From positions 32,001-96,000 of the forward strand of contig CAWCRS010000001.1 in NCBI GenBank assembly GCA_963798085.1: a DNA stretch of 64,000 nt, read 5' to 3'. This DNA is from an uncultured Gemmatimonadales bacterium (GTDB taxonomy: Bacteria; Gemmatimonadota; Gemmatimonadetes; Longimicrobiales; RSA9). Positions 1 to 64,000 of the stretch are shown one piece after another. The notes under the pieces were generated by a model. The model was not told the DNA's origin. It saw only the letters and a program-made list of their open reading frames with translations, and made no database searches. How positions within the stretch are numbered: the stretch's first letter is position 1; every line of letters begins with the position of its first letter. The position numbers were made by a program, and so were the translations under genes.

Positions 1-1321
1 CCCAGCGTGGCGGGCCACAGTGCGCCCAGGTACTCACCCAGCGCCATGCCCGTGATGTCGAGGGCGACGAACAGGCCGGGCAGAATCACCAGCGTGTAGC
101 CGACCAGCCAGGCGACGCCCACACCGAGCGTGCCGAACCAGTGCGCCCCGATCCAGAACGCCGGCGGCAGCACGGCGAGTGCGAGCAGCGCGAAGCGCAT
201 CTGCTCGCGGGAGCGGCCGGTGTAGTTGAGCAATTGCGGAAACAGCGTGCTGATCGAGCGGACTGCAGCGCTGAGTGCCAGCAGTCGCAGCGGCACAATT
301 GCGCCTCGCCATTTCTCGCCCAGTGCAGCCAGCACGAAATCCTCGGCGACCAGCGCAATGCCCACCGCGAGCGGGAACGTCAGAAACGCGAGCCCCTCGC
401 TCAGCCGCAGCAGATAGCGGCGCAGCGCAGCCTTGTCATGCTTGACCTTGGAGAACACGGACGGCGTGACCTGCCCAACCATCGCACTGATGCGGTTCAC
501 CGGAATGCTGGCGAGGCTCCAGCCGAACGTGTACGCACCCAGCACCGCCTTGCCGAGCGACCGGCCGACGACGGCAAAGTCCGCGTTGCTGTACAGGTAC
601 CAGCTGATGCGCGACACGACAATGTGTCCGCCGAATTTCACGGTGTGCGAAATGGTGCGCAGATCGGAGGGCCACCGCAGCACGTGGGCTCGCCAGAACA
701 GTGCCAGCAGTGTGCCGGCCAGGCTGCCCGCGATCGCGCCCCACACGAGCGACCAGTAGCGATAACCGAGAAACGCGAGCGTCAGCGTGACAATGGTGGT
801 GACGATGGCTTCGCAGACGTCGACTGCGGCCACGCGTTTGAACTGGAAATCGCGCACCATGAGCGAGCGCGGCACTACGCGGAAGCCCATGGTGACGAAG
901 GTGACACCGAGAATGCCGATGATCGGGCGCACACCGGGCTCGCCGAAAACCCAGGAAACCGGAACCGCCGCGATCCAGGACAGGCCCCATATGCCGAGGC
1001 CCATGAGAATCGAAACGCCACCCAGCTGCGCGATCTGCTCGCGGCGCAGGGCATGGTCGTGAATGATCGAGGCGCCCAGACCGAACTCGCTCACCATCTG
1101 CACGAAGCCGAGATACAGCTGCGCCATCCCCATCAGGCCGAAGTCGGCCGGCGTCAGGATGCGCGCGATGATCAGCGTGGAGGCCCACGTCAGGATCTGC
1201 GTGGCCCACTTCATCCCCCCGTCCAGGCAACACCGTGGACGATGGAGCGATCGAGCTTCCGTTGTGAGTCGATGGACGTCTCGGGAGGCGGGAGCGTCGG
1301 TGGTACCGTTTCCGTCGTCAA
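1..1321 (-). CDS. wzx: Polysaccharide/O-antigen flippase (WzxC-like, MOP superfamily); runs off the left edge; 1-nt frameshift in a G-run at about 1215-1220
   Basis: Manual translation: TTG start after GGAGG, then ...RKLDRSIVHGVAWTG/(shift)MKWATQILTWASTLIIARILTPADFGLMGMA..., the classic 'ARLLTPxDFG' flippase start, followed by many TM helices. Not in the ORF track because there is no stop in the window. Confidence 0.85.
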
Positions 1322-1540
1322 GCAGCCTCCACCAGGGTTTCCTCAAGCCGTGTGATGCGCGGACTCAAGCAAGAGCAGTACCAGCCCGGGCAGTCCAGGC
1401 GACCCCATGACAGGCCGGTCATTCTGCCGTCCGCGATTCCCAAAGTCCAGTGCTGGCAGGCATTTGCCGGGCTTGCACCACGGTCGGTCGCGCGTGTTGC
1501 CGCCGCACCGAGCGTCGCGGCCGCAACGGCTGCACACGGC

Positions 1541-2221
1541 TCAGTGCGCGTACCACGCCACGAAATTGACGGCCATGTGCGACAACGTCACGTACGCGAT
1601 GCTACCCGTCCATTGCCGGGACAGTCCGGTCAGCACGAAGCCGGCCGCTGTGTAGCCCAGCTGGAAGACGAGCCATCCGGTGGACATGCTGCTCAGCAGG
1701 TTGGGCAGGTGCCACGTCGCGAAGCACACGGCGCCGGCGAGGAGTGCGCGTCGGACGCGCAGCCGGGGCAGAACGTATGCGGGGAAGGCGACCTCCAGCC
1801 GGCCATACACGAAGCCCATGAACACCAGGTCCTGCGCCAGAGGCGAGAGCAGCCACATCTCCGCGCTGGCCCCCGCGAACGGTCGTTCGTGCAGCTGCGG
1901 ATACACGAGCGCGGCCAGCAGCACAGGCAGACCACAGACGAGCAGCACGCCCTTCCAGTGCGCGCGGATGCTGCCGATGCGCAGACCCTGGCGGCGGGGC
2001 GCCGGCAGCGTGAGAGCCAGTCCGAGCGCGAGCAGGACGAGCGAGTGCAGCGTCGCATGACGGAGGGGCAGGACCTGCCGCAGTGCAGGACCCAGCGTGC
2101 GGACCGGCCATTCCCACTGCACTGCGACAATGGCGATGACCGTGGCAGCAAGCGCCAGCGCCAGCGCGGTGCCGCGTTGCGCGGGCTCGGGTGCTGCGGC
2201 TGCGACGGGATCGGGGCTCAC
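1541..2221 (-). CDS. CPBP/CAAX-protease (Abi/Rce1-like) intramembrane family protein with degenerate motif 1
   Basis: GTG start overlaps the upstream TGA. Hydrophobic helices; motifs CFATWH and HMAVN present; motif 1 reads AQDLVFMG rather than EExxFRG. Confidence 0.7.
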   Translation of the reverse strand: MSPDPVAAAAPEPAQRGTALALALAATVIAIVAVQWEWPVRTLGPALRQVLPLRHATLHSLVLLALGLALTLPAPRRQGLRIGSIRAHWKGVLLVCGLPVLLAALVYPQLHERPFAGASAEMWLLSPLAQDLVFMGFVYGRLEVAFPAYVLPRLRVRRALLAGAVCFATWHLPNLLSSMSTGWLVFQLGYTAAGFVLTGLSRQWTGSIAYVTLSHMAVNFVAWYAH

Positions 2222-3455
2222 GAGTTGCCGCGTGCGACCGTCGCCCTTGCGAACGCTTCGCGATGGGCCGGCGTCAGCGCATTCATCTCGAACACACTGA
2301 CGCCCGCGGCGCCGGCCTGACGGGCAATACCAATGGCGCTGGCGAGCTGATCGGGATTCAGATCCGGCAGGTAGAGCCCCGCGTGCAAGGGCGTGTCCTG
2401 CGACAGCGCGGCGACGCCTTCCTTCACGCCCGTGCCGATCCAGTCCAGGCCTTCGTTGTAGAAGCCGTGGTACAGCATGGGAAACACCGTGTCGACCGGC
2501 CACTGCTCCCACGCCTGGCGCACCAGCTGGCGCGCGATGGTGGGCGTGGGAAATACGGCGGCGCTGATGGGCTTGCTGCGCGCGTGCACGGCCTCGGCCA
2601 GCACGCGCACGAGACCGGTTACGCTGTTCCAGCGGAACTCACGCCAGTCGGCATCCGCGGTGGGATCGGCCAGCTTCAGCGGATCACGACCAGTCTGTGC
2701 GCGGAATGCAGCGCGGCAAACAGCGCAGTAGCAGAAGTCGAACTGCGGGTACTCCCGATCCTGCACGAGGTTGTACTTCGGCCACAGCCCGACGGGAAGG
2801 ATGACGTCGGAGTGTCGGACGTAATCGAGATGCACGCCATCCACCGCCGCATCGCGCGCCAGTGCGTCCACCACGCCGCGCAGGTACGCGCGCACTTCTG
2901 GCCGTGTCGGGCAGAGCCACTGGTAGTAGCTCACATAAGGCGGTTTCGTCAGGCTGGACTCGCCGCTGCGGCTGATGGTGAACCACTCCGGATGCTGCTG
3001 TTTCACCAGCGCGTCACCGCTGCGGTTCAGCGTCCAGATCCAGCGGTGGAACTGGAGCCCCGCGGCGCGCGCGGCGGCGGACAGAACGGCGATGTCGCCA
3101 TCCGCGACGAGCACGCCACCGACGCCAATGGCGCGCAGCTGCGCGAACCGGTCCTGCCACTCGGCCGCACTGCGCTGCCCACCCGCGCGCACCCACGTCC
3201 AGTGGTGCGGCAGCGCAAGGCGGGGCGTGTCGTCTGTACCTGAGGTGTGCGGCCCCGGTTGTGTGCGCCGTCGGGAGCGCGGGCGAGCACGCGCAGCCCG
3301 GGCCCGGGGCACCCGTCGGTCGAGCAGGGATCGCCCCGCCGTGTGACTAACAGCGCGCTTGCAGCACTGGCGAGGAAGGCGCGGCGCGAGAACTTCGCCA
3401 AACCGTCAGTGACGGTTTGCGGGTAACGATCCGTGTCTGCCGACATGGGCGTCAT
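2218..3455 (-). CDS. Tat-exported glycoside hydrolase-like protein (GHL10/DUF187 TIM barrel); apparent frameshift at about 3320-3350
   Basis: Catalytic body in ORF 2218..3312 (HPEW, WLCP, DGVHLDYVR, FPMLY). The Tat-like N-terminus FSRRAFLASAASALL, with ATG 3455 after GGAGG, lies in a different frame. Confidence 0.75.
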
Positions 3456-3520
3456 CGCCTGCCTCCACGATCGCGGGGCGGTACGCCGAATGGCCGGGTC
3501 GCGCGGGCGGTCGCCATTCG

Positions 3521-4618
3521 CTACCGCGCGCGCGTCGTGCGCCAAATGCGGCCATCATCGCGGATGTGCCAGGTGCTGCCGGCAGCCAGCCCGGCCGCGC
3601 GTGCGACGAAGAAGTCGCTGCCCGCCTGAATCTCGAAAGCGCGCGGTGCTTTCCAGTCACCACCGTCGAGACCCAGCGCAGCCAGGTCTGTGGTGTAACC
3701 ATCGTGTTCGCGAAACCACGCGTACTCGGCCAGATACACGCGGCGCAGCGCGCGGCGCACCGCTTCATCGGGCGGCGGCGTCCAGGCGACGGCGGGGCTG
3801 CCCGCTGTCGCAGCGCTGAACTGCACGATGCCCCAGAGCTCGGGACGGTGCATGTCGATCACGCCCTGCGGCGACCACACCCAGTTGTGTTCGGGCAGGG
3901 CCTTGCCGGTGCGTGCATCCGTACGCTTCGCGTAGCCGCTGGCGCGTACATCGACATCCCATTCGACGCGCGAGAAGTTGATGCGCCAGTACTCGCCGGC
4001 TCGCGGTGCACGGCGCTCCGGCGCCGCTTCGGAGAGCGCACTCCACGGCAGCGCCAGCTCGACGGTCCAGCCACGATCGCGATCACCGGGCCTGTTCAGC
4101 GTGCCCTGCACGCGCACCGCAGAACGCAGTCCCGCAATGTCCCACCCGTGCAGCGGCGGTCCACCATCGCGATACGGCTTGACCAGAAAGAGATCCCACA
4201 CTGTGCCCAGCGCGTTGATCTCCAGCTCGTAGTAGTCGTGCGTGTCCGCGTCGGGATCGATGAACAACTCGAAGTCGTTGTCCTGGAAGATCACCGCATC
4301 GCGCTGCGTCAGTGTGCCCCACACATCAGGCTCTTCCAGCTCACCCGCGACGTAGAGGTAGCGATCGTCCCATAACAGCTTCATGCGCGTGCGCAGAGGC
4401 GGCCGCGGCTGCGCACTCCCTTCAATGTCCACGAACGACTCGGACCACGCCGCCGCCTGCCATGCCGCATCGTCGAGGCTGCCATCAATGCTGGGCGGAT
4501 TCACGGCGCGTGTGCAGACATAATGGAGCGGCTCCGTGGCCTGGGCCGGCGCGGGCGGTCGCGCGGTGCCGGGCGCCTGGGCCAGCACCATGGTCAGAAG
4601 GAGCAGCGGGGCAGGCAT
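3521..4618 (-). CDS. Secreted CBM9-like (DOMON-like) carbohydrate-binding family protein
   Basis: Signal peptide MPAPLLLLTMVLAQA; motifs IDGSLDDAAW, KLLWDDRYLYV, DNDFELFIDP, WTVELALPW, WRINFSR, WVWSPQG..MHRPE.WG. Confidence 0.85.
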   Translation of the reverse strand: MPAPLLLLTMVLAQAPGTARPPAPAQATEPLHYVCTRAVNPPSIDGSLDDAAWQAAAWSESFVDIEGSAQPRPPLRTRMKLLWDDRYLYVAGELEEPDVWGTLTQRDAVIFQDNDFELFIDPDADTHDYYELEINALGTVWDLFLVKPYRDGGPPLHGWDIAGLRSAVRVQGTLNRPGDRDRGWTVELALPWSALSEAAPERRAPRAGEYWRINFSRVEWDVDVRASGYAKRTDARTGKALPEHNWVWSPQGVIDMHRPELWGIVQFSAATAGSPAVAWTPPPDEAVRRALRRVYLAEYAWFREHDGYTTDLAALGLDGGDWKAPRAFEIQAGSDFFVARAAGLAAGSTWHIRDDGRIWRTTRAR

Positions 4619-4671
4619 GTCGCCAAAGTTTACGCGCACTGGCAGATAGCGCCAGTTGCAATGCCGGCGTA

Positions 4672-4921
4672 CGGACACGTCCTGGCGTTCTTTCCTTTCG
4701 GCCGGGACGCGCAGGGGTGCACAGCGTACGGACCATCTTGGCATTCTTTCCTTCTGGCCGGGACCCAGGGGTGCACAGCTTACGGACCGTCTGCATTCTT
4801 TCCTTCTGGCCGGGACCCGCATGGGCGTGACCCAGGCGCGCAGGAAAACGGGGCGATCATTTGCAGGGGGGCTTCTGGCATGGCTGATTGTGGCGGAACC
4901 CAAGAATGCCAGGACGGTCCG
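4672..4921. repeat. Intergenic inverted-repeat element (MITE/REP-like), copy 1 at 4783-4921, preceded by two extra tandem copies of its left end
   Basis: Three units start at 4672, 4729 and 4783 (CGGACC(A/G)TCTTGGCATTCTTTCCTT-like). The inverted copy AAGAATGCCAGGACGGTCCG is at 4902-4921. Confidence 0.85.
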
Positions 4922-4982
4922 AGGCTGTATATCGCCAACGGGCGTCCACCGGAACCCTCGCTCCGCACGCGTGCGTTCCACG

Positions 4983-6047
4983 TCAGTGCCTGGCGCGATG
5001 CGGGTGCGCCTTGCCCGCCGCAACAGCGGCCGGGAGCGGTTGGCCGCGAAGCGTGCCGAGGTCGTCCCAGTCGGGCACCACGGCAACCAGTCCGTAGTCA
5101 GGCAGTGTGGTGTGGTATCCGGCCGTCAGCTGCAGGTGATAACGCTTCAGGTAGAAGTCGAAGCCATCGGCGGGGTCGGCGTCAATGGCCTGCAGCTCGG
5201 CCTGCACCATGTAGAGCTTGCCGAAGCGCAGCGTGCCGCCGCGCAATAACACGTAATTACGCGCGGCAACCGGGAGCGGCGGATCCGGAACAGCGGGCGC
5301 GTCCGGCGCGCCGAAGACCTGAAGCACTTCGTCGCCTTCGATCCGTACCTCCGTCAAGCGGCCGTGCAGCACAGGCGGCGGCAGGAACTGCGTTGGATCC
5401 AGCAGGATGTCGTTGCCATCCAGGCTGGCACCGGGCGCGTGGCGCAGGTCGACCAGGCTGGCCAGGTGGAGGCCCAGCCGCCGCAGCAGTCCGTCGCTGT
5501 CAATGCCGAGAATGCGGATGTCCGTGGGATGCGCGCGGATGCGGCCATCATTGCTAACACCAAGTTGTGCAGAAATGCGGAAACGCAGGTTCACCACCTT
5601 GTGCAGGCTGCCCGTCTGGACGATGTGGTCGCCTTGGATCCGCACCTTCAGGTGGCGCAGCGGGGCGCCTGGGTAACCGAAGGCGTAGCGGTTGAGCAAC
5701 CGTGTCAGGTCGTCTGCGGTCAGACCGATCTCTCCCAATGTGATGTCCAGCTCCATGTGCGCGGGATCATCGAGTGCCACAATGTGGCGGCCGGTGAGAT
5801 CACGCACGTGGCCCTGCAGGCGGTGCACGTGCAGGCGAGTCTCGTCGTCGATGCGGAACAGGACGTTGCGCATGGCGATCGCCACGACCGTGTCGCGCGC
5901 GGACGCCTCGGCCGGAGACGTGACGGGCGCAGGCAGCGGCGCGATCGGTTGGGACCGGTCATGCGTGCCTGCCGGGCGGCCCCCGTCGCAGCCGCCCATG
6001 TTCAGCGACAGCGCGCACAAGGCCAGAGTCCCGCCCCGGAACCTCAT
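4983..6047 (-). CDS. Hypothetical putative lipoprotein, beta-rich
   Basis: ORF with coding-like composition; N-terminus MRFRGGTLALCALSLNMGGC resembles a lipoprotein signal. Confidence 0.65.
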   Translation of the reverse strand: MRFRGGTLALCALSLNMGGCDGGRPAGTHDRSQPIAPLPAPVTSPAEASARDTVVAIAMRNVLFRIDDETRLHVHRLQGHVRDLTGRHIVALDDPAHMELDITLGEIGLTADDLTRLLNRYAFGYPGAPLRHLKVRIQGDHIVQTGSLHKVVNLRFRISAQLGVSNDGRIRAHPTDIRILGIDSDGLLRRLGLHLASLVDLRHAPGASLDGNDILLDPTQFLPPPVLHGRLTEVRIEGDEVLQVFGAPDAPAVPDPPLPVAARNYVLLRGGTLRFGKLYMVQAELQAIDADPADGFDFYLKRYHLQLTAGYHTTLPDYGLVAVVPDWDDLGTLRGQPLPAAVAAGKAHPHRARH

Positions 6048-6100
6048 GCCTTGCGCAGGGCGCAACTATCGGACCGCTCAGCGTCCTTCGTTGTCGCGTA

Positions 6101-6241
6101 CGGACCGTCTTGGCGTTCTTTCCTTTCAGCCGCTCCGGGCATGCGTGAGGCCCGCACACGCATGAAAACGGGGCACCCATGCGTGCGTGGGTATGCGGCA
6201 TGGCAGGGCGTGGCGCAACCCAAGAATGCCAAGACGGTCCG
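6101..6241. repeat. Intergenic inverted-repeat element, copy 2 (141 bp, 20-bp terminal inverted repeats)
   Basis: CGGACCGTCTTGGCGTTCTT (6101-6120) and AAGAATGCCAAGACGGTCCG (6222-6241), one mismatch. Interior blocks (GAAAACGGGGC, GGCATGGC, AACCCAAGAATGCC) are shared with copy 1. Confidence 0.88.
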
Positions 6242-6245
6242 TGAA

Positions 6246-9200
6246 CTATGAAATCGGCCGCCCCGCTTTCGTCACCACGAACGGGACCCCCAGGCGCTGG
6301 GCCAGCGCATTGATGGACGCGAGATCGGTGGTGATCAGTGTCTGGAGCTGCGCCAGATCGACCTGCAGCTCCTGCTGCTGCTCGACCCACACCTGGCGCA
6401 TGCCCTGCGTGGGCGCGCCGTCGCCATCGGTGACCCAGTTGTAAAGGGGTGTCAGACGGGAATAGAGCTGCGAGCCTTTCGCCAGGATATCGTACGTCAC
6501 GGTGGCATCGGGGTTGTGCATCCGTTTTTCCAATGAATCGAGGCGGGCGATGAGCGTGTCCGCGCGGGCGCGCAGCGGCGCCGCGTCGGCGCGGTCCTTC
6601 ACGGCCGCACTGCGGTCGCGCAGCTGCTGGCGGATGTCTTTCACCTGCGCCACCGCATCGGCCAGCTGATCCAGCGCGGCTTTCAGTTCACGGCCCAGCG
6701 CCTGCTGCGCCGCGCGGTCCGCATCGCTCGCGCTCACGCGCGGATCGGCGCGTACCACGAGCTGCGCCGTCATGCTCGTGCCCGCGACCGTGAGCCGCAG
6801 TGTGTACGTGCCGGGCGGCGCCCATGGCCCCACAGCCGGATCGCCGGTATCGATCATCGCATTGTGGATGCGCTGCGCGCCTTCGAGCCGCAGGTCCCAC
6901 ACCGCGCGCTGGATGCGCGCCGAGTCCGTCTTCAGGTCCGGCTTCGGTTCTTCTTCATCCTCGGAATGGCCATCCTTCGGTTTCGCGACGCTGCTCAGTC
7001 TGCGTACGACGCTGCCCTGCGCATCCAGCACCTCGAGCGTGACTTCGCCCGCCGGCTTCGACTTCAGCCAGTAATTGACGATCGCGCCGGCCGGCGGATT
7101 GTCGCCGGCCGGCTTCTCTCCGGTGCCACCCGCCAGCCGCCATTCGATCGCAGGCTGCGGCGGAAACAGGAACATGTCGTTAGCAGCCAGCGAGTCGCTC
7201 CACATGCGCACGGGCGTGAGGTCATCGAGGATCCAGATGCCGCGGCCGTGCGTCGCCAGCACGAGATCGTTGTCCTTCACGACCAGGTCGTGCACGGCCA
7301 CAGTCGGCAGATTGAGTTTGAGCGGCCGCCACGTGCGGCCCTCATCGGCCGAGTACATCACGCCGCGCTCCGTCCCCAGGTACAGTATGCCTCGCCGCGT
7401 CGGGTCGGCGCGCAGTGCGTGCAGGTACACGTCCTGCGGCAGCCCGCCGTCGAGACGCGTGAACGACTTCCCGTAATCCGTGGTGCGATAGAGCCAGGGG
7501 TGCATGTCGTCGAGCCGGTGCGCGTCCACGACGATGTACGCGGTGCCCGCATCGAAAGGCGATGCCTCGATCAGACTGACCGTACCCCACTCCGGAAAAC
7601 CGGGCATGGCCTTCGTGACGTCGGTCCAGGTGCCGCCGCCGTCGCGTGTGATGTGCACGAGGCCGTCGTCGCTGCCCGCCCAGATGAGTCCCGCCTGCAG
7701 TGGCGACTCGGCGACGGCGAAGATGGTGCCGTAGTACTCGACGCCGGTGTTGTCGCCATTGATGGGGCCACCCGACCATTTCTGCTTCGACTTGTCGTTG
7801 CGCGTGAGATCCGGACTGATGGCCTGCCACGTCTGTCCGCCATCGCGCGTGCGGAACAGCACATTGGCCGCGTGATAGATGACGTTCGGATCATGCGGCG
7901 AGGCGGCAATGGGGGCGGTCCACTGAAAGCGGTACTTCGCGTCGATGTCGCCGTGGCCGCTGGGATTCTCGGGCCAGGCGCTGATGTTGCGCGCACTGCC
8001 GGTCTGGCCATCCCAGCGCGTGATGATGCCCAGGTACTCGCCCGCAAACACGATGTTGGGATCGTCCGTGCGCGACACCACGAAGCCCGCCTCGCCGCCA
8101 CCCACATCGTGCCAGTCGCCGGCCGTGATGCCGCCGCCCTTCAGGCTGTTGCTGGGTCCCTGTGCCGTGCCAATGTCCTGTTGCGCGCCCTGCACGTCGT
8201 AGGGCACACGGGAGTCCGTCGCCACGTGATAGAGCTGGCCCAGCGGCATGGGCGGCCAGTACCAGGACTCGCCGCCATCCACGCTGATGCTGACGCCACC
8301 GTCGTGGCCCACGATGATGCGCCTGGGATTATCGGGATCGATCCAGGCGTCGTGATTGTCGCCGTGCGGCGCTTCCTTCACGATGGTGAGCGTGCGCCCG
8401 CCGTCGATCGTGTGCACCAGCGGCACCTGCGGGAACCAGACTTCGTCCGCGTTCTGCGGGTTCACGGTCAGCGAGGCGTAATACCACGTGCGCTGCGTCA
8501 GCAGGTGCGAGGGACTGATGCGGTTCCAGCTGTCGCCGCCATCGTCGGAGCGGAACAGTCCGCCACTGTCTGCCTCGATGATCGCGTAGACGCGGCGGCC
8601 GTCGGACGGCGCCACGGCCACGCCGCTCCGGCCCCACACGCCGGCCGGCAGGCCCTTGCCCGTCAACTGCGTCCAGGTGTCGCCCGCATCGCGTGACATC
8701 CAGAGCCCGCTGCCCGGCCCGCCGTCCACCAGCTCCCAGGGCCGGCGCCGGGTCTGCCACAGCGTCGCAAATACGATGTTAGGATTGGACGGATCGAGGG
8801 CGACGTCGGCTGCGCCCGTGTCCGGGTCCTTCTCCAGGACCTGCTGCCAGGTCCGGCCGCCGTCGATGGTGCGATACACGCCGCGCTCCGGATTGGGGCC
8901 GAAGGCGTGACCCAGCACCGCGGCAAACGCCGTGTTGGCATCGCGCGGGTGCACCACGATGCGGCCGATCTGGCCTTCCTGCGTCCACACGTGCGTCCAG
9001 GTCTTGCCCGCATCCAGCGACCGGTAAATGCCATTCCCTGCCGCCACATTCCCGCGAATGTTGGCCTCGCCCGACCCGACGTAGATGACGTTCGGGTCGG
9101 ACGGCGCGACGGCGATCGCGCCAATGGACGAGATGGGCTGGTCGTCGAAGATCGGTTTCCAGGTGAGCCCGCCGTCCTGTGAGCGCCACACGCCGCCCGA

Positions 9201-9446
9201 TGCGCTGGCGGCGTAATACGTGGTTGGATCGCCCGCAATGCCCTGCACGCGGCTGACCCGCCCGCCCTGGAACGGGCCGACCAGCCGGTACTGGAGACTG
9301 TCGAAGGCGACCGGCTGTCGCGGGAGTGCGGCGGGCACCGTTGGCTGTGCCGCCGGTTTCGCTGGCCCTTTCTTTTGTGCGTCGACGCGGCCCGGGATGA
9401 AGAGGACCAGGAGAGAGATGGCGACAGTGGCAAGACGCGTCTTCAT
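6246..9446 (-). CDS. VPS10/sortilin-like BNR (Asp-box) repeat glycosyl hydrolase-like protein, secreted
   Basis: 1066 aa; signal peptide; YRLVGP..GGRV; many S/TxDGGxTW Asp-boxes; LATHGRGIWILDD; helical C-terminus. Confidence 0.9.
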   Translation of the reverse strand: MKTRLATVAISLLVLFIPGRVDAQKKGPAKPAAQPTVPAALPRQPVAFDSLQYRLVGPFQGGRVSRVQGIAGDPTTYYAASASGGVWRSQDGGLTWKPIFDDQPISSIGAIAVAPSDPNVIYVGSGEANIRGNVAAGNGIYRSLDAGKTWTHVWTQEGQIGRIVVHPRDANTAFAAVLGHAFGPNPERGVYRTIDGGRTWQQVLEKDPDTGAADVALDPSNPNIVFATLWQTRRRPWELVDGGPGSGLWMSRDAGDTWTQLTGKGLPAGVWGRSGVAVAPSDGRRVYAIIEADSGGLFRSDDGGDSWNRISPSHLLTQRTWYYASLTVNPQNADEVWFPQVPLVHTIDGGRTLTIVKEAPHGDNHDAWIDPDNPRRIIVGHDGGVSISVDGGESWYWPPMPLGQLYHVATDSRVPYDVQGAQQDIGTAQGPSNSLKGGGITAGDWHDVGGGEAGFVVSRTDDPNIVFAGEYLGIITRWDGQTGSARNISAWPENPSGHGDIDAKYRFQWTAPIAASPHDPNVIYHAANVLFRTRDGGQTWQAISPDLTRNDKSKQKWSGGPINGDNTGVEYYGTIFAVAESPLQAGLIWAGSDDGLVHITRDGGGTWTDVTKAMPGFPEWGTVSLIEASPFDAGTAYIVVDAHRLDDMHPWLYRTTDYGKSFTRLDGGLPQDVYLHALRADPTRRGILYLGTERGVMYSADEGRTWRPLKLNLPTVAVHDLVVKDNDLVLATHGRGIWILDDLTPVRMWSDSLAANDMFLFPPQPAIEWRLAGGTGEKPAGDNPPAGAIVNYWLKSKPAGEVTLEVLDAQGSVVRRLSSVAKPKDGHSEDEEEPKPDLKTDSARIQRAVWDLRLEGAQRIHNAMIDTGDPAVGPWAPPGTYTLRLTVAGTSMTAQLVVRADPRVSASDADRAAQQALGRELKAALDQLADAVAQVKDIRQQLRDRSAAVKDRADAAPLRARADTLIARLDSLEKRMHNPDATVTYDILAKGSQLYSRLTPLYNWVTDGDGAPTQGMRQVWVEQQQELQVDLAQLQTLITTDLASINALAQRLGVPFVVTKAGRPIS

Positions 9447-9906
9447 GGAGGCCTCGGTTACATGGATGCGCAGATCGTTCGTGCAGGCACTGCTGCTGCG
9501 TATTCGCAGATGCGTTCCTGCGACGACGCAAGTCGGTGTCCGCGCGCGCGTCAGTCGACAGGCGCGCCGCCCGCGCGCGACGGCGCCGGATTCCCCGTTT
9601 TCGAGATACAGCGCACGACGCGGTTCCGAAAGCGGAAGGGCTCAGTGGCAGTGGCCTCGACAGTGACGCCAGGAGCCGCAGCAGCCGTCTCCGCCTTGCA
9701 CCGGACGGGCCACGGAATCAGCGCGCAGTCAGCACAATGCACTGCCCGCGAGTGCGCGGCCACAGCAGGCTGGCCGGAGCCCGGGCACCTGGCACCCGCG
9801 ATCGAGCCTCCGCACAACGCCGTCGGAGCTGCTCGGTGAAGCCCTCACAGCGGCCCACGCATCACCGTCCGCATCGGTTGTGCCCGCACGGTTTCGTCGC
9901 ATCTTT

Positions 9907-9927
9907 TCCACTCACCGGGTGAGTGGA
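9907..9927. promoter_or_regulatory. Perfect palindrome overlapping the padR ribosome-binding site; candidate PadR operator
   Basis: TCCACTCACC-G-GGTGAGTGGA, ending 3 nt before ATG 9931. Confidence 0.55.
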
Positions 9928-9930
9928 GAG

Positions 9931-10262
9931 ATGAAAACGACACCTTCCGAATTGCTGCTGAGCACGGTCGATGTCCTGATCCTGCGGGCGCTGGCGGCGG
10001 AATCAATGCACGGGTATGCGATCTCGCGCTGGCTGGACCAGCGCAGCGGGGGTGCGCTCGCCGTGGATGGCCGGCGTTGTACCAGGCGCTGCATCGTCTC
10101 GAGCAGCGCAAGCTGGTCGTCGCGTCGTGGGGGCTCTCCGAGAACAACCGGCGCGCCGGGTTCTATGAGCTGACGCCGGAGGGCCGCAGGCGGCTCCGTT
10201 CGGAGTCCGCTGTCTGGCAGCGCTACGCGGACGCGGTGACGCGCGTGCTGAGTCCGGCTTGA
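9931..10262 (+). CDS. PadR-family transcriptional regulator; frameshift at about 10070
   Basis: MKTTPSELLLSTVDVLILRAL..MHGYAISRWL in one frame continues as LYQALHRLEQRKLV..WGLSENNRRAGFYELTPEGRRRL in another. Confidence 0.85.
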
Positions 10263-10270
10263 GAACTTGG

Positions 10271-10455
10271 ATGGCATCGAGGCGACCCAGGCTGTTCCGA
10301 TTCCCGGGGCGCTCGCGCGACGCGATCGCGCGTGATGTCGACGCCGAGCTGCAGTTCCACATCGACGCGCGGACAGCGGACCTTTTCGCGGAAGGCTCGA
10401 GTCCCGAGGCGGCGCAGCTGCAGGCGAGGGAGGAGTTTGGCGACATCGAGTCCGC
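10271..10455 (+). pseudogene. N-terminal fragment ('permease prefix' domain) of a duplicated orphan ABC permease (ADOP)
   Basis: RDVDAELQFHIDARTADL..EGSSPEAA...AREEFGD directly after padR; similarity then stops abruptly. Confidence 0.7.
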
Positions 10456-10882
10456 TTCCCCGAAAGAAGTATGGGAGGACTGGTTGACGGAGAGACGCAG
10501 GCCAGCCACCGGCTGCGGTATTCTCCCGTTACTGACGGCCGGCGACCCGGTCGTGGCTGGCCGAATCGAAGAACCCGGAATGGGAGACGACGTCGTCGCC
10601 ATGATTCATCACCATCACAAGATCACGCGGTATGCGACCGGCGCGGACAATGCAGTCGAGCGCTCCCGCGAAGCGGACTGGATCGATGTGACGAGGGCGT
10701 CATGTCGTTCGGTCTGCCGCGCGCCTTCCCGCGTGAAGGGTTCGCGGCCTTCCCCGATGCCGGCTTCCACAGGCAGGTGGTGCAGCTGACTTTTCAAGGC
10801 TGCTGCGCCACCTGCTGAATCCACTGCCCATGTTCCGCTTCTGATGCCTGGCTGCGCTGACCTGCGGTGTTGTAGGACGGAG

Positions 10883-11858
10883 TCAGCGCTGCCACAGCGC
10901 GGACGCCGGGTCGATGCGGGCCGCGCGCCAGCTGGGCAGGCCAGACGCGGCAACGCCCGCGCCGAGCAGCAGCACACTCACGGCAGCCAGTGACAGCACA
11001 TCCGTCGGACTCACGCCGAACAGCATGAAGCGCAGCAGTCGCGTGAGCAGCAGTGCGCCGGCCAGCCCGATGCCGGTGCCCGCCACCATGAGTGCCGTGC
11101 CCTGGCGCATGACGAGGCGGATCACGGACCAGCGATTGGCGCCCAGCGCGATGCGCAGGCCGATCTCCGGTACGCGCTGCACCGCACTGTATGCGACGAC
11201 GCCGTACACACCGCGGACCAAACGGCTGATCGGACCAGCCCGCATTCGCCCACAGCTCGACACTGCCGCGCAGCGTCTGGCCCGGGTGCCAGAAGTCCGC
11301 CGGCATGACGCCAATGATGGTGAACAGATCTTCGTCGATCCTGATCTTGCGACCGATCACGGCGGGATCGCCGCCGAAGCGCCGCTTCCACAGTGCATCG
11401 CTGATCACGGCAGTCAGGCCAATGCCCGGCACGTAGTCGCTCGGCTGGAACGTGCGTCCGATTTCCGCCCTGGCGCCCAGCAGGTCGAAGTAGTTGATGT
11501 CGACGAGCAGCGCCTCGACACGCTCCGGCTCGTTGCCGCCCGTCAGGTTCGCGTCGATCGGGTACACACCGCTGATGCCCGAGAACAGTCCGGGATCGTC
11601 GCGCATGTCGAACAGCTCGAGTGGCGCGAGGCCGGCATCGCGAATCCCAATGCCCGGCATGTCGGCCGTCACGCGCACCAGCGTGCTCTCGTCGCGCACC
11701 GGGAACGGGCGCAGCAGCACGCCATTGATCACCGAGAAGATCGCGCTGTTCGCGCCGATGCCGATGGCCAGGGTGCCTATGCCCAGCAGCGCGAAGCCGG
11801 GGCTCTTCCAGAACGCACGCAGCGCGGCGCGCAGATCCATCGGCAGCAGACGAATCAC
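10883..11858 (-). pseudogene. MacB/FtsX-type ADOP permease with a large internal deletion (junction at about 11213)
   Basis: N-terminal DLRAALRAFWKSPGF..LAIGIGANSAIFSVINGVLLRPFP plus a periplasmic domain, joined out of frame to the last FtsX domain GVYGVVAYS..QRVPEIGLRIALGA...AARIDP. Confidence 0.8.
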
Positions 11859-12084
11859 GTGAGTCTCCTGGCTCGGGGACATTGCACGGTGCAAATGGAA
11901 GTTGTGGGGCGGCTGCGTCGCAACTTCCGGCCGCGACAATGCGGGATTCCCCTTCGTGCCACCAAGCGCAGGGGGCCCGGGTGGCGTCCGGTGCGGGCCG
12001 AGTGGTGCTCCGTGCGGGGCGAGCGGTTCCCCAGGACAGGCGCCCTGGGCGGGGCGAGGTTCCGGGAAGCCTGCTAACGGCCTG

Positions 12085-12360
12085 TCATGGATCGTTGCGC
12101 GCCACAGCCGCGCGCAGGCGTTCGCGCAGACGCTGCTCTACGTCGGCATCGAGCGCGTCCGCTTCCCGCAGCGAGGCGCGGAACGTGCGCATGATGTCGG
12201 CGAACTCGCCGCCGAAGCGCTCGCACCAGTCGCAGCCGCGGACGTGCGCCTCGAGCTGCTGCACGCGTGCCGCCGACAGCTCGCCGTCGACGTACGAGGA
12301 CAGTGCTGCCAGCACCTCGCGGCAGCGCACGCCCGCCACCAGCCGATCCAGCTCAGGCAT
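12085..12360 (-). CDS. Zinc-binding anti-sigma factor (zf-HC2/ZAS)
   Basis: CREV..LSSYVDGELS...HVRGCDWC (HxxxCxxC); overlaps the upstream sigma gene. Confidence 0.88.
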   Translation of the reverse strand: MPELDRLVAGVRCREVLAALSSYVDGELSAARVQQLEAHVRGCDWCERFGGEFADIMRTFRASLREADALDADVEQRLRERLRAAVARNDP

Positions 12361-12925
12361 ACTCCCTTTCCTTGCGGACTTCCGCGGCCAGCCGCAGTCG
12401 CGCCCGATGCAGCCGGCTCTTCATGGCCGCGACGGTCAGGCCGAGCATCGCGGCGACGCTCGCGCCGTCCAGCTCTTCCAGTTCGCGCAGCACGAGGATC
12501 TCGCGGTCTGATGCGGGCAGCCGTGCCAGTGCTGCCTGCAACGCCTCGCGGCGCAAGGTCGCGGACAGCGCCTGCTCGGGATCTTCCGCGCCCCAGCCGG
12601 CATCGAGGCCCAGATCATCGAGCGACACGAAATCGGCGGGCTCGCCGGCGCGGCGACGGCGGGCGTGGCGCGCCGCGTTGCGCGCAATGCCGAGGATCCA
12701 CGCGCGCGGCGGCGCATCACCCCGGTAGTTCGCGCTACTGCGCCAGGCGGCGACGAACGTCTCCTGCAGCGCATCTTCCGCGTCCGCCGCATCCGCCGTG
12801 GATGCACGGAGGAAGCGGAAGACCGCGGCCTGATGCAGCGCGACGAACGCCTCGAACGCACCGCTGTCGCCCGCTGCGCTGCGCCGCAGCAGCTCCACCT
12901 CGCCGGTATGACCCGTGTCCGCCAT
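12353..12925 (-). CDS. ECF RNA polymerase sigma factor
   Basis: GDSGAF, DAEDALQETF..AW, WILGIARN; region 4 KSRLHRARLRL. Confidence 0.92.
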   Translation of the reverse strand: MADTGHTGEVELLRRSAAGDSGAFEAFVALHQAAVFRFLRASTADAADAEDALQETFVAAWRSSANYRGDAPPRAWILGIARNAARHARRRRAGEPADFVSLDDLGLDAGWGAEDPEQALSATLRREALQAALARLPASDREILVLRELEELDGASVAAMLGLTVAAMKSRLHRARLRLAAEVRKEREYA

Positions 12926-13134
12926 CCTCCGCCAGTGCCGATGGACGCGACCTCGCCTGCCGCGACGGCGAGATCGCCCGTCCTGATAACAGGTGCCGGA
13001 ACAACCGCTGCAGGATTCACGGCGCCGGAAACGGGAAGAGCATCGTCGCCTGAATCCCGGACGCGTGCATCCGGCACATACTCCGGGAACCAGGAAGTAA
13101 TGGCAAGTTCAACGACCGTCCGGGGAGCACGACA

Positions 13135-13341
13135 ATGTCAGGCTTTTTCGCCAGGAATGTGGGCGGCGCCGATCGCATGATCCGCGTACTGCTGGGTGTG
13201 GGCGTCCTGTCGCTCTTCTTCATCGGGCCGCAGTCGCCCTGGGCTCTGCTCGGGCTGGTGCCGCTCGTCACGGGGCTGGTGGGCACCTGCCCGCTGTACT
13301 CGCTGCTGCGCATCCGCACGACGCCAGTCGTCACGCACTGA
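13135..13341 (+). CDS. DUF2892/YgaP-like small membrane protein
   Basis: NVGGADRMIR..G, GLVPLVTGLVGTCPLYSLL signature. Confidence 0.9.
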   Translation: MSGFFARNVGGADRMIRVLLGVGVLSLFFIGPQSPWALLGLVPLVTGLVGTCPLYSLLRIRTTPVVTH

Positions 13342-13368
13342 GTGCGCACTGCGTGTCGGCGGGAATTG

Positions 13369-13402
13369 AACGAGGGGCGACACGCTGGCGTCGCCCCTCG
13401 TT
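13369..13402. terminator. Hairpin between convergent genes; probable bidirectional terminator
   Basis: AACGAGGGGCGAC-8 nt-GTCGCCCCTCGTT, perfect 13-bp stem. Confidence 0.7.
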
Positions 13403-13443
13403 GCGTCGCGGTCCTGACTTTCTGTCAGGCTACCTGCCCGCCG

Positions 13444-13734
13444 CTAGATCATGGAGAGTAGTTTCGTGAAGCCATCGGCGTCCCACGCCCGCATCGTGGT
13501 GCTGCGCACGTTGCCGAGTGCCGCGGTGGACAGCGCGAACGCGGCCGCCGCGTCCTCGTTGCCAGCTTCGGAGATGATGACCAGGTCGTACGGTCCCTGT
13601 GTGTAGTACGCGCTGAGCACTTTCATGCCCGCGGCTTGGGCGCTCTGGATGCCGGCCTTCAGACGCTCGGGCGACTGCTTGATGGCGCGCATGCCCTGGT
13701 CCGTGAAGTTGTACAGCGTGACGTACACTGCCAT
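13444..13734 (-). CDS. GYD-domain protein
   Basis: MAVYVTLYNFTDQG...YYTQGPYDLV...GNVRSTTMRA; ATG after GGAGG. Confidence 0.88.
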   Translation of the reverse strand: MAVYVTLYNFTDQGMRAIKQSPERLKAGIQSAQAAGMKVLSAYYTQGPYDLVIISEAGNEDAAAAFALSTAALGNVRSTTMRAWDADGFTKLLSMI

Positions 13735-13878
13735 GAAGGAGCCTCCTGTCTGGGGAGAAACAGGGTGAAAGCGAACGGTAGGCCTCCCGGCTGGCGGCGG
13801 CAAGGGGCGGCCCCACCGGGCACCGCCCCTGTGACTTTTCGCCCGATAACACAATGTCATCAGGCGACGCGCATGGCA

Positions 13879-16800
13879 TCAGTTGCGATGGCCGCTCCCG
13901 TCGCTCACGACCGGCTGCGCGCGATTCGGATAGGGCGGCCGCTTCGGCCTGACCGGAGGATGCTCCTTCAGTTCCTTGAGCACCTCTCTGATGCCCGCCT
14001 CGAGCTGCGGATCGATGCCCTTCGCCAGCTGCGCCGGATCATCCTCGACCTCAATGTCGGGGTCGACGCCGTGGCCCTCGATGATCCACTTGCCATCGGT
14101 GCTGTAGATGGAGAAGCTGGGCGCGGTGACGCCGCCGCCGTCAATGAGCGACGGCTGACCCGAGTAACCGATGAGCCCGCCCCAGGTGCGCTTGCCGATG
14201 AGCGGCCCCACGCCGGCCTGCTTGAACAGGAACGGGAACATGTCGCCGCCGGAGCCGCTCCAGCTGTTGATGAGCATGACCTTGGGGCCCTGCTGTACAC
14301 CCAGCGGCCAGGACCAGTCAATGCCGTCGCGCACGGCCCAGTAGTTCGAGCGCGGGCGGTTCAGCAGCTCGACGAAGCGATCCGGAATCTGGCCGCCGTT
14401 GTTGAAGCGCTCGTCAATGATCAGCGCATCCTTGTCGGTCTGCCCGAAGTACTGGCGCACCAGCTCGGTCTGACCGTCAATGCCCGTGCTGGGCACGAAA
14501 ATGTACCCCACGCGGCCCTGCGTCGCCGAGTCCACGCGCAGGCGGTTGTGGTTGATCCAGGCCAGATTGCGCAGCCGGTACTCACTGGCCAGCGGCGTGA
14601 CTAACACGGTGTGAGATCCCTGCAGCGTGGGGCGGTCGTTGACGGTCAGCGATACGGTCTTGCCGGCCATGCCCTGGAAGGCCGCGTACGGGTCCTGTTT
14701 CACGTCCAGCGGCGTGCCATCCACGGCCAGAATGTAATCCCCTTCCTTCACCTTGATGCCGGGCCGGGCCAGCGGCGAACGCACTTCGCTGTCCCAGGGT
14801 GCGCCGTCGACAATGTGCCTGATGCGGTAGGCGCCATTTTCCAGGGCGAAGTCCGCGCCCAGCAGGCCCACACTGCGCTGTTTCGGCTGGTCGACATCGC
14901 CGCCGCCCTTGTAGGTGTGCGATGAATTCAGCTCGCCGAGCAGCTCGCCGATCACGTAGTTCACGTCATCACGCGTGCGGGCATCCTCGAGCATCCCGCC
15001 ATACCGCTGGCGCATTGCGTTCCAGTCCACGCCGTGCATCTCCGGGTCATAGAAGTAGTCCCGCTCGATGCGCCAGGCGTCATTGAAGATCTGCTTCCAT
15101 TCGGCGCGCGGGTCGACCGTCATCTCGAGTGACGCCGTCGCCAGCGGCTTGTCCAGCTTCTGCTCCGGCTTGATGTCGAGGATGGCGTATTTCGGCCCCT
15201 TCGCCACCAGCAGCTTCTGGCCATTCGCGGAGACCGTGAACGCGTCCGCATCCGCCACGACCGTCTTCTCCTCGCGTTCCTTCAGGTCCCAGTACACGAG
15301 CGCGTTCTTCGTGTCGCTGGCGCCGGTGCGCGGCTGGCGCAGCACCAGCAGCTTGCCGGGCACAGCAAGCAGGCCGGCGTAATTGCCCGGCTCGAGCGGC
15401 AGGATCACGGTGCGGCGTTCCATGTTGTCGAAGTCGATGTTCACGGCCTTCGGCGCAGGCGACGCTGCCGCTGCCGTCTTCGTGCTGTCCGCCGGCGCCT
15501 TCCCTTTCGCCGTGTCCGCGGCGGCCTCTTCGTCGTTGCGCGGCGCCAGCGGCGAGTCGACATCGGTGCGCAGCGGCAGCGCCGCGACTACCGTCGAGTT
15601 AGGATAGATCCAGGTATTGTCCACGTCGCTGTAGACGGGATTGAAGGAGCGGCCCGTGAGGAAATAGAGGTAATTGCCCTCGGGATCGAAGATGGGCTCG
15701 CGCGCGCCGTAGAAGCCGCGCGTCACCTGCTGCGACCTTGCGGTCTGTGTGTCGTAGATGAAGATGGCGGTGGCCGGCTGCTCCAGGTCACGTGCGTACG
15801 ACAGCCAGCGGCTGTCCGCGGACCAGCTCGCCTTGAACGCCTGCAGATTGCCCTCGTAGAAGTAGTTCGCGTGGTCGATCACCTTGTCCGTGCCGCTCGC
15901 GACGTCGACCGTGTGGATGCGCATCGCCTGATCAATGAACGCGACCCGCCTGCTGTCCGGCGACCAGTAGATGTGATAGCGGAAGCCCGGCCCCAGCTTC
16001 GTTACCGTGCGCGGCTCGCCTGTGCCATCCGCGTTTTCCAGAGTCAGCTCGTACTCACCCGTGCGATCGCTGAAGTACGCCACCGACTTGCCATCCGGCG
16101 ACCATGCCGGGAAGCGCTCGGCGGAGCCGGAGCTGTGTGTGAGATCGAGCGTGACGCCATTCTCCGCGGGCAGCGAGAACACATCGCCCCTCGCCTCGAT
16201 CAGCGCGCGCTTGCCTGTGGGCGAAATGTCTCCACCGACAATGAGCGACGCCACGTTCCCGGTGTGCGGGCGCAGTGAAGCCAGGTCGGTAACGACCGTG
16301 ACATCGACGGTCTGCAGCTTCTCCGTTGCCAGGTCCATCAGCCACAGCCTGTCGCCGTTCTCGAACACGATGTCCTGCGGGCCAATGGCCGGGAAGTGCG
16401 TGTCGTAATCCTTGAACGTGGTGACCTGGCGCATGCGGCTGCTGCGCATGTCCATGGCCCAGAGGTTCCAGCGCTGTTCCGGCCCGCGGTCGGAGAGGAA
16501 GTACAGCGTGTCGCCGCGCCACATCGGCTGACTGTAGTTGGCCTGATCATCGACCAGCTTGCGGGCCGTGTTCTTCTGCAGGTCGTAGAGCCACAGTTTG
16601 GGCGCGAGGCCGCCGCGGTAGCGTTTCCAGGTGCGGAAGTCGCGCGTGGCCGGCGTGTAGACGATCTGCTGCCCGTCCCGTGAGAGCGCCCCGAACTCGC
16701 CGTAGGGCATGGGCAGCTGCACCGCCAGCCCGCCGTCCTTCCCCACGCGGAACAGCTTGTTATAGCGATCCTTCTCGCTGGTCATGCTGGATGCGAACAG

Positions 16801-17163
16801 CAGCTGCCTGCCATCCGGATACCAGTCCAGCAGCCGATCCGGGTCGGGATGGTGCGTGATGCGCTCGGGCTCACCGCCCGTGACCGGCATCACATACACA
16901 TCCTGGTTGCCATCATAATCGCCCGTGAAGGCGATGGACTGGCCGTCCGGCGAAAAGCGCGGAAAAGTCTCTTCACCCGGCGGCGAACTCAGGCGCTGTG
17001 CATTGCCGCCGGTCTTCGGTACGATCCAGACATCGCCCGCATAGACGAACACAATGCTGGTGGCGGAGACATCGGGCTGCCGCAGCATGCTTGCATGAAT
17101 TTGCGCGGCGGCTGGCCGGGCCAGGCTCAGGCAGAGTGCGGGGAGAAGCAGTCGAGCACGCAT
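13879..17163 (-). CDS. Tricorn-like S41 peptidase (beta-propellers + PDZ + catalytic domain), secreted
   Basis: 1094 aa; PD40 repeats, WKRYRGG, ELNSSH, IIDERFNNGG, catalytic GSGGD, RTWGG, EGHGVDPD. Confidence 0.93.
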   Translation of the reverse strand: MRARLLLPALCLSLARPAAAQIHASMLRQPDVSATSIVFVYAGDVWIVPKTGGNAQRLSSPPGEETFPRFSPDGQSIAFTGDYDGNQDVYVMPVTGGEPERITHHPDPDRLLDWYPDGRQLLFASSMTSEKDRYNKLFRVGKDGGLAVQLPMPYGEFGALSRDGQQIVYTPATRDFRTWKRYRGGLAPKLWLYDLQKNTARKLVDDQANYSQPMWRGDTLYFLSDRGPEQRWNLWAMDMRSSRMRQVTTFKDYDTHFPAIGPQDIVFENGDRLWLMDLATEKLQTVDVTVVTDLASLRPHTGNVASLIVGGDISPTGKRALIEARGDVFSLPAENGVTLDLTHSSGSAERFPAWSPDGKSVAYFSDRTGEYELTLENADGTGEPRTVTKLGPGFRYHIYWSPDSRRVAFIDQAMRIHTVDVASGTDKVIDHANYFYEGNLQAFKASWSADSRWLSYARDLEQPATAIFIYDTQTARSQQVTRGFYGAREPIFDPEGNYLYFLTGRSFNPVYSDVDNTWIYPNSTVVAALPLRTDVDSPLAPRNDEEAAADTAKGKAPADSTKTAAAASPAPKAVNIDFDNMERRTVILPLEPGNYAGLLAVPGKLLVLRQPRTGASDTKNALVYWDLKEREEKTVVADADAFTVSANGQKLLVAKGPKYAILDIKPEQKLDKPLATASLEMTVDPRAEWKQIFNDAWRIERDYFYDPEMHGVDWNAMRQRYGGMLEDARTRDDVNYVIGELLGELNSSHTYKGGGDVDQPKQRSVGLLGADFALENGAYRIRHIVDGAPWDSEVRSPLARPGIKVKEGDYILAVDGTPLDVKQDPYAAFQGMAGKTVSLTVNDRPTLQGSHTVLVTPLASEYRLRNLAWINHNRLRVDSATQGRVGYIFVPSTGIDGQTELVRQYFGQTDKDALIIDERFNNGGQIPDRFVELLNRPRSNYWAVRDGIDWSWPLGVQQGPKVMLINSWSGSGGDMFPFLFKQAGVGPLIGKRTWGGLIGYSGQPSLIDGGGVTAPSFSIYSTDGKWIIEGHGVDPDIEVEDDPAQLAKGIDPQLEAGIREVLKELKEHPPVRPKRPPYPNRAQPVVSDGSGHRN

Positions 17164-17317
17164 TGCGACCTCGGGAAGCGGGACACATCCGTCGTGGAAT
17201 CCGGCGAGTCAGCCGGGGCTGCAATATGTCGCTTTTGTAGACAGAGTTCCAACCGTTCCGACACGGCCGGAAATCGGGTCGGCCCCGGCCCGTCGGCGTT
17301 CGTCCACAGCGGTGTTG

Positions 17318-18628
17318 TCACTGCTTCGGCCAGGCGATGTGGAAGCGTTTGATGTACTCGATGTCCAGCGAGTCGCGGGCCACGCCCCATGCCTGGTCGC
17401 CACGCGTCTCGCGCAGCGACACGCCTGCGGGGGGCTCGACGCGGCCGAGGTAGCTGCCATCCGACTCGAATACATCGTACACGGTGGGCTCGAGCCAGGT
17501 GAGACGCATGCCACGATTGTGCGTCGTATCGGCCGGGGGCGGAACGTGCTTCGCTTCCGTGTACAGCAGCACCCAGATGCGACCGTCCGCACCCGTGACG
17601 ATGTCCTCGTAGAAGGGCTTGGTGTCGGGGACACCCGGCCCGTTCCAGTTCCAGCCGGGCTGGGTGTGACGCAGACTCGACGTGACCAGGTCCCGCCGTT
17701 CCTGCGCTTCCTCACTGTGCACGGGCGCGGGTGTTGCCTCTTTCTCGATGCGCAGGCGTCTGCCGCCGGGCAGGAATTCGTCGAGGCGATAGTGGCTGGA
17801 AACGCCTGCCACCACAAAGCCGAGCGGGCTGATCGTCCACGATTCCGTGGGGGTGAACGGCACCCAGGCGGATGCTGACGCGTGCTCGCTCTGCGCCAGC
17901 AGTGCGGCCGGCTGGAAGCCGAAGTCCGGCTCGGCAATGGTGTCGATCACCGCACCCGTGGCCGAGAGGTGCAGCCAGCTGCTGACAAACTGTTTGCCCG
18001 GCGACGCCGCGCGCCCCTGGATCATGAGGTAGACGTGGCCTGCCGTGTCGATCTGGATGCCCTTCTGCGAGAACATGCCGCCCGGCTCGCGCCACGTATC
18101 CAGCACTTCGCCGTCCGGCGAGTAGATGGTGAGTCGGCCGGCGGCCGGGTCCCAGGTATAGAGTCTCCCGTCCGGGCGCGTCACCATACCCGTGATCTGG
18201 CGGTACTCGCCCGGTCCGTCGCCGGCGCGGCCGAACTGTTTCACGAACACACCATTAGCATCGTACTTGCGCAATGCGGGCACCTGCTGGTCCCACGCGT
18301 AGATGGAACCGTCCGGCCCCGCGACCACTTCGAACACATACCCGAACTGATAGACCTCTTCGCCTTCGAGCCTGCCAATGCTCAGCTCTTCCGTGAGCGG
18401 CGCCAGCGCCTGGGCTGCGGGCACATCCGCGTTGTGCACAATGATCGTATCGCCCACCGTGTCGCGGCGGGTTGCGCCGGCGGCGCTGCGCGCGGCATCG
18501 CGGCCGCATGCGGTCGCGGCGATGGCCAGGGACGCCGCCACCAGCAATCCCTCCACCGCCCGCGTGCGCACGGCCGCAGCGCCACGCGGTGCACCGGGGA
18601 GCCTGCGGGAACAGGAAGGATGAAGCAT
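17318..18628 (-). CDS. 6-bladed beta-propeller (TolB/NHL-like) lipoprotein; start uncertain
   Basis: Lipobox-like AATAC; FGRAGDGPGEY; YDVF..DGSYLG.V; D.LDIEYI.RF C-terminal signature. Confidence 0.8.
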   Translation of the reverse strand: MLHPSCSRRLPGAPRGAAAVRTRAVEGLLVAASLAIAATACGRDAARSAAGATRRDTVGDTIIVHNADVPAAQALAPLTEELSIGRLEGEEVYQFGYVFEVVAGPDGSIYAWDQQVPALRKYDANGVFVKQFGRAGDGPGEYRQITGMVTRPDGRLYTWDPAAGRLTIYSPDGEVLDTWREPGGMFSQKGIQIDTAGHVYLMIQGRAASPGKQFVSSWLHLSATGAVIDTIAEPDFGFQPAALLAQSEHASASAWVPFTPTESWTISPLGFVVAGVSSHYRLDEFLPGGRRLRIEKEATPAPVHSEEAQERRDLVTSSLRHTQPGWNWNGPGVPDTKPFYEDIVTGADGRIWVLLYTEAKHVPPPADTTHNRGMRLTWLEPTVYDVFESDGSYLGRVEPPAGVSLRETRGDQAWGVARDSLDIEYIKRFHIAWPKQ

Positions 18629-18695
18629 CGGGACGCATGCCGGAGGTGTCATCGTCGCCTGCAATGAGAGCGTCAGTGCAGAGTCCAGCAGCCTT

Positions 18696-19958
18696 TCAGG
18701 AGATACCGCCCACTTCGCCTGTGGTTTCCTGCGTCTGGCCACGGCCCACCAGCGCGGCCGCGGCCAGATCGCCCGTCACGTTCAGCACGGTGGCGAACAG
18801 ATCCGGAATCGCATCCACGGCGATGAGTATGCCGATGCCCTCCGCGGGCAGGCCGATCGCGAGGAACAGCGGCGTCAGCATGAGGAACGCGCCGCGCGGC
18901 ACACCGGGCGCCGCAAAGGCGAGGAACATCGACGCGAACGCCACCGTGGCCAGCTGCGTGAGATGCAAGCTGATGCCGTAGAACCAGCCGATGAAGAGCG
19001 CGCCGATCGTCCACGAGACCGGAGCCGCAATATGGAAGGTGGACACGGCGAGGGGCAGCACGAACCCGGTGATGCGCTCGGGCAGCTTCAGCTCGCGTTC
19101 GCCCGACTCGATGAGCGCCGGCAAGGAAGCGATCGATGAGCTGGAGCTGAAGGCAATGAGCTGGGGCGCCAGCGCGGCGCGCGCCCAGCGGCGCACCGGC
19201 ACGCGTGCGGCCAGTGCAACTGCCGGATACAGCAGCAGGATCACCACAATGCTCGCGACCGAGTAGATCAGAATGTAGATGCCCACCGCGCCGGCCAGGC
19301 CGGCGCCGCCGTGTGCGGCGAGGGGCAGCATCAGGCCGAACACGCCAATGGGTGCGAGCAGGATCACCCAGCGCACCAGCACGAGCATCGCTTCGGCCAG
19401 TGCGCGGAAGAAGCCGGCGAGTGTGTTGCGCGCGGACTCCGGGCTGCGCGCAATGGCGAGTGCCAGCAGCAGCGTGAACAGGATGAGCGGCAGCATGGCG
19501 CCGTTCGCGGCGGCCGCGACCGGGTTCGTAGGAATCAGCGAGGTCAGCCAGCTCGCGAATCCGGTGGGTTGCGTGTTCGCGGCGATTTCGCCGGCCGCCT
19601 CGAGCGCGCCCGCAGGCATGGGCGGCCGGCCCGCGAAATCAGGCAGCATGGCGAACACGGATATGGCGAGCGGCATGATGAACAGCGCGACGCCGCCGAG
19701 CAGCAGCACGAACATGAGCAGCGTTCTGCCGCCCATGCGGCCCACGGCGCGCAGGTCCGCCGCCGAGTTCACACCCGTGATCAGCAGTGACACCACGAGT
19801 GGAATCACGGTCATGCGGATGGCATTGACCCACAGTGTGCCGATGGGCATGAGTGTGTCGGCCGCGTGCAGCAGGCGGGGATTGCCGCTGGCGGCAATGG
19901 CGGCGCCGCCGGCGAGACCGGCGCTCAGCGCCAGCAGCACGCGCGTGCTTTCCTTCAT
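18696..19958 (-). CDS. Dicarboxylate/amino acid:cation symporter (DAACS/SDF family)
   Basis: IRMTVIPLV, IPTNP, SSSSSIASLP, PGVPRG, DAIPDLFATVLNVTGD. Confidence 0.9.
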   Translation of the reverse strand: MKESTRVLLALSAGLAGGAAIAASGNPRLLHAADTLMPIGTLWVNAIRMTVIPLVVSLLITGVNSAADLRAVGRMGGRTLLMFVLLLGGVALFIMPLAISVFAMLPDFAGRPPMPAGALEAAGEIAANTQPTGFASWLTSLIPTNPVAAAANGAMLPLILFTLLLALAIARSPESARNTLAGFFRALAEAMLVLVRWVILLAPIGVFGLMLPLAAHGGAGLAGAVGIYILIYSVASIVVILLLYPAVALAARVPVRRWARAALAPQLIAFSSSSSIASLPALIESGERELKLPERITGFVLPLAVSTFHIAAPVSWTIGALFIGWFYGISLHLTQLATVAFASMFLAFAAPGVPRGAFLMLTPLFLAIGLPAEGIGILIAVDAIPDLFATVLNVTGDLAAAALVGRGQTQETTGEVGGIS

Positions 19959-19961
19959 GCG

Positions 19962-20708
19962 CTACATCATGAGGTCGCCGCCATTGATGTCGAAGCACGC
20001 ACCGGTGATGTAGCCCGCGGCTTCAGAGGCGGCGAAGCAGATGAGGTCCGCGACTTCCAGTGCCGTGCCCAGTCGCGGCACCGGATAACTCGCTGCTACC
20101 CGTTCCAGCACCTCGGCCGACGCGGACTCGCGTGTCAGCTCGGTGTCGATCATGCCCGGGCACACGGCGTTCACGGTGATGCCGTGGCGGCCCAGCTCTT
20201 TCGCGGCGGCGCGCGTCAGGCCCAGCAGCCCCGTCTTCGATGCGGTGTAGTGTGCGCCGCCCAGTGTGCTCACCATGCGGCCGGCGGTGGACGAGATGTT
20301 GATCACGCGGCCGTAGTTCTGCGACTTCATGACCGGCAGCGCCGCCCTCAGCAGAAGGAACGGCGCGGTCAGGTTGGTCTCCTGCGCCCGGCGCCATTCT
20401 TCCGCGCTGATCTGCTCGAAGCGCGTGGTCGGCGCAAACGCCGCGTTATTGACGAGGATATCCAGGCGGCCGAAGTGGTCCACGGTCCGGCGCACGAGGT
20501 CCGCGGGCACGCCTTGCGCGGTGATGTCGCCGGGCGCCGCGAGGGCGCGGTCACCCAGCGCTCGCGCGAGATCCTGTGCGCGCGCGTCGTCGCGTACATT
20601 GACGGCGACCGCAGCGCCACGCTCGAGCAGCCGTTCCGCGGCGGCGCGGCCCAGACCGCGCGCGGCGCCCGTGACCAGCGCGACGCGTCCCGCGAAATCC
20701 TGTGTCAT
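19962..20708 (-). CDS. Short-chain dehydrogenase/reductase (FabG-like)
   Basis: TGAARGLG, LVNNA, YTASK, VNAVCPG, DINGG. Confidence 0.92.
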   Translation of the reverse strand: MTQDFAGRVALVTGAARGLGRAAAERLLERGAAVAVNVRDDARAQDLARALGDRALAAPGDITAQGVPADLVRRTVDHFGRLDILVNNAAFAPTTRFEQISAEEWRRAQETNLTAPFLLLRAALPVMKSQNYGRVINISSTAGRMVSTLGGAHYTASKTGLLGLTRAAAKELGRHGITVNAVCPGMIDTELTRESASAEVLERVAASYPVPRLGTALEVADLICFAASEAAGYITGACFDINGGDLMM

Positions 20709-20869
20709 GCGGCCGCGCTCACAGGCGGGCCGCAGGCGCGAAGCCCGGTCGCGCCCGTGCGCTGCACACTCAACTCTTCGAAGGTGCCCTGGCGCAGCGC
20801 CAGCAGCGGAGGCAACGCGAACACGATGGCTGCGATCAGAGCCGGGACCGCCGGTACCCTGTGGTTCAT
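20705..20869 (-). pseudogene. Short ORF (54 aa) coupled by ATGA overlap to the SDR gene; possible truncated exported protein
   Basis: Manual translation MNHRVPAVPALIAAIVFALPPLLALRQGTFEELSVQR...; signal-like N-terminus. Confidence 0.3.
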
Positions 20870-21102
20870 GAGCACTCACGGTGGTGGGCGTCGGCTGCTC
20901 AGGAGCGTTATTCATAGCCGCCATTCGCCGCCTGCGCCAGCACAGGCAACGCCCCGCGCGCTCTTTGCTGGGAGACGAGCCCTGCTGACCCGCCAGCCGC
21001 GCGACCACTGTCATGCTCGCGGGTTGACGCGCGCGCCCCGGCGCTGTTTCATCCCTGCGTGCCTCGCCCCTTCCACTCCAGTCGCGGGGAATGCGCCCAG
21101 AG

Positions 21103-23367
21103 ATGCCCGGCACCCGCTCAACGCTGCTGCTGTCGCTGGTTCTGCCGCTCGCACTGTGGGCGACGATGCGTGTTCATGTTGCGCGCGCGCACGACGCTCA
21201 GAGTGTGCCGCTGCGCGCCGGCATGGTGATCACTCAGTCGGTGCGCATCACGCCTGGCACGTATCGTATTCCCTCGCCGGTTTCGCTGGACAGTCCCGTC
21301 ATCGTCATTCGAGGCGACGACATCACCGTCGACTTCGCGGGCGCCGTGCTGGAGGGCATCGCTCCCGCGGCGGAACCGGACCTGGCGCGCGGCCTCGCCA
21401 TCCGCATCGACGGTGGTCGCAACATCAGCGTACGCAACGCACGTGTTCGCGGCTACAGGATCGGTCTGCTGGCGCGCGGCACGCGCGGTCTCACGCTCGA
21501 AGCGAATGACCTGAGCTACAACTGGAAGCCGCGGCTGTTCAGCCTGATCGAGCACGAGAGCCTGGCGGACTGGCTCTCGCACCATCACAACGAGAACGAT
21601 GAGTGGCTGCGCTTCGGCGCGGGCGCGTACCTCGCGGATGTGCGCGGCGGCGAGATCCGCGGCAACCGCATCGAGCAGGGCATGGAAGGCCTCATGCTGG
21701 TGCGCTGTGACAGCCTGCTCATCTGGAACAACACCATCGAGTTCAACTCCGGCGTGGGCATTGGCCTTTATCGCTCGAGCTACAATCGCATCCTGCACAA
21801 TCACGCGAGCTACAATGTGCGCGGCTACAGTGAGGGCTTCTACCGCCGCGGGCAGGACTCGGCCGACCTGCTGCTGTACGAACAGAGCTCGAACAACATC
21901 GTCGCCTTCAATTCCATGACGCACGGCGGTGATGGCCTTTTCCTGTGGGCCGGCCAGTCCACAATGGACACGGGCCAGGGCGGCGCCAACGACAATCTGT
22001 TCTACGCGAACGATTTCAGCCGGGCGCCCACGAATGCCATGGAAGCGACGTTCAGCCGCAACCGCTTCCTTGGCAACCGGGCGCGGGGCTCCGAGTACGG
22101 GCTCTGGGGCGGCTACAGCTACGACTCGGAGGTCAGCGGGAACGACTTCGCGGACAATCGCACGGGCATTGCCATCGAGCACGGCCAGAACAACCGCATC
22201 ACGGGCAACCGCTTCCTGGGCGATTCCGTGGCCGTGAATCTCTGGGCCAACGCCATCGAGCCTTCCGACTGGGGCTATCCGAAGCAGCGGGACACGCGCA
22301 GCCGCGACTACCATATTGATAACAATGTGTTCGCCGGCAACCGCGTGGCGCTGCGGCTGGCGGACACGCGCACGGCATCCTTCACGGGCAACCGTCTGGT
22401 CGGGGTGGACTCGGTGCTGGCGAGGCAGGACACGTCGGAGCTGCGCATGGCGGGCAATGACACGAGCGGACTGCGCTCGGCGCGTGCGGGCCAGGGCTGG
22501 CCGCCGCCGCTGCCCTCGCCGCTGGCTGGCGCGGAGGCACTCCCGCAGCCGCTGGCCGGCGGCCTGGCGCTGACGGGAGACTCGCTGGCAGGTCGCGACC
22601 GCTCGGCCATCATCGTCGACGACTGGGGGCCATACGACTGGCGCTCGCCCAGGCTGTGGCCGGCCGGCAGTGCACAGGCAGCGCCGCTGCCGCTGCGCGT
22701 GCTCGGCCCGCCAGGCGAATGGCGAATCGTGTCGCAACACGGTGTCAGGACGCTTTCGCGGCAGCGCGGTCGCATGAACGACACGCTGCTGGTGACGCCC
22801 GCGCCGGACGCGACCGGCGACTGGGCCATTACGCTCGAGTACCGTGGCGGTGCGACGATTTCGCCGCGCGGCGAACGGCGGGTCGCGGGTGTCGCCTACC
22901 GTTTTTCGTGGGAGCATTTCCAGCCGGTCGATCACTGGCAGGTCGCGTTCTTCGCGTGGGACGACCACGCCGACCCGCGCAGCAGCGCGGACGCGTTCGC
23001 CGCCCTGCTGCGGGGAACGCCGCTGCTCACCCGCCGGGAGGCTCGTCTGGACTACCTGTGGTTCCGCCCCTCGATCGCGGGACTGCCGCAGGCGAAGTTC
23101 GCCGCGGTGGCCACCACCACGGTCAACCTGGCGCCCGGTATGTACACGCTGCGCGCCATCAGTGATGATGGCGTGCGCGTCCTGGTGGATGGCCGCGTGG
23201 CGATCGACAACTGGCGGCCGCACGAGTCGCTGGTCGATAACGCAACCTTATCCGCGGGCCGCCACACCCTGCGCGTCGAGTACTACCAGGTGGATGGCTG
23301 GGTCGAGTTGCGCGTCGAGATCCTGCGCGGCCGCCAGTCCTCGACCGGCTCGCCGGGCCCGCACTGA
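21103..23367 (+). CDS. Secreted right-handed parallel beta-helix (NosD/pectin-lyase-like) protein with C-terminal PA14 domain
   Basis: Signal peptide; Asn-rich PbH repeats; PA14 motif SDDGVRVLVDG..IDNW..H...RVEYYQ..G. Confidence 0.85.
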   Translation: MPGTRSTLLLSLVLPLALWATMRVHVARAHDAQSVPLRAGMVITQSVRITPGTYRIPSPVSLDSPVIVIRGDDITVDFAGAVLEGIAPAAEPDLARGLAIRIDGGRNISVRNARVRGYRIGLLARGTRGLTLEANDLSYNWKPRLFSLIEHESLADWLSHHHNENDEWLRFGAGAYLADVRGGEIRGNRIEQGMEGLMLVRCDSLLIWNNTIEFNSGVGIGLYRSSYNRILHNHASYNVRGYSEGFYRRGQDSADLLLYEQSSNNIVAFNSMTHGGDGLFLWAGQSTMDTGQGGANDNLFYANDFSRAPTNAMEATFSRNRFLGNRARGSEYGLWGGYSYDSEVSGNDFADNRTGIAIEHGQNNRITGNRFLGDSVAVNLWANAIEPSDWGYPKQRDTRSRDYHIDNNVFAGNRVALRLADTRTASFTGNRLVGVDSVLARQDTSELRMAGNDTSGLRSARAGQGWPPPLPSPLAGAEALPQPLAGGLALTGDSLAGRDRSAIIVDDWGPYDWRSPRLWPAGSAQAAPLPLRVLGPPGEWRIVSQHGVRTLSRQRGRMNDTLLVTPAPDATGDWAITLEYRGGATISPRGERRVAGVAYRFSWEHFQPVDHWQVAFFAWDDHADPRSSADAFAALLRGTPLLTRREARLDYLWFRPSIAGLPQAKFAAVATTTVNLAPGMYTLRAISDDGVRVLVDGRVAIDNWRPHESLVDNATLSAGRHTLRVEYYQVDGWVELRVEILRGRQSSTGSPGPH

Positions 23368-23594
23368 CCCGGGCCAGCCACGCGCGCGTCGGCGTCCGTG
23401 TGATCCTGCCTTCCCACGGTCCGCTGGTGTATTGTCCGCCGCGAGCACGAGCGGAGCCTGCCGACCCTCATTGCGGAGTGACAATGGTCACTGCGCCGGG
23501 CGCCGGCATCCGGCTATAGTGAAGAGGCGGTGTGGCATGGGCCGGACCGCGCCCGTGCTCCGAGGCGGGGCAGACGGTCACCAGCGGAGGCAAC

Positions 23595-24548
23595 ATGCGG
23601 CGGCACCTCATTTCCATTCTCGTGAGCACGCTCCTGGGTTCACTCGCGACGCTGACCACGGTGCGCGCGCAGGACACCGGTCACATGGCGGGCATGGGCA
23701 TGGCCCACGATTCCGCGGGCGGGCAGATGGCCGTGATCCACCAGCTGGTCATGAATCACGAGAAGATCCGGCGTACGGTCACGAACCTGGACGACGGTGT
23801 GCGCGCAGTGACGGAGTCGGACGATCCGGCCATGGTCGCGCTCATTCGGCAGCACGTGGGCGGCATGCAGCTCAGCCTTGCGCACGGCCATGACCCGCAG
23901 CTCCCCATGGAGAGCGCGACCACACACGCGATCTTCGACGGCGCGGGCAAGGTCCGGACGCGGGTCGACAGCACCGCGCTGGGCGTGGTCGTGGTGCAGA
24001 CGTCTACCGACCCGGCCATCGTCAAGCTGCTGCAGGAGCATGCTGCGGAAGTGAGCGATCTGGTGAAGCGCGGCATGGCCGCCATGCACGACGGCATGAT
24101 GGGCGGGATGATGGGTGGAATGATGCACGCGGACTCTGACACCGCGTTCGCCTCGATGCAGATGCGCGGCAGGGCCGCCATGGGCGTGGACCAGTACACG
24201 TCGACGCACCGGTTCGACGCACTGCCCGATGGCGGGCGCATCGAGCTGCAGCGTGATGTCGACGATGCGGCCGGCGTGGCGCAGATCCGGGAGCACCTGC
24301 AGGGCATCGCGCAGGCGTTCCGTTCCGGCGACTTCAGCACACCCGCCTTCGTGCACATGCAGCAGGTCCCGGGCGCCGCTGTAATGGCCGCCAAACGCGC
24401 GCTTATCACGTACACCTACCACGACCTGCCGCGCGGCGGCGAGCTGCGCATGGCGACCCGTGATTCCGCGGCACTGGAAGCGATTCATGCGTTCATGGCG
24501 TTCCAGCGCGGGGAGCATCACGCGAGCGGCAAGGACAGCGGGAAGTAG
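23595..24548 (+). CDS. Secreted Met/His-rich hypothetical protein with four internal repeats
   Basis: Signal peptide; GHMAGMGMAH and MHDGMMGGMMGGMMH tracts; ATG after GGAGG. Confidence 0.75.
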   Translation: MRRHLISILVSTLLGSLATLTTVRAQDTGHMAGMGMAHDSAGGQMAVIHQLVMNHEKIRRTVTNLDDGVRAVTESDDPAMVALIRQHVGGMQLSLAHGHDPQLPMESATTHAIFDGAGKVRTRVDSTALGVVVVQTSTDPAIVKLLQEHAAEVSDLVKRGMAAMHDGMMGGMMGGMMHADSDTAFASMQMRGRAAMGVDQYTSTHRFDALPDGGRIELQRDVDDAAGVAQIREHLQGIAQAFRSGDFSTPAFVHMQQVPGAAVMAAKRALITYTYHDLPRGGELRMATRDSAALEAIHAFMAFQRGEHHASGKDSGK

Positions 24549-24998
24549 CTATGCCGGTGAGTCGGCTGGCGGCGTCAGGTCTGCCTGCACCCTGAGCAGT
24601 GCGCGCGCAATGCCGTCGCGCACCATCTCGCCGTACGGGCCTGCGGGCAGATACGCGCAGCTCGCCTGCGCCCGCTCGTAGTAGCGCCTCGCCTCGAGCG
24701 GCTCGCCGCAGTGCTCGAAGGAAGCGCCCGCGTTCAGGTACAACGATGGGTAGAAACCGCGCACGCGTTCGTCGCCCACCGCATCCGCGTGCTGCAGCGC
24801 CAGCAGATTCCACTGCATTGTCTGCTCGACGCTGTCCTGGTGGCGGGCCAGGTAGTGTGCGGCGATGCATGCCTCGAAGTCATCGCTGCGGCTTTGCCAC
24901 GCCTGCTCGAACAGGGCGCGCGCGGCGTCGTTGCGGCCCTCGCCCTCTGCCTGCATGCCTTCCGCGCACAGCTTCACGACCGCATTGTCAGGGTCCAT
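24549..24998 (-). CDS. Small TPR-like helical hypothetical protein
   Basis: MDPDNAVVKLCAEGM...ARALFEQAW...AAHYLARHQ...FYPSLYLN.G. Confidence 0.7.
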   Translation of the reverse strand: MDPDNAVVKLCAEGMQAEGEGRNDAARALFEQAWQSRSDDFEACIAAHYLARHQDSVEQTMQWNLLALQHADAVGDERVRGFYPSLYLNAGASFEHCGEPLEARRYYERAQASCAYLPAGPYGEMVRDGIARALLRVQADLTPPADSPA

Positions 24999-25116
24999 GC
25001 TTCCAAGCTTAACCTCGCCGCGCTGCCGGGGCCATTGAACTTTGCCGGCGCGCGGCGCGTCACTACAGCGTGTCCGGTACCGGGTCCTGCGTGGAACTGC
25101 TCGCCATGGCAACACA

Positions 25117-25662
25117 GTGACGGTGGACAACCTGCGTCTGCACCTGACGGTGCTGCGCTGTCAGGCGGGGGACGAAGCCGCGTTCGCCCTGCTTTTCGAG
25201 TGGTTCGGCGCGCGGACGCACGGTTACCTGCGCGGCCTGGTGGGTGAGGAAGCGGCCGAGGACGTCCAGCAGGAAGTCTGGCTGTCGGTGTTCCGCGGCA
25301 TTCGCGGGCTCAGCAATCCGCAGGGATTCCGCACGTGGCTCTTCCAGACCACGCGGCATCGCGCCATCGATTTCCTGCGCCGCGTGCGGCGTCATCGCGA
25401 GCTGCTGGACAGCGCGACCACGGAGCTGGCGGACCGCAGCGATGAAGGCGACGAACCGCTCACGGACATGGACAGCAGCGTCGTCGAGCAGGCCCTCACC
25501 GCACTGCCGGCGCCGCAGCGGGAAGTGCTGCTGCTGCGCTATCGCGATGACCTGAGCTATGCGGAGATCGCGCTGGTGGTGGGCTGCTCCATTGGCACGG
25601 TCCGCTCCCGGCTGCACCACGCCAAACGCCGGCTGCAGGGAATCCTGAAACAGCAGAGTTAG
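25117..25662 (+). CDS. ECF RNA polymerase sigma factor
   Basis: GDEAAF, AEDVQQEVW, FRTWL, LSYAEIA..GCSIGTVRSRLH.AK. Confidence 0.9.
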   Translation: MTVDNLRLHLTVLRCQAGDEAAFALLFEWFGARTHGYLRGLVGEEAAEDVQQEVWLSVFRGIRGLSNPQGFRTWLFQTTRHRAIDFLRRVRRHRELLDSATTELADRSDEGDEPLTDMDSSVVEQALTALPAPQREVLLLRYRDDLSYAEIALVVGCSIGTVRSRLHHAKRRLQGILKQQS

Positions 25663-25700
25663 CGGCAGCAGGCGAGCGTCAATTCACTGTGGAGGCAGAC

Positions 25701-26078
25701 ATGACAGGTTCGCGAAGCGACGAATTGTGGAACGTAGTGCGCAAGGAGAAGCGGGTGGATCGCATCATACGGTGGGTCAGTGTCACCGCCTGGGTCAGTA
25801 CCTTCGCCGTGCTGCTGGTCTACGCATCCGTGATCTTCTCGCAGGTGGCGTGGACGAAGAAGCTGGTAGCGCTGGGCACGGCGCCGCAGGGCGCCGTGTG
25901 GCAGACGGCCATGCCGCTGGTGATCGTGGTCGGTCTGTTCTGCGTGCTCGTCGCGACGCTGAGCACGATCGGCGTTTTCCTGCGCTTCCGCACGGCGAGT
26001 CTGGCCGAGATCCAGCTGCGGCTGGCCGCGCTGGAGGCCATGCTCGCCGGGCGAGGCGATGCCGCGAATGGCGAGTGA
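25701..26078 (+). CDS. Two-TM membrane protein, putative anti-sigma factor
   Basis: Directly downstream of the ECF sigma gene; GGAGG RBS; two hydrophobic helices. Confidence 0.6.
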   Translation: MTGSRSDELWNVVRKEKRVDRIIRWVSVTAWVSTFAVLLVYASVIFSQVAWTKKLVALGTAPQGAVWQTAMPLVIVVGLFCVLVATLSTIGVFLRFRTASLAEIQLRLAALEAMLAGRGDAANGE

Positions 26079-26079
26079 A

Positions 26080-27327
26080 TCAGTGCTTCTGCAGTGCGTA
26101 GCGGCGCACGGTCTCCACATCCAGCGCGTTACGGAACACGCCCAGCACGTAGTCGGCGCCGATCTCGTGCGGCTGGAACGTGGCCGGAAATGAGACGACG
26201 CCGAGCCATTGGCCGCCCGCATCGAACACGGTCCATGTGTTCGTCGTGTCCACCGCCGTGCGATAGTCCTGGGCCCCGAGGTCATTATCGGAGTCGATGA
26301 TCCAGGCATTGCCGAAGGCGGGCAGCGTTTTCAGGCGAGGCCGCTCTGTGTAGTCCTTCTGGATGGCGGCCTTGCGCTCCGGTGTGGTGGCCGCGGCCAG
26401 TTCGGCCTCCTGCAGGCGGTTCACCAGGGCGTCCGTCACCGGCCGTGGCTCGAAGCGACGGCGCATGCTGCGCAGCTCGCGGCCGTGCACGTCGTACTCG
26501 TCGACCGCATAGCTGTCGCCCATGCCGCGCAGGAACGCGAGGCCGTGCGCCATGATAACGGCGAGTTTGGCGAACCGCGGTGCGCCGATGGCACCGTTCG
26601 CCAGCGTCACAAAGTCCGATTCCGGGAAGTGGCCGAGCGTATCCAGCACGGTGCCATCGGCCTGGCCGCGCAGGGCCAGCGTGAGCGAGCGGCCCTCGCC
26701 CTGCGCGTTCTCGATGAACTGATTGCGTCGCATGTAGAACGTGCCATCCGCGAAGCGAGCCCACGCGATCCAGGCCACGCCGCGCGAACCCTTCTGCTCG
26801 AACGTCACCATGTTCAACGGCTTGCCGTCCGCATCGAACGTGGTGATGCGGGAATTGGACGGGTCGAACACGATCAGGCTGTCGGGTGGTGCCAGCCACA
26901 CATCCCAGATGGCGCGATACTCGCCCGGGCCCGCGCCGCTGTGGCCAATGCTGTGCTGGAAAGCACCAGACTTGTCGAACACGCGGATCTCGGCGGGCCG
27001 GTTCGCGTTCACCACGACAATGCGGCCATCGCCCAGCGTGTAGAGGCGACGAATCGTCGTGAACTCTTCCGCGGGTGACTTCGGGTCCTCACCGATCGTC
27101 AGCGTCGGGGTCGCGGCGATGCGCCAGCCCTGCCCGGCCCGCCATACCGGCGCGCGGCTCGTGATGATGCGCACACCCGCACTGTCCGTGATCAATGCGG
27201 TGCCCTGCGCCCGTGCGCCGGACGCGAGCACGGCGAGCGGAAGCAGCAGCGTCGCATACCATGCGGAACAGGGCGCCAGCGCAAGCCCGCGCCGGTCCGG
27301 GTGCACGGACGACTGCCGCGCGCTCAC
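26080..27327 (-). CDS. Secreted 6-bladed beta-propeller protein
   Basis: GTG overlaps the pit stop; DSAGVRII, GHSGAGPGEY, WTVFD..GQWLG.V, LDVETVRRY. Confidence 0.8.
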   Translation of the reverse strand: MSARQSSVHPDRRGLALAPCSAWYATLLLPLAVLASGARAQGTALITDSAGVRIITSRAPVWRAGQGWRIAATPTLTIGEDPKSPAEEFTTIRRLYTLGDGRIVVVNANRPAEIRVFDKSGAFQHSIGHSGAGPGEYRAIWDVWLAPPDSLIVFDPSNSRITTFDADGKPLNMVTFEQKGSRGVAWIAWARFADGTFYMRRNQFIENAQGEGRSLTLALRGQADGTVLDTLGHFPESDFVTLANGAIGAPRFAKLAVIMAHGLAFLRGMGDSYAVDEYDVHGRELRSMRRRFEPRPVTDALVNRLQEAELAAATTPERKAAIQKDYTERPRLKTLPAFGNAWIIDSDNDLGAQDYRTAVDTTNTWTVFDAGGQWLGVVSFPATFQPHEIGADYVLGVFRNALDVETVRRYALQKH

Positions 27328-28358
27328 GGACTCACGAGTCGGGCGAGCAGGAAGTAGAAGCCCGCGGCCAGCAGGGATGCTGCGGGAATGGTGAGCAGCC
27401 ATGCCCATACGATGCGTGCGGCAATGCCCCAGCGCACCGCGGACAAACGCTGTGTTGCGCCCACGCCGACGATGGAGCCGGTAATGGTGTGGGTGGTGCT
27501 CACGGGAATGCCGAACCGAGTGGCGAGCAGGATGCTGAGGGCGCCGCCGGTTTCGGCGCAGAAGCCGTTCACGGGACGCAGCTTCGTGATGCGCGTGCCC
27601 ATGGTGTGCACGATGCGCCAGCCGCCGAACAGGGTGCCCAGCGAAATCGCGCTGTACGCACACAGCTCGACCCAGAGCGGGATGTGGTTGGTGGCCGTCA
27701 CGTGCATGAATGACAGCCAGCCGGTCTCCCCGGCGAACACCGTCTGGCTGGCCGCCAGCAGCCCGACGATGATGCCCATGGTCTTCTGCGCGTCATTGGC
27801 GCCGTGGGAGAGCGAGAAGAATGCCGAGCTGGCCAGCTGCGCCACGCGGAACGTGCGATCGACCCGGCCCGGCGGCACGCGGTGGAAAGCCCAGTACGTC
27901 GCCACCATCAGCGTGTAGCCCAGAATCAGGCCGATGAGGGGCGAGAGCACGATGAAGACCAGCGTCTTGGTCCAGCCCGCGGGAATGATGGCGGCCGGGC
28001 CGATCTTCGCAATGGCTGCTCCCGCGTAGCCGCCCAGCAGTGCATGCGACGAGCTGGAGGGCAGGCCGAAATACCATGTTATCAGGTTCCAGGCGATCGC
28101 GCCCAGCAGGCCGCCCAGAATGACGGAGGGCGTGACCGCGGCGGCATCGATCATGCCGCCGCCCACGGTTTGCGCCACAGCCGTGCCCACCGTGAACGCG
28201 GCCGCGAAATTGAAGAGCGCGGCCCAGCCTACCGCCGCAATCGGTGAGAGCACACGCGTGCCCACCACCGTGGCGATGGAGTTGGCCGAATCGTGAAACC
28301 CGTTGATGAAATCGAAAATGAAGGCGATGAGTACGATCAGGACAATGTAGTTGATCAC
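27324..28358 (-). CDS. pit: Inorganic phosphate transporter (PiT family)
   Basis: NGFHDSANSIAT, PSSSSH, HGANDAQK, PVSTTH. Confidence 0.95.
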   Translation of the reverse strand: MINYIVLIVLIAFIFDFINGFHDSANSIATVVGTRVLSPIAAVGWAALFNFAAAFTVGTAVAQTVGGGMIDAAAVTPSVILGGLLGAIAWNLITWYFGLPSSSSHALLGGYAGAAIAKIGPAAIIPAGWTKTLVFIVLSPLIGLILGYTLMVATYWAFHRVPPGRVDRTFRVAQLASSAFFSLSHGANDAQKTMGIIVGLLAASQTVFAGETGWLSFMHVTATNHIPLWVELCAYSAISLGTLFGGWRIVHTMGTRITKLRPVNGFCAETGGALSILLATRFGIPVSTTHTITGSIVGVGATQRLSAVRWGIAARIVWAWLLTIPAASLLAAGFYFLLARLVSP

Positions 28359-28371
28359 GTGGCGCGCGTGG

Positions 28372-28983
28372 TCAGCTGTGTTTCAGGCTGATGCTTTCCA
28401 GGACATTCGACACATCCTCGCACGCATCAATGGCGTTCTCCAGCGTGTCGTACAGGTCCTTCCACTTGATGACCTCGAGCGGATCCGGTGAGCCCGCGAA
28501 CAGGCTCTCGAGCGCTTCGTGGTAGATCCCATCGCCTTCTTCCTCGAGGCGCTTGATCTCGCGCGTGCGCTCGCCCACCACACGCGGCTTCTTCACCGCT
28601 ACCACCGCGATCTCAATGGCGTTGCCCGCACGCGCCAGCACATCGGCGAGTCTGCGCGCGGGCTCGCGGCTCTCCTTGACGTGATAGACTCGAATGCGCC
28701 GGGCCGTGCCATCCAGCAGGTCGATGACATTGTCCAGGCGGGACGCGAGCAGGTGGATGTCTTCGCGGTCGAACGGCGTCACGAAGGTCTGGTCGATGCG
28801 CGCGATGATGCCGCGTGTCAGCTGGTCCGCCTCGTGCTCGACGGCCTTGATGGCGCTCACGATCTCATCCAGCCGGCCAATATCCTGAAACAGCTGATTG
28901 AGCAGCCGTGCCGCAGCCGTGACCTGCCGGGCCAGCTGATCGAACATCGTGAAGAACTCCTCATCGCGCGGCAGTATGCGCAT
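28372..28983 (-). CDS. DUF47 PhoU-like PiT accessory protein
   Basis: EHEAD, TFVTPFDREDI, LEEEGD, KWKDLY..LE; upstream of pit. Confidence 0.92.
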   Translation of the reverse strand: MRILPRDEEFFTMFDQLARQVTAAARLLNQLFQDIGRLDEIVSAIKAVEHEADQLTRGIIARIDQTFVTPFDREDIHLLASRLDNVIDLLDGTARRIRVYHVKESREPARRLADVLARAGNAIEIAVVAVKKPRVVGERTREIKRLEEEGDGIYHEALESLFAGSPDPLEVIKWKDLYDTLENAIDACEDVSNVLESISLKHS

Positions 28984-28992
28984 GTGCGCGGC

Positions 28993-30823
28993 TCAGGTCT
29001 GGTGCAGCGTGCGCGCCGGCAATGTCCTCGCCACGTGCCACGCAGGGAAGAGCGCGCCGGCCAGTGCGGCACCGACAATGGCGAGCAGTATGGGCAGTGC
29101 CGTGTGCGCATCGAGCGTGGGCATGCCGCCAATGCGCATTCTCAGTGCACGTCCTGCGGACCAGGCGCCAATGCTGCCCAGTGCCACACCGATCAGCACT
29201 GTGCGTGTCGTCCTCGACATGACCAGGGCGAGCAGTCGCAGCGGCGTCGCGCCCACCGCCGCGCGCAGCGCCAGCTCGCGCCGGCGGGCCCGCACCTGCG
29301 CCCGCACCGTGGCCAGCACGCCGTGCAGTGCCAGCGCCGCCGCGGCCGCGGCCATCAGCGCGAAAGCCGCACCGAACCAGCGCAGCGGCGCCACGGCTTT
29401 CTCCATCTGCGTCGTCATGGTCGAGGGATTCTGCACCGTGGCGTGCGCCACACCGGCCACGGGCCGCACGCGGTCCGCTACCACCGCGGGGTCGTCGTCG
29501 CTGCGCACGGCCAGCCCCACGGTGGCCGGCGGCTGCTGCACGACGGAGAGATAGAGCACGGCTTCATCGCTGCGTGGCGCGCCCAGTCCGCGCGCAGGCA
29601 GATCGCGCACCACGCCTACCACCGTGTACCATTCGCTGTGCGCATCACCCACGCGCACGCGGTGCCCGATGGGATTGCCCGCCTCGAAGCTGCGCTTTGC
29701 AAATGTCTCGTTAACCACGGCCACCTTCGCGGTGTCGAAGTTGTCCGAGCTGCGGAACGTGCGCCCGCTGACCAGGCCAATGTGCAGTGCCTCGAAGTAG
29801 CCGGCACTGACGGCGTGGTGGGTGACGAATGCGCCCTGCACGGGCAGGAACATGCCGCCACGCGCGCAATTGCCACACTCGACCAGCACGCGGTCATTCA
29901 CGCCCAGGCCGACCCATGTGCCCGGACTGGACAGCGATTCCGCCTGGATGCCGGGCAGCGCGCGCACGCGCTCGAGAACCGTGGCCCACGCGACCGCACG
30001 TTCCCTGGCTGTAGCGCCGGCCGCGTTCAGCTCGACCGTCACCAGACCGGCACTGCTGAAGCCCGCATCACCGGGCGAGCGCTGGCCGAAGCGCAGCAGC
30101 AGCGCGCTCGTGCAGCACAGCACCAGCGCCAGCGCGATTTCGGCGACGACGGGTGCGCCGTGTGCGCGGCGTTCCTTCCGACTCGCGGTAGCGCTGCCGC
30201 CCGCGAGTGCACCGCGCAGGTCGGGCGCCTGCCCGCGGGCACGCGCCGTGAGCACGAGCAGCAGCAGCGGCGCCAGGGCCAGCGCCAGCGCGGCACCGGC
30301 CAGACCGAAGCGTGCCATTGGCTCGAGGCCCACCGGCCACGTCGACCGCGCGACTAACAGCAGACTTGCGCCCGCCAGCGCGGCCAGCAGCAGGCCACCG
30401 CCATAGAGGAACGCCGCCTCGCGCGCGCGGTCCGCGAACAGAATGCCGCGGCTCCGCGCCCAGGGCGGAGCGGATCGCGAATTCCCGACGTCGCTGTGCC
30501 GCGCGACTGGCGGCGAGCGCGAGCACATTGCCCAGCGCCATCGCCGCGGCCGCGCCGGCCAGCGCCAGCAGCACGCTCACGAGCGTGGCCACACTCGCGG
30601 CCTGGCTGCCCGCCGGCGAGATGGCCCTGTCGCTCCAGCTGCTGGACCACACGGTGTCGGCAATCGCGTCCGCGCGCACACGCGCCGCCACGTGCACCGG
30701 CCACAGCGTCGCGACGCGCAGCAGCCCGCCGGCCGCGATGACCAGCGCCAGGCCTCCCGCCAGCGAGAGCCAGACGAACGCAATGAAGCCGCGGTGCCGG
30801 CGCGCGAGTACTTGAATGGACAC
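28993..30823 (-). CDS. FtsX/MacB-type ABC permease; 1-nt insertion at about 30454
   Basis: RRREFAIRSALGA(S)RG links ORF 30068..30823 to ORF 28993..30528 if one base is removed; VVAEIALALVL, VAVVNETFA, RRRELALRAAVGA. Confidence 0.75.
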
Positions 30824-30945
30824 GTCGCCTCCTGGGGTTTTGTAACAGCCCCATTCTGGCCGGCGGCGGGAGGGCGCGCAATGAGGCGGGGTCCGGGCGC
30901 CTTTCGCGCGCGCCTGGCCGAACCTCGGCGGGACAGAGGAGCGAA

Positions 30946-30976
30946 GGAGGGCAGAGCGTTCTACGCCCTGCCCTCC
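30946..30976 (-). terminator. Hairpin downstream of susD
   Basis: GGAGGGCAGGGCGT-AGA-ACGCTCTGCCCTCC on the minus strand; weak U-tract. Confidence 0.5.
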
Positions 30977-31039
30977 AACCGGACCCGGTCCGCCTCGTCG
31001 TGACCTTGCGCGCTCGGCCCCGTCGCGCGACGGTCGGGT

Positions 31040-32371
31040 CTATGCGTTGCGGTCGAGGCACCCTTCCACGAGCGGCCTCGTGTTCGGGTTGTTGTCCTCC
31101 TCGATGGGAATCGGGAAGTTCAGGTCTGTCCCGAACGACCCGCCCTTGAAGTACGCGCCCGAGGGAAACACCGCGTCAGGCGAACGCTGGTACTGCCGTA
31201 TCATGCGGCGCATGTCGCCCACCCGGTGCGCCGTGCTGTAGAACCAGAGCGCCCGCTCCTGGAAGTGCAGGTTCTCCAGCTCGACGGTGCTCTGTCCCGT
31301 GTCCGTCAGCGGCGCCAGTCCCATCGTGGCGCGGGCCGCATTGTGCTTCGCGAAGAAGGTCACGCGGTCGCCCGCCTTGAGTGCGGCCTCGGCCTCGATC
31401 ATCCTCGCCTCGACACCGGTCGCGAGCGGCACCGGCGAATCGATGTCCGGACTCACCAGCTGCAGGAACAGCGTCGTCTGCCCATCAAAGCCGGTTTCGT
31501 GCGTGTTCTCCCACGGCACACGCGGATCATCCAGCGCGCGGTAGTGAATGCCATTGCCGCCATCGCCATCAGCCACGGAGACACGACCGTTGGTGCTCAG
31601 CGACCAAAGCCCGTTGTTCTGCGCCGGTGTGGTCGACGAGTGCAGCACGAAGTTCTTGAAATTCGTCGGCACCAGAGCGGCGATGGCAGCGGCATCCGCG
31701 AACTGACCCATGTCCAGCAGCGCCCTCGCCTTGCCCACCCTCGCCATGTTGCTCGCCGCATCCGCGGTCAGCGCCTTGTCGAATGCGGCCACCGCGTCCT
31801 GGAAAACCTGCTGCGTCGTGCGGGGCTGCCCGTAGACAATGGTGTTGCCCTGCAGGTCGCTGGCAGGCACACCCGAGCAGAACGTCTCGCCCAGGAGCGT
31901 CTCGGCATAACCCTCCAGACTGCGCATGTACGCGAGGTTCTCGTTCTCCGGATCGAATTCCTCGATCGCGGCGGCCGAGGCACGGGCCGAAACACGGGCC
32001 ACCTGCAGGCCGCTGTACACGCCCAGCACAATGGCGTTGTCGGTGCGGTCAATGTTGCGGCGGTCCACTTCGATGCGATCCGGGAACGTTTCCGAGTTCA
32101 CGTACTCATCGGTGAACATGCCCTGCGCCACAACTGTGCTGTTATTGAAATTGCCGTTGAATGCGATCTGGAAATCCAGGATGGCGCCGGCCACGCGCGT
32201 GGGAATCGCGTCCTTGCCCTGGAGCTGATCGGGCCGCACGACATCGGGATCACTGACTTTCAGAATGTTGTCGCAGCCTGCAAGCGTCACGGCCAGCAGG
32301 GAAGCGACGATGCCCGTGCGGCGCAGGCGCAGGATCGCGCGCTGCCCGCTCGTCTTCGGCATACCCGTCAT
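31040..32371 (-). CDS. susD: SusD/RagB-family outer-membrane lipoprotein
   Basis: Lipobox LAGC; DPRV, EARMIEAEA, ER..W....HR.GD.RR, FPIP.EE..NNP; directly downstream of susC. Confidence 0.88.
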   Translation of the reverse strand: MTGMPKTSGQRAILRLRRTGIVASLLAVTLAGCDNILKVSDPDVVRPDQLQGKDAIPTRVAGAILDFQIAFNGNFNNSTVVAQGMFTDEYVNSETFPDRIEVDRRNIDRTDNAIVLGVYSGLQVARVSARASAAAIEEFDPENENLAYMRSLEGYAETLLGETFCSGVPASDLQGNTIVYGQPRTTQQVFQDAVAAFDKALTADAASNMARVGKARALLDMGQFADAAAIAALVPTNFKNFVLHSSTTPAQNNGLWSLSTNGRVSVADGDGGNGIHYRALDDPRVPWENTHETGFDGQTTLFLQLVSPDIDSPVPLATGVEARMIEAEAALKAGDRVTFFAKHNAARATMGLAPLTDTGQSTVELENLHFQERALWFYSTAHRVGDMRRMIRQYQRSPDAVFPSGAYFKGGSFGTDLNFPIPIEEDNNPNTRPLVEGCLDRNA

Positions 32372-32388
32372 GGGATGCGTCCTCCCCG

Positions 32389-35300
32389 TCAGAAGTTGAT
32401 GTTGATGCGGGCGGTCCAGTAGCGGACCTGCGGCTGCGTGCCGAACTCGCCCTGCGTGAAGTTGCTGGCGGAACTGGACTCGTTGCCTTCCGGATCCAGG
32501 CCCGGGTATTTCGTCCAGGTCCGCAGATTGCGGCCCGCGAGCGTGAGGCTCAGTCCGCTGATGCGGCCGAAGCGCTGCACCCAGGTGCGCGGCGGCGACA
32601 GCGTGATCGCCAGTTCGCGCCACTTGATGAAGTCCGCCTTGTGAATCATGCCGGACAGCGAGACCGTGCCCGTGTTGGGATCGCCGAGAATATCCGCAAT
32701 GGCGGCCGCCTGGTCCGCCAGCGGCGCCTTCGGATCATCGAAACCGGCGCAGCCGCGGTCACTGGTCAGCACGGAGAAGAGACAGCGGAAATTCTCGTTG
32801 TCATCCAGCTGGTACTGCCCCGCGCGACCCTCGAACAGCGCCGACACCCGCAGGAAGTCGAAGATCTGCAGGTCGGTCGAGACCGAGCCCGTGAGCCTGG
32901 GCAGCGATGGCCCGATGTAGCTGGCCGTGTCGTCCACACTCACTTCGCCCGGATCCAACAGGCCGTTATGATCCGCATCCTGGAAATGGATGGCCGGCTG
33001 CCAGTAACCGCCGGCCGGGAATCCCGCAATGTGCTTCTGGTTGCCGCGGTTGAAAATGATGGGATCAATGCCGGCGCCCAGCTCGAGGATCCTGTTGCTG
33101 AGCGTGGCGGCCGCGACGCGCACGCTCCAGGAGAGCGGCCGTGATTCGATGACGCGCGCATTGAGGCCCAGCTCGACGCCCTGGTTGCGCACGTTGCCAA
33201 TGTTCTCGAAACGCGTGCCCGATCCGGTGGCCGGATTGGTTTCACCGAGCGATGGCGGCAGATTGCGCGCGATCAGCGCGTCGCGCGTCTCGCGCTGGAA
33301 CACGGTGAACTCGGCCGCCAGCCGCTCGCCCAGCAGACCGGCATCGAAGCCTGCTTCCAGCTCGCGTGTGCGCTCGGGCTTGAGGTCGAGATTGCCCGTG
33401 CCGCCAATCGTGACGCCCGGCTGATCGCCGGTCGGCGTCGCGGCGGTGGCCGGGCTGTAGTACGTGTCCGCCTGGCGGAACTGCGGCCGCTGGCCGGATT
33501 CGCCCACTGCACCGCGCAGGCGCAGCGAGCTGAGGAAGCTCATCTTCGGGAAGAAGGGCTCGTCGCTGATCACCCACGAACCCGTCACGGACGGGTAGTA
33601 GACCAGACCGAAGTCCGAGCCGAACGCGCTATTATCATCGGCCCGCAGCGCACCCGACAGGAAGAGACGGTCATTGAGCGCCACCTGCTCCTGGACGAAG
33701 CCGCCCACCGTGATGACGTCCGAGTTCTGCTCGGCGATCTGGAAGAGCGTGCTGGTACCGCTCAGCGAGCGCGTGCCCGGCGTCAGGCCGAAGCCCTTGC
33801 CGCGCGTCACGCCCAGCCGCTGCTTGTTGTAGTCGAAGCCCGCCGTGCTGCGCGAGACCAGACGGGAACTGAGCTGGAAGGACGCCACGGTGGCGCCATT
33901 GCCCGTGTACTGCAGGTTGGTGCCGCGGCTGTCCTCGGCCCAGCCGTTCACCCACGTCTCCGCAATGGGCGCCACATTGGGATCGAGGATCTGCGCGTCG
34001 TGCAGGCTGAACTGGTCGATGCCGGCCGTGCCATTGACGCTCAACCACGAGAACGGCTGCCAGCTGGCCGTCGCGCTGCCCGTGAAGCGATTGATCCCCT
34101 GCGTGGCGTAGAACTTCTGCGCCGTGACATCCGGCCCGAAGGCGTAGTAGGCGCTGGCCGTGTCCGAGTGATCGAAGTAGGCACGCCCCAGCATGCCGTT
34201 CAGAATCGGACTCAACACGCTGTTATCATTGGAGGGCTGCGAGAAGTTGCTCGCAATGTAGCTGGATGACGCCGACAGCGTCAGGTTGTCCCGCAGCAGC
34301 GTGCGTATGTTGGCACGCAGGTTCACCTTGTCCAGGAAGTTGGAGTCGTAGACGCCGTTCTCCCGCTCCTTGTCCGCGGACAGGAAGTACGTGAGGTTGT
34401 CGCTGCCGCCGCTCATGCTGACGCCGGTCTTGCGCCGGTCCCCGTTGCGGAACGGCGTGAATCCCGACTGGAAGGGATTGAAGCGCGCAATCGAGTCCTG
34501 CGTGCACGCGCCCGACGCCGCCTGGAAGTCGCGGCAGTGGCCCAGGGTACCGTTGCTGCGGCGGAACAGTCCGGCCACGTTGTCCGGCCAGTCCGTCCGT
34601 TCCTGCACCGCGCCGCCTTCCGCGTAGAGGTTCCAGCGCGTCTGTCCCGCACTGCCCCGCTTCGTCTTGATCAGGATCACACCGTTGGATGCCGACGTGC
34701 CGTAAATGCCGCTGGCCGCCGGCCCCTTCAATATCTCGATCGATTCAATGTCATCGAAGTTCAGGTCATTGAGCCGGTTCGGCACCTGCTCCGGCGCACC
34801 CTCCGAGAAGTTCGGATCCATGAAGAGCGTGCCATTGTCGAAACGGATGCCGTCGATGATGATGAGCGGCTCATTGTCGAGGGATATGCTGTTCGCGCCA
34901 CGAATGCGGATGCGCTGGCCGGCACCCGTGGTGCCGCTGATGTTGCGTACTTCCACGCCCGCGACACGACCGGTGATGACATCAGCGGGCCGCGCCAGCA
35001 CGGCCTTGTCCAGCGAGCCCATGTCGATGGAGCCCACCGCATTGCCGATCTCGCGCTTGCGCTCGCGTTCGCCCGTCACCGCGTTCACTACAATGCCGCC
35101 CAGCTCGACCGCGGTTTCCTTCAGCTGGAAATCGACTGTTGTCGTGCTGCCGGATGTGATGGTGACGCTCTGCGACGACTGCGCGTACCCGATGAACGTC
35201 GCCGTCACCGTCTGCGTCCCGGCCGGCACATTGGGAATGCTGTACCGCCCCTTCTGATCCGTAATGGCGCCGCGCTGCGTGCCGGCAATGAAGACCTGCA

Positions 35301-35439
35301 CACTCACCAGTGGCTGATCCGTCCCGGCAATCACGACGCGACCGGCCACCGTCCCACTCCCCTGGGCGCGTGCGCCCGAGGCGCTCGCCAGCGCCAGCAG
35401 CAGTGCGGCGAGACCGTATCGCTGTACCCGAAACCGCAT
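32389..35439 (-). CDS. susC: SusC/RagA TonB-dependent outer-membrane transporter
   Basis: IRIRG..S, PLIIIDG, DIESIEILKGPAAS.IYG...SNGVILIKTKRG, LKPERT.E.EAG, C-terminal Phe. Confidence 0.95.
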   Translation of the reverse strand: MRFRVQRYGLAALLLALASASGARAQGSGTVAGRVVIAGTDQPLVSVQVFIAGTQRGAITDQKGRYSIPNVPAGTQTVTATFIGYAQSSQSVTITSGSTTTVDFQLKETAVELGGIVVNAVTGERERKREIGNAVGSIDMGSLDKAVLARPADVITGRVAGVEVRNISGTTGAGQRIRIRGANSISLDNEPLIIIDGIRFDNGTLFMDPNFSEGAPEQVPNRLNDLNFDDIESIEILKGPAASGIYGTSASNGVILIKTKRGSAGQTRWNLYAEGGAVQERTDWPDNVAGLFRRSNGTLGHCRDFQAASGACTQDSIARFNPFQSGFTPFRNGDRRKTGVSMSGGSDNLTYFLSADKERENGVYDSNFLDKVNLRANIRTLLRDNLTLSASSSYIASNFSQPSNDNSVLSPILNGMLGRAYFDHSDTASAYYAFGPDVTAQKFYATQGINRFTGSATASWQPFSWLSVNGTAGIDQFSLHDAQILDPNVAPIAETWVNGWAEDSRGTNLQYTGNGATVASFQLSSRLVSRSTAGFDYNKQRLGVTRGKGFGLTPGTRSLSGTSTLFQIAEQNSDVITVGGFVQEQVALNDRLFLSGALRADDNSAFGSDFGLVYYPSVTGSWVISDEPFFPKMSFLSSLRLRGAVGESGQRPQFRQADTYYSPATAATPTGDQPGVTIGGTGNLDLKPERTRELEAGFDAGLLGERLAAEFTVFQRETRDALIARNLPPSLGETNPATGSGTRFENIGNVRNQGVELGLNARVIESRPLSWSVRVAAATLSNRILELGAGIDPIIFNRGNQKHIAGFPAGGYWQPAIHFQDADHNGLLDPGEVSVDDTASYIGPSLPRLTGSVSTDLQIFDFLRVSALFEGRAGQYQLDDNENFRCLFSVLTSDRGCAGFDDPKAPLADQAAAIADILGDPNTGTVSLSGMIHKADFIKWRELAITLSPPRTWVQRFGRISGLSLTLAGRNLRTWTKYPGLDPEGNESSSASNFTQGEFGTQPQVRYWTARININF

Positions 35440-35696
35440 GGATGCTCTCCTTCCGCCGGCAATCCCTGGCCGGCAACGACGTTCTGCTGTCCGTGAACCG
35501 GATCGCCGCGACGCGCGATATGCGCGCAGCGCCGCATGACCCCCATGAACCCCGGCTCACGAGTTAGAACGAGATGCTGACTTCCGTGTTGACGGCGCCG
35601 GTTCGAGTGAGCCGGATCGCGGGACGGAGTCAGGTTCGGTCGGGACGGAATGTGTCACGTGTGGGCGTGTGTCTTACATATAGACAGACGAACGGC

Positions 35697-36069
35697 GTTG
35701 CTGGGGCTGGGGCTCGGGCCCGGTTGCTGGCGAGCGGATACGGATTACGACGGACTGTTGCTGGGGCTCGGGCTCGGGCTGGTTGCTGGCGAACGAATGC
35801 GAATTACGACGGACTGTTGCTGGGGCTCGAGCTGGTTCTTGGCGAACGGATACTTTACGGAAAGAAAGGCATGCGGCTCGCCGCGTATCGGCCGGGGCGA
35901 ACGGCAATGGAGCGGCGTTCATCTCCGGCCCGGACGCATGCCTCCAAACACCGAGTTTGTCCGACACAGGTGGCACTGCCATTCGCCCCGGCAACCGGCC
36001 AGCCAGTGGCAGCACCGTACTCGGTTGCAGTTCAATCCATTCCCGGCAACCAGCCCGAGCCCCAGCCCC
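35697..36069. repeat. Three tandem 59-60-bp repeats plus a distal inverted copy in the cytochrome-susC intergenic region
   Basis: Units start at 35697, 35757 and 35816 (GTTGCTGGGGCTCGGGCT..GGTTGCTGGCGA..GATTACGACGGACT). The inverted GCAACCAGCCCGAGCCCCAGCCCC is at 36046-36069. Confidence 0.85.
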
Positions 36070-36099
36070 GGAAACGCAGTACCGGTTTCCGCACCGGCT

Positions 36100-37248
36100 T
36101 CAGCTCAGATTCTTGTGACAGGAACGGCACTCGGTAGGCGCTTTCCAGACGTGCGCCTTGTGGCACTCAATGCACTTGCCGGCAATGGGATGGTTCAGGC
36201 CCTTGTGGTAGGCGGTCAATGTCTCCGCGCTGGAGTGACAGCCGGCTTTCGTGCAGGAGCGGATCGCGGCGGCGGGTGTGGTCTGCGTGTGCGGATTGTG
36301 GCAGTCGCCGCAGACGCCTTTGTGCGGATCCTTGTCGGGCTCGAAGTTGGCCAGCACGCGCCTCATGTCATGACAGTCGAGACAGCCCTGGAACGTGGGC
36401 ACGAGGCCCTGCTTCGCCAGGCGAAGGCTGTCGGCTTCGTTGATCGGCTTGGTGAACTTGTGGCAGGCCAGACAGTGGAACGACGTCGTGGAATCTGCCA
36501 TGGCGCCCAGCACCATCTGCGTGCTCTGCGGCTTGTGACAGCCGGTCTGGCCGCACGTCTTGTCCGCCGGCACGAACTTGTGCACTTCGACGCCGTGACA
36601 GGTCACGCACTTCACATCCTTGAGCGCGCTCGAGTCCAATGTCAGGTGTACCTTGTGACCCGCGGTCGCGGAAATGCGCTGCCACGTGCTGTCCTTGTCC
36701 TGGACAATGTGGCACTTCACGCACACTTCGTTAGCCACCTTGGCGTGCGGCCCAATGTCCTGCGGCCGGTCCAGCACCCACAGATAAACCTGTCGCAGGC
36801 TGGCGTAGAGCGGCTGCTGGTGGCAGTCGTGACACTTGCGCCTGGAATGCTCGCTGTTGAGGAAGCGCGTGTAGGCCACATCCATGACGTGGCAGGCCTG
36901 GCAGAAATCGTTCTCGTGCTGCGTGTAGTTGAAGCTGATCACACCAAAGACGCCGCCTGACACGGCGACCAGCAGCACGCCCACTGCCAGCCCCGCCTTC
37001 ACGCCCGTGGGCCGCGTCTTGAGCCACGTCCAAATGGCAATGCGGCGCTTCCACAGAAACCATACGATGATTCCCGCGACCGCCAGCCCCAGGACGAGGC
37101 CGGCGATCTGGATCCACTGCGGCACCTGGAAGAACCAGCGGATCGCGGCCGCCACCCCGCCGGGCAGCGGCGGCGGCGGCAGCTGCTGCGACAGCTGTTG
37201 TGCGCCGAGCGCGGGCGCCTTGACCACCGTGTTTCCTCCGATTGTCAT
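36100..37248 (-). CDS. Membrane-anchored multiheme cytochrome c (NapC/NirT-like N-terminal part), 11 putative heme sites
   Basis: Two TM helices; 9 CxxCH plus 2 Cx4CH (CGQTGCH, CTKAGCH). Confidence 0.88.
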   Translation of the reverse strand: MTIGGNTVVKAPALGAQQLSQQLPPPPLPGGVAAAIRWFFQVPQWIQIAGLVLGLAVAGIIVWFLWKRRIAIWTWLKTRPTGVKAGLAVGVLLVAVSGGVFGVISFNYTQHENDFCQACHVMDVAYTRFLNSEHSRRKCHDCHQQPLYASLRQVYLWVLDRPQDIGPHAKVANEVCVKCHIVQDKDSTWQRISATAGHKVHLTLDSSALKDVKCVTCHGVEVHKFVPADKTCGQTGCHKPQSTQMVLGAMADSTTSFHCLACHKFTKPINEADSLRLAKQGLVPTFQGCLDCHDMRRVLANFEPDKDPHKGVCGDCHNPHTQTTPAAAIRSCTKAGCHSSAETLTAYHKGLNHPIAGKCIECHKAHVWKAPTECRSCHKNLS

Positions 37249-37487
37249 CACCGCGCGCAACGAGCGAGGGTGTACCCCGGCGTCCGGGCGGGCAGGAGCG
37301 CGCCGGCCGGACTCCGTACTACTGCGTACCGGCCTAATCTCGGTTGAGCGACATCGCGCGGCGGTAGGAGATCGCGCGACACCATGGTAGGGGAAACCCG
37401 GACACCGCCGACGGCAGTACGGTCGTCGGCATGGCCGGGCCGCCGGCCGGAATCCGCAGTCAGGAGAGAGCGCCAGCCAGAGGGGAC

Positions 37488-38285
37488 ATGAGCGAATCGG
37501 AGCGGGGGCAGGTCACGCGCAGTGCTGCGGACATCTACAATGCGTTCTTCGTGCCCGCGCTGTTCAGCGAGTGGGCGCCTCGCGTCGCGCGTGCGGCCGA
37601 GATTACGCCGGGCCAGCACGTGCTCAATGTGGGTTGCGGCACCGGCGTCCTCGCCCGCCACGCGGCGACGCTCGCGGGCGCGCGCGGCCGGGTCGTGGGC
37701 CTCGATGTCAACCCCGGCATGCTGGCGGTCGCAGCGCGGGCGCGCCCGGCGCTCGAGTGGCGCCAGGGCGAGGCGGAATCGCTGCCGTTCACGGACGGCG
37801 AGTTCAATGCAGTGGTGTGTCAGTTCGCGCTGATGTTCCTGGGCGACCGTAAAGCCGCGTTAGAAGAGATGGCCCGGGTGACGAGGCGGGGCGGCCGCCT
37901 CGCCCTTGCCGTCTGGGCCGGCCTCGACGACAACCCGGGCTACACCGCCGTCGCGCGGCTGCTGCACGCGCTGTTCGGGCCCGCCGCCGCGGCCGCGGTG
38001 GAAGCGCCGTTCGCGCTGGGTGACGTCGCGGCGCTGCGCGCGCGGTTCGCGGACGCCGGCCTGCCCGACGTGCGCATCGAGACGGTCACCGGCGCGGCGC
38101 GCTTCCCCTCGATCGAGTCGTGGATGCACACGGAGATCCGCGGCTGGACCCTGGCCGACCGGATCGATGACGCACAGTTCGCCGCACTGCTGGCCGCCGC
38201 GCACACCGAGCTGCAGCCGTTCTGCCGGCCGGATGGTCGCGTCGCCTTTGCCATGCCTGCGCACATCGTGAGCGCGACGCTCTGA
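37488..38285 (+). CDS. Class I SAM-dependent methyltransferase (UbiE-like)
   Basis: VLNVGCGTG, GLDVNPGML, AESLPF, ALEEMARV..GG. Confidence 0.88.
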   Translation: MSESERGQVTRSAADIYNAFFVPALFSEWAPRVARAAEITPGQHVLNVGCGTGVLARHAATLAGARGRVVGLDVNPGMLAVAARARPALEWRQGEAESLPFTDGEFNAVVCQFALMFLGDRKAALEEMARVTRRGGRLALAVWAGLDDNPGYTAVARLLHALFGPAAAAAVEAPFALGDVAALRARFADAGLPDVRIETVTGAARFPSIESWMHTEIRGWTLADRIDDAQFAALLAAAHTELQPFCRPDGRVAFAMPAHIVSATL

Positions 38286-38370
38286 GGCGGACTACGGCAC
38301 CGGTATCCGGCGGCGGATCCGCCTCACGTTCGGGCAGCAGCAGAGCGCGCATCCCCGGCTGACAGCGTTG

Positions 38371-38964
38371 TCAGGTGGCGTTCCGTGACCCGCGCTGATT
38401 TCGCTGCACCTGATAACACAGCTCTACCACGCCGTTCCGGCAGGCGTTGACCTCAGTGAGATGCAGCGCAATGTCGCGGTCGAGCCTGCCGAAGAAGGGG
38501 ATGCCATGGCCGATCAGGACCGGCAGGATGGAATAGCGGACTTCGTCGGCCAGGCCGAGACGGAGGCATGCGCCGGATACCGCACCACCTCCCACGAACC
38601 AGATGCTGCGGAACGTGGGGCGCAGGCGGCCGTTCACGAACTGCGCGAGGTCGCCTGAATGGAACTCGACGGTGTCGCGGGTCCGTGGCAGCTGGCGGCT
38701 GGTGAGGACGAACGTCGGTTTGGCGCCGTACAACCAGCCCAGCCCCCGGGCCTCGAAACCAAGCGCGGTCTCATAGGTTCGCGATCCCATGACGTAGCAG
38801 TCGATCGTCGCGAGGAACGCCCCGACAGCCGCCGCATCCATGGTGCTCCCGCCCGCGAATTCGTCCGAAGTTTCGAGCCAGTCGACACTCCCGTCCTGCC
38901 GCGCGATGAAGCCGTCGAGGCTCGCCGCCATGTGGATCGTGACGCGAGAATCAGCAGTCGCCAT
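38371..38964 (-). CDS. Dihydrofolate reductase-like/RibD C-terminal domain protein
   Basis: MAASLDGFIA, MGSRTYE, IWFVGGG, PVLIG.GIPFF. Confidence 0.9.
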   Translation of the reverse strand: MATADSRVTIHMAASLDGFIARQDGSVDWLETSDEFAGGSTMDAAAVGAFLATIDCYVMGSRTYETALGFEARGLGWLYGAKPTFVLTSRQLPRTRDTVEFHSGDLAQFVNGRLRPTFRSIWFVGGGAVSGACLRLGLADEVRYSILPVLIGHGIPFFGRLDRDIALHLTEVNACRNGVVELCYQVQRNQRGSRNAT

Positions 38965-39015
38965 GATTCATCCGTGCTTCGAGGCGTGCATGGCGCGACG
39001 CAGGCCTGACTCGCA

Positions 39016-39729
39016 TCACGCCGGCCTCCCAGGCGCTTCCTCGCGATACATCTCGAGCCGGTTCGCCAGCTCTTCCGGATGGCCCAGCGCCGGGAGGTGA
39101 CCGCTATCCATCTCGTCCGGCACAATGCCAAGCCGATCTTCCACGATGCGGCGCAGGAAGGCGGGCGGGAAGAAGCGATCCTTCGTGCACAGCAGGAACG
39201 TGGTCGGCACCGCGGGCCACGCGTCGAGTGGCCACACCTCCTCGAACGGTCTGCGCGACTGGTAGCGCTCCCCGCGTGCCATGGCCTCGGCGACGACGTT
39301 GCGCGGCACGTCGTGGAAGAAATCCGCCATCACATCGAAGCCGCCGCCCGGGCGACCCTGGCGCGCGAGCTCCTCCGCGCGGGCCTGCTCCCAGCCCGTG
39401 TGCGACCACCAGTCGCCGAGTCGCTCGCGCGGCAGCGGTATCATGGCGGCGACGAGCACGAGCAGACTGGCCGGGAGCCGCGCACACACGAGCGGCGCCG
39501 TGAAGCCGCCCATCGACTGGCCGACCACAATAATCTGCATCTGCCCGCGCGCCAGGTCGCCGACCGCCTCCAACACCGCGTTAGTGTACGCATCAATGCC
39601 GGCCGCGTCGGAATCAATGGGCAGGTCCGGCGCCACCACCGCATGGCCGCGGGCCTCCAGCAGCGGCACGACGCGGTGCCAGTACCACGAGTCCGTGGAC
39701 GCGCCATGGATCAGGATATACAGTGCCAT
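39016..39729 (-). CDS. Alpha/beta-fold hydrolase
   Basis: ILIHGA, GQSMG nucleophile elbow, KDR, SGHLP. Confidence 0.9.
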   Translation of the reverse strand: MALYILIHGASTDSWYWHRVVPLLEARGHAVVAPDLPIDSDAAGIDAYTNAVLEAVGDLARGQMQIIVVGQSMGGFTAPLVCARLPASLLVLVAAMIPLPRERLGDWWSHTGWEQARAEELARQGRPGGGFDVMADFFHDVPRNVVAEAMARGERYQSRRPFEEVWPLDAWPAVPTTFLLCTKDRFFPPAFLRRIVEDRLGIVPDEMDSGHLPALGHPEELANRLEMYREEAPGRPA

Positions 39730-39817
39730 CAGACGCGTCTCCCCAGCGTCACCCTCGGCATTGCCAGACGGGAGTGAGCGTTCGGACGTAGTCCGCTCTT
39801 GCGAGTGTCGGAGTCGG

Positions 39818-40660
39818 CTATCGTTGCGGTCGCTCGCCGCGAACCGTGACGCGATAGCCGGACCGTACCTGCGGGAAGTAGTCCCACACCGCGTAGTGCT
39901 GCGTGCAGCGGTTGTCCCAGAACGCGATGGAGTTCCGTTCCCAGTGGAAGCGGCACTGGAACTGCGGGTTCTTCACGTGATCGAACAGGAAGTCGAGGAT
40001 CGCGTCGCTTTCCGCGGCCGGCAATCCGACGATGCGCGTGGTGAACATCGAGTTTACGTACAGGCACTTGCGGGCGGACACGGGATGCGTGCGCACGACC
40101 GGATGCGTGGCCCGCGGATACGTGCGGCCGCCATCCTCGCGCCCGAGAATCGCATTGACGCCGCGGTAGTAGGGCGCGCCGTCGTGAACCGCGTCCAGCC
40201 GGTCGAGCATCGCCTTCAGCGGCTGGGACAGCGCATCATACGCGGCGTACATGCTGGCGAACATCGTGTCACCGCCGCTCCCGGGCACGACGAACATGCG
40301 CAGGATCGAGCCCATGGGCGGCTCTTCCGCGCACGACACGTCGGAATGCCACATCTCGCCGGCCACGCGCTTCGACTTCTCATCCGCATGGATGATCATG
40401 ACCTCCGGATGGCCCTGGAGCCCGGGATCGTTCGGATGAATATCGAGCGTGCCGAAGCGGGCGCCGAACGCCTTGTGCGCCTCGACGCTGATGTCCTGAT
40501 CGCGGAAGAACACGACCTGGTGCCGGGTCAGCGCAGCGCGGATCGCCTCGAACTGCGTGTCCGAGAGATCCTCCAGATCGACGCCCAGGATCTCGGCACC
40601 AATGGTGGGCGTGACGGCTCGGATCGTCAGGCCGGATGCGCGCGTTTCGCTGTCGATCAC
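39818..40660 (-). CDS. tauD: TauD/TfdA Fe(II)/2-oxoglutarate dioxygenase
   Basis: GAEI.GVDL, WHSD, GGDTMFA, HPVVRTHP, WDNRCTQHYA; GTG after AGGAGG. Family-level assignment. Confidence 0.88.
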   Translation of the reverse strand: MIDSETRASGLTIRAVTPTIGAEILGVDLEDLSDTQFEAIRAALTRHQVVFFRDQDISVEAHKAFGARFGTLDIHPNDPGLQGHPEVMIIHADEKSKRVAGEMWHSDVSCAEEPPMGSILRMFVVPGSGGDTMFASMYAAYDALSQPLKAMLDRLDAVHDGAPYYRGVNAILGREDGGRTYPRATHPVVRTHPVSARKCLYVNSMFTTRIVGLPAAESDAILDFLFDHVKNPQFQCRFHWERNSIAFWDNRCTQHYAVWDYFPQVRSGYRVTVRGERPQR

Positions 40661-40849
40661 AGGACCTCCTGGCCGTCCGCGTGTGAGATCGCGCGTGCCA
40701 CAAGCAATGCATAGCATACTGCCAGCCGGCCGGACACGATACGCCGGCATGCAGCGAGCGCAACGATTTGTGTGGCGCCTGGTCCGCCGGCACGATCTGT
40801 TCCGCTGCGCACTCGGATTTGAACGCCACCGGGGGAGGCCGGGAATGAT

Positions 40850-41820
40850 CCGCGGAGCTCGATCGTGACACCACGCTCGGCGCGGATGACGCCATGAACC
40901 CGGACCGGTACCGCACACCGCTGCTCGACGTGAGCGCGGAACTGCAGCGTCGCCTGGCCGCCGAACCGGCGGTCGCTGCCATCACGCTGGCTGATGGCAT
41001 GCCCGGCATGAGCCGCCACCTGGCGCAGCTGGAGCTGCAGCGCGCCAGCGAGCCGCCGCATCTGGTCGACACGAACGTGGATGGCAAGAGAGCCTGGCTC
41101 GCGTTCGTGGACACCGGCTTCTTCGGCGCGTTCCGCCTGCCGCTCGTCGCCGGTCGAGGCTTTGCGGAGAGCGACGCGCGGGCGAGGAATGTCGTGGTCG
41201 TCAATGAAACGCTCGCGCAGCATGGGCGGCAATGTCCTGGGCGTGCGTCTGCGCTACGCGCCGCAGGGTGCAGGGCAGGCGGGTCCGGGGTACGAGGTGG
41301 TGGGCATCGTGCGCGAAGCGAGTGTCGTCCCCGCGGACCGGGATTTCCTGTACCATCCCGCTTCCGCGGCGAATCTGTCTCCCCTGGTCGTCGGCATGCA
41401 TGTGCGAGGCAGCCCGGTCGCGTTCGAGCCCCGCCTGCGTGAGCTGGCGAAGCAGGTTGATCCCGGCCTCCGCCTGTACGACCTGCTGCCCCTCGACGAA
41501 GTGATGCGCCGCCACAATGCCTAATGCCGCCCCCGCGATGACCGCCGTGTTCGCAATCGTGCTGCTGCTGAGTGTGCTCTCCGCCGCCGCGCTCTATTCG
41601 CTGGTCTCTGTCGCCGTGACCCGTCGCACCCGCGAGATCGGCATCCGCCTCGCCATTGGCGCGAGTCCGCGGGATGTGCTGACAGCGCTGTTCGGGCGCG
41701 TGGCGGCGCAGGTGGGGATCGGGCTGGTGCTGGGGGATGCGCTGCTGCCGCCTGTCATGCACGCGCTCGGGCAGTCCGAACTGCGGGTTAGCGAAGTAGT
41801 GCCTGTGATGCTGGCCGCCC
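40850..41820 (+). pseudogene. 3' fragment of an ADOP/FtsX permease with two frameshifts
   Basis: AGRGF, VVVVNETLA, YEVVGIV, LYSLVSVAVTRRTREIGIRLAIGA spread over three frames; no N- or C-terminus. Confidence 0.7.
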
Positions 41821-41829
41821 GCCGGCGAC

Positions 41830-42611
41830 ATCCCGGGAGCTTCGTTGCCGCCTGCCTGGTTGTCGCCTGCTCAGGGGCGGAGCCGACCACGCCGATCCAG
41901 AAGATCGATCCCGTACCTGCGTCCATTTCGCTGTCGGAAACAAGCCTCAGCTTCGCCTGGCTCGGAGAAGGGAGGGAGATCGCCGCCACGGTCAAGGATC
42001 AGGATGGCCGCGTTCTCGGCCTCGAGATCACGTGGACTTCGACGGACACGGCAGTGGCGACGGTGTCGAACAAGGGCACCGTGCTTGCCTGGAGCAATGG
42101 CGCGGCGGAGATCGTGGCTTCGACGTCGTCGCTCTCCGCTCGCATCCCGGTATCAGTGCAGCAGGCGCCGGCAGTATCCCGGGACGCGCGAGCAATGGCC
42201 GCCGTATCGGATCGCCGTGGACTGGATCAAGTGCAACTATAACTTTTCGTTAGGGACGGCGGTCATGAACTCGGGCATACCTTCGGCTTGCCGCACCCGG
42301 CCGATTTTCAGTGTGCGGGTCTCGCGGAAGTGCTGGTCATGCAGAGCCAGTGGAACACGGATCTGGCGAGCGAAGGCTTTTTCAGACGACCCGCAGGCTT
42401 CACGGGCAACAACATCGGCATCATGAAATCGTGGGATCCCGTTGCCGGCCGGCCCACGGATCCGACGCAGGGCTACGCCGCCGGAATCGGTACGACGAGC
42501 CGGCCCAACGGCAAATTCCACAGCGAGCCGGAGATCCTTCTGGACAATCCGCACTTCATCAGCGGAGCACCGTCCGTGCTTCTGCGCGGCAGAAACCGGG
42601 GAAGTCGATAA
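41830..42611 (+). pseudogene. Disrupted lipoprotein gene: Ig-like (Big_2) domain plus metzincin-type zinc protease remnant
   Basis: LVVAC lipobox; ATVKDQDG..ITWTSTD.AVATV...G.V (Big_2); HELGHTFGLPH at 42264-42296 in another frame. Confidence 0.65.
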
Positions 42612-42674
42612 CAGTCGTCTGTGCTGCGCACAGACTTCCCCCGCGCATGGACCGCGGGCGGGTCGCGTCGCGTT

Positions 42675-43175
42675 TCACGGCGCCAGGAAAGGCGACTGAC
42701 GGCCCGCCTCGCTGCCGGCATCGCGGATGATCGCCGAGAGAACGCGCATGTCTCGCGACTCACCACGCAACGCGGCTGTGAGTTCATGCGCGGTGAAGCG
42801 GCCCGCGATCGTGAGATAGATCGCGCCCCTGCCGCTGGGCAGCCCGATCGCCACGACCGTGTCCTCCGCCGACCACGCGACCGGAATCTTGCCGCCGATC
42901 GCGGTGATCAGCGCAATATCGTGGTCGCCGAGCCACGGCGCGCCGTCGAGCATCTCGGCCAACGAGCCGACCGTCGTCGTCCCCGGCGACACGTGACGGC
43001 GAACCAGCTGGATGAGCGCGAGCATCCGATGCGCATCCGCCCTCGTTGCGTCGTTGGCGATGGCGCTCCAGAACGACGGCGTCTCGACCACGGGTGCGAC
43101 CTGCTCCGCTGCTCCACGGAGTTCGGCCTCCGTCGCGTCGCGCCGCTCGAACACCTCGAAAGGATGGGACGACAC
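42675..43175 (-). CDS. Hypothetical protein, candidate immunity/partner of the upstream effector-like gene
   Basis: 166 aa; its GTG start shares base 43175 with the upstream TAG stop. Confidence 0.6.
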   Translation of the reverse strand: MSSHPFEVFERRDATEAELRGAAEQVAPVVETPSFWSAIANDATRADAHRMLALIQLVRRHVSPGTTTVGSLAEMLDGAPWLGDHDIALITAIGGKIPVAWSAEDTVVAIGLPSGRGAIYLTIAGRFTAHELTAALRGESRDMRVLSAIIRDAGSEAGRQSPFLAP

Positions 43176-44161
43176 TATCTTGTTTCTATCTTTGTCGTCT
43201 TTGTTGCCTTCTTACCCTTGGCACAGCAATCCCATGTCGCTTTCAGCGTGTGCGAGATCGCGCCGGTTCCGCCACTCAGAGTCGGGGCGCTGGTGGTCGC
43301 GGGCAGGATCCACGTAGGTGCCTTGTTAGTGACCGTGAAGCTGGTCGGCAGCGTGAGGTCCTCGTAGAATTCAGCGGTCCCCCTGACCGTGACGGTTCCC
43401 TTGGTGTCACTTCCAGGACCAGGGGTAGAAAAGGAGTCGTCGTTGACGTCCCCGCCCTCGGCATAGGTCGTGACCTTCTGGTCCTTGTTGATCTGCCACG
43501 CTTCCCAGACCGGATACCAGCTCGGTTGCAACCCACCGACTTTCGCCGGATCGACCGCCTTGTTGCTGCAGTCCTTGACGCTGTACGGCACTTCTACCTT
43601 CTGAACTACCCATCCACCTTTGGTCGTCGGCTTGTCGAGCTCCCACTGAATCATCCAGTCGAAGCCACCGCAGTCATTCGCAGTCGGGCCTGACACATTC
43701 GACTTCTTCAATTTCGGCGGCTTGGTGGCGGCACCCTTTACCGCCTTGGCACCAGCGCCGCTGGTTTTCGGCCCGTGGCCGCCGGTTACCTCAGGCCACT
43801 GCCCTTCAGCCGGCAGGGATGCACCGAGCTTGCCGGCAACGTTGTCTGCTCCCCGCACGTTACCGGCACTCGCTCCGCTCGCATCGCGCCTCGCCCGGGC
43901 CGTCGCCGCCTCAGCGGCGAGTATGGGAATTCGGCCGAAATCATGACGCGCGCGCGGAATGCCGCTGGAATCGCGTGTGTCGGTTCCGGCACCCCCATCC
44001 AGCATGCCCTGCGCGGCTTGATGCGCGATTGTTTGCTGGTAATGACGCGTCGGGTGCACCTCGTTGCGGAACACGGCGGGCCCTCGACCGGACAGTCCGG
44101 GTCTGACAAATGTGGTCTGCCCGGTCGTCGGTTTCTTCGACTGCTTTGCGAAGGCGGGCAT
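43175..44161 (-). CDS. Orphan eCIS-effector-like protein (DUF4157-type leader motifs, no DUF4157 core, unknown C-terminal domain)
   Basis: ATG 44161 after GGAG; leader YQQTIAHQAAQGML and RHDFGRIPI; C-terminal domain CGGFDWMIQWEL...GWVVQKV...VWEAWQI. Confidence 0.65.
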   Translation of the reverse strand: MPAFAKQSKKPTTGQTTFVRPGLSGRGPAVFRNEVHPTRHYQQTIAHQAAQGMLDGGAGTDTRDSSGIPRARHDFGRIPILAAEAATARARRDASGASAGNVRGADNVAGKLGASLPAEGQWPEVTGGHGPKTSGAGAKAVKGAATKPPKLKKSNVSGPTANDCGGFDWMIQWELDKPTTKGGWVVQKVEVPYSVKDCSNKAVDPAKVGGLQPSWYPVWEAWQINKDQKVTTYAEGGDVNDDSFSTPGPGSDTKGTVTVRGTAEFYEDLTLPTSFTVTNKAPTWILPATTSAPTLSGGTGAISHTLKATWDCCAKGKKATKTTKIETR

Positions 44162-44303
44162 GATCATCTCCTGCGTGCGCATCAGAGCCTGAACTTTCGC
44201 TGCCGTCAGCTGCGTGGCCGTGCGCAACTCCAGAGTGCGATGATCGTGACCGCCGCGCCAGCTTCATTGCCCGACCGGGAACGGCCGTGGTCCCGGATCC
44301 CGC

Positions 44304-44825
44304 TCACCCCGCGGGCAGCCGCCCGTGCGCGCGCAGGAACGGCACCAGCCCGCCCGCTTCCAGCAGCGACAGCGCAATGTCGGGGAGCGGTTCTGCTGCC
44401 TGCACGGCGTCGCGCGTCAGGTTGCGGATCTCGACGCCCGCAGCAGCCACGTGGATGTGCAGTCGATCACCCTCCCGTACGCTGCCGGTATCGCAGCACA
44501 ATGGCATTAACCCGTTGTTCACGGCGTTGCGGAAGAAGGCGCGCGCGAAGCTCTGCGCGAGCACGGCGGGGATGCCCGCCGCCAGGATCACCGTGACGGC
44601 AACTTCCATGGCCGAGCCGCAGCCGAAGTTGCGGCCCGCCACCAGCACATCGCCGGGCTGCACGGATGCGGCGAAGCCGGGATCCACCGCCTCCAGCAGC
44701 CACTGCTTCAGCTGCGCTTCATCGAGCGTGTCGCGCTTGCGTGTGGATGCGATGATGTAGTCGCTGTTGATGTGGTCGCCGAACACGCGCGCCCTCGCCT
44801 CCATGCTGCGCAGCGTGCCGGTCAT
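44304..44825 (-). CDS. leuD: LeuD/HacB/DmdB-family dehydratase small subunit
   Basis: FGDHINSDYII, AGRNFGCGS, SFARAFFRNAVNNG; ATGA-coupled to the large subunit. Family-level assignment. Confidence 0.88.
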   Translation of the reverse strand: MTGTLRSMEARARVFGDHINSDYIIASTRKRDTLDEAQLKQWLLEAVDPGFAASVQPGDVLVAGRNFGCGSAMEVAVTVILAAGIPAVLAQSFARAFFRNAVNNGLMPLCCDTGSVREGDRLHIHVAAAGVEIRNLTRDAVQAAEPLPDIALSLLEAGGLVPFLRAHGRLPAG

Positions 44826-46087
44826 GACGCGAACGCGCGCGGATCGGTAATACGCCCGCTTGCAGCCGCCGCGCCACACGCGGCGGGCGAGGCCAGGTAG
44901 ATGGCGGCCCGCGCGTTGCCCATTCTCGCCTTGAAGTTGCGGTTCGCGGTGGAGAGCACGTTCATGCCGTCGCCGGGAATCGCGCCGCTGGTGCCGCAGC
45001 ACGCGCCGCAGCCGGGCGTCGTGATGATGGCGCCCAGGGCGGCATAGCGTTGCAGTGTGCCATCGGCCAGCAGCTGCAGGTACACTTCGCGCGAAGCCGG
45101 TGTGAGCACGAGCTGCACGCCCGGCGCAATGCGCCCGCCCGCGCGCTCCAGCGTGGCCAGTGCCTCATGGAAGTCGACGACGCGCCCTCCGGTACACGTC
45201 CCGATGAACACCATGTGCACCGGTGTGCCTGCCGCCTGCTCGATGCCCACCACATGGTCCGGCGAATGCGGCAGCGCCACAGCCGGCCCCAGCGCATCCA
45301 GGTTCAGAGTGACCTCGCGAACGTAATGTGCGTCGTCGTCCGACCTCACCGTCGTACCGCGCTCCGTGGTGCGACCTTCGAGGTATGCGTGCGTCTGCGC
45401 ATCGGCGGCAAAGATGGCGGCCTTGGCATCCATCTCCACGGCCAGGTTGCACAGCACCATGCGGTCGTCGACTGACATTGCCGCGGCGGCCGTGCCGTGG
45501 AATTCCAGAGTCTGATACGATGCGCCGTCGTTGCCCAGCTCGCGCACCAGGGCCAGCGCGGCATCCTTCGCGCCCACGCCCGCACCACAATGTCCGGTCA
45601 GCCGCACGCGGATCGTCGCGGGCACGCGCAGCCACACCTGTCCGGTGAGCATGGCGGCCGCAAGGTCGGAGGAGCCGACGCCGGTGGCGAAGAGACCGAG
45701 TGCGCCGCAGGTGACGGTGTGGCTGTCCGCGCCAATCACCAGATCGCCCGGCAGCACACGGCCCAGCTCCGCCGCCAGCTGGTGGCTGATGCCCTCCCCC
45801 ACTTCGTGCAGCTCCACGCCGTAATCGCGCGCAAAGCGGCGCACGCGATCATGGAACGCGGCCGTTTTTGCCGAGGCCGGCGGCGAGTAGTGGTCCAGCG
45901 CGAAGAGCACGCGCGCGGCGTCGAACACCGCGTTACCACCCATTTTCGCGAAATAGTCGATGGCCATGGGCGACGACGCATCGGTACCAATGACGCGGTC
46001 CACGCGGCACACGACGATGTCGCCGGCCCTCGCCTCGCGACCGGCCGCGCGACTCAGGATCTTCTCGCTGATCGTGCGCCCCGGCAT
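44822..46087 (-). CDS. leuC: LeuC/HacA/DmdA-family [4Fe-4S] dehydratase large subunit
   Basis: TISEKIL, DHY, GISH, GADSHT.T.GA, IGTCTGG, PGCGACCG, STANRNF..RMG. Family-level assignment. Confidence 0.9.
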   Translation of the reverse strand: MPGRTISEKILSRAAGREARAGDIVVCRVDRVIGTDASSPMAIDYFAKMGGNAVFDAARVLFALDHYSPPASAKTAAFHDRVRRFARDYGVELHEVGEGISHQLAAELGRVLPGDLVIGADSHTVTCGALGLFATGVGSSDLAAAMLTGQVWLRVPATIRVRLTGHCGAGVGAKDAALALVRELGNDGASYQTLEFHGTAAAAMSVDDRMVLCNLAVEMDAKAAIFAADAQTHAYLEGRTTERGTTVRSDDDAHYVREVTLNLDALGPAVALPHSPDHVVGIEQAAGTPVHMVFIGTCTGGRVVDFHEALATLERAGGRIAPGVQLVLTPASREVYLQLLADGTLQRYAALGAIITTPGCGACCGTSGAIPGDGMNVLSTANRNFKARMGNARAAIYLASPAACGAAAASGRITDPRAFAS

Positions 46088-46092
46088 GGCGG

Positions 46093-47379
46093 TCACGCGC
46101 TGCTGGCCGCTGCGGCCGTGGCGACCGGCGACGTCGGCAGCGTCTCGCCTTCGCCGCGCGCGACCCACGCGCTGCCCGCGAGATTGCCAATCGTGTTGAC
46201 CGTGGTGCGGCACATGTCGAGCGGGCGATCTATGCCCGCCACCAGGGCAATGGCGGCCGCCGCCTGCGGCCCCAGCCCGATCGCGTTCAATACGATGAGC
46301 GTGGTGACCAGCGAGCTGCCCGGCACGCCGGCCCCGGCAAACGCGGCCATGGTCGCGGTGAGGACGATGGTGAGCCGTGTCGCCCCCGTCAGTCCCACAC
46401 CGTACAGCTGCGCGATGAATACCGCCGTAACCGCCTTGTAGACAGCCGCACCGTTCTTGTTCAGCGTGGTGCCCGCGGGCAGCACGAAGCTGACAATGGT
46501 GTTCGAGATGCCGAGTCGGTTGCGCGCCGCCGCCATGCTCACGGGCAGTGTGGCGCTCGAGGATGCGGTGGAGAAGGCCAGCAGCAGCGCGTCGGAGGTG
46601 TCACGGAAGAAGCGTCGCACGCCGACCCGTGCGCCCACACGCAGCAGTGGCAGCAGCACCAGCGACACGTGCAGGGCCAGCGCCAGAATCACGCACAGCC
46701 CGTAGAGCAGCAGGCTGCCCAGCAGCCCGGCGCCCGAGCGCGCCACGGTGGCCGCCACCAGCAGCGCCACGGCGACCGGCGCCAGGCGCATCAGCCAGCC
46801 GATCACGACCATGCACAGCTCATTGATGCCCTGAAAGAACGCGAGCACGGTCTGCGCCGCCTGACCGCGTGTCAGTGTGGCGGCCGCGCCGAAGATGCAG
46901 ACTGCCACGATGAGCGGCAGCAGATCCGCCTGAGCGGCGGCGGCGAACGGGTTCTGCGGGATCATGGCAAGCAGTGTCTGCCCCAGCGTCGGCGCTACCG
47001 CCAGCGGCATCTCTAACGATGCGTTTGCCATGCCCAGCGAAGCCCTTGCCGCCGCATCCAGCCCGGCGCCCACGTGCAGCAGCAGCGCCAGCACCAGCCC
47101 GATGGTCGCGGCGCACAGCGTGGTGAAGAGGAACCAGAGCAGCGTCCGCCCGCCGATGCTCCCCAGACGCCGCACATCGCCCAGCGAGGCAATGCCGGTG
47201 AACAGGCTGGCCACCACCAGCGGCACCACCACCATCGTGATCAGTCGAATGAACGCGGTGCCGAACGGCTCGAGTGCGAACACCACTGTCTGCACGCTGT
47301 CCGCGCCCGGCAGCTTCGCGCCGGCACCGATCACCGCGCCGGCCAGCAGACCGGCGAGGATCTGCGTGTGCAGCTTCAT
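46093..47379 (-). CDS. DAACS-family symporter (GltP-like)
   Basis: FSTASSSATLP, LNKNG, GAGVPG, IDRPLDMCRTTVN. Confidence 0.9.
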   Translation of the reverse strand: MKLHTQILAGLLAGAVIGAGAKLPGADSVQTVVFALEPFGTAFIRLITMVVVPLVVASLFTGIASLGDVRRLGSIGGRTLLWFLFTTLCAATIGLVLALLLHVGAGLDAAARASLGMANASLEMPLAVAPTLGQTLLAMIPQNPFAAAAQADLLPLIVAVCIFGAAATLTRGQAAQTVLAFFQGINELCMVVIGWLMRLAPVAVALLVAATVARSGAGLLGSLLLYGLCVILALALHVSLVLLPLLRVGARVGVRRFFRDTSDALLLAFSTASSSATLPVSMAAARNRLGISNTIVSFVLPAGTTLNKNGAAVYKAVTAVFIAQLYGVGLTGATRLTIVLTATMAAFAGAGVPGSSLVTTLIVLNAIGLGPQAAAAIALVAGIDRPLDMCRTTVNTIGNLAGSAWVARGEGETLPTSPVATAAAASSA

Positions 47380-47410
47380 GACGGGGGCGGCGTCGCCGCC
47401 ACGGTCCGGC

Positions 47411-48091
47411 TCACTCGATCACGCCCTTCTGCCGCAGTGCGCCGTCGATCTCGGCGCGATACAGTACGCCCGCGTGGATCTCCTCGATACGCAGGCGCTC
47501 ACGCTCCGCCAGCGCCGCGACCAGCTCGAGCACTTCCGCCGCACTGTCGCGCGGCACGACCGCGATGCCGTCGCTGTCACCCACCACGATGTCGCCCGGT
47601 GACACCACCGTGCCGCCGCAGCTGATGGGCCCATTGATCTCGCCCGGCCCATCCTTGTCACAACCACCCGGACTGACCGTGCGGCTGTACGCGGGGAAGC
47701 CCAGCCGCGTGATGGCCTCCACATCGCGGATGGCGCCATCGACGACAATGCCACCCAGGCCCTTGCCCACGGCCGTGTGACACATCAGCTCGCCAAACAC
47801 CGCGCTAGTCGTGTTGCCGCACGTGTTCACCACCACGATGTCGCCGGGCTCCGCCTCCTGCAGCGCCTTGTGCACCATCAGGTTGTCAGCGGGCCGGCAG
47901 CACACGGTGACCGCCAGGCCGCAGAGCGGCAGGGCGCTGCGCGCATGCATGCCGGGGTCCATGAAATGGAAGCGGCCCATGGCATTGGCCAGGTTGGGTG
48001 CGGCCAGTCCCTGGAAGCGGGCGACCAGCGCGGCAGCCAGGCGAGGCGGCGCTGGCAGCACGCGGAATCCCGGCTTGCCCGCCTTCGGCAT
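47411..48091 (-). CDS. RraA-family protein / HMG-CHA-type aldolase
   Basis: DNLMVHKAL, FGELM, VVDGAIRD, V.PGDIVVGD.DG. Confidence 0.88.
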   Translation of the reverse strand: MPKAGKPGFRVLPAPPRLAAALVARFQGLAAPNLANAMGRFHFMDPGMHARSALPLCGLAVTVCCRPADNLMVHKALQEAEPGDIVVVNTCGNTTSAVFGELMCHTAVGKGLGGIVVDGAIRDVEAITRLGFPAYSRTVSPGGCDKDGPGEINGPISCGGTVVSPGDIVVGDSDGIAVVPRDSAAEVLELVAALAERERLRIEEIHAGVLYRAEIDGALRQKGVIE

Positions 48092-48427
48092 GATGGCATC
48101 TCCTGTCGCGCGGTTGCGACCGTGGCGTGCACACGTGCCTGCGCACGAGTCGCGCGAATCATGCGCGAGACCGGCGTAGTGCCGCAACTGCGACCGGCAG
48201 GCACCCGGCGAGAACCGGCGAGCGCGTCCTGCCAGCGAACCATTCAACCAGAGCTGAAGCCGCCTGTTCATGTGCCGCGCACCTGGTGTGCGGCTGTCGT
48301 TGATCCTCGCGGCGCGGGGATCCAGATCCTCGGGCCCTTGGATCTACTGCCTTCGATCCATTGCTGCCGTCTGCGCGCGAGGCCGACATTCGCGCCGGAT
48401 CTTCAGCCGGAGCTCGGACGACGGCTC

Positions 48428-48775
48428 GTGGAACACGTTCGCGTCGTAATGGCCGGCCTGCCACGCATGCTCCGGGACCTGATCCGCGTTCAGCTGGAAG
48501 CGGAGCCGGGCGTGGTCGTGGCGGCGGAAAGTGGCGTGGTAGCGGCGCTGCCCGAACTGCTGTCGGATGGTCGGGCGGATGTGCTGGTGCTGGGCGTCAC
48601 CTCGGAGCCGAGCTGGCGTGCGGTGTGTGAAACGCTGGCGCTGCGCGAGCGGTTGCGGATGCTGACCGTGGGTGAGGGCGGGCGCGTGCTGCGCGTGTAC
48701 GCGCTGCGTGCGCGTCCGGTCGAGGGATCGATCGCAAGTCTGATCACCGCGATCCGTGAAGAGAGCGGCGAGTGA
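48428..48775 (+). CDS. Stand-alone receiver-like (pseudo-REC) protein heading the eCIS operon
   Basis: VRVVMAGLPRMLRDLIR..LEAEPG.VVAAE...ADVLVLG resembles a NarL-type receiver lacking the acidic pocket. Confidence 0.55.
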   Translation: MEHVRVVMAGLPRMLRDLIRVQLEAEPGVVVAAESGVVAALPELLSDGRADVLVLGVTSEPSWRAVCETLALRERLRMLTVGEGGRVLRVYALRARPVEGSIASLITAIREESGE

Positions 48776-48827
48776 GCGGCAACCGGCGGCAGACCGGCTG
48801 CTCGCGTGTTGACGTCGAGGAGGTGCC

Positions 48828-51059
48828 ATGCCTGCAAGCCTGACGTTCCCCGGTGTTTACCTCGAAGAATTGCCCAGCGGCGTTCGCACGATCACCGGCG
48901 TGGGCACATCGCTGGCCGCGTTCCTCGGCTTTACGCCGCGCGGCCCCGTGAATCGTGCGGTGCGCGTGCAGAGCTTCGCCGATTTCGAGCGCAGCTTCGG
49001 CGGGCTCAGCACGGCCAGTCCGCTCGGGCACGCGGTGCGACAGTTCTTCCTGAACGGCGGCGCCGACGGCTATGTGGTGCGCGCCGCGGCGGGCGCACAG
49101 ACCGCGAGCGTGCAGCTGCTCGACACGGGCGGCAATCCCTCGCTCGAGGCCACGGCCTCGTCGCCGGGCGCCTGGGGCAACTTCCTCCGCCTGACAGTCG
49201 ATTACGCCACCGCATCGCCCGAGAGCACGTTCAACCTGCGCGTGACCGAGCTGGTGCTGGACGGCGGCACGCCGCGTGTGGGACGCGCGGAGAACTTCGG
49301 CGGCCTCACCATGAACAGTCTGGCCGCGAACTACGCGGTCGACGTAGTGAACGCCGCTTCACAGCTGATCCAGCTCACGCGTCTGGCGGGCGCAGCGGCC
49401 AATGCGGGCACGGCGTTCAGCGGCCCGATCGTGGCCGCTGACCTGGCCGCGCTCGACGCGGGCCACAACCGCCTGGCCGTCTTCGTCAACGGACAGGGTC
49501 CGTTCGAGGTAGCGCTGGCGCTGCCGGTCGCCGATGTCGCGGATCTCGCGAACAAGATCACGACCGGCCTGAACGCGACCGGCGATCCGCTGGCCGCGGG
49601 CGTCACCGTCTCCGCCGCGGGCAGTCGCATTCAGCTCACGTCGGGCACGACGGGTGACGACTCGACGCTTCGCGTGGGTCCCGCCAGCACCAATAATGCA
49701 TCCATCAGGCTGCACTTCGGCGTGATCAATGGCGGTCGCGAAGTCAATGCGGCGGGCGTGATCCGTCCCTCGCCCAGCGGCACGACAGGCGGCGCCGCCA
49801 TTGACACGGCCACGGTGGCGACCGGCCCGCTCGACGTCACGGTCACGCCGCGTGTGGGCGGCGCGGCCACCGACACGCTCGCGCTCACCGTTCCCCCGCA
49901 GCCGCTGACCGCGGCGCAGGTGCGCACCATTGTCGAGCAGGCCCTGCGTGCGGCCACACGCCCGGCGCTGCGCACAGCCACGGTCGCGCTGGTGGATAAC
50001 AGACTTGTCATCACTGCCGCCAATGACGATGCCACCCGCCTCGGCTTCGGCAACACGCTGGCGGCACCGCTCGGTCTGACGGGCGGCACCAGCAATGTTG
50101 CCATGTATGCGCTGGGCACCGGTCCGACAGCGGGGCAGCAGGTGCAGGGCACGTCGGGTTTCGATGGCAATCCGCCTTCGCCTGCCGACCTGATCGGCAG
50201 CCGCGCCGCACGCACCGGCCTCTACGCGCTCGAGGGCGTCGACCTCTTCAACATCATGCTGGTGCCCGGCGAAACCTCGAACGCAGTGTTATCCGAGGCG
50301 CTGGCCTACTGCACCGAGCGCCGCGCCATGCTCATTGTCGATCCGCCGCAGAATGCGCAGTCGGTGGATGATGCGACGACGTGGCTCGACTCGATCGGCG
50401 CCCTGCGCAGCCGCAACGCGGCCGCCTACTTCCCGTGGGTCTCGCTGGAGGATCCGGTGCGCGGCTTCCGTCCCACCGGCTTCCCGCCCTCGGGCACCGT
50501 GGCCGGCGTCTGGGCGCGCACGGATACCGAGCGCGGCGTGTGGAAGGCACCCGCCGGCACCGACGCCAGCCTGCGCGGCACCATCGGCCTCGCCAGCACG
50601 CTGACCGACGCGCAGAACGGCGTGCTCAATCCGCTCGGCCTCAATGTGCTGCGCACACTGCCCGTGTTCGGCTCCGTGGTCTGGGGCGCGCGCACACTGC
50701 GCGGCGCCGACCAGATGGCCGACGAATACAAGTACATCCCGGTGCGCCGCCTCGCGCTGTTCCTCGAGGAAAGTCTGTTCCGCGGCCTGCAGTGGGTGGT
50801 GTTCGAGCCCAATGATGAGCCGCTCTGGGCGCAGATCCGTCTCAATGTCGGCGCCTTCATGCAGACGCTGTTCCGCCAGGGCGCATTCGCCGGCACATCG
50901 CCACGCGACGCCTATTTCGTGAAGTGCGACAGCGAGACGACGACGCAGAACGACGTGAATCTCGGTGTGGTGAATGTGGTCGTCGGATTCGCGCCGCTCA
51001 AGCCGGCGGAATTCGTCGTTATCAAGATCCAGCAGATGGCCGGCCAGGTGCAGACCTGA
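48828..51059 (+). CDS. Contractile tail sheath protein (Afp2/3/4-like)
   Basis: FPGVYLEE, GVWKAPAG, VWGARTL, YIPVRR, WVVFEPN, VGFAPLKPAEFV. Confidence 0.96.
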   Translation: MPASLTFPGVYLEELPSGVRTITGVGTSLAAFLGFTPRGPVNRAVRVQSFADFERSFGGLSTASPLGHAVRQFFLNGGADGYVVRAAAGAQTASVQLLDTGGNPSLEATASSPGAWGNFLRLTVDYATASPESTFNLRVTELVLDGGTPRVGRAENFGGLTMNSLAANYAVDVVNAASQLIQLTRLAGAAANAGTAFSGPIVAADLAALDAGHNRLAVFVNGQGPFEVALALPVADVADLANKITTGLNATGDPLAAGVTVSAAGSRIQLTSGTTGDDSTLRVGPASTNNASIRLHFGVINGGREVNAAGVIRPSPSGTTGGAAIDTATVATGPLDVTVTPRVGGAATDTLALTVPPQPLTAAQVRTIVEQALRAATRPALRTATVALVDNRLVITAANDDATRLGFGNTLAAPLGLTGGTSNVAMYALGTGPTAGQQVQGTSGFDGNPPSPADLIGSRAARTGLYALEGVDLFNIMLVPGETSNAVLSEALAYCTERRAMLIVDPPQNAQSVDDATTWLDSIGALRSRNAAAYFPWVSLEDPVRGFRPTGFPPSGTVAGVWARTDTERGVWKAPAGTDASLRGTIGLASTLTDAQNGVLNPLGLNVLRTLPVFGSVVWGARTLRGADQMADEYKYIPVRRLALFLEESLFRGLQWVVFEPNDEPLWAQIRLNVGAFMQTLFRQGAFAGTSPRDAYFVKCDSETTTQNDVNLGVVNVVVGFAPLKPAEFVVIKIQQMAGQVQT

Positions 51060-51098
51060 GTCGGGACTGTCGGCAAGTAATCTCGTCGGAGGCCGGTC

Positions 51099-51626
51099 AT
51101 GGCACAGTTCACGGTCAATGCCACGCGCTTCGATCCCTACAAGAACTTCAAGTTCCGCGTGAAGTGGGATGGTCGATACGTCGCGGGCGTGAGCAAGGTC
51201 GGTTCGCTCAAGCGCACCACGGAAGTGGTGAAGCACCGCGAGGGCGGCGATCCCAGCTCGAGCCGGAAATCCCCCGGTCGCACGGAATTCGATGCCATCA
51301 CGCTGGAGCGCGGCGTGACACACGACACCGAGTTCGAGAAATGGGCCAACAAGGTGTGGAACTTTGGCTCGGGCCTGGGCGCGGAGACGTCGCTGCGTGA
51401 TTTCCGCAAGGACGTGATCCTCGAGGTCTACAATGAAGCCGGTCAGCTGGTGCTGGCCTACAAGATCTTCCGCTGCTGGGTCTCCGAATTCCAGGCGCTG
51501 CCGGACCTCGACGCCAACGCCAATGCTGTCGCCATCCAGCACATCAAGCTGGAGAACGAAGGCTGGGAGCGTGACTACAATGTGGTCGAGCCGCAGGAGC
51601 CCAGCTTCACTGAACCGCTGACGTAG
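51099..51626 (+). CDS. Tail tube protein (T4 gp19/Afp1-like)
   Basis: RFDPYKNFKFRVKWDG, HREGG, PGRTEFDAITLERG, LENEGWE. Confidence 0.95.
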   Translation: MAQFTVNATRFDPYKNFKFRVKWDGRYVAGVSKVGSLKRTTEVVKHREGGDPSSSRKSPGRTEFDAITLERGVTHDTEFEKWANKVWNFGSGLGAETSLRDFRKDVILEVYNEAGQLVLAYKIFRCWVSEFQALPDLDANANAVAIQHIKLENEGWERDYNVVEPQEPSFTEPLT

Positions 51627-51628
51627 TC

Positions 51629-52420
51629 GTGGGGCGCAGTACGAGTCCGTCCGATCTGCTGCGCGTCTGGGAACGAGGCGATTCGCGCCCGCTGCCCGAG
51701 CGCGCGCTCGAGCTGCTGGCGCTCGCGCTGCCGGACGCACCGTGGGACGAGCTCGCCGCCCTGTCCTTGGCCGCGCGCGATCGCGAACTGCTGCGGCTGC
51801 GCGCGGCGCTGTTCGGCGAATCGCTCGATGCCACCGCCCGCTGTCCCGCGTGTGCGGGCACGGTCGCGTTCCGCACGACAGTTCCGGAGATGCTGCGCGC
51901 CCTCTCCGGCGACGCACCGGTTCAGCGGCTGGATCTGGAAGGCGACACGTTCCGGGTCCGGCCACCGAACGCGCTCGACCTCGTCCTCGCCGCACGCTGC
52001 GCCGATGCCGCTGCCGCCACCCGCCTGGTCATGCAACGTTGTGTTAGCACAGACACCGGTGCACCGGACGACGGCAGCATGACGGCGGGGGCAGGCGCGG
52101 ACGGAGCAGGTCCGGCGGCCCGGGATAACGGCTGGTTTGACGGATTGCCGGATGCCGCGCAGGCTGCCCTTGCCGCGGCCATGGATCGCGTCACCGAGCC
52201 CGCTTCCCTGCAGATCGCACTGGCTTGCGCGGACTGTGGCGCGCATGTGCCGGTGGAGTTCGACATTGTCCCTTTCCTCTGGCGCGAAGTCGCCGCCGAG
52301 GCGAAGCGGCTCGCGAGTCAGGTCGTGCTGCTGGCCCGGGCCTTTGCCTGGCGCGAACGCGACATCCTCGAGCTCTCCGCCGCCCGCCGCCGTCTCTACC
52401 TCGAGCTGGCAGGCGGCTGA
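51629..52420 (+). CDS. Conserved eCIS protein with two CxxC pairs (baseplate-hub/assembly-chaperone-like)
   Basis: CPAC and CADC motifs; FRVRPPN; C-terminal LARAFAWRERDIL.LS..RR..YLEL. Confidence 0.7.
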   Translation: MGRSTSPSDLLRVWERGDSRPLPERALELLALALPDAPWDELAALSLAARDRELLRLRAALFGESLDATARCPACAGTVAFRTTVPEMLRALSGDAPVQRLDLEGDTFRVRPPNALDLVLAARCADAAAATRLVMQRCVSTDTGAPDDGSMTAGAGADGAGPAARDNGWFDGLPDAAQAALAAAMDRVTEPASLQIALACADCGAHVPVEFDIVPFLWREVAAEAKRLASQVVLLARAFAWRERDILELSAARRRLYLELAGG

Positions 52421-53199
52421 TGGGCGCGCTCGATCGTCTGGTCTCGCGCACCCTGGAGAGCGCGCCCGTGGCCCGGCCCGTGCTGACACCACTGTTCGCA
52501 GCACCCGGCCCGCCGCCGCCATTGCCCGGCCTGCCCGTACCGGAGGCTCGCGGTGCCGTCCCTGCCGGTCGCGCAACCGCCGAGCCGCGGTCGAGCGATC
52601 GGCCGGCAGGCGCCCGCGCAGAGCGACTCTCGCTCGAGGAATGGCTCGACTCCCCGGCCCGGCAGGCCAGCGCATCCGACCGCTTCACGCGCGCGGTTTT
52701 GTCAGCGGGCGAGGCTGACGCGAATGTTGCGCGCCCGCGGGGTGCAGCGTGGGCGGATCCCGCAGAGAGTGCGGCTCACGTGGCGGCGGTACGCGAGACC
52801 GTGCCCACCGGGTCGGCGCCGCGTGCGCCCATCGCCGACGCCGTCACGCAGGGCGGCGATGCGGCGCAGGCCGCGCGTGGGTCGGCCGCCGAGGCGATCG
52901 ACAGGCTGGCCCGCCGCCTGGACGCGCGCGAAGCGCAGGATGGCGCACGCCCCGCTCCACGGATTGCAGGCGACGATGCCGCCTCGGCTCGCCGGCCCGC
53001 TGCCGCGAACCCGCCGGTCGTCTTCGAACAGTCCGTTAGCAGCGCTGCCGGCGCGCCTGCGGAAGCGCCGGTGGTGCGGGTGAGCATTGGCCGCGTGCTG
53101 GTGCGCGCCATCCTGCCGCCGCCTTCGCCTCGACCCGCGGCGCGACCGGGCCCGGCCGGACCCACGCTCGAGGAGTACCTGCGCGGAGGCCGGCGATGA
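52420..53199 (+). CDS. Pro/Ala-rich low-complexity eCIS protein
   Basis: Coupled to both neighbours; C-terminal VVRVSIGRVLVRA...TLEEYL. Confidence 0.65.
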   Translation: MGALDRLVSRTLESAPVARPVLTPLFAAPGPPPPLPGLPVPEARGAVPAGRATAEPRSSDRPAGARAERLSLEEWLDSPARQASASDRFTRAVLSAGEADANVARPRGAAWADPAESAAHVAAVRETVPTGSAPRAPIADAVTQGGDAAQAARGSAAEAIDRLARRLDAREAQDGARPAPRIAGDDAASARRPAAANPPVVFEQSVSSAAGAPAEAPVVRVSIGRVLVRAILPPPSPRPAARPGPAGPTLEEYLRGGRR

Positions 53200-54505
53200 G
53201 CAATGCGCTGTGCATTGCCACGGTCACGTCGACACTGCGGCGCGAACTGACGCTCGCACTGACGGCGAACGTGGCCGGTCGCGTGCCCAACACCACGGTC
53301 ACGACCCTGCGGCCGGACCGCGTGCAGAATCCGCTCGCCGATCCCACTGTCAATCTGTTCCTCTACGCGGTGACGCCGGACCCGTCGTTCCGCAACGTGG
53401 ATCTGCCCACGCGCAGCAGCAACGGCCGGCTGACGGCGGGAAACCGCGTCGCGCTCGACATGCACTACCTGCTCACGTTCCACGGCGATGATGCCACGCT
53501 CGTGCCGCAGCGGCTGCTGGCCATTACCGCGAGAACGCTGCACGCGCACCCCGTGCTGACGGCGCAGATGATCCGTGACACGGTGGCGGACGCGGCGACG
53601 TTTCCGTTCCTGGCCGGCGCCGACCTGGATCAGGCCGATGAGCCCGTGCGCATCACGCCCGCGCCGCTGACGCTCGAGGAGACATCGAAGTTCTGGGCCA
53701 TGTTCCCGCAGACGTCGGCCGCGCCATCACTGAGTTACATCGCGGCCGCCGTGCTGGTCGCTGCCGAGGCGCAGCCGGCGGCAGGACCGCCGGTACGGCT
53801 GCGCAATGTCTACGTGGTGCCGGCCGCACAGCCGTTCATCGAGCGCGTTACTGGGCCGGCCGGCATCAACGACCCGCTCGTCGCGAGCAGTACGCTGGTC
53901 ATCAGCGGACGTGCGCTGCGCGCCGATATCACACAGCTGCGCGTGGAGGCGGCCACCATCGATGTAGTGTCCAATCCAGCGGGCACGGAGATCCGCGTGC
54001 CGGTGCCCGCGACCGTACTCGCCGGACTGCGGGGCGCGCAGATCATCCAGCCGCAGCAGCTGGGCACACCGCCGGTGCCGCACCGCGGCATGGAATCCAA
54101 CGTCGCGCCGTTCCTGCTGCGGCCCGCGATCGCGCAGGACAATCCCGGCAACTTCCTGGTCTCGGCCGGCAACATCGTTGCGGGTGCGGGCAATCTGCGT
54201 ACGGCTGACATCACGTTCACCGTGACGCCCGCGGTGGGCAAGCGGCAGCGCATGCTGCTCTACCTGATCGAGCGGCTGCCGCCTGCGGATCGCGCGCCGC
54301 GCGTGTTCGCGGTCGTAGCGCCATCGCGTGACGTGCCGGCCGAACCTGAGACGCGCGCGGTGTTCACGCTCACGGCCGCGAACATCGAGGCCGGTGATTA
54401 CGTGGCCAGGCTGCAGGTGGATGGCGCCGACAGCACGTTCGTCGCCGACGCCGATCCGCAGAGCCCCACGTTCAACCAGTTCATTGCGCCCCGCGTGCAG
54501 GTCCC

Positions 54506-54509
<4 letters not shown>
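53196..54509 (+). CDS. DUF4255 / Pvc16-Afp16-like cap (tail terminator) protein
   Basis: MSNALCIATVTSTLR, VNLFLY.V, LDMHYLLT, LH.HPVL. Confidence 0.88.
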
Positions 54510-56508
<1,999 letters not shown>

Positions 56509-56512
<4 letters not shown>

Positions 56513-56808
56513 GCGCGCACGCCGCGACCCGCCGGCCACAGCATGGCTCGCCCTCTCGGCCGCCGCGGTACGAGCTGCACATCGAGGAAGTCGTACTCGA
56601 GGGCTTCGACTCGCTGCCGGAACGAGCACTGCGCACAGCAATCGAGCAGGAGCTGACTCGCCTGTTCCGCGAGCGCGGCGGGCGGGCGGGCGGGCGGGAC
56701 CTCGCAGTGGACCGCGTCGATGCGGGCGCCTTCCAGGCCACCAATGTGCGCGCCGCACCTCTGGGCGCCAGCATCGCAAACGCGGTGTTCGACGGGTTGC
56801 CACGATGA
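56509..56808 (+). CDS. Small eCIS-associated hypothetical protein
   Basis: ATGA-coupled on both sides; YELHIEEVVLEGF...AIEQELTRLF. Confidence 0.7.
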
Positions 56809-58079
56809 GTGAGCGCGCCGCCGTGCAGACTGCAACGCCCGTCCCGTCGAGTGCGGCACGCGCCGCTTCACCGGTGCGGCTGCTGCGCCGCAAGTGCGGC
56901 TGCGGCGGCGACCACGAAGGCGAGTGCGACGAGTGCAGGAAGAAGCGCATGGGCACCGTGCAGCGCTCGGCAATCGATGCCGCGTCGCTGGATCGCATTC
57001 CGCAAGAGGTCGACGAAGAGCTGGCGCGCGCCGGCACGACACTCGAGCCGGGTGTGCGCCGCTTCATGGAGCAGCGCTTCGGCCACGACTTCGGCACTGT
57101 GCGCGTGCACAGCAATGCGCGGGCCGCCGCGTCCGCTGATGCCGTGCGGGCACGGGCCTACACGGTGGGCTCTGACGTCGTGTTTGCCGCCGGCCAGTAC
57201 CAGCCGGAGACCGGTGAGGGGCGGCGCCTGCTGGCGCACGAGCTGACCCACGTCGTGCAGCAGTCGGGCAGTGCCTCGCCGGCCGCGGATTCCGCCACGG
57301 CGGAAGCCCGTGACGAAGCGGAAGCGGTGCGCGCCGAACACATGGTCGCGGCGTCGTCGCCTGCACCCGTTGCGGTTTCTTCCTCGCCCGGCAGCGCGCT
57401 GCGCCGGCAGGGTGGCGGCACGCAGGGGCAGCCTGCGCCGAAGAAGCCCAGCGCGATCGAGAAGCTTACGCACCTGACCTTCCATCTCGGTGATGCCACC
57501 TTCGAGATCGACCTGCCTTCCTCCGTCTCAGCGACCCTGCCCATTGAGCTGTCCGGCAGGACGAAGATCACGTTCGCGCTGAAAGGCACGACATCGGGCG
57601 CGTTCACCTTCACGGCCACGCTCGACGGCATTCCCCACGTGCGCATCATCGCGAAGGCCGGCGTCGAAGTGGGCGACAAGTCGAAGGCCACCGCGGGCAT
57701 CACGGTCGAAGCCACGCGCAAGGTCTGCCGCGTGAAGAACGAAGGCGAGATGCGCAAGGATCTGCAGAGTGCGGGCGACAAGCTCAAGAGCGCGATCGTC
57801 GACTTTCAGAAGCTGCCCGACGCCCTGGCGGGTGTGAGCGATGAGGTGGAGCGCGCGAAGATCATTGGTACGCGGGCGGGTGCAGTCGGCTCGGCCATTG
57901 GCGCAGTGAACAGCGCCATCGAGAAGGCGAAGGCGCCCTGCAAGGAGACGCCGGTGTTCTCGTTCGATTTCGGCGTGCAGGCGCCACTGCAGCCGGCGCA
58001 GCCGGACTTCTTCGGCCCCGGCTCCTCGGCGCCGCCCATGGGCCCATCCGTGGGCGCCACCTTCACGTGGCATTTCTAA
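56805..58079 (+). CDS. DUF4157 (eCIS core) protein with variable C-terminal domain; candidate effector
   Basis: RKCGCGG..ECDEC; MEQRFGHDFGTVRVH, ARAYTVG, LLAHELTHVVQQ; ends in GATFTWHF. Confidence 0.9.
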   Translation: MSERAAVQTATPVPSSAARAASPVRLLRRKCGCGGDHEGECDECRKKRMGTVQRSAIDAASLDRIPQEVDEELARAGTTLEPGVRRFMEQRFGHDFGTVRVHSNARAAASADAVRARAYTVGSDVVFAAGQYQPETGEGRRLLAHELTHVVQQSGSASPAADSATAEARDEAEAVRAEHMVAASSPAPVAVSSSPGSALRRQGGGTQGQPAPKKPSAIEKLTHLTFHLGDATFEIDLPSSVSATLPIELSGRTKITFALKGTTSGAFTFTATLDGIPHVRIIAKAGVEVGDKSKATAGITVEATRKVCRVKNEGEMRKDLQSAGDKLKSAIVDFQKLPDALAGVSDEVERAKIIGTRAGAVGSAIGAVNSAIEKAKAPCKETPVFSFDFGVQAPLQPAQPDFFGPGSSAPPMGPSVGATFTWHF

Positions 58080-58083
58080 CGCC

Positions 58084-59043
58084 ATGTTGAGCGCCTGCCG
58101 CCTCCGTTGCAGCGCCGTCGCGCGCACGAGCGTAATGCCGGTGCTGCGCCGCACCTCGCATGCGCCGTTGATGCTGCACGGCGCAGTACGCGCCGCTGCC
58201 GATGGCGCCGCGAACGCTGCGCCGCTGCTCGCGCCCGCAACACACGATTTCGGACGCGTACTGGTGAGCAGCCGCGGTCATGGCGGCTTCGGTGATGGCG
58301 GCGACAAGCCGGTGGTCGCGGACAAGGGCAAGGAAGGCGAGCAGGGCAAGGACGCCGGCCCGGGCTCCGCAGGAACGCCGGCACCACCCGTCACATGCGT
58401 GCCCGACAAGGCGCTCGACTTCACGGACTACACGGGCACCGCACCGTCGGGCACGGGACACGCCGGCAAGACCACGTACGACTTCAATGTCGTGAGCGGC
58501 ACGGGCGGCGATGTCATCCAGGCGAAGTTCGCTGGCGCCAGCTCGTGGCTGCGGTCCGACGTCCTCAACGGCGGCGACCGCAATGCCAACGGCTGCGCCG
58601 GTATAACAACGGATTGCGAGGCCAGCTTCACCCAGGAAGGCGACTATTACGAGCTGGATTCGCGACCCGTCCCGGGGTGCGCCGCGAGCGAGCGCTACCC
58701 GGCCGGCACGAAGGCGATGAAGAAGAGCGAGTGCCGCTCCAAAGTCGAACCCGTGTGCATGACAACGAAGAAGAAAGAGGCCGCGCGCGTGCTGCACCAT
58801 GAGCAGAGGCACCTCGACCTGGGCTGCGCGCTGGCCGCCATGGGCACGGCCGCCATTGCCGCGGGCAGCAGCTCGAGTGCAGCGCTGGACCAGGTCAAGT
58901 ACACGGATGGTGTGCTGACCGCGAAATACGACAGCGAAGCGAAGAACGGTTGTGATGCCACTGCGCAGACCAAGTGGGACACCGAGATCGGCGGCGGACT
59001 GCCGTCGTACAAACTCATGACGAGGCCGAAGAAGAAGAAATGA
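58084..59043 (+). CDS. Cys-rich DUF922-like putative zinc metallopeptidase; candidate effector; start uncertain
   Basis: LDFTDYTG.AP, SSW, VLHHEQRHLD, YDSE.KNG....Q.KW; N-terminal HDFGRV. Confidence 0.7.
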   Translation: MLSACRLRCSAVARTSVMPVLRRTSHAPLMLHGAVRAAADGAANAAPLLAPATHDFGRVLVSSRGHGGFGDGGDKPVVADKGKEGEQGKDAGPGSAGTPAPPVTCVPDKALDFTDYTGTAPSGTGHAGKTTYDFNVVSGTGGDVIQAKFAGASSWLRSDVLNGGDRNANGCAGITTDCEASFTQEGDYYELDSRPVPGCAASERYPAGTKAMKKSECRSKVEPVCMTTKKKEAARVLHHEQRHLDLGCALAAMGTAAIAAGSSSSAALDQVKYTDGVLTAKYDSEAKNGCDATAQTKWDTEIGGGLPSYKLMTRPKKKK

Positions 59044-59699
59044 GCACGTTCCCCGGTTCACCGCGTGTGCTCAAGGCGGGCCTCGTGCTGCTGGATCCGG
59101 ACACGGCCGCGGTGCAGCGCGTCATTGTGCTGCAGTACAACCCGGACTCGCTGTCGCGCACACTGCAGATCCAGTCGGTGGGCGGCACCGAGGCGGAGCG
59201 CTCCGATGTCGTGCGGCTCAAGGCGCCGCCCATCGAGACGTTCAAGCTGGATGCCGAGCTGGATGCGACCGACCAGCTCGAGCATCCCGACCAGAATCCG
59301 AACGCGGTGGAGGTCGGCATCCTGCCCGAGCTGGCCGCGCTGGAAACACTGCTCTATCCCACGAGCAGCCGGCTGCAGACGGTCGATGCGCTGGCGAGGT
59401 CCGGCACGCTCGAGATCACGCCGCAGGAGGCGCCGCTGGCGCTGCTGGTGTGGAGCCGCGAGCGCGTGGTGCCGGTGCGCGTCACGGACTTCAGTGTGAC
59501 CGAGGAAGCCTTCGATCCCTCGCTCAATCCGCTGCGCGCCAGGGTCAGCCTCGGATTCCGCGCGCTGAGCATTGCCGACCTGCCTTCCGGCCACCGCGGC
59601 GCCACGCTGTTCCTGAGTTATCTGCAGCGCAAGGAACGGCTGGCGCAGCGCAGTCCCTCTCGCCCGCTCGGCTCGCTGGGCGTGGAATCGATCTCGTGA
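59040..59699 (+). CDS. CIS tube-initiator-like protein (Afp7 N-terminal equivalent)
   Basis: LQYNPDSLSRTL, ELDATDQLE, LVWS..RVVPVRVT.FSVTEEAFDP.LNP. Confidence 0.8.
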   Translation: MSTFPGSPRVLKAGLVLLDPDTAAVQRVIVLQYNPDSLSRTLQIQSVGGTEAERSDVVRLKAPPIETFKLDAELDATDQLEHPDQNPNAVEVGILPELAALETLLYPTSSRLQTVDALARSGTLEITPQEAPLALLVWSRERVVPVRVTDFSVTEEAFDPSLNPLRARVSLGFRALSIADLPSGHRGATLFLSYLQRKERLAQRSPSRPLGSLGVESIS

Positions 59700-59708
59700 G
59701 GAGGCCGG

Positions 59709-60020
59709 ATGCTGCCGCCTGACAGCCGCTACAGCACGATTTCCACCGCCACGTACACCCGCGCGGATGGCGTGACAATCGTGTACCTGCGACGCCGGTT
59801 GTTGCCCGATCCGGAACGGCTCGCGCAGATCGCCCTGCACGCCGTGGTCGCGGGCGAGCGCCCCGACCTGGTCGCCGCACGTTATTACGCTAACCCGGCC
59901 TTATGGTGGCGCATCGCCAATGCCAATGGCGTGCACGATCCCGCCGAGCTGACCGATACGCCCGGAAGGCGGCTGCGCATCACGCTGCCCGAAGGCATTC
60001 CGGGGCCGGCCCATGCGTGA
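59709..60020 (+). CDS. LysM / tail-X-like protein
   Basis: SRY, YLRRR, GERPDLVAARYY....WWRIANAN. Confidence 0.85.
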   Translation: MLPPDSRYSTISTATYTRADGVTIVYLRRRLLPDPERLAQIALHAVVAGERPDLVAARYYANPALWWRIANANGVHDPAELTDTPGRRLRITLPEGIPGPAHA

Positions 60021-61141
60021 CGCCATGCTGCTCACGCTCATGGTCGGGCCCGGTGTGCCCGTGCCTGTGCCCCGCTCGGTGCTGGACGCGCTGACTTCCG
60101 TCCGCGTCATCACCGACTCGGGCGAAACCATGAGCGGCTTCGAGCTGACCTTCACCATGGACGCGCGCTCCCCGCTGCAGACGCTGTTTCTGCTCGCAGG
60201 CGGATCGCTGCCGCCCATCTTCCGCGTCGTGCTGGTAGCCACGGTCAATGGTATTGCCGAAGTGCTGATCGATGGCGTGATGACCAGCCAGCGCACGGCG
60301 CAGGCCGATGATGGCAAGGTCACGCTCACCGTGACGGGCAAGGACCTGCTCGCCGTGCTCGACTACCTGCCGCCCCTGCCCATTCCCTGGCCCGCCATGC
60401 CCGCGGAAGTGCGTGTGCTCGCCATTCTCGCGAAGTATGCGGTGTTAGGCGTTGTGCCGCTGGTCATTCCCAGCATCATGGTCAATGTGCCCATACCCAC
60501 GGACCGCATACCGCGGCAGCAGGGCACGGATCTCGAGTACGTAAAGGCGCTCGCGGATGAAGTGGGCTACGTCTTCTACCTGAAGCCGGGGCCGGTGCCG
60601 GGCATGAGCGTGGCCTACTGGGGACCCGAGATCAAGGTGGGCGCGCCGCAGTCCGCGCTGACGCTCGATGTCGAGAACAACCGCAACGCCATTTCCATTT
60701 CGTTCAGCTTCAATGCGGAAGCCGCCGAGCTGCCCATTGTCTGGATCCAGGAGCCCATCTCCGAAGGTGCCCATCGGTATTCCCATACCCGACATCACGC
60801 CGCTGAATCCGCCGCTCGCCGCGATTCCGCCGATCCCGAAGAAGTTTCCGGCCATCGATGAGACGGCGAAGTACTCGCCCGTGCGCGCACTGCTCGTGGG
60901 CCTGGCCAGGGCTGCACAGCGCGCCAATGTCACCACCGGCGATGGTTCCCTCGATGTGCTGCGCTACGGCAGGCTGCTGCGGGCGAGGGAGCTGGTGGGC
61001 GTGCGCGGCGCCGGGACCGCGTTCGATGGACTGTACTACGTCTCGCGCGTCACGCACGAGATCGGCCGCGGCGCGTACACGCAGAGCTTCACACTGAAGC
61101 GCAACGGCCTCGTCTCCAATGTTCCGCAGGTACCGGTATGA
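60013..61141 (+). CDS. gpD/gp27-like baseplate hub (VgrG N-terminal half); 1-nt insertion at about 60761
   Basis: SGFELTF, LTVTGKDL, QQGTDLEY in frame 1. Removing one base joins PISKVPIGIPIPDITPLNPPL...LDVLRYG.LLRA..LVGVRGAG..FDGLYYV..VTH. Confidence 0.85.
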
Positions 61142-61653
61142 GCATTCCGCAGCGCTTCTATGGCAAGTATCGCGGCACGGTGATCAACAATATCGATCCC
61201 ATGCAGCTGGGCCGCGTGCAGGTAATGGTGCCTGATGTGTCGCAGGTGGTGCCCACCAGCTGGGCGATGCCGTGCATGCCGTTCACGGGCAAGCAGATGG
61301 GCATGTGGGTGCTGCCGCAGATCGGCGCCGGTGTGTGGGTCGAGTTCGAGCAGGGCGATCCCGACTATCCCATCTGGGCCGGCTGCTGGTGGGGCTCCGC
61401 CGCGGAGCCGCCCGCACTCGCGCTGGCCGCGCCACCCGCCGTTCCTAACTTCGTCATACAGACGCAGGCGCAGAACACGCTGATGATCAGCGATGTGCCC
61501 GGCCCCACCGGCGGCATCCTGCTGAAGACCACGACCGGTGCCATGATTTCCGTGAATGACATCGGCATCACGATCTCGAACGGCAAGGGCGCGACCATCA
61601 TTCTGGCCGGCCCGACGGTGACGATCAACCAGGGCGCACTGGCGGTGACCTGA
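61138..61653 (+). CDS. Baseplate assembly protein V / gp5-like spike (VgrG C-terminal half)
   Basis: FYGKYRGTV..NIDP..LGRV, WAMPC.P, P.IGAGVWVEFEQGD...PIW; short beta-helix tail. Confidence 0.92.
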   Translation: MSIPQRFYGKYRGTVINNIDPMQLGRVQVMVPDVSQVVPTSWAMPCMPFTGKQMGMWVLPQIGAGVWVEFEQGDPDYPIWAGCWWGSAAEPPALALAAPPAVPNFVIQTQAQNTLMISDVPGPTGGILLKTTTGAMISVNDIGITISNGKGATIILAGPTVTINQGALAVT

Positions 61654-61988
61654 TGCCCGGACCCCTCGCCCATCTCGGCATGGTGGCCATCTGCCCGCAC
61701 GGCGGCCAGCTCAGTGAGATCACAACCAACGCGCGGGTCCTGGTGAGCGGCCAGCCTGTCGTGACCGTGGCGGATCAGTACCCGATCGCGGGCTGCACTT
61801 TCACGCTGCCCGGGCCCAAGCCATCGCCCTGCATCCGCGCGCAATGGCTGACGCCCGCGCTGCGCGTCCTGGTCAATGGACAGCCGCCCATTCTCCAGAC
61901 CAGCAGCGGGCTCTGCCTGTCGCCGGAGCAGGCGCCGCAGGGGCCGCCCACGATCATTACCACGCAACCGCGTGTGATCGGCACATGA
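61653..61988 (+). CDS. PAAR-like spike tip protein
   Basis: ICPHGG, GC.F, PC, RVLVNGQP, GLC. Confidence 0.8.
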   Translation: MPGPLAHLGMVAICPHGGQLSEITTNARVLVSGQPVVTVADQYPIAGCTFTLPGPKPSPCIRAQWLTPALRVLVNGQPPILQTSSGLCLSPEQAPQGPPTIITTQPRVIGT

Positions 61989-62344
61989 ACCTCGACTTTC
62001 CGCTCGGCTTCGATGGCCGCGGCCGTAGCGCCGCGACGACGCCCGAGGAACACGTGCGCGACCTCATTGAGCAGGTGCTCTTCACTTCGCCGGGTGAGCG
62101 GGTGATGCGGCCGGACTTCGGCAGCGGACTCATGCAGCTGGTCTTCGCACCCGTGGGTGGCGAGATCGCCGCCGCTACGCAGATGCTGGTGCAGAGTTCG
62201 CTGCAGCACTGGCTGGGCGACCTGATCGATGTCGAGGCGGTCGATGCCAGCTTCGATGATGGCGTGCTCAGCGTCAGCGTGCAGTACACGCTGCGCCAGA
62301 GCGGCGAGCGGGCTGTGGCCGAATTCGCGAGGCCCGCGACATGA
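61985..62344 (+). CDS. gpW/gp25-family baseplate protein (Afp9-like)
   Basis: HVRDLIEQVLFTSPGERVMRPDFGSG. Confidence 0.93.
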   Translation: MNLDFPLGFDGRGRSAATTPEEHVRDLIEQVLFTSPGERVMRPDFGSGLMQLVFAPVGGEIAAATQMLVQSSLQHWLGDLIDVEAVDASFDDGVLSVSVQYTLRQSGERAVAEFARPAT

Positions 62345-64000
62345 CGCGCTACCGCTGCGCGGACGATGAGCGCCGCGCCCGCCTGCTCGAGCAGATCACC
62401 GGCACACCGCAGATTCCGCCGGTGCCGCCGGCCAGTGCCATCAACGGCATTGATTTCCTGGAAGTCGACGACGATCCCGCCGACCCGCTCGCCGACCGCC
62501 AGCGCACACTGCACGTCCACTTCCTGTTCGACGTCGCGCCGCTCGGCCTGACCGTCGACAACCTGCAGCTCGAGGGTGGCGAGCGCATCCGCAACGTGCA
62601 GATCGAGGCGGGCACGTTCGCGACCGCTGGCAATGTCGTGACGTTCGAGGTGGACGAGGCCGGCGACTTCTCGCCGTACACGCTGCGTCTCGTCAACTCC
62701 GCGGTGGACATCACGCCACCGCCCGGCTGCGATCCCATCCTTTCCGCAGTGACGTTCAGCTTCAAGGCTGGCTGTCCGAGCGATTTCGACTGTCGCGATG
62801 CGACGACATGCGCGCCTGTTCCGCCGCCGGCGACGGCTCCTGACATCGACTATCGCGCCCGCGACTTCAATGCCTTGCGCACGCTCATGCTGGACCGCCT
62901 GGCTGTGCTCTCGCCGGCGTGGACCGAGCGCAATCCCGCAGACCTCGGTGTGATGCTGGTCGAGGCACTCGCATACGTCGGCGATCAGCTGAGCTACCGC
63001 CAGGACGCGGTCGCCACGGAAGCGTACCTGCACACCGCGCGCAGCCGCATTTCTGTGCGCCGTCACGTCCGCCTGGTCGATTATCAGCTCCGCAATGGGT
63101 GCAACGCGCGCGCCTTCGTGCAGCTGCAGGCGAACGCCGACGGCGTGCTCGTTCCTGCCGCGACACCGCTGCTCACGGCGATCACGGGCCAGCCCGCACG
63201 CCTCGACGCGCTGCCGGCAGGGCTCGATCAGTCGGATGCGCCCGCCGTCTTCCTGACCCTGATGCCGGTAACGCTGACGCAGGCGCACGACACCATGGGC
63301 TTCTACACCTGGGGCGGGCGCGACTGCTGTCTGCGGCAGGGTGCGACCAGCGCCACGTTGCGCGGCGCTTTTCCTGGTCTGGTGCGCGGCACATTCCTTG
63401 TGTTAGCCGAAGCGAAGGGCCCGCGCACGGGCGAGGCAGAGGATGCGGATCCGACGCGTCGCTGCGTGGTGCGCCTGACGCGTGATGCACGCATCACCGT
63501 CGACCCGATCGGCGGCCGCTTCGATTCGCCGCCCACCGGCAATCCGGTCACGCTCACCGAAATCGAGTGGAGTGTCGCCGACGCGCTGCCCTTCACGCTC
63601 TGGATCAGCGGCACCGCGGATGCCGAGCACCTGGGCGTGGCCATCGACGACATCAGCGTCGCGCACGGCAACATCGTGCCCGCGGACCACGGCCGCCCGG
63701 TGACTGGCGAGCTGTTAGGCGATGTGCCCGGCGGTCTGCTGCGTGTGGGCGGGCGCACGGCATGCTGCACCGTGCTGGACGACACCCTGGTTCCACCGCG
63801 CTTCCGCCCCCGCCTTGCCGAAGCGCCGCTGACGCGCGCCATCACGCTCGACCTGAGCGTGCCGTCGCCGCCGGTCTCTGGTGAGGCCGACACGCTGCTG
63901 TCCGCGCAGGCCTTCGCGACCGCGACCGCCGATCAGGCCGAGCCTGTGATCGGGCTCGATACCGTGGAAGCCGTTCCCGAACCCTGGAGCCCGGTGTCGG
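62341..64000 (+). CDS. Baseplate J-like wedge protein (Afp11-like), truncated by the window end
   Basis: Manual translation: NGIDFLEV, DYRARDFNALR, DLGVMLVEALAYVGDQLSYRQDAVATEAYL.TAR, FYTWG..CCL..GATSATL. Absent from the ORF track because it is open to the edge. Confidence 0.92.
   Translation, partial: MTRYRCADDERRARLLEQITGTPQIPPVPPASAINGIDFLEVDDDPADPLADRQRTLHVHFLFDVAPLGLTVDNLQLEGGERIRNVQIEAGTFATAGNVVTFEVDEAGDFSPYTLRLVNSAVDITPPPGCDPILSAVTFSFKAGCPSDFDCRDATTCAPVPPPATAPDIDYRARDFNALRTLMLDRLAVLSPAWTERNPADLGVMLVEALAYVGDQLSYRQDAVATEAYLHTARSRISVRRHVRLVDYQLRNGCNARAFVQLQANADGVLVPAATPLLTAITGQPARLDALPAGLDQSDAPAVFLTLMPVTLTQAHDTMGFYTWGGRDCCLRQGATSATLRGAFPGLVRGTFLVLAEAKGPRTGEAEDADPTRRCVVRLTRDARITVDPIGGRFDSPPTGNPVTLTEIEWSVADALPFTLWISGTADAEHLGVAIDDISVAHGNIVPADHGRPVTGELLGDVPGGLLRVGGRTACCTVLDDTLVPPRFRPRLAEAPLTRAITLDLSVPSPPVSGEADTLLSAQAFATATADQAEPVIGLDTVEAVPEPWSPVS

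Follow-up and report, generated by a model that had tools for sequence, protein, structure and literature searches.

A motif beginning with HDFG recurs in three proteins encoded at an eCIS operon of an uncultured Gemmatimonadales bacterium. Is it one shared signal for loading cargo, as the initial annotation proposed? The three genes lie in the window, i.e. the whole stretch of 64,000 nucleotides that was analysed (Table 1). Judged from sequence, the motifs are two related yet distinct boxes of eCIS cargo proteins, box-L and box-C. Our full explanation, to which we give a probability of about 0.7, is that there are two boxes, that P0001 is a DUF4157-less effector, that its leader would be a loading sequence with box-L as a candidate determinant, and that P0003 is probable cargo.

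Table 1. Features of the locus, with positions in the window.
Feature	Position	Strand	Basis or remark
Immunity-like partner gene, 166 aa	42675..43175	-	directly downstream of P0001; conserved
P0001 (P0004), 328 aa, DUF4157-less eCIS effector candidate	43175..44161	-	translation, homologues, AF2 model
P0001 leader, 85 aa	43907..44161	-	three elements; alignment A1, leader profile
Box-L of P0001, HDFGRIPI	43922..43945	-	family consensus P-R-F-G-H-D-F-S-R-I-P-[IV]-H
eCIS operon	48828..64000	+	sheath, tube, Pvc16_N, AAA ATPase, cargo slot, CIS_tube, VgrG-like, PAAR-like (Pfam)
Sheath gene	48828-51059	+	Pfam
Pvc16_N gene	53196-54509	+	Pfam
Pvc15-like AAA ATPase	54506..56512	+	PF00004 E 7e-27, WHD E 2.2e-15
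P0002, DUF4157 protein, 424 aa from first Met (start uncertain)	56805..58079	+	PF13699 E 4.6e-33
Box-C of P0002, HDFGTVRV	57084..57107	+	first strand region of DUF4157 fold
P0003, 319 aa, orphan Cys-rich protein, cargo slot	58084..59043	+	translation
HDFGRVLV box of P0003	58243..58266	+	atypical

The locus and its three HDFG motifs

The eCIS operon runs on beyond the window end. The rest of it begins in the final ~2 kb of the window and reaches contig position ~104,400 (8.4 kb beyond the window); it includes gp25, Baseplate_J, a P2_I-like gene and a gene that combines DUF6519 with a beta-helix. The Pvc15-like AAA ATPase is presumed to be the loading ATPase, by analogy with the PVC and AlgoCIS literature.

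The translations bear out all three motifs: RHDFGRIPI in P0001 (H codon at 43945), GHDFGTVRVH in the DUF4157 protein P0002 and THDFGRVLV in P0003, spanning at most 16 kb at the operon. The P0001 gene had been called distant, but counted upstream from the sheath gene it is the sixth. The P0002 gene occupies the slot between the ATPase and tube initiator genes, and P0003 starts 4 nt past the P0002 stop. The translations show the low-complexity leaders, the Gly/Lys linkers and C-terminal parts with Cys, and by eye no signal peptide is seen in the sequence. DUF4157 is indeed absent from P0001 and P0003, as Pfam gives PF13699 (eCIS_core/DUF4157) in P0002 only, at residues 280-355 of the long ORF. 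Absence of HExxH from the two proteins holds for a DUF4157-type core only, since P0003 carries HEQRH at residue 239, in its C-terminal half.

The number of motifs is not above chance. HDF[GS].[IVL] matches twice, in P0001 and P0003, among 5,888 coding-like ORFs (2,021,318 aa) of the 6.2-Mb genome, while amino-acid composition alone predicts 2.5 matches per 2.02 M aa. The P0002 ORF was rejected by the GC filter of this set and recovered by a six-frame scan, which gave 8 matches in 12,462,404 residues, five of them beyond P0001-P0003 and in non-coding-like frames. The clustering does exceed chance: by simple arithmetic, three random positions in 6.23 Mb all fall within 16 kb with p ~2e-5.

Box-C, box-L and the leader of P0001

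The three motifs are not equivalent, and therefore the earlier interpretation as one shared element is only partly supported. The motif of P0002 is box-C (consensus PRFGHDFSxVRVH), with which the folded, metallopeptidase-like DUF4157 domain starts. The logo of 74 boxes with HExxH after them gives V 99%, R 92% and H 97%, and in the AF2 model of a related protein with both boxes the box-C region forms a strand with pLDDT >95. AlgoCIS speaks against a requirement for box-C: in the available text of the preprint 10.64898/2026.05.27.728243, the N-terminal region is needed for loading and DUF4157 is dispensable, as cargo still loads despite a DUF4157 deletion that takes out box-C.

The motif of P0001 is instead box-L, which lies near residue 73 in a disordered leader of 85 aa. 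Eight residues, PRFGHDFS, are common to the two boxes, while Ile and Pro stand in box-L where box-C has Val and Arg. Both boxes coexist within single proteins, with ~115 residues between them, and in the two-box model the pLDDT of box-L is 44-52 vs >95 for DUF4157. The logo of 141 boxes without HExxH downstream (median position 73) gives D 93%, F 100%, I 87% and P 86%, and the same four residues vary little or not at all across an alignment of 49 sequences. The HDF box is among the best-conserved pieces of the leader.

In P0001, a Gly/Lys linker joins the N-terminal leader to a C-terminal domain that is all-beta, and AGGAG lies 6 nt ahead of the ATG at 44161. In the AF2 model, disorder covers residues 1-141 (leader pLDDT <50), and residues 150-328 fold as all-beta at a pLDDT of about 90. 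The leader contains MPAFAKQ (which fits MxTFAxK), a degenerate form of LQRTIGNQAVQRML that reads HYQQTIAHQAAQGML, and, as box-L, PRARHDFGRIPILA; it is 16-42% identical to the 14 other leaders of alignment A1. The leader of P0002 has a Cys box (RRKCGCGG..C.EC); neither box-L nor the second leader box, LQR (LQRxxGNxAVxRxL), was found there, and therefore P0001, P0002 and P0003 share no common leader.

The leader of P0001 is of the type carried by eCIS/DUF4157 effectors. A profile of A1, built from 15 DUF4157-less leaders and searched among 1.84 billion representatives, matches 1,866 representative clusters at E<=1e-3, of which 729 reach E<=1e-10. The best 150 of the 1,866 all match at the N-terminus, from residue 1 to about 84, and PF13699 lies downstream in 103 of the 148 that are new (75/111 + 28/37). 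In such DUF4157-bearing proteins the typical place of box-L is residue 73 and that of box-C is around residue 189, and their C-terminal domains include TGL, Ntox5, Ntox16, Ntox34, Aspzincin_M35, OmpA, PG_binding_1, HEAT and DUF7689. Among the 148 there are also 13 proteins of 250 aa or more without PF13699; BLAST sorts their regions after residue 95 into 10 groups, all of them unrelated to P0001. The proposal of a portable DUF4157-less leader is supported for P0001, with its leader type fused to many unrelated C-terminal domains, and not for the three proteins together, which share no leader. The leader is likely a portable loading tag.

Box-L is, on sequence grounds, a strong candidate for a loading determinant, not a universal one. 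P0001 has 79 homologues, six of them fused to PF13699. Mini-profiles (threshold at least 8 bits) find in the 73 core-less relatives the LQR box only in 26, box-L only in 12, both in 8 and neither in 27; a regular expression finds a box in 26/73. With the LQR-only proteins and those with neither box, box-L is not necessary in this family, nor is it minimal there, and the proposed role of HDF as the minimal loading signal is unproven. A box-L-like motif is present in 9/10 metagenome loci of the family with the N-terminus available, in leaders that otherwise differ (MKERCERG.., MTHTYARYRP.., MFAQRIAQ..).

For the C-terminal domain of P0001, the best structural match is a generic beta-sandwich (Z 6.2, rmsd 3.6 over 93 residues); Foldseek gave no match at E<=0.001, and no Pfam or NCBIfam family was matched. 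The partner gene, likewise without a match in Pfam and NCBIfam, is conserved (33-59% identity, A4 alignment) and directly follows the P0001-family gene in 11/11 metagenome loci with downstream DNA (13 loci in total). It looks like an immunity gene, and its conservation is the one pointer to toxicity of P0001.

Relatives of P0001 lie in or beside eCIS operons in 3/4 long, independent contexts. One homologue (L023) is within an eCIS operon, right after the ATPase and ahead of two DUF4157 genes; another (L031) comes after a DUF4157 gene where an operon with synteny to that of the window has its 3' end. L021 and L029, near-identical and counted as one context, have modules surrounded by housekeeping genes, with no eCIS gene within 10 kb either side in L021, which was scanned, and none in the mostly upstream flank of L029. 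Across 20 further Pvc16_N neighbourhoods in this phylum (~350 kb in total) there are three boxes, all box-C with the core, and no core-less box. Given a leader, a Gly/Lys linker and a beta-sandwich toxin-like domain, no DUF4157 and an immunity-like gene, P0001 most likely serves the eCIS next to it as a DUF4157-less effector.

P0003 and alternative explanations

P0003 is probably a second DUF4157-less cargo, possibly working with P0002. No homologues were detected, and there is no Atlas match and no significant Pfam match. Its box is divergent, with Val at +5 as in box-C, and the case for it is one of position and rarity. We regard it as unlikely that the P0001 box alone is meaningful and that HDFGRV is a chance match in P0003, which could be e.g. 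a structural or accessory eCIS protein. The protein without relatives would fit this, as would a motif spotted by eye and after the fact, which is off both consensus forms (neither Pro nor Arg at +6, no His at +8) and scores below threshold with the A1 leader profile as well as the box-L mini-profile; P0003 is followed by CIS_tube and has no immunity-like neighbour. However, only 1.25e-6 such boxes are expected per residue, about 4e-4 per 319-aa protein, and this one is placed in the N-terminal low-complexity part of a protein whose gene comes right after a DUF4157 gene. All three boxes of the genome also share a Gly at +3 that is rare elsewhere (9% of box-L, 5% of box-C), a post-hoc observation.

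Less probable still, box-L could be the site where a DUF4157 protein, here P0002, holds DUF4157-less cargo in trans, with box-L either docking as a strand or being cleaved by the HExxH domain; through the DUF4157 protein the cargo would then be linked to the spike or to the tube initiator. As PRFGHDFS is common to both boxes, box-L could mimic the first DUF4157 strand region. In the AF2 two-box model, however, box-L is unstructured and not packed on DUF4157, while the EQEADRVA helix (residues 100-114) is modelled at pLDDT 87-94, far above box-L. Most box-L proteins also have their own DUF4157, and a purely trans role therefore leaves those unexplained. Gene order agrees with such a role: core-less box-L genes adjoin DUF4157 genes in L023 and L031, as P0003 adjoins P0002, and DUF4157-less effectors tend to be encoded beside DUF4157 genes according to the accessible part of PMC11297309, where a chaperone role, in cis or in trans, is proposed for DUF4157. 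In Streptomyces lividans, the available portion of the preprint 10.1101/2025.11.06.686954 describes a small DUF4157 protein that binds spike proteins and also the adjacent DUF4157-less effector's N-terminal region, although this N-terminus is a coiled coil, unlike the P0001 leader.

Slimmer again is the chance that box-L is a relic of a decayed upstream DUF4157 copy, loading being due to general disorder or charge or to other boxes. Unlike a functionless remnant, its D, F, I and P are near-invariant at a fixed position across the 1,866-cluster family; it is kept in leaders of otherwise unrelated sequence, and the consistent replacement of Val-Arg by Ile-Pro suggests that a different state, not a strand, has been selected for. 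This has to be set against the existence of tandem DUF4157 copies (P0084 has three box-C-type motifs), the many family members that miss box-L, and published loading signals, defined by disorder and composition and not by a motif in the text available of PMC11297309 and 10.64898/2026.05.27.728243.

Finally, it is very improbable that the leader serves another pathway (another secretion route or cell-surface display) and is near eCIS genes incidentally, as the L021/L029 module and two genomes of the phylum sample (G101 and the unpublished G156) with genuine leader-like matches and no Pvc16_N match might suggest, because the eCIS marker PF13699 is found in 103/148 of the best leader proteins, Pvc16_N is found in 5/7 curated leader-bearing genomes of the phylum sample vs 21/401 overall, the curated matches in three of these genomes (G199, G270 and G226) bear DUF4157 and lie 2.5-8 kb from Pvc16_N in the first two, and DUF4157 proteins of a haloarchaeon, encoded far from the cluster, are secreted sheath-dependently in the part of PMC11566945 available.

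We suggest that the leader, with its boxes MxTFAxK, LQRTIGNQAVQRxL and box-L, and preceding DUF4157 in most family members, would act as a disordered loading sequence, and that, as in published work, an AAA ATPase pathway would bring the cargo into the tube. The findings cited above on AlgoCIS loading, on DUF4157-less effectors encoded beside DUF4157 genes and on the Streptomyces lividans pair also speak for this reading. Box-L may be one of several conserved docking-type motifs of this leader, and it offers a concrete sequence to examine as a candidate loading signal.

Comparison with known systems

P0002 is a member of the DUF4157/PF13699 eCIS_core effectors (Geller 2021, PMC8213781; Danov 2024, PMC11297309), which have polymorphic C-terminal domains and genes in or near eCIS operons. 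The leader of P0001 is the one normally found ahead of DUF4157. However, P0001 and P0003 are without the domain, and box-L shares only PRFGHDFS with it, being disordered and outside the fold. As in polymorphic toxin-immunity modules, the P0001 family combines a variable trafficking N-terminus with a small conserved gene immediately downstream, and its conserved C-terminal domain is found behind different leaders, DUF4157 included; the toxin-like domain and the partner differ from such modules in matching no Pfam or NCBIfam family.

A transferable N-terminal leader and the AAA ATPase Pvc15 are needed for tube loading in PVC (PMC11495950), whose effectors are without DUF4157 in the available text of 10.64898/2026.05.27.728243. 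PVC leaders are described by composition and not by motif, and the likeness drawn here is one of architecture. AlgoCIS Cgo1 and Cgo2 (PMC8894135) resemble the leader family in having a disordered N-terminal region before DUF4157 and a variable C-terminal effector domain, and the AlgoCIS operon, like that of the window, includes an AAA ATPase. This likeness is by description, and P0001 is naturally without DUF4157, unlike Cgo1 and Cgo2. The AlgoCIS authors state, in the part of 10.64898/2026.05.27.728243 available, that leaders are not conserved between systems, while here boxes are conserved across 1,866 clusters.

The closing comparison is with Sle1/SLIV_17110 of the Streptomyces lividans phage-tail-like particle. 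In the available text of 10.1101/2025.11.06.686954, the system is cytoplasmic and Sle1 has a long tape-measure-like coiled coil at its N-terminus, in contrast to the short disordered leader with its boxes. The same text places this DUF4157-less effector beside a small DUF4157 protein, which makes the pair a precedent for the arrangement of P0002 and P0003.

The HDFG boxes and the DUF4157 core in the genome

The initial annotation had placed an HDFG motif in three proteins of the window, and translation confirms all three: HDFGRIPI in P0001 (a DUF4157-less effector candidate), HDFGTVRV at 57084 in P0002 (the DUF4157 protein) and HDFGRVLV at 58243 in P0003 (an orphan Cys-rich protein). It had also described P0001 and P0003 as lacking the DUF4157 core, which stands, as neither has a match to PF13699 even at E<=10. 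P0002 scores 113.7 bits against PF13699 (cut-off 22) and carries its HExxH as HELTH. Genome-wide, the pattern HDF[GS].[IVL] is found in just these three coding-like frames. This count equals expectation, since composition predicts 2.5 occurrences per 2.02 M aa; what departs from expectation is the clustering, with all three motifs inside 16 kb of 6.23 Mb.

Apart from P0002, only one weak match to PF13699 lies above the cut-off in the genome. It is a small ORF far from the eCIS locus (G000:C7:1077705-1078394, +), which reads LLAHELAHVQQ and covers just the C-terminal half of the domain (E 2.4e-4, 24 bits). Another weak PF13699 match, on contig C5, was discarded as cargo, as its frame looks non-coding. 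A search of the genome for further leader-type or box-type ORFs gave none beyond three mid-protein, chance-like matches.

Features of the eCIS locus and its surroundings (window positions unless a contig is named)
Feature	Position	Strand	Basis or remark
FtsX-type permease C-terminal domain, fragment	41517-42242	+	
Immunity-like partner, 166 aa	42675-43175	-	directly 3' of P0001; no Pfam/NCBIfam family
P0001	43175-44161	-	DUF4157-less effector candidate
eCIS sheath	48828-51059	+	Pfam
gp19-type tube	51099-51626	+	Pfam; followed by two unassigned ORFs
Pvc16_N	53196-54509	+	Pfam
AAA ATPase with winged-helix N-domain	54506-56512	+	Pfam; followed by the P0002 and P0003 genes
P0002	56805-58079	+	DUF4157 protein
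P0003	58084-59043	+	orphan Cys-rich protein
CIS_tube	58974-59699	+	Pfam
VgrG-like OB domain	61138-61653	+	Pfam; followed by a PAAR-like gene
FtsX-type permease C-terminal domain, fragment	G000:C1 ~104,440-104,673		~8.4 kb past the window end

P0001, its leader and the two box classes

P0001 is 328 aa long, and its start at 44161 has AGGAG 6 nt before it. The 79 relatives found at E<=1e-3 have the C-terminal 180 residues in common; PF13699 precedes this domain in six of them and the rest have short leaders. AF2, run with 20 family sequences, predicts residues 150-328 as a confident all-beta domain (pLDDT ~90) and the 140 residues before it as disordered (pLDDT <50 at residues 13-141), i.e., the leader, residues 1-85, is both N-terminal and intrinsically disordered. 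For the C-terminal domain, Foldseek against the PDB returned nothing at E<=0.001 and the ESM Atlas no match, and VIA-align wide gave generic FN3/Ig-like sandwiches only (best Z 6.2, rmsd 3.6 over 93 residues). A homologue of the partner gene lies directly downstream of the P0001-family gene in all 11 metagenome loci with downstream DNA (13 loci in total), and it is present regardless of leader type, including the DUF4157-fused form in locus L025. From gene order and sequence, P0001 and its neighbor have the layout of a putative effector-immunity pair of the polymorphic toxin type, and the smaller gene may encode the immunity protein of a new toxin-like family.

Close relatives have leaders that read MRTFAEKPKATQQ... 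HLQRTIGNQAVQRML... PRFGHDFSRIPIHA. The P0001 leader can be aligned to them across its full 85 residues; its last box is intact and its middle one degenerate. A profile, A1, was built from 15 leaders, none with DUF4157 and P0001 itself being one row, and searched against 1.84 billion representative proteins (clusters at 50% identity). It matched 1,866 at E<=1e-3 and 729 at E<=1e-10. The best 150 of the 1,866 are all matched at the extreme N-terminus, residues 1 to ~84, and in 103 of the 148 new proteins among these 150, PF13699 follows the leader. By a profile that includes P0001, the P0001 leader is thus homologous to what bona fide members of that family carry ahead of DUF4157.

In the usual plan, one box, HDFSRIP[IVL], lies at residue 73 of the leader (box-L, in full PRFGHDFSRIP[IV]H) and another, HDFSxVRV, at the start of the Pfam domain around residue 189 (box-C, PRFGHDFSxVRVH). 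The consensus of a 49-sequence alignment, in which PRFG precedes both boxes, is ...ASxRFGHDFSRIPxH...PGDxYEQEADRVAEQVMRM...C..GG.CP.C...SPGQPLD..TRAFMEPRFGHDFSxVRVH...AYTVG..IVFG...LLAHELTHVVQQ. Sequence logos separate the two boxes cleanly: box-L (n=141) has Ile at +5 (87%), Pro at +6 (86%) and His at +8 (69%), box-C (n=74) Val (99%), Arg (92%) and His (97%) at these positions. The box of P0001 is therefore a box-L and that of P0002 a box-C, and the HDFGRVLVSS of P0003 fits neither well. Gly is at +3 in all three boxes of this genome and rare there in the logos (9% in box-L, 5% in box-C), a post hoc observation that may point to a shared partner or a shared history. Gene conversion between the three boxes was rejected because their codons differ at synonymous sites.

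For a protein with both boxes, AF2 predicts DUF4157, box-C included, at pLDDT >95 and leaves box-L unstructured (pLDDT 44-52). Between box-L and DUF4157, PGDxYEQEADRVAEQVMRM is another conserved leader element; it is modelled with confidence as a helix (residues 91-120 of the P0222 model, pLDDT 87-94), which from the model may pack on the DUF4157 domain. A 759-aa protein, P0084, has three box-C-type motifs (residues 189, 293 and 365) and two PF13699 stretches. Tandem duplication of DUF4157 therefore occurs, and it is a possible origin of box-L.

The leader is not tied to one C-terminal domain. PF13699 is absent from 45 of the 148 leader proteins, 32 of which are shorter than 250 aa and possibly fragments, and in the 13 longer ones the leader is joined to 10 unrelated C-terminal sequence groups. 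The DUF4157-bearing leader proteins end in many different toxin or binding domains. The P0001-family C-terminal domain is found behind full DUF4157 leaders, behind leaders that stop just past the box (P0015, P0026), after a pair of boxes (P0012) and, in other members, behind short leaders of quite another kind. Nine of the ten P0001-family metagenome loci with an available N-terminus have a box-L-like motif; that it is kept in otherwise dissimilar leaders argues for selection on the box itself.

Genomic association with the eCIS

Counted upstream from the sheath gene, P0001 is the sixth gene, in or near the eCIS operon of the window (G+C ~68%). Past the window end this operon goes on with gp25, Baseplate_J, a P2_I-like gene and a DUF6519 and beta-helix protein. 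Between the two FtsX fragments lie the P0001 module, four metabolic genes and the entire eCIS operon. In an intact MacB-like paralogue the fragments match residues 698-737 and 730-813, and they may mark a ~31-kb insertion or rearrangement.

Related loci were searched for with a 20-row alignment, as the 69-row family alignment was too variable; the P0001 sequence alone (P0004) gave only two short leader-like matches (L001, L002). On a 132-kb contig (L023), a P0001 homologue lies inside an eCIS operon, with the ATPase on one side and two DUF4157 genes on the other. At another locus, L031, a core-less P0001-family gene (9638-10195, +) directly follows a DUF4157 gene (8118-9640, +) whose product has both a box-L (WNFGGIPVF) and a box-C, and the pair is located at the 3' end, downstream of an eCIS operon that is syntenic with that of the window. 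In a third context, represented by L021 and L029, no eCIS genes were found in the flanks (10 kb scanned on each side of L021, mostly upstream DNA for L029).

A wider association was sought in 401 genomes of the same phylum, scoring 13 candidates per genome. The A1 profile matched in 10 genomes and Pvc16_N in 21, with an overlap of six (Fisher p 1.8e-6, for related genomes that are not independent). The profile matches at L013, L014 and L017 turned out to be spurious frames. After curation there are seven genuine matches, five of them in Pvc16_N genomes and the other two including the unpublished G156. Besides P0001, the genuine matches that were classified (L009, L010, L015/L018, L016, L012) have a DUF4157-type core; L011 combines the second leader box, the LQR box (LQRxxGNxAVxRxL), with a different HExxH. 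As the classified matches bear DUF4157, the genomes are related and 13 candidates were scored in each, this enrichment does not bear on core-less cargo with box-L. No core-less boxes were found in 20 other eCIS neighbourhoods. In 301 genomes of the phylum of G470, A1 gave no match, and this includes G470 itself despite its known two-box protein.

Leader, box and cargo loading

We suggest, with a probability of roughly 0.7, that the 85-aa leader loads P0001 into the adjacent eCIS and that box-L is a conserved linear motif within this leader. P0001 would then be an effector that naturally lacks DUF4157 and comes with an immunity-like gene of its own. Box-L may be read by the ATPase, by a DUF4157 adaptor or by the spike. 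Leader alignment A1 folded together with the P0002 DUF4157 region (alignment A6; residues 55-175, counted from the first Met) scored 0.01 in a run without controls, which counts neither for nor against an interaction.

The initial annotation went further and saw in the box a possible minimal loading signal, a view that several findings limit. Using mini-profiles with a threshold of at least 8 bits, the LQR box alone is seen in 26 of the 73 core-less P0001 relatives, box-L alone in 12, both in eight and neither in 27; by regular expression, a box is found in 26 of the 73. Box-L thus belongs to a group of several leader elements that can replace one another. P0002 is without box-L and without the LQR box, and the sole element it has in common is box-C, which is buried in the fold. 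In the part of the AlgoCIS work that deals with loading (10.64898/2026.05.27.728243), cargo without DUF4157, and hence without box-C, still loads, and the region upstream of DUF4157 is required. It is less likely that box-L is a sequence-specific, transferable docking tag, i.e., a linear copy of the first DUF4157 segment through which DUF4157-less cargo engages the same receptor (a DUF4157 adaptor, the spike/tube initiator or the ATPase). If this were true, foreign proteins could be sent into particles of the large eCIS lineage seen here by a tag of ~13 residues, used by itself or together with the LQR box.

Uncertainty over cargo choice and loading limits the use of eCIS particles as protein-delivery tools. 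In published work, loading leaders are described as disordered and as lacking conservation from one system to another. In the very large DUF4157-associated lineage studied here (1,866 clusters at 50% identity), by contrast, the leader can be broken down into a few short conserved boxes, one of them a copy of the eight residues with which the DUF4157 domain begins; in natural variants it already serves as a module in the absence of DUF4157. The question of the loading signal thereby becomes one for point-mutation and minimal-tag experiments. The boxes also provide a sequence rule for finding DUF4157-less cargo, a new toxin-like and immunity-like gene pair among it. Full-text literature search with the motif strings, supplements being outside its scope, gave no relevant paper. 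The DUF4157 passages of 10.64898/2026.05.27.728243, PMC11297309, PMC8213781, PMC11126660, PMC8894135, 10.1101/2025.11.06.686954, PMC12210884 and PMC11566945 describe no such boxes; the NTD alignments in the PROCIS Extended Data lie outside this scope and could bear on novelty.

P0003 starts 4 nt after the P0002 stop, in the slot that holds cargo genes in L023. Upstream, ~290 nt separate the ATPase stop from the first Met of P0002 (56512-56805), and the true start of P0002 is uncertain because the open frame extends back to 56205. The N-terminus of P0003 is of low complexity, and a Gly/Lys/Asp linker leads from it to a C-terminal half that is rich in Cys and has HEQRH at residue 239; judged by this motif and the many cysteines, that half could be a small metalloenzyme of its own. 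Against A1, P0003 scores 3.5 bits (E 0.022 in a three-sequence search) and against the box-L mini-profile below 8 bits, so that homology to the leader is not seen. What it shares with known leaders is only the six-residue HDFGRV, and its box rests on rarity (~4e-4 expected per protein) and position. Homologues of P0003 were found neither by a word-based search with the whole protein nor in the ESM Atlas; its leader, residues 18-110, retrieved no relatives, and 100 related genomes gave only noise at E ~5e-3. In Streptomyces, as described in the relevant part of 10.1101/2025.11.06.686954, a DUF4157-less effector is bound at its N-terminal region by the small DUF4157 protein encoded next to it, which binds spike proteins as well. 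From that description, this pair is the nearest precedent for P0002 and P0003.

Follow-up and report, generated by a model that had tools for sequence, protein, structure and literature searches.

Seventeen genes, all on the + strand, fill positions 48428-64000 of the window (the whole 64,000-nt stretch of DNA that was analysed), as delimited by GC3 frame plots and translations, with the last gene cut off by the window end. Neighbouring genes overlap by 1-8 nt at 11 of the 16 junctions and are separated by gaps of 2-52 nt at the other five. Frame plots, translations and junction measurements thus bear out the 17 co-oriented, overlapping genes described in an earlier reading made from the letters and their open reading frames (the sequence-only reading). 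Its assignments also gained family matches in HMM searches for the sheath, gp19 tube, Pvc16_N cap, ATPase, eCIS_core, gpV, gp25 and J. The genes are, in order:

48428..48775, + strand: g1, ORF of 115 aa with a GC3 frame signal and a GTG start
48828..51059, + strand: g2, contractile sheath, 743 aa (PF04984, 1.2e-12; PF17482, 2.1e-9; phrog_23, 2.4e-52)
51099..51626, + strand: g3, inner tube (gp19/Hcp-like), 175 aa (PF06841, 6.8e-45; TIGR02241, 1.7e-43)
51629..52420, + strand: g4, CxxC...CxxC four-cysteine protein, 263 aa, conserved in related loci
52420..53199, + strand: g5, low-complexity protein with a conserved C-terminus, 259 aa; its ATG overlaps the g4 stop
53196..54509, + strand: g6, tail terminator/cap (Afp16/Pvc16 class, formerly DUF4255), 437 aa (Pvc16_N, 8e-40)
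54506..56512, + strand: g7, AAA+ ATPase (Afp15/Cis15 class), 668 aa (AAA, 7e-27; WHD, 2.2e-15)
56509..56808, + strand: g8, small ORF, 99 aa, with ATGA overlaps at both ends
56805..58079, + strand: g9, cargo/effector candidate, 424 aa (eCIS_core, PF13699, 4.6e-33)
58084..59043, + strand: g10, second cargo-like ORF, 319 aa, with a low-complexity N-terminus and a C-terminal domain with HEQRH
59040..59699, + strand: g11, tube-initiator-like (tube half of Afp7/Cis7), 219 aa (CIS_tube, 5.8e-6)
59709..60020, + strand: g12, small baseplate protein, P2 gpX/LysM-like, 103 aa (phrog_7145, baseplate wedge, 1.2e-7)
60013..61141, + strand: g13, baseplate hub (gp27/gpD-like half of VgrG), by family profile (VgrG 9rce_F, 1.6e-6)
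61138..61653, + strand: g14, spike (gp5/gpV OB-fold half of VgrG), 171 aa (Phage_base_V, 3.3e-23; TIGR01646, 1.1e-8)
61653..61988, + strand: g15, PAAR-like spike tip, 111 aa; position conserved in 76 of 80 loci
61985..62344, + strand: g16, gp25-like baseplate wedge, 119 aa (GPW_gp25, 2.7e-16; phrog_43, 1.2e-12)
62341..64000, + strand: g17, baseplate J/Afp11-like, first 553 aa, running off the window (TIGR02243, 1.9e-31)

This gene order is shared with as many as 80 loci, which come from about 14 phyla. The recurrent arrangement runs from sheath, tube, CxxC protein, low-complexity protein, cap, AAA and a small ORF to a variable slot, after which come tube initiator, X, hub, spike, PAAR, gp25 and J. 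Across the locus, PHROGs matches fell into the tail and baseplate categories plus the ATPase, and nothing else.

Sheath, tube and baseplate genes

The sheath protein had its best PDB matches in 8bky (7.1e-82), 9ezm (2.2e-81) and 8bl4 (6e-79), with Pvc2 at 1.6e-46 and Afp3 at 3.3e-42, and full-length sheaths of about 750-780 aa are common among its relatives. The inner tube matched 7b5h_AN (2e-15) and 7adz_1a (1.4e-14), the latter from an entry that, like 7aeb, we take to be AlgoCIS of Algoriphagus machipongonensis. No paralogue of sheath or tube occurs anywhere in the window, in agreement with the one sheath and one main tube of the sequence-only reading. In the cap protein, which has homologues in 31 of the 80 loci, Pvc16_N spans residues 9-201; a direct sequence search of the PDB gave no match. 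The ATPase carries a Walker A motif (GPSGTGKT) at residue 463 and a Walker B motif (VLLFDE) at residue 517; its PDB matches are of the CDC48/p97 type, with E down to 1.4e-35, and homologues keep its position in 48 of the 80 loci.

The baseplate genes are the most widely shared part of the locus, with homologues of the gp25-like wedge in 80/80 loci, of the spike in 78/80 and of the tube initiator and g12 in 75/80 each. The initiator falls just short of the CIS_tube cut-off (26.6 bits against 27), and its family profile weakly matches 9rce_H (E 0.0045). For g12, the LysM assignment made earlier gains weak support: direct searches gave no Pfam match, and the family profile reaches LysM-bearing CIS baseplate proteins weakly (E 0.004-0.3), matching the LysM regions of 7b5h_AK (0.0038) and 9gtp_P (0.011); Phage_tail_X was matched by 7 of 40 aligned relatives. 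The PAAR-like protein has matches below the family cut-offs (PAAR_motif, 0.0075; DUF4280, 0.0049). The J protein has 124 relatives in genome_contigs, with a best identity of 49%, and full-length relatives of about 820-1070 aa match Baseplate_J.

The hub gene is less regular. Its span of 1129 nt is not a multiple of 3, and the reading frame changes near 60763-60767, which gives an N-part from 60013 to about 60765 and a C-part from about 60767 to 61141, matched in 76 and 78 of the 80 loci, respectively. Direct searches returned no hub family match; the profile match to VgrG 9rce_F covers about 30 residues, and NCBIfam and PHROG matches are weak. The earlier call of a gpD hub therefore stands as hub-like by family profile and fails as one clean gene, the halves lying in different frames. 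Hub and spike are encoded separately, by genes that overlap by 4 nt, and relatives show the same separation. The sequence-only reading was right that VgrG is split in two, which is no peculiarity of the window, the split being a subtype trait in the available portion of Chen 2019.

Ahead of the sheath gene by 52 nt lies g1, whose membership of the injection system is uncertain. It had no Pfam or NCBIfam match even at E<=10, no PHROG match and no homologue in the related loci. An Atlas search placed it among unnamed small-protein clusters at 0.94-0.95, with receiver-like families at 0.77-0.79; the pseudo-receiver proposed earlier, with no Response_reg or other Pfam match at E<=10, comes down to this weak language-model lead.

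Accessory genes and the cargo slot

Three further genes of the locus recur in its relatives, by sequence or by position. The four-cysteine protein g4 has homologues in 28 of the 80 loci, immediately 3' of the tube gene, with C72, C75, C200 and C203 invariant in 20 sequences; a profile search gave no PDB relative, and no Pfam family scored above cut-off. Its neighbour g5 had zero tblastn matches in the related loci, and the same-position ORF in the interval between CxxC protein and cap carries a C-terminal IGR(I/V)(D/E)VRA ... SL(E/D)DYL motif in 17 of 18 loci; we infer only that g5 is a candidate length-determining or tube-lumen protein. Homologues of the small ORF g8 occur in nine loci, each immediately 3' of the ATPase. 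The four-cysteine protein and the low-complexity protein with its C-terminal motif are lineage-specific and accompany the lineage across phyla.

The slot between ATPase and tube initiator is variable; of 48 related loci, 28 have DUF4157 genes in it. In the window it is occupied by a DUF4157 protein and another ORF that resembles cargo, both likely toxin genes, in support of the embedded cargo of the sequence-only reading. The DUF4157 protein, g9, opens with an N-terminal leader, followed by the DUF4157 domain with its HELTH motif at residue 145; a linker then leads to a domain of about 210 aa at the C-terminus, and the similarity of g9 to the related loci is confined to residues 1 to about 200. 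In the accessible text of Geller 2021, DUF4157 is an eCIS marker linked to toxins, and the available part of a study of AlgoCIS (bioRxiv 10.64898/2026.05.27.728243) describes cargo with a disordered N-terminal leader, DUF4157 and a variable C-terminal domain, loaded into the tube with the assistance of an AAA+ protein. The C-terminal domain of g9 matched 98 other representative clusters at E<=0.001 (99 matches including the query's own protein), and an N-terminal eCIS_core was found in 46 of the 76 aligned members scanned. Its AF2 model (pLDDT 82) is a beta-meander with a helical hairpin, a fold for which no PDB or BFVD match was obtained at E<=0.001.

For g10, a search of 5.8 billion proteins returned the query alone. 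From residue 99 to residue 301, g10 aligns (E 8e-24) with the C-terminus of a DUF4157 protein of 545 aa, L069:4722-6359, which immediately precedes the tube initiator of that locus and keeps the HEQRH motif found at residue 239 of g10. Outside the window, the HEQRH domain was seen only as a DUF4157 fusion in a Chloroflexota locus. The label 'peptidase-like' given earlier comes from this one HExxH motif, with no Pfam or NCBIfam family match, and the AF2 model (pLDDT 36.6) is unusable.

Class, relatives and mode of action

Sheath, tube, cap, AAA+ ATPase, DUF4157 protein and a baseplate set co-occur here, which upholds the earlier assignment to eCIS rather than to a prophage or a type VI secretion system (T6SS). 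With the upstream 48 kb being ordinary chromosome, we are fairly confident that the locus is an operon on the chromosome encoding a contractile injection system (CIS) that derives from phage tails and belongs to the eCIS genomic class, lineage II. The system is of a known kind, with a widespread and already catalogued architecture. As read from the sequence, its gene pattern would be that of subtypes IIa/IIc, the window ending inside J, before any second J copy.

Subtype placement draws on the available portion of Chen 2019 (PMC6899500), where separate hub and spike genes are the pattern of subtypes IIa-c and the presence of afp10 (PAAR) excludes subtype IIb. Likeness to IIa/IIc, as set out there and in dbeCIS, lies in an afp8 divided between two ORFs (gp27-like and gp5-like), a PAAR-like gene (present here with sub-threshold matches), the absence of Afp6 and of a recognisable Afp14, extra conserved genes without known domain, and two afp11/J copies in the relatives of the window; the difference is the frame-broken hub gene. 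A second Baseplate_J gene was found in relatives L004, L012, L037 and L061. Downstream of J, 22 ORFs from eight related loci had baseplate and fibre-type domains only, and no head genes were found within 10 kb. A DUF6519 protein lies there in seven of the eight, with a beta-helix in four of those seven; DUF6519 is a tail-fibre baseplate-attachment domain, eBAP5, in the accessible text of PMC12923769.

Among characterised systems, the cytoplasmic CIS of Streptomyces coelicolor/venezuelae (PMC10066040; 8bky, 8bl4, 9gtp) has the closest solved sheath (7e-82) and resembles the window in having neither a typical Afp14 nor an Afp13 fibre of the conventional kind (PMC10066040); it differs in working in the cytoplasm (PMC10066040) and, in the available portion of Chen 2019, in belonging to subtype IId, with a single fused afp8 where the window has a split one. 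The T6SS-like CIS of Halogeometricum borinquense (PMC11566945; 9ezm; clade IIa) is about as close in its sheath (2.2e-81), but it is archaeal, membrane-anchored and contact-dependent (PMC11566945), and the gene downstream of its effector gives immunity, whereas g10 looks like cargo. AlgoCIS shares the cargo layout of g9, as far as the published excerpt goes, and has a tube similar to g3 (1.4e-14); its sheath match to g2 is much weaker (3.4e-35), and it has its own fibre and tape measure (Alg14). Afp of Serratia and PVC of Photorhabdus, both lineage I, have in common with the locus the sheath, tube, Afp7-9, Afp11, Afp15 ATPase and Afp16 cap, yet their sheath similarity to g2 reaches only 1e-39 to 1e-46. 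The sequence-only reading had called the locus Afp/PVC-like, a label that does not survive the split hub and spike and the one sheath. Lineage I, in which the sheath has several paralogues, Afp8 is fused and Afp12-14 occur, was rejected for a locus with one sheath, separate hub and spike and no tape-measure match.

By analogy with known systems, a baseplate would nucleate on hub and spike, tube and sheath would polymerise from the initiator and be closed by the cap, and the ATPase would thread cargo into the tube lumen via disordered N-terminal leaders; the contracting sheath would then drive spike, tube and cargo through the target membrane. Release by lysis, with targeting by a DUF6519-type fibre encoded past the window end as in the relatives, would be the most likely mode of action. 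'Extracellular' is the name of a class, and because the nearest solved sheaths belong to non-extracellular systems (cytoplasmic, membrane-anchored), we infer rather than assert the release of a particle known here from genes alone.

The same machine could instead stay with its producer, firing inside the cell or anchored to its membrane, in the manner of the cytoplasmic CIS of Streptomyces, the thylakoid CIS (tCIS) of Anabaena and the T6SS-like CIS of haloarchaea. We consider this unlikely, although the sheath is closest to 8bky and 8bl4 (7e-82 and 6e-79) and 9ezm (2e-81), codes that occur in the Streptomyces cytoplasmic CIS and archaeal T6SS papers, far ahead of Pvc2 and Afp (1.6e-46 and weaker), and the best solved relative of the tube is that of the Anabaena tCIS (7b5h, 2e-15). 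The haloarchaeal system also secretes DUF4157 proteins as effectors (PMC11566945), and several members of the eCIS genomic class proved non-extracellular in the accessible texts of PMC10066040, PMC11566945 and PMC12923769. Against retention, DUF6519 proteins, a fibre attachment class in the available part of PMC12923769, lie downstream in related loci, including three of the four from Gemmatimonadota; the window showed no candidate for a membrane anchor; and the hub and initiator family profiles, Streptomyces rows included, found no 9gtp chain at E<=0.1, so the baseplate differs in type from the one characterised in Streptomyces. A prophage tail module or R-type tailocin is very improbable. 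Every structural gene has phage tail homologues, and the window stops at 64000, inside J, but the Pvc16_N cap, AAA+ ATPase and DUF4157 occur together, and relatives are without head genes in the 10 kb downstream (22 ORFs, eight loci). The sequence-only reading had named nearby phage head or T6SS membrane genes as evidence against eCIS; in the 48 kb upstream, none of the 40 ORFs matched capsid, portal, terminase or T6SS membrane families, and no tape-measure, head, packaging, lysis or integrase genes were found. That the locus is a canonical T6SS we regard as exceedingly improbable: VgrG-like spike and hub and gp25 and PAAR-like genes are offset by a gp19-type tube, cap and baseplate J, and by the lack of family matches in the window to a TssB/C-type split sheath, TssJ/L/M, TssK/F/G and ClpV.

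The one-base frame break in the hub gene may be an assembly error or the mark of a non-functional copy. If the frameshift is true, no baseplate could form, and the locus would be in decay, which we judge fairly unlikely. Of the 76 related loci having both hub halves, 74 keep them in one frame, and in 66 loci no stop interrupts the gene; the frame also looks disrupted in at least two more genes of the window, MacB_PCD/FtsX permeases at 10.8-12.1 kb and 40.8-42.2 kb, both observations being in favour of decay. Three frame breaks per 64 kb is, however, high for a living genome. The remaining 16 genes are intact and tightly coupled translationally, and both hub halves are still strongly similar to relatives, a pattern in keeping with a recent event or with an indel introduced by sequencing or assembly. 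A comparable frame change in the hub of two related MAG loci, L023 and L041, suggests a technical origin.

Host lineage and the origin of the cargo

The host is probably a member of the Gemmatimonadota, as judged from a single marker: the four best named matches of a tricorn protease encoded in the window are from Longimicrobiales or Gemmatimonadetes (64-66% identity), a small margin over Acidobacteriota and Vicinamibacteria (62-63%). The host lineage proposed in the sequence-only reading gains narrow agreement from this protein. That reading also knew of no characterised eCIS from the lineage. The literature searched likewise yielded no characterised Gemmatimonadota contractile injection system; the lineage is nonetheless already on record, because the accessible part of Supplementary table S1 of Geller 2021 includes an eCIS operon of Gemmatimonas aurantiaca T-27, an uncharacterised catalogue entry from the phylum of the probable host, and because four Gemmatimonadota loci are among the relatives found here.

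The baseplate genes of the window group with none of these four loci. Our joint reading of the slot, plausible though tentative, is that g9 and g10 are injected effectors of undescribed kinds, that the slot is a site of cargo exchange across phyla and that the system was acquired horizontally, the transfer into the host being suggested because the system groups with no other Gemmatimonadota system retrieved.

Gemmatimonadota are abundant in soil and seldom brought into culture, so a complete locus would offer a reasonable place to begin. The locus offers a defined variable cargo slot between ATPase and tube initiator and an uncharacterised C-terminal domain family carried on DUF4157. Together with the accessory genes, the slot gives testable leads on how tube length is set and cargo chosen in lineage II.

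Gene content and conservation of the locus

The window has a G+C content of 64-72%, and 20 kb of it contain 144 open reading frames (ORFs) of ≥60 aa. Because open frames alone say little at this composition, we chose frames by third-codon-position G+C and then read the translations. This gave 17 genes on the + strand between 48428 and 64000, the number and orientation claimed in the sequence-only reading; 11 of the 16 junctions overlap by 1-8 nt, mostly as ATGA, and the remaining ones are gaps of 2-52 nt. Searches with family profiles matched the sheath, tube, cap, ATPase, DUF4157, spike, gp25 and baseplate J proteins, and left the tube initiator just under the cut-off (table). Matches to PHROGs were confined to tail and baseplate categories plus the ATPase type, and single-sequence searches of the PDB with the cap and J returned nothing. 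Locus proteins have no paralogue elsewhere in the window, so the claim of one sheath and one main (gp19-type) tube stands for the window. A promoter and terminator scan was uninformative (0 promoter-like sites; one terminator-like site, inside g9, versus 5.5 expected by chance).

A fragment of J retrieved 124 relatives from genome_contigs, the best match being 49% identical; 80 loci were kept for comparison and searched with the window proteins using tblastn.

Table. Genes of the locus, all on the + strand, with family-profile matches (E value) and related loci matched out of 80. Counts given as 'at least' are lower bounds because each locus extends ≤10 kb before J.
Gene; family match; related loci matched
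g1, upstream ORF; no family match; 0 (≤10 kb before J)
g2, sheath (48828-51059); PF04984 1.2e-12 and PF17482 2.1e-9; at least 20
g3, tube; PF06841 6.8e-45; at least 20
g4, four-cysteine protein; -; at least 28
g5, low-complexity protein (52420-53199); -; 0 (≤10 kb before J)
g6, cap; Pvc16_N (former DUF4255) 8e-40; at least 31
g7, AAA+ ATPase; AAA 7e-27; at least 48
g8, small ORF; -; at least 9
g9, DUF4157 protein; eCIS_core 4.6e-33; at least 39
g10, second cargo-like ORF; -; 1
g11, tube initiator; CIS_tube 5.8e-6, 26.6 bits (cut-off 27); 75
g12, gpX-like protein; see text; 75
g13, hub; -; N-terminal half 76, C-terminal half 78
g14, gpV spike; Phage_base_V 3.3e-23; 78
g15, PAAR-like protein; -; 76
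g16, gp25; gp25 2.7e-16; 80
g17, baseplate J (open at 64000); TIGR02243 1.9e-31; 80

Bacteroidota, Myxococcota, Actinomycetota, Chloroflexota, Acidobacteriota and other phyla include relatives with this arrangement, in which the sheath gene is followed by those for the tube, the four-cysteine and low-complexity proteins, the cap, the ATPase and the small ORF, and then by the variable slot and the baseplate genes (tube initiator, gpX-like, hub, spike, PAAR-like, gp25, J). The division of Afp7 into tube-like and gpX-like genes, already recognized from sequence, is also usual, being found in 75 of the 80 relatives. The LysM label for g12 fared less well: there was no direct Pfam match, and the label is weakly supported at the family level, where 7 of 40 relatives match Phage_tail_X and the family profile weakly matches LysM-bearing baseplate regions of contractile injection systems (CIS; 7b5h_AK, 0.0038; 9gtp_P, 0.011).

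Four cysteines of g4 (C72, C75, C200 and C203) are invariant in 20 sequences, and its family profile found no relative in the PDB. Although g5 itself has no tblastn match in the related loci, 17 of 18 loci carry an ORF at the same position, flanked by the four-cysteine and cap genes, with a C-terminal IGR(I/V)(D/E)VRA ... SL(E/D)DYL motif that spans phyla and reads IGRVLVRA ... TLEEYL in the window. The body of these proteins is of low complexity and unalignable; its variable length behind a conserved C-terminal anchor suggests, by inference only, that they set length as a ruler or reside in the tube lumen. ORF g1 is not conserved in the related loci, a weak test because only Streptomyces loci extend well upstream of the sheath gene. 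Most CIS sheaths of solved structure have 354-574 aa; that of the window has 743 aa, the extra length being in the N-terminal and middle parts. This long form is common (>100 full-length matches of 750-780 aa at ~50% identity).

Upstream, 40 ORFs (positions 1-48829) are ordinary chromosomal genes, including those for polysaccharide export, a tricorn protease, TonB-dependent receptors, ECF sigma factors, symporters, an aconitase-family protein and an RraA-like aldolase. None belongs to capsid, portal, terminase, integrase or type VI secretion (T6SS) membrane-complex families; on this side of the locus, the genes that the earlier reading had named as pointing to a prophage or T6SS are thus missing from these ORFs. 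Two phosphate-related genes also lie there:
27327-28382, - strand, PHO4 phosphate transporter (7.9e-91), overlapped by a longer ORF
28372-28983, - strand, PhoU_div protein, adjoining the transporter

Class, solved relatives and host

The locus shares with lineage II of Chen et al. 2019 (PMC6899500) a split hub and spike and extra conserved genes, and has a candidate PAAR-like gene. In that survey, lineage II is described as having no recognizable Afp6 (IIb excepted), no Afp14 and additional conserved genes without known domains; within it, PAAR is absent in IIb only, afp8 takes the form of two ORFs, one gp27-like and one gp5-like, in IIa-c, and afp11 occurs in two copies in IIa and IIc. The division of VgrG into two genes, correctly read from the sequence, is therefore a published trait of subtypes IIa-c. 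The window ends inside J, and a second copy was seen in relatives only: among 22 ORFs scanned downstream of J in eight loci, a second Baseplate_J protein is present in four (L004, L012, L037, L061). The same scan found a ~700-aa protein, in one case with a weak Mu gp48 match, and, in seven of the eight loci, a DUF6519 protein of 1000-1900 aa, four of these seven also having a beta-helix.

The closest solved structures to the sheath are 8bky (7.1e-82), 9ezm (2.2e-81) and 8bl4 (5.9e-79), with Pvc2 (1.6e-46) and Afp2/3 (~1e-39 to 1e-42) far weaker, and 7b5h (6.9e-38) and 7adz (3.4e-35) weaker still. For the tube, the Anabaena thylakoid CIS tube comes first (7b5h, 2e-15), followed by 7adz (1.4e-14), which we take to be the AlgoCIS entry; no Streptomyces tube matched among solved structures. 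Family profiles of the hub and tube initiator, which include Streptomyces rows, matched chains of 9rce only (hub to VgrG, 1.6e-6; initiator to a 'peptidoglycan-binding protein', 0.0045); none of the chains in 9gtp, the Streptomyces baseplate entry, was matched. Codes 8BKY and 8BL4 appear in the paper on a cytoplasmic Streptomyces CIS (PMC10066040), and 9EZM in that on a haloarchaeal T6SS-like CIS (PMC11566945). Since sheath, tube, hub and initiator point to different solved relatives, the system is, as judged by its protein sequences, not close to any characterized CIS.

Belonging to the eCIS genomic class does not by itself establish action from outside the cell. An extracellular mode is favoured by the DUF6519 and beta-helix proteins downstream of J in relatives, which correspond to the tail-fibre baseplate-attachment domain eBAP5, identified with DUF6519 and described as frequently having beta-helix C-termini and as paired with Tail_P2_I adaptors (PMC12923769).

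The host is probably a member of Gemmatimonadota, as had been supposed. Named matches of the tricorn protease are led by Longimicrobiales (66% and 64%) and a 'Gemmatimonadetes bacterium' (64%), followed by Acidobacteriota, Vicinamibacteria and KSB1 (62-63%) and Gemmatimonadaceae (62%); among the 120 matches listed, 6 of 11 named rows are Gemmatimonadota, the best four included. We keep to 'probable' because this is one marker with a small margin.

The baseplate has other neighbours. A FastTree phylogeny of six concatenated baseplate proteins (75 rows; L001, L032, L045, L064, L065 and L069 were left out for too little sequence) placed the window in a clade of 18 rows (SH-like support 97) that also contains Actinomycetota, Pseudomonadota and the unclassified locus L004, the row nearest to the window (60% identity). 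Four other Gemmatimonadota loci did not group with it: L031, L037 and L047 make up a separate clade in another part of the tree, and the partner of L061 is a Rhodothermales locus. With these four in two places and the window in a third, the phylum would hold several unrelated lineages of the system. Surveyed eCIS show the same incongruence with taxonomy in general (Chen 2019, PMC6899500; Geller 2021).

In literature on contractile injection that names Gemmatimonad-, we found no characterized CIS from the phylum, and the name Gemmatimonadota is absent from the main text of both large surveys (Chen 2019; Geller 2021). The earlier statement that no characterized eCIS was known from the host lineage accordingly stands for described systems, but not for catalogued ones: Supplementary table S1 of Geller 2021 lists an operon of Gemmatimonas aurantiaca T-27 (NC_012489, 4032827-4071593). 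Neither the kind of system nor its occurrence in the phylum is therefore new. New here are the member itself, its cargo pair g9/g10 and the accessory-gene observations.

The cargo slot

In 48 loci with both ATPase and tube-initiator matches, the distance between the two is either 236-386 nt (13 loci), with room for the small ORF only, or 1.6-6.3 kb (35 loci). The slot holds one to three DUF4157 genes in 28 of the 48, and seven long slots hold none. In the window it comprises:
56512-59040, + strand, slot containing g8, g9 and g10
57300-58079, + strand, C-terminal part of g9

DUF4157 is an eCIS marker tied to toxins (Geller 2021). Matches of g9 to related loci are limited to its first ~200 residues (leader plus DUF4157). 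Its C-terminal part matches 99 representative proteins at E≤0.001, the query's own protein counted, always at their C-terminus, and eCIS_core is present in 46 of 76 aligned members of this family. An AF2 model of the domain (pLDDT 82) has a long beta-meander and a helical hairpin; Foldseek found nothing significant in the PDB (best E 0.054, TM≤0.25) or BFVD (best E 0.0064, TM≤0.26), and we did not count as evidence the weak, scattered similarities to beta-barrels or to helical hairpins. The layout of g9 is that of AlgoCIS cargo, in which loading needs a disordered N-terminus but not DUF4157 and is ascribed to the AAA+ protein (bioRxiv 10.64898/2026.05.27.728243).

The second ORF, g10, matched only itself in a word-indexed search of 5.8 billion proteins and had no usable match in an Atlas search; AF2 on a two-sequence alignment gave a pLDDT of 36.6. 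Its only relative found lies in L069, a Chloroflexota (Promineifilaceae) locus, where residues 99-301 of g10 align with the C-terminal part of a DUF4157 protein of 545 aa (L069:4722-6359, E 8e-24) that directly precedes the tube initiator and shares an HEQRH-x-D motif with g10. Because the homologous region is fused to DUF4157 and adjoins the tube initiator, we interpret g10 as cargo-type, the second such protein in the slot, and not as conferring immunity; a toxin-immunity pair with g9, as in the haloarchaeal system, is less likely when the sole homologue sits fused behind DUF4157. Between g9 and g10, BLASTP found only a 10-residue HDFG-type match (7/10 identical, E 0.38), a lead only to a possible DUF4157 remnant kept in g10.

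The frame break in the hub gene

Similarity of the hub (g13) to its relatives runs in one frame until ~60765 and in the next from ~60767, over a span of 1129 nt. At this junction relatives read ...(S/T)K followed directly by (V/I)P..., the flanks of which lie in different frames in the window. Of 76 loci with both halves, 74 have them in the same frame, and 66 loci read through both without a stop; we rejected programmed frameshifting because of this continuity in 74 of 76 relatives. That leaves an assembly indel or a true pseudogene. The other 16 genes of the locus are intact and tightly coupled, which makes us lean towards an assembly artefact. The two loci with hub halves in different frames (L023:7643-8739 and L041:7696-8698) are both from metagenome-assembled genomes, which suggests that breaks of this type can be technical.

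Other apparent frame breaks lie upstream in the window, in permease genes:
10797-12137, - strand, ABC-type permease (MacB_PCD); FtsX domain out of frame with it (10886-11356, - strand)
40849-41439, + strand, partial MacB_PCD
41505-42239, + strand, partial FtsX, then a Big_2 match, in a different frame from the preceding fragment

The first looks like a second frameshift, separate from the injection locus; the fragments at 40849-42239 reflect either the decay of a gene or additional indels from assembly.

Follow-up and report, generated by a model that had tools for sequence, protein, structure and literature searches.

Results

Genomic context of the cargo gene

The window (the whole stretch of 64,000 nucleotides analysed) carries an eCIS locus in which a cargo gene is surrounded by same-strand genes for a sheath, a gp19 tube protein, a Pvc16_N protein, an AAA ATPase, a spike (Phage_base_V) and a gp25 protein (Table 1). 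The cargo product matched PF13699, and this match, together with the eCIS genes around it, bore out the preliminary description, which had placed a DUF4157 cargo within an eCIS operon. All peptides quoted in that description were present in the translation in the same order, and the protein ended in ...SVGATFTWHF followed by the stop codon.

The cargo ATG shares the letters ATGA with the stop of a small upstream ORF, whose product had zero matches in Pfam, NCBIfam and PHROGs. Synteny was looked at in three of the five genome loci (L005, L007 and L008, the last from a Halomonas strain), the loci having been found from a five-row alignment. The gene order ATPase, DUF4157 cargo, tube-like/baseplate genes was common to these three, a homologue of the small ORF (38% over 89 aa, E 1.1e-8) lay immediately 5' of the L005 cargo gene, and the new C-terminal domain described below stood at the protein end in every locus. 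L008 and L007 each encode a second DUF4157 protein, whose C-terminal domain was 29–30% identical over ~235 aa to the product of the ORF that follows the cargo gene (E 1e-23 and 4e-29, respectively); both of these second proteins gave weak DUF922 matches. Judged from these alignments, the ORF product is probably a second cargo whose DUF4157 core has been lost.

No immunity gene was evident beside the cargo gene in the ORF list. The tail fibre was a DUF6519/eBAP5 protein with a weak beta-helix match, which did not identify the target. The eCIS hub gene carries a frameshift in the assembly, so the locus itself may not be active.

Table 1 Features of the eCIS locus and of its DUF4157 cargo, in window positions; aa refers to residues of the cargo protein.
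Feature	Position	Strand	Basis or remark
Sheath gene	48828-51059	+	Pfam Phage_sheath_1, E 1.2e-12
Tube gene	51099-51626	+	Pfam Phage_T4_gp19, E 6.8e-45
Pvc16-like cap protein	53196..54509	+	Pfam Pvc16_N, E 8e-40
eCIS AAA+ ATPase, Afp15/Pvc15-like	54506..56512	+	Pfam AAA 7e-27, WHD 2.2e-15
Small ORF, 99 aa	56509..56808	+	Between ATPase and cargo genes, overlapping both
eCIS cargo gene	56805..58079	+	424 aa; ORF and translation
Predicted disordered N-terminal region, aa 1-60	56805..56984	+	Full-length AlphaFold2
C-x-C...C-x-x-C cluster, aa 31-44	56895-56936	+	Within N-terminal region
DUF4157/eCIS_core, aa 80-155	57042..57269	+	Pfam PF13699, E 2.5e-33, 114.5 bits
HExxH of DUF4157, aa 145-149	57237-57251	+	H145, E146 and H149 nearly invariant (53-row alignment)
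Disordered linker, aa 194-220	57384..57464	+	pLDDT < 50
New C-terminal domain, aa 222-424 (last ~203 residues)	57468..58076	+	AlphaFold2, homologues, fold matches
Cys308, end of strand 6	57726..57728	+	Kept in 83/87
Helical hairpin, aa 313-375	57741..57929	+	Helices pLDDT 95-98, tip included (AlphaFold2)
Cys379, start of strand 7	57939..57941	+	Kept in 83/87
Last strand, beta-signal-like end, aa 415-424	58047..58076	+	G-x-T-Hy-T-Hy-x-F, terminal Phe
Neighbouring ORF, Cys-rich HExxH domain	58084..59043	+	Start codon uncertain

Architecture of the cargo protein

The full-length AlphaFold2 model (pTM 0.44) showed two ordered domains and, between them, a disordered linker; the DUF4157 domain had a pLDDT of about 95–98. 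At the N-terminus, pLDDT was below 50 at aa 1–31 and stayed low to about aa 60; the Cys cluster of this region follows an L-x-R-x-C...C-x-x-C consensus that was retained in a 53-row full-length alignment. According to passages of a preprint (10.64898/2026.05.27.728243), loading of the AlgoCIS cargo Cgo1/2 requires their N-terminal domain, and by analogy the N-terminal region of the present protein is probably a loading signal.

Kyte–Doolittle maxima were 0.81 for 9-residue averages over the first 50 residues and 1.0 for 19-residue averages over the whole protein. No signal peptide was apparent, as had been stated in the preliminary description: the hydropathy profile contained no hydrophobic N-terminal segment, and the N-terminus was modelled as disordered. 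Injection could substitute for the absent Sec signal peptide as a route to the periplasm.

Predicted fold of the C-terminal domain

AlphaFold2 modelled the C-terminal domain from an 87-row alignment with a mean pLDDT of 89.5 and a pTM of 0.68. The fold is a meander of about eight long amphipathic strands, interrupted after strand 6 and before strand 7 by a helical hairpin of 65 residues. In domain numbering, which starts with protein residue 200 as residue 1, the strands span 24–29/32–37, 41–49, 55–63, 67–77, 80–89, 95–110, 181–195 and 216–223, and the helices 114–136 and 148–177; the full-length model reproduced both. A short extra strand is possible at an invariant Gly. The hairpin was modelled between C308 and C379, consistent with the helical insert flanked by two Cys that had been read from the sequence, and the sheet appeared curved and open rather than closed into a barrel.

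The top VIA matches were PapC, TamA, VDAC, BamA and Sam50 (Z 8.7–12.2). The best of them were partial stretches of 12–24-stranded outer-membrane barrels (Z 9–12), and the backbone superposed on eight consecutive strands of TamA, OprB and Sam50 at 2.6–3.2 Å over 106–113 residues (Z 8.4–10.6). No classical 8-stranded barrel occurred in the best 50 of either of two VIA match lists, and the hairpin matched only free coiled-coil hairpins (Z 8–9) among the VIA matches listed. The domain had previously been described as beta-barrel-like; the likeness of its sheet to outer-membrane barrels holds, but the model looks like an open sheet with a helical hairpin and not like a closed barrel.

Foldseek found nothing at E<=0.001 in the PDB, where the best matches were DnaK substrate-binding domains (E 0.06, TM 0.17), or in BFVD. 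Neither a solved pore-forming toxin nor any LolA-, START- or TULIP-like structure was among the Foldseek and VIA matches listed. Dimer prediction with two copies of residues 20–225 and the 87-row alignment, run without controls, scored 0.00 in both runs, a result uninformative on oligomerisation.

Faces of the sheet and residue couplings

The strands, of 9–16 residues, alternated strictly across 87 sequences, and their hydrophobic face was about 100% hydrophobic. This face was also the better conserved one, with a top-residue frequency of 0.57 versus 0.44 on the other, polar face. It was composed of L (23%), F (19%), V (19%), A (15%), I (13%), Y (1.3%) and W (1.1%), so that Tyr and Trp together made up only 2.4%. 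Seven of its positions were dominated by Ala or Gly, and the helices carry conserved small residues opposite; helix 2 presents a wide face of hydrophobic and small residues, which fill 10 of its 18 positions, and the tip of the hairpin was modelled at a pLDDT of about 96. The lipid-facing belts of outer-membrane barrels carry aromatic girdles, and no Tyr/Trp-girdled belt was recognised in the composition and conservation of the hydrophobic face. A conserved hydrophobic face with Ala/Gly and few Tyr/Trp instead suggests a core packed on helices, and the sequences suggest that the hairpin helices pack over the hydrophobic face of the sheet.

Direct-coupling analysis was underpowered (96 sequences, 177 columns, Meff 91). 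It recovered the hairpin ladders between strands 3 and 4 (z 4.6), 2 and 3 (z 3.4) and 7 and 8 (z 3.5). At the same low power, two of the 13 strongest couplings, L60–I173 and I56–A176, linked strand 3 to helix 2 as isolated pairs, V42–S216 and D31–W223 were isolated couplings between the last strand and strands 1/2, and pairs of a hydrophobic helix position with a hydrophobic sheet position were mildly enriched (six of the top 20 versus 17.6% expected).

Columns conserved at 90% or more held only Gly, Pro, Leu, Phe or Cys, and the best-kept polar residues (D75, H79, R81 and R106) reached only about 60–70% in the 87 sequences. Since no polar residue stands in the most conserved columns, the C-terminal domain is probably not an enzyme.

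Family and distribution

The C-terminal domain represents a new conserved, unnamed and apparently non-enzymatic family. It had no match in Pfam, NCBIfam, PHROGs or the PDB sequences, and PDB sequence and profile searches gave nothing significant, the best being a Rad50 coiled coil (E 0.069), with parasporin-2 (2ztb) at E 0.16. Word-index searches returned the query alone, none among longer proteins, and five proteins, two of them new, among those of near length. The family was recovered only by an exhaustive HMMER search, which gave 99 representative homologues at E<=1e-3, 86 of them at E<=1e-10. In the ESM Atlas the best feature scores, 0.86 for the domain and 0.84 for one homologue (P0050), lay under the 0.9 lead threshold; Attacin_C/gloverin clusters at 0.78–0.79 in the same resource were not counted as evidence.

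Among the 99 representative homologues the domain was almost always at the extreme C-terminus. An eCIS_core was carried by 58 of 87 family members, whereas about 20 were without any DUF4157. Four of the 87 were fused to an OmpA peptidoglycan-binding domain, which was placed between DUF4157 and the new domain in the three of these whose positions were checked. The family extends beyond Proteobacteria to at least one further phylum. The domain was present in one of 60 relatives and in none of 400 other genomes of the phylum sample, the latter survey being uninformative on phylogeny.

Conserved C-terminal end and Cys pair

The family terminal motif was G-x-[TS]-Hy-T-Hy-[HRP]-F. Among 103 distinct C-termini, Phe filled the final profile position in 99 and ended the protein in 95; Gly stood at -8 in 89 tails, hydrophobic residues at -1/-3/-5 in 93, and the shifted motif G(-8)xxHy(-5)xHy(-3) with F(-1) in 82. 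The canonical bacterial beta-signal is GxxAr-x-Ar (as given in the cited portion of PMC11341756); this strict form was present in six of the 103 tails, and both -1 and -3 were aromatic in 41. The earlier proposal of a BAM/SAM-type beta-signal is thus upheld for the terminal aromatic, which is strongly conserved in homologues, but not for the strict motif, the Gly being at -8 and not -6. Because they are conserved across homologues, the strand alternation and the terminal Phe are far beyond chance.

The two Cys residues occurred together in 94 of 101 non-redundant homologues and were both missing from the other seven; a single Cys was found in none. Cys308–Cys379 was the second-highest direct-coupling pair. 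This pair and the OmpA fusions point to the periplasm or cell envelope, and from such sequence features we infer that the domain acts where conditions are oxidising, most likely in the periplasm of a diderm target. In the sections cited, 68 predicted eCIS toxins are described as carrying peptidoglycan-binding domains (PMC11297309), and one DUF4157 cargo, BDI_2459, as toxic to E. coli solely with a periplasmic tag (PMC12210884).

Discussion

Proposed mode of action

A half-barrel-like domain, capped by two helices and ending in Phe, is probably a non-enzymatic toxin directed against the cell envelope of a target bacterium. The reading that we favour, to which we give a probability of roughly one in three (about 0.35), is a lid-gated, membrane-inserting envelope effector. 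Its soluble form would be a curved amphipathic beta-meander with the shape of half of a 16-stranded outer-membrane barrel; the amphipathic helical hairpin would serve as a "lid" hiding the hydrophobic face of the sheet, with the base of the lid stapled by the disulfide and the last strand ending in the terminal Phe. In the target periplasm the lid would swing off the sheet, and the amphipathic sheet could then insert into a membrane, singly or as an oligomer. The envelope or inner-membrane barrier would be breached, as by Cyt-type and other soluble-to-membrane beta pore formers.

Cyt-type toxins are soluble alpha/beta proteins whose long amphipathic strands lie beneath helical hairpins and are proposed to insert once the helices swing away. 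The likeness of the new domain to these and other beta pore formers is in concept only, as none was among the fold matches listed or matched in sequence, the parasporin-2 score being insignificant. It also differs in its topology of six strands, helical hairpin and two strands, and in that delivery would be by injection and not secretion.

Alternative explanations

The compact soluble fold with its conserved core suits a binding protein equally well. In that case the half-barrel and lid would enclose a hydrophobic groove in the style of LolA, START or a beta-taco and form no pore, and the protein would sequester an envelope lipid or lipid-linked precursor, or block an envelope protein, in the target periplasm. 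The conserved, well-packed hydrophobic face with its small residues, the amphipathic helices and the evidence for periplasmic action all agree with such a binder. Together with the C-terminal carboxylate, a semi-conserved polar cluster (D75, H79, R81, T105, R106 and T107) sits at the same sheet end as the termini and the disulfide, where it could bind a head-group. However, this cluster is not invariant, the folds expected of such a binder were missing from the matches listed, and stoichiometric binding would be a weak weapon given the presumably few molecules delivered. We regard a soluble binder as somewhat unlikely, if a serious possibility.

The structural likeness to outer-membrane barrels (TamA 8us1/4n74, BamA 9cmw, OprB 4gf4 and Sam50 7btw) extends to the antiparallel meander, the polar/non-polar alternation and a C-terminus of the form hydrophobic-x-hydrophobic-x-Phe, and it invites a reading in which the cargo mimics an outer-membrane protein. 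After entering the target periplasm or a eukaryotic cytosol, unfolded cargo would be captured by BAM/TAM, or by mitochondrial SAM, via its beta-signal-like last strand, and would end as a foreign barrel or pore or as a stalled hybrid barrel that blocks the machine. In the diderm version, the terminal ...T-Hy-T-Hy-x-Phe strand would pair with strand 1 of BamA or TamA, and the half-barrel would be built into a foreign pore, possibly by joined copies, or be caught in a hybrid barrel unable to close. The hairpin with its disulfide staple would be periplasmic, and likewise the OmpA-type peptidoglycan anchor of some members.

The conserved terminal pattern (Phe, the hydrophobic -1/-3/-5 positions and G-x-x-Hy-x-Hy at -8 to -3) speaks for the mimic, as do the Cys pair and OmpA fusions that indicate the periplasm and best structural matches that include the first eight strands of TamA, BamA and Sam50. 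Passages of a preprint (10.64898/2026.05.27.728243) likewise describe eCIS cargo as thought to be unfolded for loading, and an unclosable open sheet would resemble a stalled BAM client, although the open-sheet EspP–BAM state was matched by Foldseek at only E 0.33. Against it, the strict beta-signal and paired aromatics are present in a minority of the tails, the model does not appear closed and brought up no 8-stranded barrel among the VIA matches listed, and the hydrophobic face is poor in Tyr and Trp, rich in conserved Ala/Gly and better conserved than the polar face. The kink or short extra strand at the invariant Gly may give an odd strand count. The new domain further departs from outer-membrane barrels in its open sheet, 65-residue hairpin, conserved Cys pair, Gly position and lack of a signal peptide. 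Moreover, the presumably few molecules per particle could hardly titrate or jam BAM, one further pore would not obviously kill a cell whose outer membrane is porous already, and a literature search of titles and abstract openings gave no tie between contractile injection systems and BamA-dependent effectors. We therefore consider the mimic distinctly unlikely. If true, it would be the first effector exploiting the target's own barrel-assembly machine, and any involvement of BAM would mean a new way of attacking an essential, drug-relevant machine.

An enzyme acting on envelope components through an unrecognised active site, for example an L-D-G-x-P-H-x-R turn and a T-R-T-x-C segment, is very unlikely. 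Among polar stretches, conservation is highest in the D-G-x-P-H-x-R turn and the T-R-T-V-C segment, and validated eCIS toxins are mostly enzymes (in the cited portion of PMC8213781). Yet conservation of the candidate residues is modest (H79 ~69%, D75 as D or N, R81 ~61%), the Cys residues act as a pair and not as a nucleophile, and no enzyme was found by profile searches or among the fold matches listed.

It is just as improbable that the protein is no effector but serves the particle, for example by plugging the lumen, by controlling length or assembly, or by partnering the neighbouring HExxH cargo like a chaperone. Its gene lies among structural genes in a fixed place after the ATPase, the window, L007 and L008 each also encode a DUF922-like HExxH protein, and DUF4157 is counted as an eCIS "core" domain in the cited portion of PMC8213781. 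But the domain is rare and only one of many C-termini on DUF4157 proteins, and so does not belong to the structural core; in L005 the domain is found without a DUF922-like partner, and the members without DUF4157 also argue against such a role. We rejected a role in the producer itself, as a pore for release or lysis in its outer membrane, because the cargo lacks a signal peptide and the family goes together with the cargo architecture.

Comparison with known eCIS cargo

The closest architectural parallels are AlgoCIS Cgo1/2, which are likewise encoded inside an eCIS cluster and have a disordered N-terminus, DUF4157 in the middle and an ordered C-terminal domain that varies. The portions of the papers cited describe the C-terminal domain of Cgo1 as metalloprotease-like, whereas the present one is a beta-meander with a hairpin and without an enzyme motif; the two are set apart here by description, not by sequence comparison. 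Tube loading has been demonstrated for Cgo1/2, as those portions report, while the present cargo is known from its genes and would be loaded by analogy with other DUF4157 cargo.

The eCIS-associated toxins (EATs), as characterised in the cited portions of Geller et al. 2021 (PMC8213781) and Danov et al. 2024 (PMC11297309), share the order of N-terminal DUF4157, linker and C-terminal toxin domain, and some of the predicted ones carry peptidoglycan-binding domains, comparable to the four OmpA fusions of the new family. Unlike the new domain, those EATs that have been validated are predicted to be enzymes (ADP-ribosyltransferase, deaminase, nuclease, peptidoglycan hydrolase and others). These portions of the two papers mention no barrel or pore-forming toxin, and the words "barrel" and "pore-forming" occur zero times in that of PMC11297309.

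Implications

The co-varying Cys pair and the peptidoglycan-binding fusions argue, at the level of sequence, for delivery by some eCIS into the bacterial periplasm. As eCIS are under engineering as protein-delivery devices, it is of practical note that the Phe is strictly last, so that C-terminal tags, which are common on cargo, would probably destroy function. The function of most natural eCIS cargo is unknown, and this family of ~100 representative clusters would add a non-enzymatic, envelope-directed cargo type to an enzyme-dominated list.

Genomic context of the cargo gene

The same-strand neighbours of the cargo gene constitute an extracellular contractile injection system (eCIS), whose genes are listed in the table together with features of related loci. 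Baseplate_J, a Tail_P2_I-like gene and the gene for the DUF6519 protein lie just outside the window.

Features of the eCIS locus and of related loci (window positions unless a locus is named; L022, stretch just downstream of the window; L008, related eCIS locus of Halomonas sp. HK25)
Feature	Position	Strand	Remark
Sheath	48828-51059	+	
gp19 tube	51099-51626	+	
Pvc16-like cap	53196-54509	+	
AAA+ ATPase	54506-56512	+	winged-helix domain
99-aa ORF	56509-56808	+	overlaps ATPase and cargo genes
Cargo gene	56805..58079	+	424 aa; ORF and translation
C-x-C...C-x-x-C cluster	56895-56936	+	preceded by L-x-R; in disordered cargo N-terminus
HExxH ORF	58084-59043	+	next after cargo gene
CIS_tube-like gene		+	slightly below Pfam cut-off
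gpD-like hub	60013-61141	+	frame break near 60755-60770
Spike OB domain	61138-61653	+	
gp25	61844-62344	+	
DUF6519 protein	L022 7604-10402		933 aa; last eCIS gene
Subtilase	L008 8685-11336		884 aa; proprotein-convertase P-domain; directly 3' of the studied-domain cargo gene

The DUF6519 protein is named the eBAP5 tail-fibre anchor in the available text of a recent catalogue (PMC12923769). A weak right-handed beta-helix match at its C-terminus (E 1.6e-5, below the cut-off) suggests a possible receptor domain for polysaccharide binding. Near this gene, the opposite strand encodes a LuxR/GerE-type response regulator. The gpD-like hub is split over two overlapping frames that match residues 23-249 and 225-371 of the 373-aa homologue in L005, a related eCIS locus of another genome, and the assembly therefore carries a frameshift at the hub. 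The cause is either an error of sequencing or a genuine disruption of the gene; in the latter case the eCIS may be inactive.

The ATG of the cargo gene overlaps the stop of the small ORF upstream as ATGA. The 99-aa product, for which Pfam, NCBIfam and PHROGs gave no family match, has a homologue encoded at the equivalent place in L005 (38% over 89 aa; E 1.1e-8); it may serve the cargo as an adaptor or a chaperone. A Cys-rich HExxH domain forms the end of the ORF that follows the cargo gene. The product of this ORF shares 29-30% identity (E 1e-23 and 4e-29) with the C-terminal domains, themselves weak DUF922 matches, that a second DUF4157 cargo bears in L008 and in the related locus L007. It is without the DUF4157 core, retaining only a short remnant of the first motif. 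The studied domain and this HExxH cargo type occur together in three of four annotated loci, L005 having the studied domain only.

Architecture of the cargo protein

In Pfam the cargo protein matched only eCIS_core (PF13699, previously DUF4157; aa 80-155, E 2.5e-33), and its last 225 residues matched nothing. In the full-length AlphaFold2 model (pTM 0.44), the N-terminal aa 1-31 and a linker at aa 194-220 are disordered, the DUF4157 domain is ordered, and the C-terminal elements are the same as in a model of the domain by itself; as modelled, the protein consists of two independent domains on a string. The peptides quoted in the preliminary description are all in the translation in the order stated and, as it had noted, the protein contains no signal-peptide-like segment; a transmembrane-helix-like segment was also absent. 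The N-terminal Cys cluster is conserved among full-length family members and may form a zinc knuckle in the presumed loading segment.

By analogy with AlgoCIS, the source of the evidence for this type, the protein is best read as a Cgo1/Cgo2-type cargo. AlgoCIS DUF4157 proteins are described as occupying the tube lumen and being set free upon contraction (available text of PMC8894135), with the disordered N-terminus as loading signal and DUF4157 dispensable for loading (available part of preprint 10.64898/2026.05.27.728243).

A family of C-terminal domains

Word-index homologue searches with the domain returned only the query, and NCBIfam, PHROGs and PDB sequence/profile searches gave no match. 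When 1.84 billion representatives were searched exhaustively with HMMER, 99 proteins were recovered at E<=1e-3, of which 86 also passed E<=1e-10 and 17 passed E<=1e-30. In an 87-member alignment, the columns conserved in at least 90% of members (G30, P39, L46, P47, F68, C109, G125, L128, C180, P184, G218 and F225; residue 1 is protein residue 200) are all structural residue types, with no polar residue at that level. The eCIS_core is present in 58 of the 87 members, and approximately 20 shorter members are without DUF4157, several beginning with a polar low-complexity N-terminus. Four carry an OmpA-family peptidoglycan-binding domain, placed between DUF4157 and the studied domain in all three inspected. 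Two proteins of the representative library (P0098 and P0100, ~435 aa, no DUF4157) matched only the first ~60 profile positions, three times in tandem, so that the N-terminal strands may also exist elsewhere as a repeat unit.

Pattern scans located five loci in species genomes (an unclassified MAG, Azoarcus, Thiotrichales, Halomonas sp. HK25 and a gammaproteobacterial MAG) and 12 further loci in metagenomes, the end of the domain coinciding with the ORF end in every locus. In L005, L007 and L008, the position of the cargo gene matches that in the window, the gene directly following the ATPase and preceding tube-like and baseplate genes. Among relatives the domain is rare, with one carrier in 60 related genomes and none in a sample of 400 other genomes of the phylum; its behaviour is that of an exchangeable type of cargo rather than of a core part. 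A role within the particle itself is accordingly given little credence.

Predicted structure

For the last 225 residues, AlphaFold2 supplied with an alignment of 87 rows gave a model with a mean pLDDT of 89.5 and a pTM of 0.68. It comprises strands 24-29/32-37 (strand 1, broken at an invariant Gly), 41-49, 55-63, 67-77, 80-89, 95-110, 181-195 and 216-223, helices 114-136 and 148-177, and a Pro-rich loop (196-215) of lower confidence. Foldseek against PDB and BFVD found nothing convincing. In the VIA all-against-all search, outer-membrane barrels ranked top for the sheet: PapC (Z 12.2, yet rmsd 7.2 A), an OmpA pentamer of Bdellovibrio (Z 10.7, 3.1 A over 115 residues), TamA (Z 10.6, 3.1 A over 113 residues, with model residues 30-225 aligned to chain residues 271-396), OprB (111 residues, 2.6 A), VDAC, a KdgM-type porin, Omp33, BamA and Sam50. 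A second VIA comparison, on the Foldseek top 1000 chains, agreed.

These matches span consecutive strands of 12-24-stranded barrels, and no classical 8-stranded barrel was among the best 50 of either VIA list. The helical hairpin matched only free coiled-coil hairpins, never jointly with the sheet, and no solved structure among the matches listed in VIA combines the two. The beta-barrel-like character given in the preliminary description is thus supported for the sheet, but a closed barrel is not supported: we read the model as half of a barrel, an open and curved sheet, accompanied by a helical hairpin.

The buried face was argued from sequence, not from model coordinates. The strands alternate strictly, with one face ~100% hydrophobic and the other rich in Thr/Ser/Lys/Glu/Arg. 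Conservation is higher on the hydrophobic face (mean top-residue frequency 0.57 vs 0.44; entropy 1.73 vs 2.37 bits), where Ala or Gly dominates at seven positions (62, 84, 86, 96, 98, 192 and 219) and Tyr and Trp account for just 1.3% and 1.1%. Small residues are also conserved in the helices (124, 125, 131, 164, 165 and 167). In helix 2, hydrophobic or small residues occupy 10 of 18 positions, exceeding the need of a two-helix coiled coil, and the hairpin tip, variable in length, still has a pLDDT of ~96. Links between strand 3 and helix 2 make up two of the 13 strongest couplings, the couplings at this alignment depth (Meff 91) being too weak to settle the buried face or a contact between last and first strands. 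In known outer-membrane proteins the lipid-exposed belt is variable, with Tyr/Trp girdles. Taken together, the sheet, helix and coupling features would fit such a belt poorly and fit a soluble domain with the helices packed tightly on the hydrophobic face. A soluble binder of envelope lipid or protein is, overall, an unlikely reading, though one to be taken seriously.

C-terminal motif

Among 103 distinct tails reaching the profile end, Phe occupies the last profile position in 99 and is the very last protein residue in 95, so that the observation passes the refuting condition set for it in the preliminary description, a terminal aromatic pattern not conserved in homologues. Residues -1, -3 and -5 are all hydrophobic in 93 tails, Gly is at -8 in 89, and the combination G(-8)xxHy(-5)xHy(-3)xF(-1) is found in 82. 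The bacterial beta-signal is given as G-x-x-aromatic-x-aromatic (available text of PMC11341756); this strict form occurs in 6/103 tails, and aromatics at both -1 and -3 in 41/103. Five of the eight longest Omp85-family ORFs of the producer have a Phe end after G-x-x-F. The beta-signal originally proposed thus survives as a conserved hydrophobic/Phe end, but by its sequence the motif is a shifted relative of the canonical signal, not the signal itself. That the domain mimics an outer-membrane protein and depends on BAM, TAM or SAM, as first suggested, is improbable despite the barrel-like sheet, and jamming of BAM specifically is further disfavoured by the few cargo molecules presumably carried per particle.

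Cysteine pair and site of action

C109 and C180 flank the helical hairpin. Both are present in 94 of 101 non-redundant sequences, neither in seven and a single one in none, and among coupled pairs of the alignment they rank second in strength. They are most simply read as a predicted disulfide stapling the hairpin base, which would make sense solely in an oxidising compartment. Peptidoglycan-binding domains are reported on 68 predicted eCIS toxins (PMC11297309, in part), and one DUF4157 cargo was toxic to E. coli solely when periplasm-tagged (PMC12210884, in part). Taken with the Cys pair and the OmpA-domain fusions, these reports indicate that the likely site of action is a diderm target's periplasm. 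The producer genome has ten Omp85-family matches and is therefore itself a diderm with its own barrel-assembly machinery.

Proposed mode of action

The absence of an invariant polar residue from the domain favours non-enzymatic action, and an unrecognised enzyme is correspondingly very doubtful. Our preferred mechanism, which as a whole has a probability of roughly one in three (0.35), is breach of a membrane by the sheet. After injection into the periplasm the domain would fold and become oxidised, the helical lid would be displaced at a membrane, and the long amphipathic sheet would insert, singly or as an oligomer, and break the permeability barrier.

In the available parts of the DUF4157 and contractile-injection literature, the C-terminal domain is undescribed and no eCIS effector is presented as barrel-like or pore-forming, although supplementary tables of predicted toxins or clusters might already include members. 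The accessible text of PMC11297309 has no occurrence of 'barrel' or 'pore-forming', and that of PMC12210884 none of 'pore-forming'; titles and abstract openings of papers joining contractile injection, BamA and effector offered nothing relevant. The domain represents a real, unnamed family, and the protein is best described as DUF4157 cargo of an eCIS that carries a new, probable effector domain.
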